Below, one piece after another: positions 1 to 28,576 of a DNA stretch of 28,576 nt. The stretch comes from Planctomycetota bacterium. Lineage in GTDB: Bacteria; Planctomycetota; Phycisphaerae; Phycisphaerales; UBA1924. Every line of letters starts with the position of its first letter. Within the stretch, counting starts at the first letter, position 1. A program made the translations under genes and the position numbers. The stretch covers positions 1 through 28,576 of the forward strand of contig JBCAXI010000001.1 of NCBI GenBank assembly GCA_038534175.1, in the 5' to 3' direction. The notes under the pieces were generated by a model. It saw nothing but the letters and a program-made list of their open reading frames with translations, was not told the DNA's origin and ran no database searches.

Positions 1-1851
1 AGCTTCACCCCCATCGCGCAGAGCGAGCGCAACAAGTCGATCGGCGACCCGCGCGCGATCGTCTGGAACAGCGCGGGCACGCTCGGCTACGTCGCCGGCA
101 TGGGCTCGAGCAACGTGATCGTCATCGATGCCGCCGGCGCGCGCGCCGGACTCTCCGACACGATCAACGTCGGGCACGGGCCCACCGGCCTCGCGCTCGA
201 CGAGGCCCGAAGCCAGCTCTACGTCATGTGCAAGTTCGACAACGCGATCTCGGTCATCGACACCACCACCGAGCTCGAGTCGGCCTTCGTGCCCTTCCAC
301 GACTCGACGCCCAGCGCGATCATCCAGGGACGCAAGTTCTTGTATGACACGCACCTCACCTCGGGACTGGGCCAGGCCGCCTGCGCCTCGTGCCACGTCG
401 ACGCTCGCACCGACGGGCTCGCGTGGGATCTGGGCGACCCCTCGGGCGAGATGAAGGCCTTCGACCAGAACTGCCCCGACGGCGGCTGCGAGGACTGGCA
501 CCCCATGAAGGGGCCCATGACCACGCAGACCATGCAGGACATCATCGGACTCGAGCCGCACCACTGGCGCGGCGATCGCTTCGGCATCGAGGAGTTCAAC
601 GGTGCCTTCTTGAGCATCAACGGCGACGACCAGAACCTCACCGATCAAGAGATGCAACGCTTCGAGGACTTCCTCGCGACCATCCACTTCCCCCCCAGCC
701 CCTTCCGAGATCTCGACAACACCCTGCCCGATGACCTGCCGCTCGACGGGCACTACACCGTCGGACGCTTCGGCCCCGCCGGCCTGCCGCTGCCCAATGG
801 CGACGCCCAACGCGGCCTCGACCTCTACCTCAACGCCAACCTTGACGGCGTGGAGTGCGTCACCTGCCACACGCTCCCGACCGGGACCGGGCCCAACGGC
901 ACGTTCGGCTTCGGCGGCTTCACCGAGCTCCCCGCCGGGCCCAGCGGCGAGCTGCACCACGCCCTCGTCTCCGTCGACGGCTCCACCAACATCTCCATCA
1001 AGATCCCCCAGCTCCGCAACATGCACGAGAAGGTCGGCTTCAACACCACCCAGCTCGAGAACACCGCGGGCTTCGGCTACCTCCACGACGGCTCGGTCGA
1101 CTCCATCGAGCGGTTCATCGCCGAGCCCGTCTTCAGCATTGGCGGCGTGCAGGACCTCGCCGACATGACCGCCTTCATGCTCGCCTTCCCCGGCTCGGAC
1201 CTGCCCCTCGGCTCGCCCGCCAATCCGCTCATGCCTCCCGGCTCGCTGAGCCAGGACACGCACGCCGCGGTGGGCGCGCAGGTGACGCTCGATGGATCGG
1301 GCTCGCCCGCCACGCTCACCCAGCTCGTCGCGCTGGCCGACGCCGGCGCCATCGGTCTCATCGCCAAAGGCCGCGTCGGCGCCGACGCCCGCGGGTACCG
1401 CTACGACGGCGCCGGGGCGTTCCAGTCCGATCGCCTCGCCGACACGACCACCCTGGCGGCGCTCGAAGCGGGCGCCGCTGTCGGCGCCGAGGTCACCTTC
1501 ACGGCCGTCGCGATGGGCATGCAGACTCGCTTGGGGCTCGACCGCGATCTCGACGGCTTCTTCGACCGCGACGAGCTCGACGCCTGCGCCGACCCGGCCG
1601 ATCCGTTCAGCGATCCCACCAACAGCACCTGCTGCTTCGCCGACCTCACGACCGACGGCAGCTCCAACGGCGTCCCCGACGGCCTCGTCAGCCTGTCCGA
1701 CTTCTCGTACTACCTCAGCCTCTGGTCGACCGCCGATCCTGCCGCCGACCTGACCGTCTTCAACGCATGCCTGCCTGGCACGCCCGACGGCGATGTCACG
1801 CTGTCAGACTTCTCGTGCTATCTATCCGAATGGTCCGTCGGTTGCCCCTGA
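1..1851 (+). CDS. 5'-truncated beta-propeller (YVTN/YncE-like) + di-heme cytochrome c (CCP/MauG-like) protein with C-terminal dockerin-like module
   Basis: The frame is open from base 1 (SFTPIAQ...), so the gene starts upstream of the window. Propeller-type repeats (INVGHGPTGLALD...LYV, NAISVIDT). Two CxxCH heme motifs: CASCH 382-396 and CVTCH 856-870. IPQLRN...YLHDGS resembles the CCP/MauG PxLRN...YxHxG segment. Acidic DRDLDGFFDRDE repeat, then the 73-aa GCP-terminal module. Confidence 0.8.
   Translation, partial: SFTPIAQSERNKSIGDPRAIVWNSAGTLGYVAGMGSSNVIVIDAAGARAGLSDTINVGHGPTGLALDEARSQLYVMCKFDNAISVIDTTTELESAFVPFHDSTPSAIIQGRKFLYDTHLTSGLGQAACASCHVDARTDGLAWDLGDPSGEMKAFDQNCPDGGCEDWHPMKGPMTTQTMQDIIGLEPHHWRGDRFGIEEFNGAFLSINGDDQNLTDQEMQRFEDFLATIHFPPSPFRDLDNTLPDDLPLDGHYTVGRFGPAGLPLPNGDAQRGLDLYLNANLDGVECVTCHTLPTGTGPNGTFGFGGFTELPAGPSGELHHALVSVDGSTNISIKIPQLRNMHEKVGFNTTQLENTAGFGYLHDGSVDSIERFIAEPVFSIGGVQDLADMTAFMLAFPGSDLPLGSPANPLMPPGSLSQDTHAAVGAQVTLDGSGSPATLTQLVALADAGAIGLIAKGRVGADARGYRYDGAGAFQSDRLADTTTLAALEAGAAVGAEVTFTAVAMGMQTRLGLDRDLDGFFDRDELDACADPADPFSDPTNSTCCFADLTTDGSSNGVPDGLVSLSDFSYYLSLWSTADPAADLTVFNACLPGTPDGDVTLSDFSCYLSEWSVGCP
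1630..1848 (+). repeat. C-terminal dockerin-like (GC-type) module, copy 1
   Basis: CCFADLTTDG...PDGLVSLSDFSYYLSLW...ADLT...C-x15-CYLSEWSVGCP; 73 aa, aligns with four other copies in the window. Confidence 0.85.
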
Positions 1852-1935
1852 CCGGGCCGGCAAGGCGCCAGGGTTAACCATGGGTGAGGCCGAGGTTGAT
1901 TCGGACCTCGATATCTGTGATGCTGCGAGTTCTGT

Positions 1936-1958
1936 CGACCGGGCCGCCGGTCGCGTTT
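1936..1958 (+). terminator. possible weak intrinsic terminator
   Basis: 7-bp stem cgaccgg/ccggtcg with gccg loop, followed by cgttt. It lies about 85 nt after the stop at 1851 and the U-tract is short. Confidence 0.25.
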
Positions 1959-2050
1959 CCGGGGATGCGGGCGCTCTCGCCCGTGATCAGATCGTCCGAC
2001 GCAGAACGAGCCGAGGGCTCGCTGCGACTTCCAATGTGAAGGGATCATCG

Positions 2051-3742
2051 ATGTCTTGTCGCCTCACGCGCCGTTCCATGCGCGATGTCTCGCGTTGCCT
2101 CGCCGCCGCCATGGTCGTCGCGCCAGCCGGTCTCGCGCTCGCGCAGTCCGATCTACTCCCCGACATCGTCACGCGACAGAGCGATCTGTTCGACAACGAC
2201 ATCGTCACCAACATCTCGCCAGGACGCACGCACCTGCGCCTCTCCAACGGCACCGCCAACTCGGGCGTCGGCAAGCTCCACCTCTTCGGTGGACCCAGCA
2301 ACGGCGACGGCACCCAGCAAGTCTTCCAGCGCGTCTACCGCACCGACGGCTCCCACTGGGACCGCGTCGCGGGCAACTTCGTCTTCCACCCCGGGCACAA
2401 CCACATCCACTTCGAGGACTGGGCGATCTACCGACTGCGTGAGATCCTGCCCGGTGACGGCGTCGGCCCGATCGTCGCCGAGGGCAAGAAGACCTCCTTC
2501 TGCATCATCGACCTCGGCGTCTACGACAGCTCCATTCCCGGATTCCTGCCGGGCGGCGAGTTCAACACCTGCGGGTCCACCACGCAGGGCCTCAGCGTCG
2601 GTTGGATCGACATCTACTCCAAGTTCCTCACCGACCAGAACATCGACATCACCGACGTCCCCGACGGCGAGTACTGGCTTGAGTCCACCGCCAACCCCGA
2701 CGGCCTCGCGCTCGAGCACTCCCTCTCGAACAACACCGCCCGCGTCAAGGTCACCATCGACATCGATGGCGGCGGCGGCCCCGGCGGCGGCGAAACCCTG
2801 CCCGCGGACGGCTACGAGCCCAACGACAACTTCCAGCAGGTCCTCAGCCGGCCCGCCGGCGGGCCCAACAGCCCCAACCTCGGGCCCTGCAACCCCGACC
2901 GGCTCGTGGAGGGTCTCACGGTCGATGACTACTTCGACAGCGACCGCTTCAGCTTCTACATGCCCGCGACCGGCGGCCCGGGCGACTACATCGAGGCACG
3001 CTTCGACCACAGCGACGGCGACCTCGACGTGCGCCTCTACAACAGCTTCAACCACACCGTCGCCACCGCCGACAGCGCCGACGATGACGAGGTCATCTCG
3101 ATGAACGGGCGCCCCTCGGGGTGGTACACCATCGAGGTCTACGGCTTCGAGGACGCGGTCAACGAGTACGACCTCTACGTCAACCCCTCGGCCAACCTCG
3201 CGCCCACCGTCACCCCCCTCGCCCCGCTCACCGACGACGCCGTCGTCTACTCGCTCGAGACCTACACCACCGAGTGGAGCTTCTCCGACCCCGAGAACAA
3301 CGACGCCTGGGTCACCATCTACGCCAACGAGACCCAGGACTTCAACGGTGCGCTCCAACTGCCCACCAGCCTCCACACCCCCGCCGAGCAGGGCCTGCAC
3401 GTCATCAACACCACCTACCTCGCCGAGAACACCACGTATTGGATCTACCAGGAGATCACCGACGGCGGCACGACCAGCGGCGCTTGGGCCCCCGGTCGCC
3501 TGACCATGACCGGCCAGGCCTGCTCCGCGGCCGACATCACCACCGACGGCACCTCCAACGAGCTGCCCGATGGCGCCGTCACCATCTCCGACTTCTCCGT
3601 CTACCTCAACTGGTGGTCCACCGCCGATAGCCGCGCCGACATCACCGTGACCGGCGTGTGCAACCCGGGCAACGGCGGCGACGGCGTCGACCTCTCTGAC
3701 TTCTCCTGCTACCTCGACGCCTGGTCGCAGGGCTGCCCCTAA
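2051..3742 (+). CDS. secreted bacterial lysyl oxidase family protein with PPC-like domain and C-terminal dockerin-like module
   Basis: Start moved from 1793 to ATG 2051 (aaggga SD-like upstream; 2078 is an alternative). Signal peptide ends in ALA-Q. Cu-binding HPGHNHIH at 2387-2410, KTSFC (LTQ Lys, 2489-2491) and GWIDIY (LTQ Tyr, 2615-2617), followed by QNIDITDVPDGEYWL..NPD..E...NN as in the LOX catalytic domain. YEPND...DGDLDVRLY...YTIEVYGF is pre-peptidase C-terminal-like. Confidence 0.85.
   Translation: MSCRLTRRSMRDVSRCLAAAMVVAPAGLALAQSDLLPDIVTRQSDLFDNDIVTNISPGRTHLRLSNGTANSGVGKLHLFGGPSNGDGTQQVFQRVYRTDGSHWDRVAGNFVFHPGHNHIHFEDWAIYRLREILPGDGVGPIVAEGKKTSFCIIDLGVYDSSIPGFLPGGEFNTCGSTTQGLSVGWIDIYSKFLTDQNIDITDVPDGEYWLESTANPDGLALEHSLSNNTARVKVTIDIDGGGGPGGGETLPADGYEPNDNFQQVLSRPAGGPNSPNLGPCNPDRLVEGLTVDDYFDSDRFSFYMPATGGPGDYIEARFDHSDGDLDVRLYNSFNHTVATADSADDDEVISMNGRPSGWYTIEVYGFEDAVNEYDLYVNPSANLAPTVTPLAPLTDDAVVYSLETYTTEWSFSDPENNDAWVTIYANETQDFNGALQLPTSLHTPAEQGLHVINTTYLAENTTYWIYQEITDGGTTSGAWAPGRLTMTGQACSAADITTDGTSNELPDGAVTISDFSVYLNWWSTADSRADITVTGVCNPGNGGDGVDLSDFSCYLDAWSQGCP
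3521..3739 (+). repeat. C-terminal dockerin-like (GC-type) module, copy 2
   Basis: CSAADITTDG...PDGAVTISDFSVYLNWW...ADIT..VC-x15-CYLDAWSQGCP; 73 aa. Confidence 0.85.
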
Positions 3743-3777
3743 TCGTCGCCCGATAGAGCCAACACGCTCGAAGAGTC

Positions 3778-3816
3778 AACCCGCGTCGATGCACGCCGCA
3801 TCGACGCGGGTTTTTT
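3778..3816 (+). terminator. rho-independent terminator
   Basis: Perfect 15-bp stem aacccgcgtcgatgc (3778-3792) / gcatcgacgcgggtt (3798-3812), 5-nt loop, T-run 3811-3816, 35 nt after the stop at 3742. Confidence 0.85.
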
Positions 3817-3869
3817 CGTGCACACTCGCCGAGCGCCCCAGTACCCTCGCGCGACGGGAGGCGCGCCGC

Positions 3870-5243
3870 ATGACATACCGACAAACACGCCGCATCGATC
3901 GACTCGGTTCCGTGCTCACGATCGCCGTCGCGGCGGGGCTCGCGAGCGCGCAGCCGCTCGATCTTGTCTTCTTCTTCCATGATCAGACGCCCGACGTCAT
4001 CTACCGCGCGTGGGACGCCAACGGCGACGGCGACTGCCACGACCCGGGCGAGGTCACGGTCTTCGTCGACGACGCCGACATGCTGCTGGGCATCGACAAC
4101 GCGCAGGGCCTCGTCGCGCTCAGCGCCACTTCCATCATCGCGACGGACAACTTCGAGCCCGACAACATCGTGCGCTTCGTCGACACCAACCTCGACGGCG
4201 ACGCGCTCGATGCGGGCGAGGCCAGCGTGTTCTTCTCGGGCGACATCGGCGGGGGCGAGACGCTCTCGAATCCCACCGATCTGTTCGACGCGCCCGACGG
4301 ATCGTTCTGGATCGTCGATGTCACGGTCGGCGTCACGCCGGCGCCGCCCTCGCGCGTCTACCGGTTGGAGGATCTCAACGAAGACCAGGACGCCGACGAC
4401 CCCGGCGAGCGCACGGACTTTTTCGAGCTCGCGCCCGCAGGCATGGGCGGGCCGGCGATCTTCGATCTCGTCGTCGGCGCGGGCGGGGAGGTGTACGTCT
4501 GCGACCTCAGCGACCCGCAGCAGATCGAGTCGATCGACGTCATCGATCCCGCCGGCGTGGCGCGCACGGAGTGGCTCGGCAGCGACACGCTCTTCGGGCT
4601 GACGGGCCAGTATCTCTTCAGCGGCACCTACGAGCTGGAGATCGATCCCGCCCAGGGCGTCGTCTACTTCAGCCCGTCGACGCTCAACAACAACGCCGCC
4701 CTGCTCGGGGCCCGCGATCTCAACGGCAGCGGCGATATCGACGCGCCCAACGAGGTCGTGGTGTTCTTCGACGAGAACGCCTCGGCCGAGGGAATCAACG
4801 TTGGCTCGCTGCGCGACTTCAAGCGCCTGGACGACGGGCGGTTCGTCGCGACCGACGCCGGGCAAGATCGCGTCTACGTGCTCGAGGATCTGAACACCGA
4901 TTTCGACTTCAATGACGCGGGCGAGATCCGCGTGGCGTACGACGGCGACACCGCCGCGGCGAACGGAGAGCCGGACCTCATCCTGCCCCTCTCCATCGAC
5001 GCGGCACCGCTGCCCGCGGGCTGCGGGCCGGGCGATCTGACGACCACCGGCTCGGACCTTGGTGTGCCCGACGGGCTCGTCGATCTCTCGGACTTCTCGT
5101 ACTACTTGGGCCTCTGGGCCGCCGACGCGCCGCGCGCCGATGTCACGCCAGAGAGCACGTGCGACTTCAACGTGCCCGATGGCGCCGTCACGCTCTCAGA
5201 CTTCGCGTGCTACCTCAGCGTCTGGGCCACCGGCTGCCCCTGA
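3870..5243 (+). CDS. secreted probable beta-propeller protein with five DxNxDxD-type acidic loops and C-terminal dockerin-like module
   Basis: ATG 3870 with gggagg SD 8 nt upstream (the ORF track start at 3789 lies inside the terminator). Signal peptide ends in ASA-Q. Repeats DANGDGD, DTNLDGD, DLNEDQD, DLNGSGD and DLNTDFD are each followed by xxxxxE..xF. The catalytic function is not recognisable. Confidence 0.75.
   Translation: MTYRQTRRIDRLGSVLTIAVAAGLASAQPLDLVFFFHDQTPDVIYRAWDANGDGDCHDPGEVTVFVDDADMLLGIDNAQGLVALSATSIIATDNFEPDNIVRFVDTNLDGDALDAGEASVFFSGDIGGGETLSNPTDLFDAPDGSFWIVDVTVGVTPAPPSRVYRLEDLNEDQDADDPGERTDFFELAPAGMGGPAIFDLVVGAGGEVYVCDLSDPQQIESIDVIDPAGVARTEWLGSDTLFGLTGQYLFSGTYELEIDPAQGVVYFSPSTLNNNAALLGARDLNGSGDIDAPNEVVVFFDENASAEGINVGSLRDFKRLDDGRFVATDAGQDRVYVLEDLNTDFDFNDAGEIRVAYDGDTAAANGEPDLILPLSIDAAPLPAGCGPGDLTTTGSDLGVPDGLVDLSDFSYYLGLWAADAPRADVTPESTCDFNVPDGAVTLSDFACYLSVWATGCP
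5022..5240 (+). repeat. C-terminal dockerin-like (GC-type) module, copy 3
   Basis: CGPGDLTTTG...PDGLVDLSDFSYYLGLW...ADVT...C-x15-CYLSVWATGCP; 73 aa. Confidence 0.85.
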
Positions 5244-5516
5244 TCGCGTCTCGCGGGCTATCGGTCCATCGCGCAGGTTGCGGCGTGGGCGGTGCCCGAG
5301 CAGGGCCCAACCCTGGCGCCCCGCGCCATCGCCCAGTTTGCCGGAACATCCCGACCTTCGAACACGAAGGCTTGCCCGAAGCTGCAGTCGCCGCGCGACG
5401 GTTGGTGTCCACCCCCCTCTGGGGTAGTGTGTGCGAACCGCGTCTCGCGGGGCTCGTGGATGTTCTTCCGGGGTTCTTTCCCGGGCCAATCGGTCGTTAG
5501 AGAAGGGATCACGAGG

Positions 5517-6842
5517 ATGGGTTGTATGAAGACCGCCGCCACCGCGGCGTGCATCGTTTGTTTCGCTGGCGTCGCGATCGCCCAGAGCGCCGCGCCGCGG
5601 GCCATCGCCGACGCCCAGCCGCTGCACCGCTGGGCCCAGCACAACGTGCAGTTCCACGACAATGGCACCGTGACCGCCAACGGACAGGTCTGGGACAGCG
5701 CCGACGCGTACATCGCCAGCGATTACTTCCAGGCCAACGGGCTCCGCTGCCCCGTCGCGTTCACCGAGGCCGAGCTCATCGAGGCCGAGGCGTTCGCCCT
5801 CCGCGGCTCCACCGCCGACTGCAGCTCCGGCTCCACGAGCATCTTGCCCGAGTACGACCCTGCCACCGGCGATGTCCTGCGCATCCCTGTGGTCGTCCAC
5901 GTCATCCAGAACACCGGCGGCACTGGCTTCATCTCCGAGAGCCGCGTCCAGAGCCAGATCGACATCCTCAACGAGGACTTCCGCGCCCTGCCTGGCACCA
6001 ACGGTGCCCCAGGCGCCGACACCGGCATCGAGTTCTTCCTCGCCACCGAGGATCCCGGCGGCAACCCCACCAACGGCATCACCTACTCGACCAACAACAC
6101 CTGGTTCAACGATGGCGGCAGCTACTGGAACAGCCTCGCCTGGGACCCCAACCGCTACCTCAACATCTACACCAACTCCGCCAGCGGCAACCTCGGCTAC
6201 GTGCCCTTCCTTCCGCAGACCAACCCCGGCGCCATCGGCTCCAACTCCGACCGCGCCGTCGTGCTGCACTCCTCGTTCGGACGCAACGCGCCCATCGCCA
6301 ACTACGACCTCGGACGCACCGCGACGCACGAGGTCGGGCACTACCTGGGCCTCTTCCACACCTTCCAGTCCGGCTGCGGCAGCGCCTCCAGCTGCTACAC
6401 CACCGGCGACCGCATCTGCGACACCAACCCCGAGAACAGCCCCTTCTTCGGCTGCTCGGCTGGCCGATCGACCTGCGGCTCGTCCGACCCCATCGACAAC
6501 TACATGGACTACTCGTACGACGTCTGCATGAACAAGTTCACCCCAGAGCAGGCCAACCGCATGCGCTGCACCCTGTTCAACTACCGCTCGAGCCTGTATG
6601 TCATCGACGCGGTCGGGCCCTGCTCGCCCGCCGACGTCACGACCGACGCCACCAGCAACGGCGAGCCCGACGGGGCTGTCACGCTCTCCGACTTCTCGTT
6701 CTACCTGAGCCTCTGGTCGAGCGGCGATGCCGCTGCCGACATCACCACCATCAGCGTCTGCAACCCCGGCGCGGGCGGCGATGGCGTCGACCTGTCCGAC
6801 TTCTCGTGCTACCTCGCCACCTGGTCCGACGGCTGCCCCTGA
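5517..6842 (+). CDS. secreted M43 (pappalysin/ulilysin-like) zinc metalloprotease with C-terminal dockerin-like module
   Basis: Start at ATG 5517 or 5526 (SD-like aaggga / gagga), not 5292. Signal peptide ends in AIA-Q. Putative Cys-switch LRC. IPVVVHVI...I...RVQSQIDILNEDF, WDPNRYLNIY, GRTATHEVGHYLGLFHTF (HExxHxxGxxH at 6327-6359) and Met-turn NYMDY are typical of M43. Confidence 0.9.
   Translation: MGCMKTAATAACIVCFAGVAIAQSAAPRAIADAQPLHRWAQHNVQFHDNGTVTANGQVWDSADAYIASDYFQANGLRCPVAFTEAELIEAEAFALRGSTADCSSGSTSILPEYDPATGDVLRIPVVVHVIQNTGGTGFISESRVQSQIDILNEDFRALPGTNGAPGADTGIEFFLATEDPGGNPTNGITYSTNNTWFNDGGSYWNSLAWDPNRYLNIYTNSASGNLGYVPFLPQTNPGAIGSNSDRAVVLHSSFGRNAPIANYDLGRTATHEVGHYLGLFHTFQSGCGSASSCYTTGDRICDTNPENSPFFGCSAGRSTCGSSDPIDNYMDYSYDVCMNKFTPEQANRMRCTLFNYRSSLYVIDAVGPCSPADVTTDATSNGEPDGAVTLSDFSFYLSLWSSGDAAADITTISVCNPGAGGDGVDLSDFSCYLATWSDGCP
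6621..6839 (+). repeat. C-terminal dockerin-like (GC-type) module, copy 4
   Basis: CSPADVTTDA...PDGAVTLSDFSFYLSLW...ADIT..VC-x15-CYLATWSDGCP; 73 aa. Confidence 0.85.
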
Positions 6843-7046
6843 TCGACCGCCCGCTCCCCGGAGCGAGTCCGGGCCGGGTCGCGTGAGCCGGCCAAAAATC
6901 ACCGAGCCCCATCCGTCAAGGGCCGATCGGACATCGCTCCGGTCGGCCCTTTTGCGTGCGCCTTCCATCGCGAGCGCCGATGTGTTATCAATGCAGGACG
7001 CGGCCGACCGATCCCTTAGCCGCCCATCGCGATCCGGAGGGCTCCC

Positions 7047-8369
7047 GTGGCGTCGATCGTCTTCTACTTCCAGGTTCACCAGCCCTTCCGCCTGCGCCGG
7101 TACTCGGTCTTCGACGCCGACCCGTTCTACTTCGAGGACCGCAAGAACGCCGAGATCTGCGAGAAGGTCGCCACCAAGTGCTACCGCCCGACGACCGAGC
7201 TCATCCTCGATCTCGTCAAGCGGCATAAGGGCAACTTCAAGGTGTCGTACGCCATCACCGGCGTCGTGCTCGACCAGTTCGAGCACTTCACCCCCGACGT
7301 GCTCGACCTGTTCAAGCGCCTCAACGACACCGGCTGCTGCGAGTTCGTCGCCGAGACCTACCACCACTCGCTCTCATTCCTGTACGACCACGCCGAATTC
7401 GTCAAGCAGGTCGACATGCACACCGAGCGGATCCAGGACCTCTTCGGCCAGACGCCCCGCGTCTTCCGCAACACCGAGCTCATCTACAACAACCAGCTCG
7501 CGCGCTTCCTCGCCTCCATGAAGAACAAGGACGGCACGCCCCGGTTCGCCGGCGCCCTCTGCGAGGGTGTCGATCGAATCCTCGGCGACCGAAGCCCCAA
7601 CTATGCCTATCGCCCCATCGAGGGCCTGGGCGGCGAGGTCCTCAAGGGCCCCGATGGCCGCGACTTCACGATGCTGCTCAAGAACTACCGGCTGAGCGAT
7701 GACATCGCGTTCCGGTTCTCAGACCGCGGCTGGAGCGAGTGGCCGCTGTCCGCCGACCGCTTCGCCCAGTGGGTCCACCAGATCAACGGCGACGGCTACC
7801 TCTGCAACCTCTTCATGGACTACGAGACCTTCGGCGAGCACCAGTGGGCCGACACCGGCGTCTTCCAGTTCCTCGACAAGCTCCCCGAGGCCATCTTCGA
7901 CATCGCCCCGGGCGAGAACCACTTCAACACGCCCAGCGAGGCCATCGCCCGGTTCGAGCCCGTCGGCGTCTACGACGTCCACGACACCATCTCGTGGGCC
8001 GACACCGAGCGTGACCTCACCGCCTGGCGCGGCAACGCCATGCAGCACAACGCCCTCGACGAGACCTACCGCGTCGGCGCGGTCGTCAAGAAGCGCCTGG
8101 CCGAGGCCGAGATCTCGGGCGACGACGAGGTCATCGCCCAGGCGAACTTCCTGCTCAACGACTGGCGCAAGCTCACCACCAGCGACCACTTCTATTACAT
8201 GTGCACCAAGTACTTCGCCGACGGAGACGTCCACAAGTACTTCAACCCCTACGACTCACCCTACGACAGCTACATCAACTTCATGAACGTGCTCGACAAC
8301 GTCCGCACCCGCTGCGCCGCGATCGCCGAGAAGCTGGGCGTCACGCCCGATGTCGCCGAGAAAGTCTGA
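7047..8369 (+). CDS. glycoside hydrolase family 57 (alpha-amylase/amylopullulanase-like)
   Basis: GTG start with ggagg SD. GH57 conserved regions YFQVHQP, ETYHHSL, FRNTELIY (nucleophile Glu), FMDYETFGEHQW (acid/base Asp), SWAD.ERD...W.GN and TSDHFYYM. Confidence 0.9.
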   Translation: MASIVFYFQVHQPFRLRRYSVFDADPFYFEDRKNAEICEKVATKCYRPTTELILDLVKRHKGNFKVSYAITGVVLDQFEHFTPDVLDLFKRLNDTGCCEFVAETYHHSLSFLYDHAEFVKQVDMHTERIQDLFGQTPRVFRNTELIYNNQLARFLASMKNKDGTPRFAGALCEGVDRILGDRSPNYAYRPIEGLGGEVLKGPDGRDFTMLLKNYRLSDDIAFRFSDRGWSEWPLSADRFAQWVHQINGDGYLCNLFMDYETFGEHQWADTGVFQFLDKLPEAIFDIAPGENHFNTPSEAIARFEPVGVYDVHDTISWADTERDLTAWRGNAMQHNALDETYRVGAVVKKRLAEAEISGDDEVIAQANFLLNDWRKLTTSDHFYYMCTKYFADGDVHKYFNPYDSPYDSYINFMNVLDNVRTRCAAIAEKLGVTPDVAEKV

Positions 8370-8406
8370 GCGCCGCCGCCCGCCGCGTCCATGGTCCTGA
8401 TAGGAC

Positions 8407-9033
8407 TCAACCGCCCCAGAGGGGGCGCGCCGGCACGCCCACGACGCGCTCGCCGTCGCTGACATCGTGCAGCACCGCCGAGCCCGCGCCGACGACACAG
8501 CGGTCGCCCACCTCGACCTTCGGCAGCACACGCGAGCCGACCCCGAGCAGCGCGTCGCGCCCCACCCGGACCACGCCGCCGAGCGCGACGCCAGGCGCGA
8601 TGTGCGCGTTCGCCCCGATGATATTGTGGTGCTCGACCACCGCCGCCGAGTTGATGATGCAGTGATCACCCAGGCGCGCGCCGGTGTGCACCACCGCGTG
8701 CGGCCCAACGAACACGCCCTTGCCGTACCCCGCCGTCGGGCTCACGTAGGCCTCGGGATGGACCACGCTGCTCGCGCCGTGGACCATCTCCAGCCCCGCG
8801 TCCAGCAGGTCGCGCCGCGTCTTCAGGTCGCCCAACGCAAGAATCCAGCTGTGCTCGCCGATCAGGTCGAAGTCGCTCAGCCCGCCGAGGTGGGGCAGCC
8901 CGAACGCCTCGCACGCCGGCGGCGACTGGACGTCATCAAGCACGCCGGCGATGTCGACATCGAGCAGCTTGGCGGCCTCGGCGACGACCTCCCCGTGCCC
9001 GCCGCCCCCGATGATGACCAGTGATCGCGCCAT
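8407..9033 (-). CDS. NeuD/PglD-family sugar O/N-acetyltransferase (left-handed beta-helix)
   Basis: N-terminal IIGGGGHGEVV, GVLDD, VVHP.A.VS, hexapeptide repeats, IN..AVVEH, HIAPG..LGG.V.VG and C-terminal VGVPARP. Confidence 0.88.
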   Translation of the reverse strand: MARSLVIIGGGGHGEVVAEAAKLLDVDIAGVLDDVQSPPACEAFGLPHLGGLSDFDLIGEHSWILALGDLKTRRDLLDAGLEMVHGASSVVHPEAYVSPTAGYGKGVFVGPHAVVHTGARLGDHCIINSAAVVEHHNIIGANAHIAPGVALGGVVRVGRDALLGVGSRVLPKVEVGDRCVVGAGSAVLHDVSDGERVVGVPARPLWGG

Positions 9034-9039
9034 GCTGCC

Positions 9040-9058
9040 AGCCTACCCGGCGTAGAGT
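9040..9058. promoter_or_regulatory. back-to-back -10 hexamers of divergent, probably leaderless promoters
   Basis: Minus strand TAGGCT (9045-9040) is 6 nt before ATG 9033; plus strand TAGAGT (9053-9058) is 5 nt before ATG 9064. Neither gene has an SD, and the intergenic gap is only 30 bp. Confidence 0.6.
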
Positions 9059-9063
9059 CGTCC

Positions 9064-9945
9064 ATGGAGCCCATCCGCGTCGCCGCCGTGCGGTATCTCA
9101 ACACCCTCCCGCTCATCGAGGGGCTGGAATCGGTCTCCGGCTGCGAGCTGGAGCTGACCGCGCCCTCGCGGATCGCGGGCCTCGTCCGCTCCGGCGACGC
9201 CGACATCGGGCTCGTCTCGATCGTCGACCTCGCCAGCCAGCCCGGCGCCGCCGAGACGCCCCTCATCGCCCTCCCGGTGGGCATGATCGGCTGCGATGGC
9301 CCGACGCAAACCGTGCGGCTTTATTCCCAGACGCCACCGAGCGCCGTCACCAAGCTGCACGCCGACACCGACTCCCACACCTCCGTGCTGCTCGCACGGT
9401 TGCTGCTTCGCGCGGTGCACGGGGCCAACGCGGAGACGGTCGACTTCGACGTCCGCGAGCGGGTCGCCCGCGCCGGCGCCGCGGCGGCCGAGGAGTGGCC
9501 CGAGACGCTGCTCATGATCGGCGACAAGGTCATCACCGACGCGCCCGAGCCGGAGCGTTATGCGCACGAGATCGATCTGGGCGAGGCGTGGCACGCGTGG
9601 ACCGCCCTGCCGTTCGTGTACGCCGTGTGGGCCTGCCGCGCGAGCGCGTGGGACGAGGGCGACGCGTCCCGCCGTCGCCTTCAGATGGGCGCCGCGCTGC
9701 TAGAGCGGCAGCGGCTGCACAACCGCGCGCGCCTCGACGCCATCGCGCGCCAACGCGCTCCCGAGCACCGCTGGCCGATCGACCGCGCGATCGAGTACAT
9801 CGGCGAGCGGCTCCGATACGACTTCGATGACGGCGCGCGTCGTGGCGCCGAGCGGTTCTTCGCCGAGGCCCACGCCGCCGGCCTGCTTCCGTCGAGCCAG
9901 CTCCGCGTCGCGACCGGCGTGTCGCCCGCGCCCACCCCGACCTAG
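9064..9945 (+). CDS. mqnA: chorismate dehydratase (futalosine menaquinone pathway), MqnA family
   Basis: VRYLNTLPL, PS..A..V..G.ADIGLVS, IGCDG, DSHTSVLL, MIGD and DLGEAW..WTALPFVYAVW. Confidence 0.88.
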   Translation: MEPIRVAAVRYLNTLPLIEGLESVSGCELELTAPSRIAGLVRSGDADIGLVSIVDLASQPGAAETPLIALPVGMIGCDGPTQTVRLYSQTPPSAVTKLHADTDSHTSVLLARLLLRAVHGANAETVDFDVRERVARAGAAAAEEWPETLLMIGDKVITDAPEPERYAHEIDLGEAWHAWTALPFVYAVWACRASAWDEGDASRRRLQMGAALLERQRLHNRARLDAIARQRAPEHRWPIDRAIEYIGERLRYDFDDGARRGAERFFAEAHAAGLLPSSQLRVATGVSPAPTPT

Positions 9946-9963
9946 CGCGAGCGAGCACACGCC

Positions 9964-11712
9964 ATGCCGCCACTCCCCGAGCTGCGCGTCTCGTCGCTCG
10001 CCGAACTAGCGGCTCAGCTGCGGTTCGCGCCACACCTCAAGCTGCTCGACGACATCGATCGCATCGAACGCCTCGCTGCCGATGTCGACCCCGAGGCCAA
10101 CTACCCCGAGGAGTGGATCGAGTTCCGTGTGACCGGCCTGCGGCGCGATCTCCCCGAGCCGATCACAGTCGCCGGCGCCGCGCTCCTCGCTGATCTATCT
10201 TCGCTTGCCGAGCGTCTCTGCGAGCAGGCGCGATTGACCGAGGCGGAGCTCGCCGCGCGTCTCTCCGAGCAGGGCCGGCAACCAGCGCTACACGCCGACG
10301 CGCTCGCCGAGCGATGGAACGTCTCGCGCAAGACCGTCGATCGATGCCGAAAGCGCGGGCTAATCGGTCGAAGGATTCGCGGTGCCAACGGCAAGACGCG
10401 CATCGTCTTCACGCCCGAGAGCGTGCGCGTCTACGAGTCATCTCAACGAGAAAGCCTCGAACGCGCCGCCGAGTTCTCACGCATCGAACCAGCGATCGAG
10501 CTCCGCATGCTCCGCCGAGCCGAGCGATACCACGAGCTGTTCGGCTGCACGCTCAATCAGTGCGCCGAGCGCCTCGCCAAGCGCTACCAACGCTCGCTCG
10601 AGGCGGTCCGCCAGATCCTTCGACGCCACGACGCCTCGGGCGCCGCGCCGATCTTCGACGACCCCGGCTCCCTCACGCGCTTGCAGCGCCGCGCCCTCCT
10701 ACGCGCCGAAGCCCGGGGGATCGACCCCGCGACACTCGCGCGACGCTACCGACGCACGCGCCCCACCATCGCCCGCGCGATCCACCTCGAGCGGGCCCGG
10801 CGGCTGTGGGCGTGGCGCGACGCGGGCGCGCTCGAGGCGCCACGCCTCGCGACGTTCGATCGCGACGACGCGCACGATGTCCTGCTCGGTGCGCCTGCGG
10901 TGCGCGCCATCGGCGTGGCCCCGGCGCCGAGCAACGTGGGCGCCCTCCTCGCGTTGGCCCGGTCCACGCCCGCGACGCCCGCGGACGACGAGCAGGCGTG
11001 CGTGATCGCGTTGCACTTCTGCCGAGCCACCGCCTCCGACCTCGCCTCCGATCTCGACCGCGAGCAGCCCGAGGCCCGGACCATCGACCGCGCCGAGGCG
11101 ATGCTCCGCCTCGCCTCGCAGATCTGGGCGTGGCTCGTTCGCGCGCAGATGGGCCTCGTGCTCGCAACGATCGAGCGGCGACACGAGCGCCCGAGCGAGG
11201 CGATGCGCACGGACGACTGGCTCGGGGCCTGGCGATCCGGCGTCGCGTCGGCCTGGCCGGCGATCGGGTCGTTCGACGCCACGCGCGGCGGCCGGCTCGC
11301 GGCGCCCGTCGGGCTTGCCGTCGACCGCGCCCTCGCCGCCGCGTCGCCCGATCCCACCACCCGAGCCACGCCCCGCCTGCGGACCGACGAGCCGATCGAG
11401 GACTGGCGCAACGCGCCGCCATGGAGCGCCGCGCTCCAGCCCGATCGACGCCTCCGACCCAGACCCGAGCGCGACGCCGACGCAGGACGCCCGCCCTGGT
11501 GGTCAGACGCCGACGCCGACGCGCGACGCGTGCTCGGATGGCGCTTCGGATACCCGGTGGAGGGCTCGCGCGAGGCGCCGATGACACTCGAAGCGCTCGC
11601 CGAGCGTCTCAGCACGGGTCGTGCGCACGCGCCGCGACGTCTGCGCATCGCGCTCCGCACGCTGCTCGAAGCCGCGCGCCTCGAAACGTCCAGCGCCCCC
11701 GGACCCGAGTAG
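9964..11712 (+). CDS. planctomycete-type long sigma-70-like protein with N-terminal HTH domains; sigma regions 2 and 4 degenerate
   Basis: The N-terminus (QLRFAP...E.L...VDPE..YP.EWI.FRVT; LAERWNVSRKTVDR.RKRGL; RLAKRYQRSLEAVRQILRRHD; LARRYRRTRPTI) matches my recollection of the Planctomycetota long sigma-70 family. Remnants of region 2 (LVRAQMGLVLAT; SFDATRGGRL) and region 4 (VLGWRFGY...MTLEALAERL) are present. Confidence 0.65.
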   Translation: MPPLPELRVSSLAELAAQLRFAPHLKLLDDIDRIERLAADVDPEANYPEEWIEFRVTGLRRDLPEPITVAGAALLADLSSLAERLCEQARLTEAELAARLSEQGRQPALHADALAERWNVSRKTVDRCRKRGLIGRRIRGANGKTRIVFTPESVRVYESSQRESLERAAEFSRIEPAIELRMLRRAERYHELFGCTLNQCAERLAKRYQRSLEAVRQILRRHDASGAAPIFDDPGSLTRLQRRALLRAEARGIDPATLARRYRRTRPTIARAIHLERARRLWAWRDAGALEAPRLATFDRDDAHDVLLGAPAVRAIGVAPAPSNVGALLALARSTPATPADDEQACVIALHFCRATASDLASDLDREQPEARTIDRAEAMLRLASQIWAWLVRAQMGLVLATIERRHERPSEAMRTDDWLGAWRSGVASAWPAIGSFDATRGGRLAAPVGLAVDRALAAASPDPTTRATPRLRTDEPIEDWRNAPPWSAALQPDRRLRPRPERDADAGRPPWWSDADADARRVLGWRFGYPVEGSREAPMTLEALAERLSTGRAHAPRRLRIALRTLLEAARLETSSAPGPE

Positions 11713-11715
11713 GCT
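11710..11715 (+). promoter_or_regulatory. putative -10 hexamer for leaderless gatB
   Basis: TAGGCT 7 nt before ATG 11723, no SD. The TAG is also the upstream stop codon, so this case is confounded. Confidence 0.4.
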
Positions 11716-11722
11716 GGCTCCC

Positions 11723-13219
11723 ATGGCAGCGATCACCCACCAAGAGCTCATCGTGGGCATGGAGGTCCACGTCGAGCTCCGCACCCGAAGCAAGATGTTC
11801 GCGCGCGTTGCGTCGCCGGCGCATCCAGAGTTTCACAACGCGCCGCCCAACGCGCTCATCGACCCGGTCGTGCTCGCGCTGCCCGGGGCCTTGCCGGTCA
11901 TGAACGAGCGAGCGGTCGAGCTCTCGGCGATGGTCGGCCTCGCGCTCGGTTGCACGATCAACAGGCGATCCAAGTGGGACCGCAAGAGCTACTTCTACCC
12001 CGATCTGCCCAAGGCGTACCAGATCTCGCAGTACGACCTGCCGCTGTGCGAGCACGGATCGGTCGACGTGCTCGATGATGACGGCGAGGTGATGCAGGCC
12101 GTGCGCATCGAGCGGGCGCATCTGGAGGAGGACGCCGGCAAGCTGTTGCACGAGGCCCCCGGGGGCGGCGCGGTGGACGGATCGCTCGTCGATCTCAATC
12201 GCGCGGGCACGCCGCTGCTCGAGATCGTCACGGCGCCGGACGTTCGCAGCGCCGACGTCTGTGAGCGGTTCGCCCGATCGCTGCGCCGCCTGTGCCGGCA
12301 CCTCGGCGCCACCGAGGGGGTCATGCAGCAGGGGCACATCCGCTTCGAGCCCAACATCAATCTTAAGCTCACCTTGGACGACGGGCGCGAAGTGCGCACA
12401 CCGATCGTCGAGGTGAAGAATCTGAACTCGTTCAAGGCGCTGCGGGGCGCCGTGGAGTACGAGGCGCGCACGCAGGCCAAGCGTTGGCAAGAGGATGGGC
12501 GCGAGTGCGGCCCCGGCGCCAAAGGCACGCGCGGTTGGGATGACGCGCGCGGCGTCACCATCGCCCAGCGCGAAAAAGAAGACGCCCACGACTACCGGTA
12601 CTTCCCCGATCCGGACCTGCCGCCGGTCGAGATCGACGACGCGTGGCTTGAGCGGGTGCGCATCGGCGTGTGCGAGCATCCGGACGCGCGTCGCGTCCGA
12701 TGGATGCGAGACCGTGGGCTCAACGCCAAGGACGCGACCGCCCTGGTGGAAGAGCGAGCCACCGCCGAGCTGTACGACGACGCGGTGCAGGCCGGCGGCG
12801 GCGCGCGCACGCTCGCCAACCTCCTCTTGCAATCGGCGGCGAAGCGCGCCAACGAGCGCGGCGTTGAGATTCACGAGCTCGGGCTCTCGCCCGAGAAGCT
12901 TGCCGCGATCGCCCAGATGCGTGATCGCGGCGATATCAGCGCGGCCTCGGCCGACGAGCTCGTCGGACTCGTGACGCAGAGTGAGGACGACCCGGCGTTG
13001 ATTGCCGAGGCCCGCGGCATGATCGTCGTGCGCGATGAGGGCCAGCTTGCCGCGTGGTGCGACGAGGTCATCGCGCAGCACGCGGGCATCGTGGAGCAGA
13101 TCCGCGGCGGCAAGCAGCAGGCGGCCGGGCGACTCATCGGCGAGGTCATGAAGAAGAGCGGGGGCGCCGCCGACGCCAAGACCGTGCGCGCCATGCTGCT
13201 CGAACGCATCGGAGACTAA
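11723..13219 (+). CDS. gatB: Asp-tRNA(Asn)/Glu-tRNA(Gln) amidotransferase subunit B
   Basis: IVGMEVHVELRTRSKMF, LALPGALPVMN, DRKSYFYPDLPKAYQISQYD, HLEEDAGK, DLNRAGTPLLEIVT, EVKNLNSF, DYRYFPDPDLPP and the C-terminal YqeY-like GEVMKKSGG. Start moved from 11621 to ATG 11723. Confidence 0.97.
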   Translation: MAAITHQELIVGMEVHVELRTRSKMFARVASPAHPEFHNAPPNALIDPVVLALPGALPVMNERAVELSAMVGLALGCTINRRSKWDRKSYFYPDLPKAYQISQYDLPLCEHGSVDVLDDDGEVMQAVRIERAHLEEDAGKLLHEAPGGGAVDGSLVDLNRAGTPLLEIVTAPDVRSADVCERFARSLRRLCRHLGATEGVMQQGHIRFEPNINLKLTLDDGREVRTPIVEVKNLNSFKALRGAVEYEARTQAKRWQEDGRECGPGAKGTRGWDDARGVTIAQREKEDAHDYRYFPDPDLPPVEIDDAWLERVRIGVCEHPDARRVRWMRDRGLNAKDATALVEERATAELYDDAVQAGGGARTLANLLLQSAAKRANERGVEIHELGLSPEKLAAIAQMRDRGDISAASADELVGLVTQSEDDPALIAEARGMIVVRDEGQLAAWCDEVIAQHAGIVEQIRGGKQQAAGRLIGEVMKKSGGAADAKTVRAMLLERIGD

Positions 13220-13258
13220 GGCCTCAGATCGCGGGAGCGAGTGTGCGCGTGGTGCGGT

Positions 13259-13690
13259 TCACTCTGGCTCGGCGCTCGTCTGCTCGCGCATCGACCGGGC
13301 CCGATCCAGCAGCTCGGCCTCGAAGGCGTCGCCCGAGAGCTCGCCGCTCTCCACGCGCGCCTCGGGCGTGGGCGCGAGCTCGAAGTGCCACTCTTGTCGA
13401 TTCTCCAGCCGCACCGGCGCGGCCGCCGCGAGCAGATCGATCACCGGCCACTCGTACATCGGCGCCTTCGCCTGGCGGCTCTCGTGCACCGACTCGTACC
13501 CCTCCAACTCGAGCCGCACGTCGTAGTGCCCGTGGAACAGAAACTCGGTCTCCACCGGCGTGCGCCCGAGCTGCTGGTCGTTGAGCGTGACCAGCGCGCC
13601 GGGCGGCTCGCTGGTGATCTGGATCATCCGCTCGACGCATCCGCCCAGCGACAACCCGCACAGCACAAGACCCGCAACGCGTCCGCTCAT
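13259..13690 (-). CDS. PEGA-domain lipoprotein
   Basis: Lipobox LGG-C, followed by the PEGA signature IQITSEPPGALVTLNDQQLGRTPV...YDVRLELEGYE. Its ATG overlaps the lptB stop (ATGA, 13687-13690). Confidence 0.85.
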   Translation of the reverse strand: MSGRVAGLVLCGLSLGGCVERMIQITSEPPGALVTLNDQQLGRTPVETEFLFHGHYDVRLELEGYESVHESRQAKAPMYEWPVIDLLAAAAPVRLENRQEWHFELAPTPEARVESGELSGDAFEAELLDRARSMREQTSAEPE

Positions 13691-14484
13691 GCGCGCTCTC
13701 CCGTGCCCAACCGCGGCGCCTCGTCCGAACGCTCGCGCGGCGGCAGGTCGTCGAACTCATCGCCTCTGAACAGCGAGCCGAGGTACACCCGGCGCACCAG
13801 CTCGTCGTTGATCAGCGACCTCGGGTCGCCCTCGGCGAACTTCTTGCCGCTGTCGATGATGTACGCCCGATCACATACCCGCAGCGTCTGCTGCACGTTG
13901 TGGTCGGTGATGAGGAACGCGATGCCCGTCTCGGCCAGCTCGCGAAGCTCTCGTTGCAGGTCCTCGACCGCGATCGGGTCGACGCCGCTGAACGGCTCGT
14001 CGAGCAGGATGAGCTTGGGCTGCGTGATGAGCGCCCGAGCGATCTCCAGCTTGCGCCGCTCGCCGCCCGAACAAGTGCGCGCGAGCTGGTTGGCCTTGTG
14101 CGTCAGCCCGAAGCGGTCCAGCAGCTCGGCGGCCTTCTTTCTGCGCATGCCCCGCGGCATGGACAGCGTCTCGAGAATTGCCAGCAGGTTCTGCTCGCAG
14201 GTCATCCGCTGGAAGACGCTCGGCTCCTGGCTGAGGTAGCCCATGCCCCGGCGGGCGTGCCGGTACATCGGCAGGCCCGTGACCTCGTCGCCGTCGAAGA
14301 ACACGCGTCCGTCATCGGCGTCGATCATGCCGATGGTCATGCGGAAGCTGGTCGTCTTGCCGGCGCCATTGCGACCCAGCAGGCCCACGATCTCGGCGGG
14401 GTCGACGTGCAGCGAGACGCCATCGACCACCATTCGGCCGCCGAACGACTTGCGCAGATTGTGGGCTTCCAGCAGCGGTGGCAC
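13687..14484 (-). CDS. lptB: LPS export ABC transporter ATP-binding protein
   Basis: Walker A GRNGAGKT, GMGYLSQEPSVF, signature SGGERRKLEIARAL, ILLDEPFSGVDP, ITDHNV.QTL.VCDRAYII and VRRVYLG..F. Confidence 0.95.
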   Translation of the reverse strand: MPPLLEAHNLRKSFGGRMVVDGVSLHVDPAEIVGLLGRNGAGKTTSFRMTIGMIDADDGRVFFDGDEVTGLPMYRHARRGMGYLSQEPSVFQRMTCEQNLLAILETLSMPRGMRRKKAAELLDRFGLTHKANQLARTCSGGERRKLEIARALITQPKLILLDEPFSGVDPIAVEDLQRELRELAETGIAFLITDHNVQQTLRVCDRAYIIDSGKKFAEGDPRSLINDELVRRVYLGSLFRGDEFDDLPPRERSDEAPRLGTGERA

Positions 14485-14490
14485 GCGGGG

Positions 14491-14496
14491 AGTTTA
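14491..14496 (-). promoter_or_regulatory. putative -10 hexamer for leaderless lptB
   Basis: TAAACT 6 nt before GTG 14484. The TAA is also the DUF4870 gene's stop codon, so this case is confounded. Confidence 0.4.
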
Positions 14497-15039
14497 CGCG
14501 TCGGGGGCGCCGTCGGTGGGCTTGCCCGTGGGCGGGCCGATGAGGCGGATGCAGACCGGGTAGCGATAGATCTGGCCCTTGTTCGCGGCGATCGCGGCCA
14601 GGATGAGGCCGATGATCGCGACGACCGAGAGCGCGAACGTGAGAATCACGCCGACGCCACAGGTGATCAGCGTGATCACGCCCGTCACGAGGTACAAGAT
14701 GACCAGCGAGATCTGGAAGTTCGTCGCCTCACGCCCGTGGTCATCGATGAACGAGTGATCGGCCTTGCGGGCGAGCCACATGATCAGTGCCACGGCCAGC
14801 GGCAAGAAAAACGGCAGACCACCGAGCGACATCAGCACGACCGTCGCGATGAGCGTCCCGACGTGGATCCACATGCTGTACGTGCGGATCTCGGGCGTCG
14901 CGGTCTCGTCCACGAGCGTCGTCGCCTCCGAACCCTCGTCGTCGGCCCCGGACGAGGATGGGGGCGTGGGTGCCGGGGGGGACGGGGGAGACGACTCGGC
15001 GTCGCTCGGTAATGGGTTCGGATCGTGCGGGTCGGCCAC
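14494..15039 (-). CDS. DUF4870 family membrane protein
   Basis: GTG start with ggagga SD. Pro-rich low-complexity N-terminus, then LIMWLARKADHSFIDDHGREATNFQIS and IAANKGQIYRYPVCIRLI, typical of DUF4870. Confidence 0.8.
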   Translation of the reverse strand: MADPHDPNPLPSDAESSPPSPPAPTPPSSSGADDEGSEATTLVDETATPEIRTYSMWIHVGTLIATVVLMSLGGLPFFLPLAVALIMWLARKADHSFIDDHGREATNFQISLVILYLVTGVITLITCGVGVILTFALSVVAIIGLILAAIAANKGQIYRYPVCIRLIGPPTGKPTDGAPDA

Positions 15040-15120
15040 GGCGCTCCTCCAGGTCTCCCGTCGAGAGAGACCGCTTCTGATTCGGGAGCCTACCGGCTCG
15101 CTTTCAGCCGCGAGGCCCGA

Positions 15121-16236
15121 TCAGGTCTTCACGCTCGTCGAGAACGCCAACGCCAGCGGCGCCAGCACCAGCACCGGCAAAAACACCGAGATCGACGCCG
15201 GGATCCCCGGCACCGCCACGCTCGCGCCGATCACCCCGCCCAGCAACGCCGCACCCGCCCACGGCGCGCACTTGAGCGACTGCAGCATCATGTTCGTCGG
15301 CAGGCGGGTGAGAAAGAACGTCATCGCGATGACGAGCGCGAGCAGATTCGACACCATCACCGCGAACCGCCCGAGCTGGAACCGCTGCAGGCGGTCACGC
15401 TCGACCCGCGTCCGGGCGCCCTGGGTGTCGAGGCGGTCCAGCGTCCGGATCATCTGTCCGAGCTGGGCGTACGAGAGCGCCTGCGCGTACCCGCTGAAGC
15501 GGCGCATGCGGAGCGTCGTGGGGTCCAGGTTCGTCTCAATGCGGCTTCGTGGGGTGCGGCGTCCCTCGACGCCCCCGGTCAGGTCCCAGCCGCCGTCACG
15601 CCACCGGGCGCTCTCCGCCCGGATCGTCTCGCCCGCCTTTCCGTCCTCGCCCGTTTGCCAGATGTGCACGCCCTCAAGCGTGCCGCGATCGGCGTCGAAC
15701 ACCCGCGCGTACCAGTGGCGCCCCTGTGAATCGGCGACCAGCGGCGCCTGCGTCACGCCCATCTCGCGAGCGCCCGCCTCCCCGTGGTCTCGCGTCACGA
15801 GCGGCGCCACGCGCGGCAGCAGCAGCTCCTGATTCAGCACGCCCAAGCCCGTGAACGCGAGCGCCACCAACAGGATCGGCCGGGCGACACGCTGCAGCGG
15901 CTGCCCCGCCGCGAGCATCGCGACCAGCTCGCGCCGCCGCACGAGCTGCGCACACGTGAACCCCATCGCCCCCACGAGCACCACGCCCAGCAGGTAGTTG
16001 TAGAGCTGGAGCAGCTTGGGCCACCAGAAGTCGACGACGAGGAACGCCGTCACCACGCCGCGCCGCACGAGCGAGGACGAGCCTCCGTCGCGTGTCGCCA
16101 TGGCGTCGGCGGCCTTCACGAAACGATCGATGTTCAGCGAGACATCGATCGCGACCACGAAGCACAGCAGCACCACGAACAGCGTCACGGTGTTGATGAA
16201 GTATTCCTTCGCGATGGCGCGATCGAGCAGCCGCAC
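15121..16236 (-). CDS. lptG: LptF/LptG family permease (LptG-like)
   Basis: MRLLDRAI, three N-terminal TM helices, RRRELVAMLAAG.PLQRVARP, NQELLLP, a periplasmic beta-rich domain and three C-terminal TM helices. The F versus G assignment rests on gene order and the N-terminus. Confidence 0.8.
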   Translation of the reverse strand: MRLLDRAIAKEYFINTVTLFVVLLCFVVAIDVSLNIDRFVKAADAMATRDGGSSSLVRRGVVTAFLVVDFWWPKLLQLYNYLLGVVLVGAMGFTCAQLVRRRELVAMLAAGQPLQRVARPILLVALAFTGLGVLNQELLLPRVAPLVTRDHGEAGAREMGVTQAPLVADSQGRHWYARVFDADRGTLEGVHIWQTGEDGKAGETIRAESARWRDGGWDLTGGVEGRRTPRSRIETNLDPTTLRMRRFSGYAQALSYAQLGQMIRTLDRLDTQGARTRVERDRLQRFQLGRFAVMVSNLLALVIAMTFFLTRLPTNMMLQSLKCAPWAGAALLGGVIGASVAVPGIPASISVFLPVLVLAPLALAFSTSVKT

Positions 16237-16242
16237 GGGCTC

Positions 16243-16248
16243 AGCTTA
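16243..16248 (-). promoter_or_regulatory. putative -10 hexamer for leaderless lptG
   Basis: TAAGCT 6 nt before GTG 16236, no SD. Confidence 0.55.
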
Positions 16249-16277
16249 GTCCGCCCGCCGCTGGCGTCTCGGCCGGC

Positions 16278-16994
16278 TCAGCCCAGGCGTCGGCGGACGT
16301 GCACGAGCGACTCGTTCGGGCGCCGACCCTGCTGGTCGGACTCGAACAGGAGCCGTGCGATCGCGATGCCGATGATCGCCGCCAGCACGCAGTCGCTCAG
16401 ATAGTGCGCATGGGCCAGGATCCGCGAGACGGCGCAGCCGAAGGCCCCCACGAGCACCGCCGCCCGTGCCGAGGGCACGACCAACGCCGTGGCCCACGCC
16501 CCGCCGAAGGCGATCGCGGTGTGCGACGAGGCGAGCCCCAGCCCCACGCCGTCGGGCGTCTCGGCGAACATCGGGAAGAACTTGTAGTTCGGCAGCAGGC
16601 CGAAGGTGGGCTCGGTCGCGTCCGGACGGGTCCGCCCAAGGATGGGCTTGAGCAGTTCGGCCAGCGCGCCCGCGAAGATCACCGACAGCAAAATCAGCCC
16701 CATCCGCCGGCGTGGGCGCACCTGCGTGGCGCCCGACGCGGCCTGCTGGCGGTCGTGCAGCCAGATCGGCAGCGCCAGGAAAAACCACGCCGGCAGGTAG
16801 CCGAACACACGCATGAACTCCCACCAGTCCGCGCCGTCCACGTCTGGCTTCTGGATGTTCAGCCGCGAGCGGAGGAGCCAGTACAGCGGTCGATCGAGCA
16901 CCACCGCGACGAGGAACGCCAGGGCGGCCAGGCCCAGGCCGCGCAGGGTCGAGCCGAGCCGCAGGCGTCGCTGGATGGGGGTGTAGTAGCTCAA
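16278..16994 (-). CDS. PAP2 family membrane phosphatase
   Basis: C1 K-x6-RP (KPILGRTRP), C2 variant ASSH (canonical PSGH), C3 SR-x5-H-x3-D (SRILAHAHYLSD). The TTG start is uncertain. Confidence 0.85.
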   Translation of the reverse strand: MSYYTPIQRRLRLGSTLRGLGLAALAFLVAVVLDRPLYWLLRSRLNIQKPDVDGADWWEFMRVFGYLPAWFFLALPIWLHDRQQAASGATQVRPRRRMGLILLSVIFAGALAELLKPILGRTRPDATEPTFGLLPNYKFFPMFAETPDGVGLGLASSHTAIAFGGAWATALVVPSARAAVLVGAFGCAVSRILAHAHYLSDCVLAAIIGIAIARLLFESDQQGRRPNESLVHVRRRLG

Positions 16995-17057
16995 GAGGCG
17001 ATAGCAGACCCGTTCCCACGCCGCCCCGCAAGTCGCCCGGATCGCGCGTGCTCCGGG

Positions 17058-18752
17058 TCACTCGCGGTCGCGGGGAAAGCCGATGTACCCGTGCCCGACG
17101 CCGTGGTAGCGCCCGCGTTTGTGGTCGCCCTCGATGTCGCCCAGGTAGTCCACGTTGCCGACGCCGAAGGCGTCTTCCCACTGGCCCTTCGTGCCCCCGA
17201 TGAGCACCGCCGTGCGTCCGCCCAGGCGTTCCAGATCGCCCAGGTCGGTGTCGGGCCAATAGTCGTACTGCGTGCGCCGCCCGACCATGTAGCTCGAGGC
17301 GCAGTAGACCAGCGGCTGGTCGGGCAGGTAAAAGGCGAGCTGCGAGGCCCGCCCGTAGTGCTGCCCGATCAGCAGTGGGGGGGCGCCCGTCTGCGACTCG
17401 ACCTTCTCGCGCAGCGTCTGGATCGATCGGGCGACGCCCGGCGCCGAGGTCAGGCGCCCGATCATCGACGAGGCCTCCACCGGCTCGTCCTTGATGATCG
17501 AGAGGACCCGCGCCGCGCCCGGCGCGAGCCAGTCGGCACGCAGCATGCCATGCCCGGCGATCAGCCCGTACCCGATCGTGAAGTGCCACGCGATCTGACG
17601 GTGCGTCTCGGGCTTGGCCCGCAGGATGCCTCGCTTGGGCCGCGGCTCGGGCAGCCGCTCCCACCGCGCCACGCGCTTGCCGTACGTCGTCATCGCGTCC
17701 ACCACGCCCCAGCCGGCCAGCGCGACGAGCGTGACATAGCCCGCGGCGGGCCAGTTGCCCTCCACGCGCGTGAGGAACGACACGCCCAAGTAGAACAGCA
17801 GCATCGGCGCCGCCATCACGATCAGAAACAGGCGCCTCGGCCAGCGGTCGTCGCCCTCGTGCGCGCGCCAGGCGCGCCCGGCCGAGTACAGCGCCAGCAG
17901 CAACGCGGGGCCCACCAGCACAAGCTGCACGCCCACAAACTCGAGGGTCCAGGCCGGGCTGTAGTGGTACCCGCTGGCGTGCTGCGACTGATCGGGCGGC
18001 ACGTCGCCCCCGGGCAGGCCCAGATGTCCCAGCAGGTGGCGCACCGTCGGCCAGCCCTCCTGTGCGTTCCAGATGAGCACCGGCGAGATCGCCAGGCCAA
18101 ACGCGATGACAGCCGTGAGCAGCCCGAGCGCCGCGCGGGGCGAGCGTTCCACTCGCCCGCGCGCCATCCACGCGTACAGCGCCAGCGCGGGCGGGAGCAG
18201 CAGCATCGTGTACTTGAACAAGAACCCCAGCCCGAGCGTGAGCCCGAGTAACGGCCAGCCCGCGAACGAGCCGCGCGCGAGCGCTCGGTATCCATAGAAG
18301 CACGCCGCGGCCCAGCATGCGACGTACGGCCCGTCGATCGTCATCAGGATGCCCAGCGCCTGGAAGAGCGGGACCAAGTGGAAGATCGCTGCGGCGAAGA
18401 AGCCCGCGCGATGATCGCCCGAGACCTCACGCGCCAGCCGCGCGATGAAGTACGCCGCGATCGCGCCGAACAGCGCCGCGCCCGCGCGCACGCCGAACGC
18501 CGTGTCGCCGATGATCGAGGTCGTCGCGGCGATGACCCACGCCACCCCTGGACCCTTGGTGTAGTACGACAGCGCCGGACGCCGCGCCCACTCCCAGTAG
18601 TGCGCCTCGTCCTCGATGAGCGCGTACGGGCACGCGAACGCCAGATAGAGCAGGCGGACGAGCACCACGCCGAAGATCAGCGCGAGCGTCGGCCACCAAG
18701 ATCGAGCCCAGGCGGCGTACGGCCGAATCGGTGTGGCGTCGCGCGGTGACAC
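17058..18752 (-). CDS. ArnT/PMT-like GT-C glycosyltransferase (GT39/GT83-like)
   Basis: DEAHYWEWARRPALSYYTKGPGVAW, FGVR, MTIDGPY..CW, GLGFLFKY, SPVLIWNAQEGW; multiple TM segments. Confidence 0.88.
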   Translation of the reverse strand: MSPRDATPIRPYAAWARSWWPTLALIFGVVLVRLLYLAFACPYALIEDEAHYWEWARRPALSYYTKGPGVAWVIAATTSIIGDTAFGVRAGAALFGAIAAYFIARLAREVSGDHRAGFFAAAIFHLVPLFQALGILMTIDGPYVACWAAACFYGYRALARGSFAGWPLLGLTLGLGFLFKYTMLLLPPALALYAWMARGRVERSPRAALGLLTAVIAFGLAISPVLIWNAQEGWPTVRHLLGHLGLPGGDVPPDQSQHASGYHYSPAWTLEFVGVQLVLVGPALLLALYSAGRAWRAHEGDDRWPRRLFLIVMAAPMLLFYLGVSFLTRVEGNWPAAGYVTLVALAGWGVVDAMTTYGKRVARWERLPEPRPKRGILRAKPETHRQIAWHFTIGYGLIAGHGMLRADWLAPGAARVLSIIKDEPVEASSMIGRLTSAPGVARSIQTLREKVESQTGAPPLLIGQHYGRASQLAFYLPDQPLVYCASSYMVGRRTQYDYWPDTDLGDLERLGGRTAVLIGGTKGQWEDAFGVGNVDYLGDIEGDHKRGRYHGVGHGYIGFPRDRE

Positions 18753-18769
18753 GGGCGGATTGTTGCCTC

Positions 18770-20431
18770 TCAGTGCCGCGCGAGCCCGCGGAACGCCACC
18801 AGCGTGTACGCCGCCAGCCCGATCACCCCGCCCCAGAGCAGCGGAAGCCCGATCGCGCCGGATTTATGCACGATCTGCTGCCCCGACGAGATCGTGATCA
18901 CCGCCGCCAGCGCGGGGAAGAACGACCACAGGTAGACCGTCAGGGGCAGGGCGTTGGCCAGGCGCATCGCCATCACCGCCCCCGTGAGCACCATCACCAG
19001 GCACGCCGCCGCCATCGCCATGCGCTCGTGCTGCTTGCTCGTGATCTCGCGCGAGAGCTTGGCCAGCCGCTTCTCCAGATCGCGGTAGGGGGGGGCCATG
19101 AACGGATCGGGCGTCGCGACCTCCACCCGCGGCGCGGCCGCCGCCAGCAGATCCGCCGACGACAGATCCATCAGCTCCGGCATCGGATTCGGACGGATCG
19201 TCACGCCGTTCCACGTGCGCGCGGCCAGCGTGCCGCTGTTCTCCGCGTCCGACGCGCCGCTCCGCGCCGTGTAGTCCTGCAGCGTGAGATCGAAGCTGAG
19301 CTCACGCGACTTGCGGTCGGTGCCGAGGCGGACGTTCAGCGTGGCGCGCTCGGCCTCAAAGATCGGCGCAGCGCCGGTGGTCGGGTCGGGCGCCCACTCC
19401 GCGGTGATCGGGCGACCCGGCGCGGCCACGAACATCCACGTGTTCTGCCCGGGGTCGTACCGGATCGCGCGGGCCCGGATGCGCACGATCCGTCCGGTCT
19501 CGTCGGCGAGGCTCGCCGCCCCCTCGCCCCGGAACGCGCGCTCCAGTGACTCGAGCGAGCGCCGCGCCCCGAGATGCACCGCCAGCGCGCGTCGGCGTTG
19601 CTCCACGAAGCTCATGCGTCGTGGCTCGTCGCGCAGGCGACGCAGCTCGCCGAACGTCAGGAACTTCGGATCATCGCTGAACGCGTCGGGCAGGCGCCAC
19701 GCCAGCTCCACGTCGCCCGTCTCGATGTAGCCCTCGTCCTCGGCGTTGCCGACCACGCCCTCCATACGCATCACGATCGTGCCCTCGCCCTCGATGGGGC
19801 GATCGCGGTAGTACCACACGTGCGCCAGCTCTGCCTGCGCCTCGCTCTCGACCTTGCCGCCGTCGCCCAGCTGCAGCGCGACCACCCGCTCGAGGATCAG
19901 GTAGTGGTCCGCCCCCTCCGGCGGCGGGCGCTCGAAGACGCGGTCGGCGGCGATCATCAGGTCGCCCTGCGCGACCGCGTCCCCGCGCTCGAACGACTTG
20001 ACCATGAGCTTCATCGCGTCGTCGGTCACCATCTCCTCGATCCCGCGCAGGAATCGCGGGATGACCTGCTCGTTCAGCGCCACCAGCCCGCCCGAGAGCA
20101 GCAAGCCGGAGATCGCCGCGGGCACGAGGAGCGAGCGGTGGCTCACGCCCCCCGCGGCGCACGCGGTGACCTCGAGGTCCTGCGCCATGCGGTGGTAGGT
20201 GATCGTCGCGCTGAAGCCCGCGGCGAAGGGCAGGGCGTATTGCAGCATCGGCACGGTCGCGAGCAGCATCAGCCGGGGCACGTCGCTCGGTCCGATCTTG
20301 CCCGCGGCCATCAGCTGCACCGCCAAGGCGAACGCGATCACCGCGACGAGAATCGCCGTGGTCAGCGCGAGCACACGCCACAGCTCGACGAGCGTGTGCT
20401 TCCAGAGCGTGGTGGGCAGGCGTGTGCGCAC
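18770..20431 (-). CDS. lptF: LptF/LptG family permease (LptF-like)
   Basis: YALPFAAGFSATITYHRMAQDLEVTACAAGGVS, a large periplasmic domain and EITSKQHERMAMAAACLVMVLTGAVM followed by C-terminal TM helices. It is the first of the two permeases in transcription order. Confidence 0.8.
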   Translation of the reverse strand: MRTRLPTTLWKHTLVELWRVLALTTAILVAVIAFALAVQLMAAGKIGPSDVPRLMLLATVPMLQYALPFAAGFSATITYHRMAQDLEVTACAAGGVSHRSLLVPAAISGLLLSGGLVALNEQVIPRFLRGIEEMVTDDAMKLMVKSFERGDAVAQGDLMIAADRVFERPPPEGADHYLILERVVALQLGDGGKVESEAQAELAHVWYYRDRPIEGEGTIVMRMEGVVGNAEDEGYIETGDVELAWRLPDAFSDDPKFLTFGELRRLRDEPRRMSFVEQRRRALAVHLGARRSLESLERAFRGEGAASLADETGRIVRIRARAIRYDPGQNTWMFVAAPGRPITAEWAPDPTTGAAPIFEAERATLNVRLGTDRKSRELSFDLTLQDYTARSGASDAENSGTLAARTWNGVTIRPNPMPELMDLSSADLLAAAAPRVEVATPDPFMAPPYRDLEKRLAKLSREITSKQHERMAMAAACLVMVLTGAVMAMRLANALPLTVYLWSFFPALAAVITISSGQQIVHKSGAIGLPLLWGGVIGLAAYTLVAFRGLARH

Positions 20432-20458
20432 AGGGGGATCCGTCCAGCGTTGGCGGGC

Positions 20459-22051
20459 CTAGGCCCGCGTGACCTCGACCTTGCCACCGGCGACGTCCTT
20501 GATCGCCAGCCCCATCGCGGAGAGCTCATCGCGGATGCGATCGGAGGTCGCGAAGTCCTTGCTCGCTCGCGCGGCCGCGCGCTCCTCCAGCAGCGCGACC
20601 ACCCGCTCGTCCGACTCCACGCCCACAAACACACCGATGGACGTCTCGGCCGACTCGGCCTGGGCGAGATCGAGCACGCCGAGCACGCCGTCGAACGTGC
20701 GCATCAGCTCGGCGTCGGCGCGCGTTGGCCGCTCGGTGGCGCCGATCCACTTGTTGATCTCGCCGATCGCCCCGGCGATGTTGAGGTCGTCCTGCAGGCG
20801 GCTCGTGACCGCATCGCGCGTTGCGGCGTTGGGCTCGCCCGGCGATTCCGAGGCCTCGCCCTGGGCAACGAACCGGCGCCATCGCTCGACGGTGCGCGCC
20901 GAGTCCTTGAGCCCCTGCGCCCGGAAGTCGAGGTTGTTGCGGTAGTGCGCGCCGATCAGCTCAAGTCGGATAGCCGCCGGCTCGTGCCCCTCGCCGAGGA
21001 GCTGGCGCACCGTGAAGAAGTTGCCCTTGCGCTTGGACATCTTCTCCCCCTCGACGAAGAGGAATCGCGCGTGGAACCAGTGCCGCGCGAACGTCGGCGC
21101 GCCGGTCGCCGCGCACGACTGCGCCACCTCGCACTCGTGGTGCGGGAAGATGTTGTCCTCGCCGCCGGAGTGCAGGTCGATGTCCGGGCGATCGAACGTC
21201 GCGCCCCCCTCGCGCAGGCCCGCGAGCCGCGCGAGCGACATCGCCGAGCACTCGATGTGCCAGCCGGGGTACCCCTCGCCCCACGGGCTGGGCCAGCGCA
21301 TGAGGTGCGACGCGTCGGCCTTCCACAGCATGAAGTCGGCGGGGTGCTTCTTCTGCGACTGATTCGTCTCGCTCACACGCCCGCCGGCGCCAACGCTCAG
21401 CGCCTCGATCGTGTTGTTGCTCAGCGCCCCGTACCGCTCGAACGCGTCGACGTCGAAGTACACCGCCTGCTCGCCCGGCTCGCCCACCGCATAGGCGGCG
21501 CCGCGCTCGATCAGCCGCGTGATCATCTCGATCATCTGTGGCACGTGCGCCGTGGCCCGCGGCAGGAGCGAGGCGTCGCGCTGGCCCTCGATCGCGACCT
21601 TGAGCCCCACCGCGGCGCCGTCCTCGATGAATCGCTGCGCGTAGAACTCGGCGATCGCGTGCGGGTCGCTCGGGTCCACGCTCGCGTCGGGCGGGAGCTT
21701 GCCGGACTTCTTGGCCTCGAGCAGGCGCTGGCCGGCCTGGGCCATCTTGTCCTCGCCCCCGCCGTCGGCCGCCGCGTCGTCGGTCATGTGCCCGACGTCG
21801 GTGATGTTCATGACGTGCACGACCTCGCGCGGGCCGCGGTGCTCGGCGCCGTCGGGGCCTTGCAGTGCGCATAGCGGCGACTCGATCCAACGCCGCAGCA
21901 CATCGGCGGCGAGGAACGAGCGGAAGTTGCCGATATGCGAGTCGTCGTAGACCGTCGGCCCGCAGCTATAGAAAGTCACACACGCCGGATCAGCGGGCAC
22001 GAACACCTCTTCGCGCCGGGTCATCGTGTTGTGCAGCCGCAGCACGCCCAT
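20459..22051 (-). CDS. cysS: cysteine--tRNA ligase
   Basis: LHNTMTR, YSCGPTVYD..HIGNFR, NITDVGH, DFMLWK, W.SPWGEGYPGWHIECSAMS, DLHSGGEDNIFPHHECE and KMSKR.GNF. Confidence 0.97.
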   Translation of the reverse strand: MGVLRLHNTMTRREEVFVPADPACVTFYSCGPTVYDDSHIGNFRSFLAADVLRRWIESPLCALQGPDGAEHRGPREVVHVMNITDVGHMTDDAAADGGGEDKMAQAGQRLLEAKKSGKLPPDASVDPSDPHAIAEFYAQRFIEDGAAVGLKVAIEGQRDASLLPRATAHVPQMIEMITRLIERGAAYAVGEPGEQAVYFDVDAFERYGALSNNTIEALSVGAGGRVSETNQSQKKHPADFMLWKADASHLMRWPSPWGEGYPGWHIECSAMSLARLAGLREGGATFDRPDIDLHSGGEDNIFPHHECEVAQSCAATGAPTFARHWFHARFLFVEGEKMSKRKGNFFTVRQLLGEGHEPAAIRLELIGAHYRNNLDFRAQGLKDSARTVERWRRFVAQGEASESPGEPNAATRDAVTSRLQDDLNIAGAIGEINKWIGATERPTRADAELMRTFDGVLGVLDLAQAESAETSIGVFVGVESDERVVALLEERAAARASKDFATSDRIRDELSAMGLAIKDVAGGKVEVTRA

Positions 22052-22058
22052 GAGGCGG

Positions 22059-22064
22059 AGTGTA
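22059..22064 (-). promoter_or_regulatory. putative -10 hexamer for leaderless cysS
   Basis: TACACT 7 nt before ATG 22051, no SD. Confidence 0.6.
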
Positions 22065-22086
22065 CGGCCCGAGATCGGCGGGCCGG

Positions 22087-22455
22087 TCAGCCCACCGCCT
22101 CTGTGCCCCGCACGCCGTCGCGGATGCGCACGCAGTCCACCAGATCGATCACAAGGATCTTGCCGGCGCCCGGCCCGGTGTCGTCCACGGTCTCGGGGCT
22201 CTCTCCATCGCGGGCGCCGGTGACGATCGCCTCGATCGCACGATCGAGGTGGTCATCGTTGACCGCGATCTCCATGCGCACGCGTGGCAACAGGTCGATC
22301 TGGACCTCTTGCCCTCGGTAGCGCTCGCGGTACCCGCGCTCGGCGCCACAGCCGCGGGCATTGCCCACGCTGAACTTGGTGACGTCGGCCTTCACGAGGC
22401 AGTGCTTGACGTCACCGAGCCGCTCGGGGCGGATGTAGGCGATGATGAGTTTCAC
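22087..22455 (-). CDS. glnK: P-II family nitrogen regulator (atypical)
   Basis: The true start is GTG 22455 with aggagg SD 5 nt upstream (the ORF track start at 22884 lies inside amt). 122 aa, ungapped against E. coli GlnB over residues 1-84 (G35, G37, G41, YRG46-48, E50, LP56-57) with C-terminal GK and RIR. Named glnK because it is linked to amt. Confidence 0.88.
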   Translation of the reverse strand: MKLIIAYIRPERLGDVKHCLVKADVTKFSVGNARGCGAERGYRERYRGQEVQIDLLPRVRMEIAVNDDHLDRAIEAIVTGARDGESPETVDDTGPGAGKILVIDLVDCVRIRDGVRGTEAVG

Positions 22456-22516
22456 GCGTGTTCCTCCTGTGGCTCGGCGTTTGATCGCCAATGCGGAATG
22501 GCCGACCTCGTGCGCT

Positions 22517-23869
22517 CTAGTCGGTGAGATAGATCTGGAAGCCGCTGTAGGCCTCCTGGTCGTGCTCGCCCAGGTCGAGCCCGCGGAGTTCCTCTTCGCG
22601 GCTGACGCGCAGGCCCACGGTGAGCCGGATGATCCAGAACAGCGCAAACGCCGCGGGGAAGCACGCCGCCGCCACCGCGAGCACACCGACGAGCTGCGCG
22701 ACGATGTCCATGCCCTCGGCGAAGAGCCCCACGGCGAGTGTGCCCCAGATGCCGCAGACGAGGTGCACGCTGATCGCGCCGACCGGGTCATCGAGCTTGA
22801 GCAGATCGAGCCCGACCACGCTGACGACGACCAGCCCGCCCGCGATCGCGCCGACGAGCACGGCCCAGTGCACGGGGATGACATCGGCGCCCGCGGTGAT
22901 GCCCACGAGCCCCGCGAGCGCGCCGTTGAGTGTCATGGAGAGATCGGGCGTCTTCAGCAGCACCTGGGCCGTGAGCCCCGCGCCGACGACGCCGGCGCAG
23001 CCCGCGAGCATCGTGGTGACGAACACGTACGAGACCGCGGCGGGATCGCCCGAGAGCACCGACCCGCCATTGAATCCGAACCAGCCGAACCAGAGCAGGA
23101 ACACGCCGATGGTCGCCAGGGGCATGTTGTGCCCCATGATCGGCTTGGTCTGCACGCCGTACTTGCCCGTGCGCGCGCCGAGCACGATCACGCCGGCTAG
23201 GGCGGCCCAACCGCCCACGGAGTGCACGAGCGTCGAGCCGGCGAAGTCGTAGAACGCCGCGTCGACGAACGCCACGCGCTCGTGCAGCGTGTGCAGCCAG
23301 CCCTCGCCCCACTTCCAGAAGCCCACGACCGGGTAGACGATCGCGACGTACACCACGCTGAAGAGGAGGAACGGGTACAGCTTGATGCGCTCGGCGACGG
23401 CGCCCGAGACGATCGTCGCCGCCGTCGCGGCGAACATCGCCTGGAAGATGAACTCGGCCCAACGCGTGTACGCCCCGGCGGCATAGCCAACGCCTTGCTG
23501 CGCATCGGTCGCGCCGACGCCGAAGCCGCTCCACGCGAACCACCCGCCCCCGAGGTCATTGCCATACATGAGGCTGAAGCCCATGAGCGCGTAGCTGAGC
23601 GTGCCGAGCGCCACGATCGCGATGTTCTTGAACAGGATGTTGACCGCGTTCTTCGCGCGCGTCAGCCCCGTCTCGAGGCACGCGAAGCCGAGGTGCATCA
23701 CGAACACGAGAATGGTCGCGACGAGCAGCCACAGGTTGTTGGCGGTGAACGCCGCCATCGCGGCGGTGTCGATCGCGTGGGCCCACGCCGAGTCGAGCGC
23801 GGGATCAAGCCCGTTTCCATCCAACGGAACCGCCGGCGCCGCGACGGCGCCCAATAGCAACAACGACAT
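22517..23869 (-). CDS. amtB: ammonium transporter (Amt family)
   Basis: GFACLETG..RAKN..NIL, FQAMFAA...IVSGAVAER, DFAGSTLVH (first conserved His), WFGWFGFNGGS, DDPVGAISVH (second His) and LRVSREEELRGLDLGEH. SD ggaggg upstream. Confidence 0.96.
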   Translation of the reverse strand: MSLLLLGAVAAPAVPLDGNGLDPALDSAWAHAIDTAAMAAFTANNLWLLVATILVFVMHLGFACLETGLTRAKNAVNILFKNIAIVALGTLSYALMGFSLMYGNDLGGGWFAWSGFGVGATDAQQGVGYAAGAYTRWAEFIFQAMFAATAATIVSGAVAERIKLYPFLLFSVVYVAIVYPVVGFWKWGEGWLHTLHERVAFVDAAFYDFAGSTLVHSVGGWAALAGVIVLGARTGKYGVQTKPIMGHNMPLATIGVFLLWFGWFGFNGGSVLSGDPAAVSYVFVTTMLAGCAGVVGAGLTAQVLLKTPDLSMTLNGALAGLVGITAGADVIPVHWAVLVGAIAGGLVVVSVVGLDLLKLDDPVGAISVHLVCGIWGTLAVGLFAEGMDIVAQLVGVLAVAAACFPAAFALFWIIRLTVGLRVSREEELRGLDLGEHDQEAYSGFQIYLTD

Positions 23870-23905
23870 CGTGCGTTCCCTCCGCGTCCGGTCCCGGACC
23901 GCGAG

Positions 23906-23933
23906 AGACTAGCGACGCGTCTGGTTCTCGCAA
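23906..23933 (-). promoter_or_regulatory. putative sigma-70-type promoter of amt-glnK
   Basis: Minus strand TTGCGA (23933-23928) - 16 nt - TAGTCT (23911-23906), 36 nt upstream of the amt ATG. Confidence 0.45.
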
Positions 23934-24003
23934 GAGGTGTGGCGCGATGTTGGGTGACGCGGGGCGAGCTGGGGCGAAGGCCCCATCACCATATTTCATA
24001 ACA

Positions 24004-24696
24004 TTAGAACGGGCGCTTCACCGGATTGATCACCAGGTTGTCGCGCCCGCAGATGAGGACATCGGCGATCTCGATCGCCTCTTGGAACGACTCCCGCGCC
24101 AATTCCACGTCGTGCGCGAACGCCGCGACGCGTCCCGCCGCCAGGTGCTCGCCGGTCAGCACCGCGTCGCCCGCGATGAGCGTCGTGCGCGACGCCTCCT
24201 CCACGAGCAGGCCCGTCAGCCCGGGCGACACGCCCGGAAGCGGGAACAACGCGACGCGCGAGCCCAGCCGATCCGGCGCCGGGCGCGTTCGCTGCAAGAC
24301 CGAGATCTCCCGCTCCAGCGAGGGCTTGAGCTCCACGCCGATCGCATCGGCGGCGCCCTCGGCGATCCGCTTGAGCTCCATCGCCAGCGGCGCCCCGACC
24401 GCTTCCCGCTCGCGCTCGGCGATCCACCAGTCCGCCTCGTCGAATAATCCCAGCCCCCGCGTCGTGTCCGGCGCGAAGCGCGTGATGAAGACGTCCGTGA
24501 TCGCCTCGGGCCTCAGGTTGGCCCGCTCACCCAGCCGGGCCGACAGCGCCTCCGGTGGCAGGCCCGGATCGACCAGGATCAACCGATCCTCGTCGCGAAT
24601 GAGCGTCGTCGTCGCGTGCCCGGTGCGCACGCCCTTCCGCTCATCCCACAGGTCATTCGCCGACAACGTCCCGATCGAGATCACGCTCGCGTCCAT
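24004..24696 (-). CDS. metallo-beta-lactamase-fold protein lacking metal-binding histidines
   Basis: Start moved from 25113 to ATG 24696. TTTLIR..DRLILVDPG, ITDVFIT, WWIAERE, LFPLPG.SPG..GLL, TLIAGDAV and ADVLICG.DN follow the MBL layout, but HxHxDH reads RFAPDT. Confidence 0.75.
   Translation of the reverse strand: MDASVISIGTLSANDLWDERKGVRTGHATTTLIRDEDRLILVDPGLPPEALSARLGERANLRPEAITDVFITRFAPDTTRGLGLFDEADWWIAEREREAVGAPLAMELKRIAEGAADAIGVELKPSLEREISVLQRTRPAPDRLGSRVALFPLPGVSPGLTGLLVEEASRTTLIAGDAVLTGEHLAAGRVAAFAHDVELARESFQEAIEIADVLICGRDNLVINPVKRPF
24601..24696 (-). repeat. MBL-gene 5' end, intact copy (homologous to 26111-26206)
   Basis: Ungapped alignment at offset 1510 with start codons coinciding; about 62/95 nt and 21/32 aa identical (hand count). 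Confidence 0.85.
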
Positions 24697-24702
24697 GTGG
24701 AG

Positions 24703-24708
24703 ATCGTA
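24703..24708 (-). promoter_or_regulatory. putative -10 hexamer for leaderless MBL-fold gene
   Basis: TACGAT 6 nt before ATG 24696, no SD. Confidence 0.55.
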
Positions 24709-24835
24709 ACGGTCGATCGGCCTCCGCTTGTCTCTCTTCTCGTTTCGAGCACCCATTCCGATGCGTAACTCGGACATCGCGGGTGGTTGGCGCGGCGTCG
24801 GTCGCATGGCATGGTGCGATCCACGGAGGTGAGCG

Positions 24836-25975
24836 ATGATCGACCAACGAGTGGCGGGGGTGTGCCTTGGTGTGGTGTTCGCGGCGGTGGCGGCGGCCCA
24901 GCCGCGGGTGCTGTTTGTCCGAGGCGCCGAGCGCAGCGGCGGCTTTTTCGAGGCCGGCAACGACGCGGGTCTCACCGAGCAGCTCGCCGATATCAACAAC
25001 ACGGCGACCGGCGGCGGCAACCACGGCTGGTTTGAGTTCGCCGAGGCGCTCCGCGCCGATGGCTTCGTCGTTGAGCAGATCATCGAGCCGCTCGAGGTTG
25101 GGGCGCCCTCCACGGGCCAGACCGACGGCGCCCCGATCGCGTTCGAGTCGATCGATCTGAGCGTCTACGACGCGCTCGTCTTCGGCTCCAACAACGCGGT
25201 CTACCCGAGCGCCAGCGTCGACGCGGTGGAGGCGTACGTGCGTACCGGCGGCGCCGCGATGTTCATCAGTGATGCCAATTTCGGCTCCGACTGGCCCGAC
25301 GCCTCGACCTCGGACCAGTTCTTTCTCGATCGCTTCGGCTGGGTCATGCAGCAGGATCGCGGCACCTATCGCCTCGGCCGCGCCGACGGCGACTTCCTCG
25401 AGCCCGACGCCGCCATCCTCGCTAACGTCGACGACATCGACGGCGAGGGCGTCTCGCCCATCGTTGTGCCGACGACGGATCTGCCCGGCGTCGAGAGCCT
25501 GCTCGTCGTGCGCGCAAACCCGGGCAGCCAGACGCGCAACAACGACTCGACCAGCGGGCAGGGCAGCAGCCGGCCCGTCGGGCCGCAGGACGCCGCGCTC
25601 GCCGTCGCGTTCGTCGAGTGCGGCCGCATCGCCGGGCACTACGACCGCAACACGTTCTTCAATCTCAACGGCGCCGGCACCAGTATCAACCGCTTCGACA
25701 ACATGGCCTACGCGGTGCAGCTCGTCCGCTGGCTGGCGATCGACCCGGCGGACATCACGTCGGAGGGCGTGTGCGACGCGACGGGTGCCGCCAGCGCCGT
25801 CGATGGCGCCGTCACGCTGAGCGATTTCGGTTGTTACCTGAGCGAGTGGTCGAATAACACCGTCGCCGCGGACATCACCACCGACGGCGCCTGCCAGCCC
25901 GGCTTCGGCGGCGACGGCGTGACGCTGAGCGATTTCTCGTGCTACCTGTCGCGGTGGGCGCAGAGCTGCCCGTGA
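24836..25975 (+). CDS. secreted protein, probable class I GATase-like/ThuA-like alpha-beta domain, with C-terminal dockerin-like module
   Basis: ggaggt SD; signal peptide ends in AAA-Q. PRVLF..., HGW..FAEALRADGFVVE, LSVYDALVFGS and AVEAYVRTGGAAMFISD are characteristic of GATase-like folds. Ends in ...SCYLSRWAQSCP. Confidence 0.75.
   Translation: MIDQRVAGVCLGVVFAAVAAAQPRVLFVRGAERSGGFFEAGNDAGLTEQLADINNTATGGGNHGWFEFAEALRADGFVVEQIIEPLEVGAPSTGQTDGAPIAFESIDLSVYDALVFGSNNAVYPSASVDAVEAYVRTGGAAMFISDANFGSDWPDASTSDQFFLDRFGWVMQQDRGTYRLGRADGDFLEPDAAILANVDDIDGEGVSPIVVPTTDLPGVESLLVVRANPGSQTRNNDSTSGQGSSRPVGPQDAALAVAFVECGRIAGHYDRNTFFNLNGAGTSINRFDNMAYAVQLVRWLAIDPADITSEGVCDATGAASAVDGAVTLSDFGCYLSEWSNNTVAADITTDGACQPGFGGDGVTLSDFSCYLSRWAQSCP
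25742..25972 (+). repeat. C-terminal dockerin-like (GC-type) module, copy 5 (variant)
   Basis: DPADITSEGVC-x19-CYLSEW...ADITTDGAC-x15-CYLSRWAQSCP. It lacks the N-terminal Cys and has a Cys pair in both halves. Confidence 0.8.
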
Positions 25976-25987
25976 CGCGCATCGAGA

Positions 25988-26109
25988 TCAGTTCGTTTCG
26001 CCGCCCGCGAAGCGCATCAACGCTGGGTGGCGCTCGGCCTTCTTGTCGCGCAGCTTATGAATGACCAGCTCGGGCACCATCGGCGCCAGCTTGCTCAGGT
26101 CGTCGCCCA
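25988..26109 (-). repeat. coaD 3' end, second copy (direct repeat of 27367-27488)
   Basis: Ungapped at offset 1379. Core 26004-26109 vs 27383-27488 is 95/106 identical (hand count), 26067-26109 is a 43-bp perfect match, and the stop codons coincide. Confidence 0.95.
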
Positions 26110-26110
26110 G

Positions 26111-26206
26111 CAGCGTTGTCGTCGCGTGCTCCATGCGTACGGGGCGACGCTCGTCCCATAGGTCGTTGGCGGCAAGAGCGTCGGTGGAGATGACACAGAG
26201 TCCCAT
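26111..26206 (-). repeat. MBL-gene 5' end, second diverged copy (homologous to 24601-24696)
   Basis: See 24601-24696; about 65% nt identity, same length, same start position. Confidence 0.85.
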
Positions 26207-26213
26207 TGCAAAC

Positions 26214-26219
26214 AGGCTA
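26214..26219 (-). promoter_or_regulatory. putative -10 hexamer upstream of the chimeric ORF
   Basis: TAGCCT 7 nt before ATG 26206, the same geometry as at the intact MBL gene. Confidence 0.45.
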
Positions 26220-26284
26220 CTGCAGCGTTGTCTTGTGTGAGTCGCTCAACGTGCGGCGCCTATTGAGACACTAACCTGTCATGA

Positions 26285-27370
26285 TCAATCCGCGTTTATC
26301 CGCTTGACAATGGAGAGCAGATTCCCGCCGACGTCGTCCTCGTCATCGGGAAACACGTGCTCACCAACAAGCTGTCCTAGCTTGCGTCGAAGCTCAACAA
26401 CCAGTCTCTTGCCGTATTTCTCCAATTCACACGCATGATTGATCAACGCGCCGCAGGCCGGGACAAACAACTGCGATTCTCCAATGTCATCAGCTTCATG
26501 CACGACGATGTCCACAAGCGTGGGAACAACGACATCCAATCGCGCCACAGATTCTCCAAGGCCGTCCACCGCATACTCAGCGCATACCTCGCATGTCGAT
26601 GCCGCTCGCTTAATCAGCAACTCGGCAACCTTATCGTTCCTGGGCGCAATGCTCGCGAGGGCGCCCAGCTTTGCGTGTTCCTCGTCGCCTCGGCAAGCGC
26701 CTTCGGTGAGTTGTTCTATCCAGTCATTGACAACGGATGGCACGACTTCCGAGACGCTCGGACCGATGTGCCATAGGGCGCCTATAGCGTTGGCTCGAAC
26801 GTATGGTGACGGAGCGTGCAACCGCATCGCGATCTCACGGATGAGGTCCGGATCCTGACCTGCAACAGACGCCAACGCCTCGCAGAGCCCCTGCTCGTAC
26901 TCCCCGGATCTCACATCAAGTATCCGCAGTAACTCGGGCGCCAAAGCTCTTCCGTTCGCACCAATTTCCTGGCAGATCACAGCGATCGTCCTGAATCCGC
27001 TTGATGTGGCGCCGAGCGCCTGTATGGCTTCGGGCGTTTCCAGCGCCAACTCGCCGATGCACCGAAGAAACATGTGTGCGGCAAGGTGCCAGACAATCGC
27101 CTTTGAAGCCGATAGATTTTCTAGCGAGTTGCCTGCAGCGCCCCGTTCGGGATCGCTGGCATCTGCCACGCCCACGAGCCGCATGATGATCTCAGACGAA
27201 TCTCTTTGTGACTCTTTGGCTAGGAAGTGAATCGCGTCACGCACTTGGCGGGTATTGCTCGGAACATCCAAGTCTTTGAAGTAGTATCCGCCTGCAAAGG
27301 GCCGCTGCTTTTGGTCGCCGATAAGCCGGCGAATGCGCTCCGCGATCTCCTCTTTCGACAGCGCGCTCAC
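26285..27370 (-). CDS. low-GC hypothetical protein with HEAT/ARM-like helical repeats
   Basis: 361-aa ORF whose GTG overlaps the coaD TGA (GTGA at 27370-27367). HEAT-like segments (LHAPSPYVRANAIGALWHIG; CAEYAVDGLG...VVPTLVDIV) and many A/T-ending codons. Confidence 0.7.
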   Translation of the reverse strand: MSALSKEEIAERIRRLIGDQKQRPFAGGYYFKDLDVPSNTRQVRDAIHFLAKESQRDSSEIIMRLVGVADASDPERGAAGNSLENLSASKAIVWHLAAHMFLRCIGELALETPEAIQALGATSSGFRTIAVICQEIGANGRALAPELLRILDVRSGEYEQGLCEALASVAGQDPDLIREIAMRLHAPSPYVRANAIGALWHIGPSVSEVVPSVVNDWIEQLTEGACRGDEEHAKLGALASIAPRNDKVAELLIKRAASTCEVCAEYAVDGLGESVARLDVVVPTLVDIVVHEADDIGESQLFVPACGALINHACELEKYGKRLVVELRRKLGQLVGEHVFPDDEDDVGGNLLSIVKRINAD

Positions 27371-27488
27371 CCCTCTCCATCCCCCGCGAAGCGCATGAGC
27401 GCCGGATGCCGCTCCGCCTTCTTGTCGCGCAGCTTGCCGATGACAAGCTCGGGCACCATCGGCGCCAGCTTGCTCAGGTCGTCGCCCA
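27367..27488 (-). repeat. coaD 3' end, intact copy (direct repeat of 25988-26109)
   Basis: See 25988-26109. Confidence 0.95.
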
Positions 27489-27936
27489 TCGCCGTGATCT
27501 GCTTGATGAGCGAGCTGGACGTGTAGGCGAAGCTCTGGCCCGCGACGACGAAGGCGGTTTCGAGGCCCGCGACCTCGCGGTTGGTGATCGCTTGTTGGAC
27601 CTCGTATTGCAGGTCGGAGAGGTTGCGCACGCCGCGGAGGATGGCCATCGCGCCGACATCGCGGGCGAAATCGACCGTGAGTCCGCCGAAGGGCTCGACG
27701 CGCACGCCCCCGGCGTCGGGCTCGTCGCGCTCGAGCGCGCCCACGAGCGTGCGCGTCATCGCGACGCGTTCATCGCTGGAGAACAGCGGGTCCTTGCCCG
27801 GGTTCACGCCCACGCCCACCACGACCTCGTCGAACAGGCGCCGCCCGCGCGCGATCACGTCGAGGTGTCCGAAGGTGATCGGATCAAACGAGCCGGGATA
27901 GACGGCGCGGTGGAATCGAACAGGTGTGTCGGGCAC
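27367..27936 (-). CDS. coaD: pantetheine-phosphate adenylyltransferase
   Basis: AVYPGSFDPITFGHLDVI.RG, VGVNPGKDPLFS.DER, AILRGVR..SD..YE...A.TNR, LET.F and SSSLIKQI; short C-terminal extension KKAERHPALMRFAGDGEG. Confidence 0.97.
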   Translation of the reverse strand: MPDTPVRFHRAVYPGSFDPITFGHLDVIARGRRLFDEVVVGVGVNPGKDPLFSSDERVAMTRTLVGALERDEPDAGGVRVEPFGGLTVDFARDVGAMAILRGVRNLSDLQYEVQQAITNREVAGLETAFVVAGQSFAYTSSSLIKQITAMGDDLSKLAPMVPELVIGKLRDKKAERHPALMRFAGDGEG

Positions 27937-27942
27937 GCCTGG

Positions 27943-27948
27943 AGTGTA
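27943..27948 (-). promoter_or_regulatory. putative -10 hexamer for leaderless coaD
   Basis: TACACT 6 nt before GTG 27936. The context cgTACACTcc is identical to that at cysS. Confidence 0.6.
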
Positions 27949-28211
27949 CGAAGGCTCGATTCTCGGACGCCCGCTGGCGTGGCGCCCGGGCCGGCGGGTG
28001 AAGCGGGGCGGTTGATTCGGGCTGTGGGGCGCGTGGACGTTGGGCTCGGGCGTTCACCGGAGCGCAACGCTGGCGTTCGGCGCCTCGGCATCACACGATT
28101 GCTCGAACGACGTTGGGGTGTGGGTCCGCGGGGGCCGACGCCGGCGACGACGTCCTGAGCCCCTGCACGTGCCCCGGCCGGCCGCCTCACCGCGCCGGGG
28201 TCACTCGTTGG

Positions 28212-28241
28212 CACGAGCCCACGCGCGAGCGTGGGCTCGTG
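28212..28241. other. perfect stem-loop without U-tract (terminator or REP-like)
   Basis: 13-bp stem cacgagcccacgc/gcgtgggctcgtg with gcga loop, about 80 nt downstream of the AhpD-like gene stop. Confidence 0.55.
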
Positions 28242-28266
28242 TCACTTGGGCCCGAGGCCGTTTGCC

Positions 28267-28300
28267 CGATCGACCGGCTCGATCGACTGGCTCGATCAAC
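28267..28300. repeat. short tandem repeat, 13-bp unit x about 2.6
   Basis: cgatcgaccggct | cgatcgactggct | cgatcaac. Confidence 0.6.
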
Positions 28301-28323
28301 GCCGCATGCTGCAATGCGGATCG

Positions 28324-28576
28324 TCAGATCGACGGCGCCGCCGGGAAGTCGACCTCGGTCTCGTTCACGTGGTTGAAGAAGTTGGTGAATGTCGCGAAGG
28401 CGTACACCGCGACGGCCTCGGCGACCGCGCCGTCCGAGAAGCCCGCGCTCTTGAACTTCTCGACGTCCTCGTCGCTGACGAACCCACGTTTCTCGTGGAG
28501 CGCGGTCGCGAGCCGCGTGACGGCCTCGAGCTTGGCGTCGCCCTCGATCACGCCGCGACGCGCGGCGACGGTCTGC
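28324..28576 (-). CDS. 5'-truncated carboxymuconolactone decarboxylase / AhpD-like family protein
   Basis: The frame is open to the window end (QTVAARRG...). DAKLEAV.RLA..L.EKRGFVSDEDV..F..AGFSD..VAE.VA..A...FTN.FN.V.ET.VDFP is the typical C-terminal half of this family. Confidence 0.82.
   Translation of the reverse strand, partial: QTVAARRGVIEGDAKLEAVTRLATALHEKRGFVSDEDVEKFKSAGFSDGAVAEAVAVYAFATFTNFFNHVNETEVDFPAAPSI

Follow-up and report, generated by a model that had tools for sequence, protein, structure and literature searches.

A literature search on dockerins in Phycisphaerae and planctomycetes yielded only the 'planctosome' proposal, a hypothesis for freshwater Phycisphaerae (Nemodlikiaceae) in which dockerin-borne peptidases (M12B, M14) are held at the cell surface for peptide degradation, and which is based on pairs of Pfam cohesins and dockerins on identified scaffold proteins (Andrei et al., 2019; PMC6461901). 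A further family, the GC-type dockerins, lies outside Pfam and is known only as a database model (NCBIfam NF041540, a profile of 67 positions with a cut-off of 29 bits); no paper was found on 'GC-type dockerin'. Short-loop GC-type dockerins are present in sister genera, as in genome G155 (54 aa; C-R-A-D-L-D-G-D-G ... A-G-C), where canonical 12-residue EF-hand loops occur in a duplicated architecture with a first and a last Cys and without internal Cys residues, at the C-terminal end of diverse secreted proteins.

The window analyzed here is the whole stretch of 28,576 nucleotides from a marine Phycisphaerae whose genome is 84.6% complete. It begins with four consecutive genes on the plus strand and, in agreement with the earlier note, the translation of each shows the same Cys-containing module followed by a stop. 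Gene 1 (1..1851), whose 5' end is open at the contig edge, encodes beta-propeller repeats beside a MauG/MbnH-like di-heme domain with two CxxCH motifs, and its module (1630..1848, plus strand, 73 aa) matches NF041540 over profile positions 1-67 of 67 with 64.9 bits and contains one internal Cys pair, located in the second half. Gene 2 (2051..3742) combines a Lysyl_oxidase and a PPC domain with a module of 73 aa (3521..3739, plus strand; 52.8 bits); the longest open reading frame runs from 1793, and translation probably begins at an ATG that precedes a signal peptide, at 2051 or 2078. In gene 3 (3870..5243) a six-bladed NHL/SGL-like beta-propeller, assigned by an Atlas structure match (TM 0.6-0.83), precedes a 73-aa module (5022..5240, plus strand; 62.1 bits). 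The ATG at 3870 is its likely start because the Atlas record starts there and because the longest open reading frame (3789) overlaps a terminator. Gene 4 (5517..6842) encodes a Peptidase_M43 metalloprotease with a module of 73 aa (6621..6839, plus strand; 54.6 bits), and here too translation probably begins at an ATG preceding a signal peptide (5517 or 5526), within a longest open reading frame from 5292. The unrelated cargo that had been described, di-heme enzyme, lysyl oxidase, propeller and M43 protease, was recovered in full by domain or structure matches, and when all module-bearing genes of the genome were searched with BLAST, the cargo parts of genes 1-4 showed no similarity to one another. 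The fifth gene at 24836 with its variant module was likewise found. Gene 5 (24836..25975, plus strand) encodes a signal peptide, a cargo domain without Pfam match and a module that amounts to 76 aa in translation (25745..25972, plus strand; 42.2 bits), has a Cys pair in both halves, lacks the N-terminal Cys and ends in SCP.

All five window copies therefore match NF041540, with 42.2-64.9 bits, four of them at positions 1-67 and the fifth at 2-67, and they share with the model a C-terminal location, a Cys near the module's N-terminus, a G-C(-P) ending, a duplicated loop-helix and a Phycisphaerae host. The earlier note had suspected a novel module, unless it scored fully within an already described GC-dockerin model that includes the Cys pair. 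Since all copies score essentially full-length inside NF041540, and the NCBI name 'GC-type dockerin domain-anchored protein' is already attached to near-identical proteins with the Cys pair, novelty is not supported, essentially on the ground that the earlier note itself had named. The scores decrease with the number of internal Cys pairs, from about 72-78 bits for copies with none to about 58-70 bits with one and about 39-67 bits, mostly 42-50, with two. As pair-free copies are the top-scoring ones, the consensus of NF041540, judged indirectly in this way, seems to have no Cys pair between loop and helix. When species genomes were scanned for the Cys-pair pattern with two motifs, one with and one without the helix Cys, matches occurred in only two of 185,579, this genome aside (its own records were perhaps omitted). 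At the level of sequence patterns, the Cys pair is a marker of a narrow sub-clade.

The dockerin-like character proposed for the module is supported. An AlphaFold2 model of the gene 4 module (pLDDT 95.4) consists of two main helices (residues 23-34 and 59-71) without strands, and an unfiltered comparison of this structure with 48,161 PDB chains (VIA) placed dockerins at the first five ranks and at nine of the first 12, the best being 2vn5_B (Z 3.9, rmsd 2.9 Å, 54/56 residues); on an absolute scale, the Z values of the dockerin matches (3.9-2.8) are low. With Foldseek, the PDB yielded only a weak match to a type II dockerin (E 4.6). Comparison of profiles with hhalign connected the long-loop module to the short-loop GC-type dockerins as homologs (98.9%, E 3e-17), with loop inserts of 8 and 9 residues, and the short-loop profile in turn found EF-hand proteins and, at E 3.7e-5, the dockerin chain 5lxv_B among PDB sequences; the long-loop profile gave no significant match against PDB sequences. 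With the cellulosomal type I/II dockerins (PF00404; 2vn5_B, 2ccl_B, 2y3n_D) the module shares the overall fold, the duplicated F-hand topology and the acidic ligands at loop positions 1, 5 and 12. In contrast to them, it has loops that are 8-9 residues longer and two or three inferred disulfides, its cargo consists of peptidases and not of CAZymes, no cohesin was detected in this genome or in most of the family, and it is not matched by PF00404. For PF00404 Dockerin_1 no match was obtained in the five window proteins at E≤0.01, and the single match in the genome lies elsewhere, on contig C38.

Within the duplicated loop-helix ('F-hand') architecture, the lengthened Ca-loops noted earlier are confirmed by the 8-9 extra residues relative to the short-loop relatives. 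In this genome's lineage, the insert of about 9 residues lies between ligand positions 3 and 5 and is either polar (T-S-N-G-x-P) or provides a Cys paired to a Cys on the next helix, and the Asp residues at loop positions 1, 5 and 12 are invariant or conserved in at least 90%. Lengthened loops recur across the family, with inserts that are genus-specific. The exact length of 73 aa holds for genes 1-4, counted from the Cys that opens C-x3-D-[LIV]-T through the final Pro, and is not a rule of the family: the 44 GCP-ending copies of the genome are 71-76 aa long, with a mode of 73 (17 copies). GCP or SCP followed by a stop ends all five window copies, and GCP ends 44 of the 69 copies in the genome. 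A Cys precedes the first loop in four of the five window copies, gene 5 being the one without, and both this Cys and that of the terminal G-C(-P) are conserved (co-occurrence of first versus last Cys across the genome copies, 51/1/12/5) and invariant in the short-loop relatives. The ends of a dockerin fold adjoin, and the first Cys could pair with the terminal one.

The internal C-x15-C had been called invariant, which it is not, as 61 of the 69 copies have it in the second half and 27 of the 69 in the first. Its reading as a likely disulfide is strengthened by the perfect or near-perfect co-occurrence of loop and helix Cys: in the second half 61 copies have both, none has only one and eight have neither, and in the first half the corresponding counts are 27 both, 0 and 2 for either one, and 40 neither. 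Being all-or-none, the loop-to-helix pair probably forms a disulfide, as far as covariation of residues can tell, and this pair is the sole distinctive detail. The window modules are 49-72% identical to one another and do not form a distinct subgroup.

The helix face, where a near-invariant LS had been pointed out, is indeed uniform across the copies of this genome (L-S-D-F-S-x-Y-L). Generally, the helix residues are uniform per genome and differ between genera, with I-F-D-F-L-A-F-Q-N in short-loop forms versus L-S-D-F-S-x-Y-L-S-x-W in the module, and in one genome (G353) a single helix face is common to long- and short-loop forms. Such uniform faces could also reflect concerted evolution or recent expansion instead of a shared partner.

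A profile search of the genome gave 73 six-frame matches, corresponding to 69 open reading frames. With about 70 tails in the genome, there is nothing exceptional about the window's array, which is just another instance of a known tag, the GC-type dockerin family. About 2% of this genome's genes carry the tag, chiefly in peptidases and further exoenzymes, and sister genomes have 100-200 such genes; within the family the module is present in 59 of 61 genomes, often with 100-200 copies each, compared with 20 of 301 genomes in a phylum-wide sample. Some family genomes of over 90% completeness have no more than 0-2 copies. In public data, the profile retrieved 5,134 cluster representatives at E≤0.001. 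The records of close relatives are those of Phycisphaeraceae and Planctomycetota. Signal-peptide-like N-termini were found in 38 of the 49 open reading frames with complete 5' ends. The cargo is mostly proteolytic rather than carbohydrate-active, as had been proposed, the Pfam tally being dominated by peptidases (S8 in six proteins, Trypsin_2 in three, M43 in two and M14, M64 and M10 in one each, among others). The peptidase theme is like that of the 'planctosome', whereas no cohesin was detected here and the tag is of the GC type.

In all 69 open reading frames the module is located at the C-terminal end, followed by 0-24 residues, and 44 stop exactly at G-C-P. Together with dozens to hundreds of unrelated Sec-exported carriers per genome and a cohesin partner that was not found, this location would also suit a C-terminal export or sorting signal, read by an outer-membrane translocation or processing machinery such as those acting on T9SS CTDs or PEP-CTERM/exosortase substrates, rather than a docking module. 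We consider such a signal unlikely. Sortase-type signals (PEP-CTERM, LPXTG, GlyGly-CTERM) combine a short motif with a hydrophobic transmembrane segment and a basic tail, whereas the module is a polar folded domain of 73 aa that ends in GCP and whose tail lacks a hydrophobic stretch; the T9SS CTD is a beta-sandwich of about 70-100 aa, whereas the confident model of the module shows helices and long loops but not a single strand. Against this alternative, the module is a folded Ca-loop domain of a helical, dockerin-like type with neither a transmembrane segment nor a beta-sandwich, and the exact end is explained by a terminal Cys that closes the fold against the first Cys. Exosortase is nearly universal in the class (100 of 101 genomes), with the module or not; no complementary distribution is seen, and the comparison says little on whether the module replaces PEP-CTERM anchoring. 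No candidate machinery was identified.

Docking of the cohesin type, for which the earlier note had suggested a search for cohesin-like scaffoldins, was not supported. At a threshold of E≤1, PF00963 cohesin matched nothing in this genome, at its completeness of 84.6%, and was found in only 4 of the 61 family genomes. The planctomycete cohesins obtained in this way were turned into a lineage-specific profile, which detected members in only 6 of the 61 family genomes and none in this genome, and a phmmer comparison of the cohesin-bearing open reading frames with all open reading frames of this genome gave no match. No cohesin was found in 57 of 61 family genomes, for all their 100-200 modules each. 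Together with the conservation of the acidic Ca-type loops, this would fit a module that anchors its cargo in a Ca2+-dependent manner to a non-protein ligand (surface glycan, exopolysaccharide, peptidoglycan or polysaccharide substrate) and needs no protein receptor. This seems rather improbable to us, as a lineage-specific and genome-uniform helix face is the pattern expected of a co-evolving protein interface and as the dockerins with solved complexes bind proteins. Modules might also bind one another without a scaffoldin, which would lead to homotypic clustering of many enzymes. This would fit, indirectly, with the lack of a receptor in the cohesin searches of this genome and of the 61 family genomes and with the near-identity of the modules that many proteins of a genome carry; characterised dockerins are not known to self-assemble, and we regard homotypic binding as highly improbable.

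We favor, with a probability of roughly 0.6, the reading that the tail is a GC-type dockerin, a C-terminal tag of one Phycisphaerae family that holds exported cargo on a common non-cohesin surface receptor. The carrier proteins would be exported via Sec signal peptides, the module would fold after export from the cytoplasm, binding Ca2+ and forming two or three disulfides, and the genome-uniform helix face would hold the cargo, mostly peptidases, on one candidate non-cohesin receptor at the surface. We infer Ca2+ binding, disulfides and surface location of the module, as well as its function as a shared surface tether. If so, the tag probably governs the surface retention of digestive enzymes in these abundant marine heterotrophs. 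Experiments could start from the Cys pairs, which are all-or-none, and from the helix face, which is specific to each genome. More tentatively, and with a good deal of doubt, GC-type dockerins may serve the whole family as the principal means of tethering proteins, without cohesins, with a uniform helix face in each genome that co-evolves with a non-cohesin surface receptor and, in this sub-clade, with enlarged loops that are disulfide-locked to the helix. In that event, the locked loops might lessen the Ca2+ dependence of docking, and discovery of the receptor would establish a new way of displaying enzymes on the cell surface.

A Ser/Thr kinase-like family, the only repeated neighbour of module genes (six contigs), was set aside because its recurrence is close to a rough chance expectation for which about 60 such kinases in the genome were assumed. 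With regard to the array itself, the earlier note had proposed that the five window proteins assemble on one receptor, or through one dedicated export or anchoring route, into a surface complex of oxidative and proteolytic enzymes. Adjacency on one strand does hold for four of the genes, and module genes cluster far above chance, with 19 adjacent same-strand pairs genome-wide versus 1.3 expected from random placement. Against such a complex, the module is shared by about 70 proteins whose genes are spread across the genome, the window modules are no subgroup at their 49-72% identity, and gene 5 lies 18 kb from the array, past housekeeping genes. Moreover, the intergenic gaps in the array amount to 130-270 nt, and the region between genes 2 and 3 contains a strong intrinsic-terminator-like hairpin (3778..3812, plus strand) with a 15-bp stem, 10 GC pairs and a T-run. 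With this terminator, genes 1-4 do not form one operon, and the array comprises two transcription units or more. A complex specific to the five proteins is therefore very unlikely, and the four-gene array is one of many such clusters in the genome.

The assembly that contains contig C1 comprises 3.13 Mb in 546 contigs and is 84.6% complete. The first base of the window falls within gene 1, the first of four consecutive ORFs on the plus strand (positions 1-6842), and a fifth copy of the module is carried by gene 5 (24836-25975). Translations of all five ORFs revealed a stop codon directly after the Cys-containing module. With the first Cys and the terminal Pro as its limits, the module has 73 aa in each of genes 1 to 4. 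In gene 5 it measures 76 aa, the first Cys is absent, the end is SCP and both halves possess a Cys pair. The cargo consists of two CxxCH motifs and propeller repeats (gene 1), Lysyl_oxidase and PPC (gene 2), an NHL/SGL-like six-bladed propeller (gene 3) or Peptidase_M43 (gene 4), and among these four cargo portions no pair showed detectable similarity. The earlier note's description of a shared 73-aa module on unrelated cargo, its cargo identities and the variant in gene 5 was sound. Likely start codons lie just upstream of the signal peptides, at 2051/2078 for gene 2, 3870 for gene 3 and 5517/5526 for gene 4. Directly 3' of gene 2 a strong intrinsic-terminator-like hairpin is predicted on the plus strand (3778-3812; 15-bp GC-rich stem with 10 GC pairs, T-run), and because the longest ORF of gene 3 would start inside it, the ATG at 3870 is favoured for that gene. 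Given this hairpin, the four-gene array is not a single operon. The DNA between array and gene 5 (7047-23869) is of housekeeping type, encoding a GH57 enzyme (7047-8369), a hexapeptide acyltransferase (8407-9033, minus strand), a sigma-70-region-4/HTH protein (9964-11712), GatB (11621-13219) and an ammonium transporter (22517-23869, minus strand), besides long ORFs without a Pfam match (13900-15012; 16246-18318, minus strand; 19574-21874).

All five modules match the NCBIfam model NF041540 (dockerin_GC, 'GC-type dockerin domain-anchored protein') with 42-65 bits, the curated cut-off being 29 bits, and the matches cover profile positions 1-67 of this 67-position model in four modules and 2-67 in that of gene 5. 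No Pfam model recognises the module in the module-bearing proteins. Also, NCBI gave the GC-type dockerin name to MEO0483265.1 and MEO0482275.1, two near-identical proteins from a related MAG, both with the internal Cys pair. The module belongs to a family that was already catalogued, and the novelty claimed earlier, with membership in a described GC-dockerin model named as the finding against it, has to be given up. The dockerin reading itself was right and agrees with the predicted structure. AlphaFold2, using an 88-sequence alignment, gave a model with a pLDDT of 95.4 and helices at residues 23-34 and 59-71 connected by a short turn. Foldseek matches in the PDB were weak (best match a type II dockerin, E 4.6). 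In an unfiltered structural alignment with 48,161 chains, dockerins occupied ranks 1-5 and nine of the top twelve, with 2vn5_B as best match (Z 3.9, rmsd 2.9 Å, 54/56 residues aligned); for the predicted model this enrichment is clear, and small Z values are expected for a 74-residue domain. Loop positions 1, 5 and 12 are occupied by Asp in all or almost all copies, and Ca2+ binding by the loops is plausible.

The module has a duplicated loop-helix architecture. The form found in sister genera has only 54 aa; its first Cys is invariant, its loops are EF-hand loops of the textbook 12 residues, and it terminates in G-C. This short form matches EF-hand proteins and one dockerin chain among PDB sequences. 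Its hhalign comparison with the window's form (98.9% probability, E 3e-17) placed an 8-residue insert in one loop of the latter and a 9-residue insert in the other. Such inserts are common across the family and genus-specific, with modules of up to 78-83 aa in the genomes G353, G326 and G335, and therefore the lengthened loops, thought earlier to be unusual here, are not special to this genome; the NF041540 model accommodates them. G353 (loci L223-L242) encodes 78-aa long-loop and 54-aa short-loop GC-dockerins together, both with the same helix residues, D-F-F-x-Y-L-D-L-F, and thus loop length is not coupled to the putative contact face. In two module-bearing proteins, on contigs C90 (L150) and C57 (L144), internal canonical short EF-hand or dockerin-like repeats precede the C-terminal GC-type module.

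The distinctive feature of the copies in this genome is the internal loop-helix Cys pair. Among 69 paralogues, which are not independent, loop and helix Cys occur together in 27 first halves and are both absent from 40, with two cases of the helix Cys only and none of the loop Cys only; for second halves the numbers are 61 with both, eight with neither and none with just one. This all-or-none pattern in both halves is as a disulfide predicts. The C-x15-C pair noted earlier in the second half is hence a likely disulfide, but it is not invariant, missing as it is from 8/69 copies. Copies without an internal pair obtain the highest NF041540 scores (about 72-78 bits) and two-pair copies mostly the lowest (about 39-50 bits, two reaching 66-68), so the NF041540 consensus appears to lack the loop and helix Cys. 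One subgroup of two-pair modules (contigs C4, C57, C274, C287, C305, C383, C469) does not stop at GCP and continues with a conserved G-G-C-D-G-D-P-x-T-P plus one or two residues. A scan of 185,579 species genomes with two motifs, with and without the helix Cys, from which records of the genome under study were possibly left out, gave hits outside this genome in no more than two species genomes, the pair being abundant in JBCBZM01 and limited to few copies in CAYQAD01. One or two pairs were present in 91 of the best 150 metagenomic cluster representatives.

NF041540 gave 73 six-frame matches in this genome, 72 of them above cut-off. Our own module HMM retrieved 69 ORFs, all with the module at the C-terminus (69/69) and 44 stopping exactly at GCP. 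The exact length of 73 aa, although correct for genes 1 to 4, is only the mode of a range of 71 to 76 aa genome-wide. Module genes form clusters (19 same-strand neighbour pairs observed, 1.3 expected), contig C6 having seven in a row, and most arrays mix unrelated cargo. The domain was found in 59/61 sampled genomes of the same taxonomic family, many with 100-250 first-look candidates each, and in 20/301 genomes of a phylum-wide sample. Searched against 1.84 billion proteins, the long-loop profile retrieved 5,134 cluster representatives at E<=0.001, of which 691 remain at E<=1e-10; the best 150 listed carry the match at the C-terminus almost without exception. Present throughout this genome and in its relatives at large, the module does not define a window-specific complex, contrary to the dedicated five-protein assembly proposed in the earlier note. 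Four family genomes, each >90% complete (G310, G320, G321, G327), contain zero or one GC-dockerin match and their relatives dozens to hundreds, so that these four offer natural near-nulls for receptor profiling.

Signal-peptide-like N-termini were recognised in about three quarters of those module ORFs whose 5' ends are complete. A Pfam scan of 63 full-length module-bearing proteins detected Peptidase_S8 in six, FG-GAP-type repeats in four, Trypsin_2 in three, Peptidase_M43 in two and M14, M64 and M10 in one each; glycosidases were isolated cases, which bears out the suggested proteolytic rather than carbohydrate-active theme. This peptidase cargo echoes the 'planctosome' idea put forward for other Phycisphaerae (PMC6461901). 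The cohesin search that had been proposed yielded no Pfam cohesin in this genome (84.6% complete) and detected the domain in only four of 61 family genomes, a lineage-specific cohesin profile reaching six of the 61; the absence of cohesins and the covarying Cys pair are the points worth keeping. Within a genome, the helix residues at dockerin contact-face positions hardly vary; from genus to genus they do. This pattern fits one co-evolving partner per genome; concerted evolution could also generate such uniformity. We favour, with a probability of roughly 0.6, a Ca- and disulfide-stabilised tether by which the cargo would be held on a common, non-cohesin surface receptor. As rivals, the module might be a sorting signal or a glycan anchor, or modules might self-associate. 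On six contigs (C144, C173, C234, C278, C383, C70) module genes have as neighbours Ser/Thr kinase-like ORFs that combine the motif G-x-G-x-x-G ... A-x-K with a C-terminal hydrophobic region, an adjacency compatible with chance if kinases are, as we assume, as abundant as usual in planctomycetes.

What the first reader, a model, noticed from the sequence alone, without database searches (positions are those of the whole stretch)
24600..27488. Two stacked cargo cassettes in a coaD-MBL slot, joined by an MBL::coaD fusion scar
Seen, reading the minus strand: coaD-5' [coaD-3' / HEAT gene / MBL-5'] [coaD-3' / secreted tagged gene / MBL-5'] MBL-3'. The units are 1379 bp (27488-26110) and 1510 bp (26109-24600). 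The two coaD ends are 95/106 identical, and 8 of the 11 differences are synonymous (the other 3 are one Gly/His codon). Both therefore evolved as functional coaD alleles in different lineages, not as a decaying local duplicate. The two MBL starts are about 65% identical. At the junction the parental genes share register-matched microhomology ACG-n3-AT-n2-GCGACGA (12/17). No recombinase gene is present. Established: homology-facilitated illegitimate recombination uses one homologous anchor plus a microhomology join. Inference: the interval between coaD and the MBL gene is a variable slot with different cargo in different strains. A relative's version was added in tandem rather than replacing the resident one, giving integrase-free cassette stacking at an essential gene.
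Basis: partly seen in the sequence, partly recalled or inferred. Interest (0 to 1): 0.8.

Follow-up and report, generated by a model that had tools for sequence, protein, structure and literature searches.

The report
Recombination scar stacking two cargo genes
In an uncultured marine Phycisphaerae genome, two unrelated accessory genes sit one behind the other between the essential gene coaD and a metallo-beta-lactamase-fold gene, joined by a small chimeric gene that records a recombinase-free join; the structure is real and tidy, but it is a kind of event already known from other loci.

Summary
Reading the minus strand, the order is: intact coaD, a low-GC orphan HEAT-repeat gene, a 72-codon in-frame chimera (33 codons of an MBL start plus the last 39 codons of coaD), a convergent GC-type-dockerin secreted gene, then an intact MBL gene.

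The two coaD 3' copies are 95/106 identical. The first 43 nt are identical. The next 63 nt differ by 17%, almost only at synonymous sites.

An independent k=31 assembly of the same sample crosses the MBL::coaD joint, so the joint exists in DNA. The order of the two units rests on the MAG assembler alone.

In relatives, coaD and MBL are usually directly adjacent. The window's own clade and a few other genera carry different cargo there.

No recombinase lies on the contig.

The best reading is one homology-facilitated illegitimate recombination between two versions of the locus. Which unit was the incoming one is unresolved, and no HEAT-only version was found anywhere.

The same logic is already proposed for Rhs, CDI and T6SS arrays, and e14 at icd gives the same outcome.

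A second, independent insertion-with-duplication at the coaD 5' end was found in another genus (G233).

I class it as a new member of a known kind, of moderate interest.

The parts
27367..27936 (-). Intact coaD (pantetheine-phosphate adenylyltransferase), 189 aa. Its last 39 codons form 'copy A' of the duplicated 3' end.
   Evidence: PF01467 E=3.7e-21; TIGR01510 157.6 bits against a cut-off of 103; orthologues in 59 of 61 relatives.
27383..27495 (-). coaD 3' repeat, copy A (functional end of coaD).
   Evidence: the repeat finder D1: 113 nt, 88% identical to 26004-26116; 95/106 by blastn.
27446..27488 (-). 43-nt stretch identical to 26067-26109. It begins exactly at the joint. I read it as the homologous exchange or conversion tract.
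   Evidence: The first difference falls at base 42 of the shared reading frame. P=0.002 for such clustering of the 12 differences. Logan contigs break here.
26285..27370 (-). Cargo 1: orphan HEAT-repeat protein, 361 aa. Its GTG start overlaps the coaD stop. Its composition is foreign.
   Evidence: GC 0.575 and GC3 0.635, against GC3 0.88-0.93 in neighbouring genes. HEAT_2 match is weak. Only distant HEAT hits, E>=3.6e-12. All-HEAT solenoid by ESM Atlas, TM 0.56-0.60 over residues 1-361. No orthologue found.
26207..26284 (-). Spacer upstream of the MBL fragment (GC 0.53). It has TAGCCT at 26219-26214, 7 nt before the ATG, like the TAnnnT-6-ATG in front of intact MBL genes.
   Evidence: Read from the sequence: TACGAT-6-ATG before MBL-B. 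TACCCT-6-ATG before the L051 MBL gene.
25988..26206 (-). Chimeric ORF of 72 aa. Codons 1-33 are an MBL 5' fragment (26206-26108). Codons 34-72 are coaD 3' copy B (26107-25991) plus the stop.
   Evidence: Translation. 21/33 aa identical to the intact MBL start and 92% to the coaD end. No other copy among 5.8 billion proteins.
26100..26106 (-). Illegitimate joint: GCGACGA microhomology shared by coaD (27485-27479) and the MBL gene (24596-24590).
   Evidence: Alignments A1 and A2 and the sequence. The joint is crossed by the independent Logan contig L050.
24836..25975 (+). Cargo 2: secreted GC-type-dockerin-anchored protein, 379 aa, convergent with coaD. It is the resident cargo of the genus.
   Evidence: NF041540 E=7.6e-11. 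The orthologue is in the same position in same-genus G001, 280/364 aa identical. GC3 is 0.905. The tag recurs about 48 times in the genome.
24004..24696 (-). Intact MBL-fold gene (230 aa), followed by amtB and the P-II gene as in relatives.
   Evidence: PF00753 E=4.7e-13. Orthologues in 56 of 61 relatives. Same synteny (MBL, Amt, P-II) on L051.

Best explanation
The stack is a passive scar of one recombination between two alternative versions ('haplotypes') of the coaD-cargo-MBL locus from related Phycisphaerae. Host recombination and repair made it; no recombinase of the element's own was involved.

One end of the exchange lies in the homologous coaD 3' end. There, a 43-nt identical stretch gives way at codon 164 to two alleles that differ at 17% of bases. 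The other end is an illegitimate, in-frame join at the 7-nt microhomology GCGACGA. It links codon 33 of one MBL allele to codon 151 of the other haplotype's coaD.

The result keeps one intact coaD and one intact MBL gene and traps both cargo genes. It leaves a 72-codon MBL::coaD chimera, which still has the MBL start's -10-like element.

Shown: the anatomy, the joint, the allelic nature of the two coaD ends, the foreign composition of the HEAT gene, the variability of the slot, and the absence of a recombinase.

Inferred: the mechanism (HFIR) and a donor that was a relative.

Unresolved: the direction of the event.
(a) The HEAT unit was added to a resident coaD-secreted-MBL locus. This requires bridging of sister chromatids or a circular intermediate. 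It explains why the 43-nt stretches are identical and why same-genus G001 has the secreted gene.
(b) A linear piece starting inside a relative's coaD (coaD end, secreted gene, MBL and onward) was joined into codon 33 of a resident MBL behind the HEAT gene. This is the simplest topology.

Recombination between the two 43-nt identical stretches could delete the 1379-bp unit and still leave an intact coaD.
For: - Anatomy and repeat.
- The joint is reproduced by an independent k=31 assembly.
- coaD 3' copies: 0 differences in the first 43 nt against 11 in the next 63 nt (P=0.002). In that distal part pS is 0.56 and pN is 0.06, and pS is as high as between species of the clade (0.40-0.56). Both copies end at the same codon.
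- MBL fragment: pS 0.70 and pN 0.25. It shares the clade-specific ANDLW motif with MBL-B and the L051 MBL.
- HEAT gene GC3 is 0.635 against about 0.9 for native genes.
- Slot: empty in most genera, with different cargo in G001, L051, L053, G017 and G031.
- No tyrosine or serine recombinase on the contig, and the HEAT protein is an all-HEAT solenoid.
- Literature: HFIR is defined as a homologous anchor plus an illegitimate end and has been proposed for T6SS/Rhs arrays (PMC5361080). Interchromatid integration during transformation makes tandem duplications (PMC3784515).
- Independent analogue: in G233 (a 5-contig genome), a 146-nt coaD 5' duplication flanks a 1.39-kb single-gene insert that its congeners lack.
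Against: - No donor-type haplotype (coaD-HEAT-MBL) exists in any collection searched.
- Only one assembly gives the order of the units. The k=31 graph also fits an uninterrupted chromosome plus a 1379-bp circle.
- Depth is only 10-16x, so strain mixtures cannot be judged.
- The MBL fragment has unique replacements at invariant sites (ISIG to ISTD, RTGH to RMEH), while coaD copy B shows little decay. The numbers are small, but the two relics do not look equally old.
- Under direction (b), the 43-nt identity needs later gene conversion or chance.
- Classical HFIR events delete recipient DNA rather than duplicate it.
- Natural competence is unknown in this group.
Confidence: 0.6

Rival explanations
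1. The 1379-bp unit is a small mobile module without its own recombinase, comparable to a cis-mobilisable element or to e14 at icd. It would carry a replacement coaD 3' end and use the 43-nt identical stretch as an att-like core. It would integrate and excise either through a recombinase supplied in trans or by RecA-dependent single crossover (Campbell type) of its circular form.
For: The identical 43-nt core starts exactly at the unit boundary and is followed by diverged arms. The insert-borne 3' end keeps coaD intact, as e14 does for icd/icdC (PMC13626634). The k=31 graph is compatible with a circle. The decay of the MBL fragment suggests the unit is older than its arrival here.
Against: No recombinase lies in the unit or on the contig; the genome's three tyrosine recombinases are on other contigs. 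The unit was found nowhere else. Its far end is a fragment of the neighbouring host gene, which points to an accidental origin rather than a dedicated attachment site. A simple Campbell crossover between diverged alleles would not make both cores identical.
Confidence: 0.15
2. A local tandem duplication arose by unequal sister-chromatid exchange at the GCGACGA microhomology and duplicated the segment from the coaD 3' end to the MBL 5' end. Later the cargo of one unit was replaced by the HEAT gene.
For: The architecture (5' part, [unit], [unit], 3' part) is that of a tandem duplication with a novel joint. The MBL fragment shares the motif NDLWDER with the resident MBL gene only.
Against: The two units share nothing but the 106-113-nt coaD end and the 99-nt MBL start, and their cargo genes are unrelated and on opposite strands. 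The coaD ends differ almost only synonymously (pN 0.06, pS 0.56), which a decaying copy would not show. This reading needs at least two further precise events.
Confidence: 0.1
3. The tandem order is an assembly artefact. The sample would hold a chromosome with coaD, tail B and the secreted gene, plus separate DNA that carries the HEAT unit. That separate DNA could be a circle, a multi-copy array, or a second strain, and the assembler threaded both through the 43-nt repeat.
For: The genome is a MAG of 546 contigs at 10-16x depth. Logan contigs break at the repeat. Depths differ somewhat: HEAT about 10, coaD 5' part 15.7, secreted gene and MBL 11.9.
Against: The MBL::coaD joint has only 7 nt of microhomology, so no k-mer assembler could have created it, and two assemblies agree on it. 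A 43-nt repeat is shorter than the final k of the usual metagenome assemblers (my knowledge; the assembler used here is unknown). A 1.4-kb circle with no replication gene should not be maintained. The depth differences are within the noise seen inside a single unit.
Confidence: 0.1

Closest known systems
Homology-facilitated illegitimate recombination (HFIR; de Vries & Wackernagel 2002, Prudhomme et al. 2002, Meier & Wackernagel 2003, as cited in PMC5361080 and PMC3784515)
   Same: One end of the new DNA lies in a homologous anchor. The other end is joined at a short GC-rich microhomology. No dedicated recombinase is involved. Foreign DNA is trapped.
   Different: HFIR is known from laboratory transformation or conjugation and usually comes with deletion of recipient DNA. 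Here it is a natural scar in an uncultured planctomycete in which both versions are retained. The process itself could not be tested.
Sequential displacement arrays at polymorphic-toxin loci: T6SS effector-immunity arrays in Vibrio cholerae (PMC5361080), Rhs 'C-terminal displacement', CDI orphan modules
   Same: A new 3' end plus cargo is placed behind a conserved 5' part. The old 3' end and its cargo are pushed downstream and kept. No integrase is involved, and HFIR has been proposed as the mechanism.
   Different: There, the displaced tips are variable toxin domains with immunity genes, and the stacks have an evident selective logic. Here the gene is the essential housekeeping gene coaD, the two ends encode nearly the same peptide, and the cargo genes are unrelated (a HEAT protein and a dockerin-anchored protein). 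The downstream joint is preserved as a chimera with the next gene.
e14 / phage 21 integration in icd of E. coli (icd plus the icdC pseudogene; PMC13626634 and Hill et al. 1989 cited there)
   Same: The insert brings its own copy of the 3' end of a central metabolic gene. The displaced native 3' end remains as a fragment on the far side. The differences are mostly synonymous. The gene is intact with or without the insert.
   Different: e14 is a 15-kb prophage with its own integrase and a defined att site. The unit here is 1.4 kb, has one HEAT gene and no recombinase, and ends in a fragment of the neighbouring host gene.
Transformation-generated merodiploids by interchromatid integration (Johnston et al. 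2013, PMC3784515)
   Same: It offers a tested way in which a single incoming fragment that pairs at two places on sister chromatids produces a tandem arrangement with a hybrid joint.
   Different: That process uses long repeats (IS elements) at both pairings and duplicates 100-900 kb. Here one pairing would be a 7-nt microhomology and the unit is 1.4 kb.
Unit of evolution spanning the 3' part of one ORF, the spacer and the 5' part of the next ORF (S. aureus lpl cluster; PMC2568036)
   Same: The repeated unit runs from inside one gene to inside the next, not from gene start to gene end.
   Different: That case concerns tandem paralogues recombining with each other, not two unrelated flanking genes. 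I read only the abstract.

Membership tests
HFIR product | One boundary lies inside sequence homologous between the two parents. | tested here: met
   106-113-nt coaD 3' homology. It switches from 43/43 identity to 52/63 at codon 164.
HFIR product | The other boundary is a short (3-10 nt) microhomology between otherwise unrelated sequences. | tested here: met
   GCGACGA is shared by coaD codons 151-153 and MBL codons 34-36. The flanks are unrelated.
HFIR product | Non-homologous (foreign) DNA lies between the two boundaries. | tested here: met
   The orphan HEAT gene has GC3 0.635 against about 0.9 for native genes. In the other direction, the foreign DNA would be the secreted gene.
HFIR product | It arises from linear DNA taken up by transformation or conjugation and depends on RecA. 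| not testable with these tools
Competence of this lineage was not examined.
Site-specific integrative element (e14-like, CIME-like) | An integrase/recombinase gene in or beside the element. | tested here: not met
   PF00589 hits occur only on contigs C56, C119 and C132. PF00239 has no hit. The unit's only ORF is a HEAT solenoid.
Site-specific integrative element (e14-like, CIME-like) | Identical core repeats at both ends. | tested here: met
   43-nt identical stretches at 27446-27488 and 26067-26109.
Site-specific integrative element (e14-like, CIME-like) | The same element recurs at the same site in other genomes. | tested here: not met
   0 of 400 genomes of the order. No other protein or DNA match.
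Ordinary tandem duplication | The two units are homologous along their whole length. | tested here: not met
   Only the unit ends match. The cargo genes are unrelated and on opposite strands.
Horizontal-transfer hotspot between two core genes | The same pair of conserved flanking genes holds different accessory genes in related genomes. | tested here: met
   Six different contents were seen in G000, G001, L051, L053, G017 and G031. The slot is empty in 32 genomes.
Integron cassette array | An intI integrase with attI, and cassettes bounded by attC hairpins. | tested here: not met
   No tyrosine recombinase lies on the contig. The unit boundaries are gene fragments, not attC sites. attC folding as such was not tested.

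The most novel reading that the evidence does not exclude
Phycisphaerae may possess a recurrent, recombinase-free way of adding single genes next to essential genes. In it, the interrupted gene end is duplicated, so the insert is viable and reversible. The 1379-bp coaD-end/HEAT/MBL-start unit would then be a circulating module that moves between relatives by recombination at the 43-nt core. The G233 insertion (146-nt duplication of the coaD 5' end) would be a second product of the same process.
Probability: 0.12. Interest if true: 0.7.

Novelty: new member of a known kind. Interest (0 to 1): 0.4.

Why it matters
Clear natural footprints of homology-facilitated illegitimate recombination are rare. 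Most evidence is from laboratory crosses or is inferred from toxin-immunity arrays whose downstream joints are lost.

Here both boundaries survive: a homologous switch point inside an essential gene, and an in-frame chimera at a 7-nt microhomology. The locus shows how accessory genes can accumulate between two core genes without any mobile-element machinery, and how duplicating the interrupted gene end lets an insertion inside an essential gene survive.

It is one event in one MAG, so its value is as a well-resolved example and a PCR-testable case, not as a new mechanism.

Tried and rejected
1. Search for the donor haplotype. The HEAT protein was searched against 5.8 billion proteins, 400 genomes of the order and 1.8 billion representatives by HMMER. 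Only its own fragment and distant HEAT repeats came back. The chimera had no other copy. Degenerate DNA patterns for the MBL-fragment peptide and for the tail motif shared by both coaD copies gave 0 hits in both the metagenome and genome collections.

2. Read support. Only Logan k=31 contigs are held for the sample, so spanning reads could not be counted. Two other runs of the study do not hold the HEAT unit.

3. Polarising the coaD differences with G001, L051 and L053. Derived changes fall on both copies, so neither copy could be called resident.

4. Test for recent import of the secreted gene from a G001-like donor. pS is 0.498 for the secreted gene against 0.494 for coaD, so there is no signal.

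5. Other relics. No further coaD 3' or MBL 5' fragments occur in the slots of the relatives fetched. The 56-aa MBL piece of G056 is just a contig end. The second coaD matches in eight other genomes are paralogues, frameshifts or contig splits, except in G233.

6. Other gene-end duplications in this genome: none.

7. Source of the G233 insert inside its own genome or its congeners: none, only the dockerin tag recurs.

8. I first thought the two relics had very different ages (10% against 36% divergence). Codon-level counts showed that both pairs are near synonymous saturation, and that the gap comes from the identical 43-nt tract and from different protein constraint.

9. No structure prediction was run for the HEAT protein. 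The ESM Atlas model and its matches were enough to exclude a recombinase or nuclease domain.

Full report
WHAT IS THERE

The window is the whole 28.6-kb contig C1 of a 546-contig, 3.13-Mb MAG that is 85% complete. The closest named proteins are from Phycisphaerae/Phycisphaerales MAGs, and the sample is a marine metagenome.

Reading the minus strand from 27936, the order is as follows.
- coaD, 189 aa, with PF01467 and TIGR01510 above their cut-offs.
- A 361-aa ORF whose GTG start overlaps the coaD TGA. It is a HEAT-repeat solenoid.
- A 78-nt spacer.
- A 72-codon ORF made of 33 codons of an MBL-type start fused in frame to the last 39 codons of coaD.
- After 12 nt, the end of a convergent plus-strand gene for a GC-type-dockerin-anchored secreted protein (NF041540).
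- An intact 230-aa MBL-fold gene (PF00753), followed by amtB and a P-II gene.

- Units of 1379 and 1510 bp.
- A direct repeat of 113 nt at 88% identity, or 95/106 by blastn.
- Eight synonymous differences plus one Gly/His codon.
- MBL starts 63/99 nt identical.
- GCGACGA at the joint, and in both parental genes.

The one correction is that the secreted gene is on the plus strand.

IS IT REAL?

The organism's run is held only as Logan k=31 contigs. One of them (L050, 935 nt, depth 10) matches window 26080-27014 exactly. It runs from the HEAT gene through the MBL fragment and 30 nt past the joint. A 7-nt microhomology cannot create a k-mer path, so the joint exists in DNA.

All Logan contigs end inside the stretch that the two coaD copies share (27459-27488 = 26080-26109). 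The graph therefore also fits an uninterrupted chromosome plus a 1379-bp circle, and the tandem order rests on the MAG assembler alone. Depths of 10-16x are too low and noisy to decide between these.

A self-comparison of the whole assembly shows no other gene-end duplication.

THE SLOT

I searched 60 relatives of the family and order. In about 35 of them coaD and the MBL gene lie on one contig, on the same strand, within 3 kb. In 32 of those the gap between the matches is 15-250 nt, that is, they are directly adjacent.

Cargo occurs in G017 (2.9 kb, two genes), G031 (1.3 kb, a vWA-like gene) and G018 (0.46 kb), as shown. It also occurs throughout the window's own clade.
- Same-genus G001 has coaD, then a convergent membrane/zinc-ribbon gene, then the orthologue of the secreted gene, and then the contig ends.
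- A JGI contig (L051, coaD 82% identical) has coaD, a different GC-dockerin gene, an FGE-sulfatase gene, then MBL, Amt and P-II.
- L053 has yet another convergent gene.

So the interval is a hotspot with changing content. The secreted gene is the older resident of the genus.

THE HEAT GENE IS FOREIGN

Its GC3 is 0.635, against 0.88-0.93 in the neighbouring genes. It has no orthologue in 400 genomes of the order or among 5.8 billion proteins, apart from its own fragment. HMMER against 1.8 billion representatives finds only distant HEAT repeats.

THE TWO coaD ENDS

Codon by codon, the first 43 nt after the joint are identical. The next 22 codons have pS 0.56 and pN 0.06. The final four codons differ (DGEG against GETN), yet both copies stop at the same codon, as do all relatives.

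Clustering of the differences away from the joint has P=0.002. A pS of 0.56 is as high as between G000 and G001, L051 or L053 (0.40-0.56).

Both ends share KLRDKK, a motif not found in any relative or in the public contig collections.

I read this as two alleles kept functional in two lineages of one sub-clade, with a recombination or conversion tract covering the first 43 nt. Polarising with three outgroups puts derived changes on both copies.

THE MBL FRAGMENT

It keeps the clade's ANDLW motif and the HATTTL motif, and has pS 0.70 and pN 0.25 against the intact gene. It also carries ISTD for the ISIG found in all 33 other orthologues examined (32 relatives plus the intact MBL-B), and RMEH for RTGH. 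It is therefore a real MBL start from the same clade that has lost constraint.

It keeps a TAGCCT hexamer 7 nt before the ATG. This resembles the TAnnnT-6-ATG before the intact MBL genes here and on L051, so the chimera may still be transcribed.

MECHANISM

No tyrosine or serine recombinase lies on the contig, and the unit's only ORF is a HEAT solenoid.

One homologous boundary plus one microhomology joint around foreign DNA is the signature of homology-facilitated illegitimate recombination. That process has been proposed for the orphan arrays of T6SS, Rhs and CDI loci (PMC5361080). Two directions fit the data.

(a) The HEAT unit was added to a resident coaD-secreted-MBL locus.
- The joint lies upstream of the anchor, so a single linear replacement cannot do this.
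- It needs bridging of sister chromatids, as shown for transformation-made merodiploids (PMC3784515), or a circular intermediate.
- It would explain why both 43-nt stretches are identical (both from the recipient) and why G001 has the secreted gene.

(b) A linear piece from a relative was joined into codon 33 of a resident MBL gene and recombined homologously further downstream.
- The piece would begin inside the relative's coaD and carry the secreted gene and the MBL gene.
- This is the textbook topology, and G001-like donors exist.
- It leaves the 43-nt identity to chance or later conversion, and it needs an earlier HEAT acquisition.

I could not separate the two directions.

Rivals are listed with their evidence in the rival explanations: a trans-mobilised or Campbell-type module (0.15), a local tandem duplication followed by cargo replacement (0.10), and an assembly artefact (0.10).

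A SECOND CASE

I scanned 250 genomes of the family for extra coaD pieces. G233 is a 5-contig genome of another genus. It has a 146-nt duplication (144/146 identical) covering the coaD upstream region and the first 36 codons. The duplication flanks a 1.39-kb insert with one GC-dockerin HAF-repeat gene. Its congeners G545 and G507 have the empty site.

Both copies carry G233-specific variants, so the recipient's own sequence was duplicated. This shows, in a high-quality assembly, that insertions inside coaD survive in this family when the interrupted end is duplicated.

COMPARISON AND VERDICT

The outcome is the same as for e14 at icd: an insert-borne 3' end, with the displaced icdC fragment retained (PMC13626634). 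It also matches C-terminal displacement at Rhs/T6SS loci, but here there is no integrase and no toxin logic.

The structure is real and nicely resolved, but it is a single event in a MAG and belongs to a known kind of process. I class it as a new member of a known kind and score its interest at 0.4.

Noticed in passing
L054 (G233:C1:2697500-2704500) 2985-3155 and 4547-4717: In another genus of the family, a 146-nt near-identical duplication of the coaD upstream region plus its first 36 codons flanks a 1.39-kb insert. The insert carries one GC-dockerin HAF-repeat gene (404 aa). That gene's stop codon lies in the duplicated sequence. The upstream copy forms a 78-aa truncated coaD ORF. Congeners G545 and G507 lack both the insert and the duplication.
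   Followed up: partly
window 26214-26219, 24703-24708; L051 about 3558-3563: A TAnnnT hexamer lies 6-7 nt before the ATG of the intact MBL gene, of the chimera and of the L051 MBL gene, with no Shine-Dalgarno sequence. This is consistent with the leaderless-start pattern that another first-stage note reports for this contig.
   Followed up: partly
G000 contig C159, 609-703 and 1549-1643 (outside the window): Two copies (85% identical) of a 95-nt element whose ends are perfect inverted repeats (GGGTGCCGTGGTCTGA ... TCAGACCACGGCACCC). It looks like a REP- or MITE-like repeat.
   Followed up: no
L051 669-3493: In a related JGI contig, the coaD-MBL slot holds a different GC-dockerin protein (479 aa) and an FGE-sulfatase-domain protein, both convergent with coaD. 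GC-dockerin genes recur as cargo near coaD in three lineages, but the family has dozens of copies per genome.
   Followed up: partly
window 23782, 23936, 27244 (Logan contigs of run X1): Logan contigs of the source run end in Illumina adapter sequence at these points. Depth dips to about 5 at 27070-27239. So the public k=31 assembly is broken inside the HEAT gene, although the MAG contig is continuous.
   Followed up: no
L039 2991-3884 (G001) and L052 2555-3445: The same-genus relative has an extra 297-aa membrane protein with a C-terminal CxxC...CxxC zinc-ribbon between coaD and the secreted gene. The window lacks this gene.
   Followed up: no
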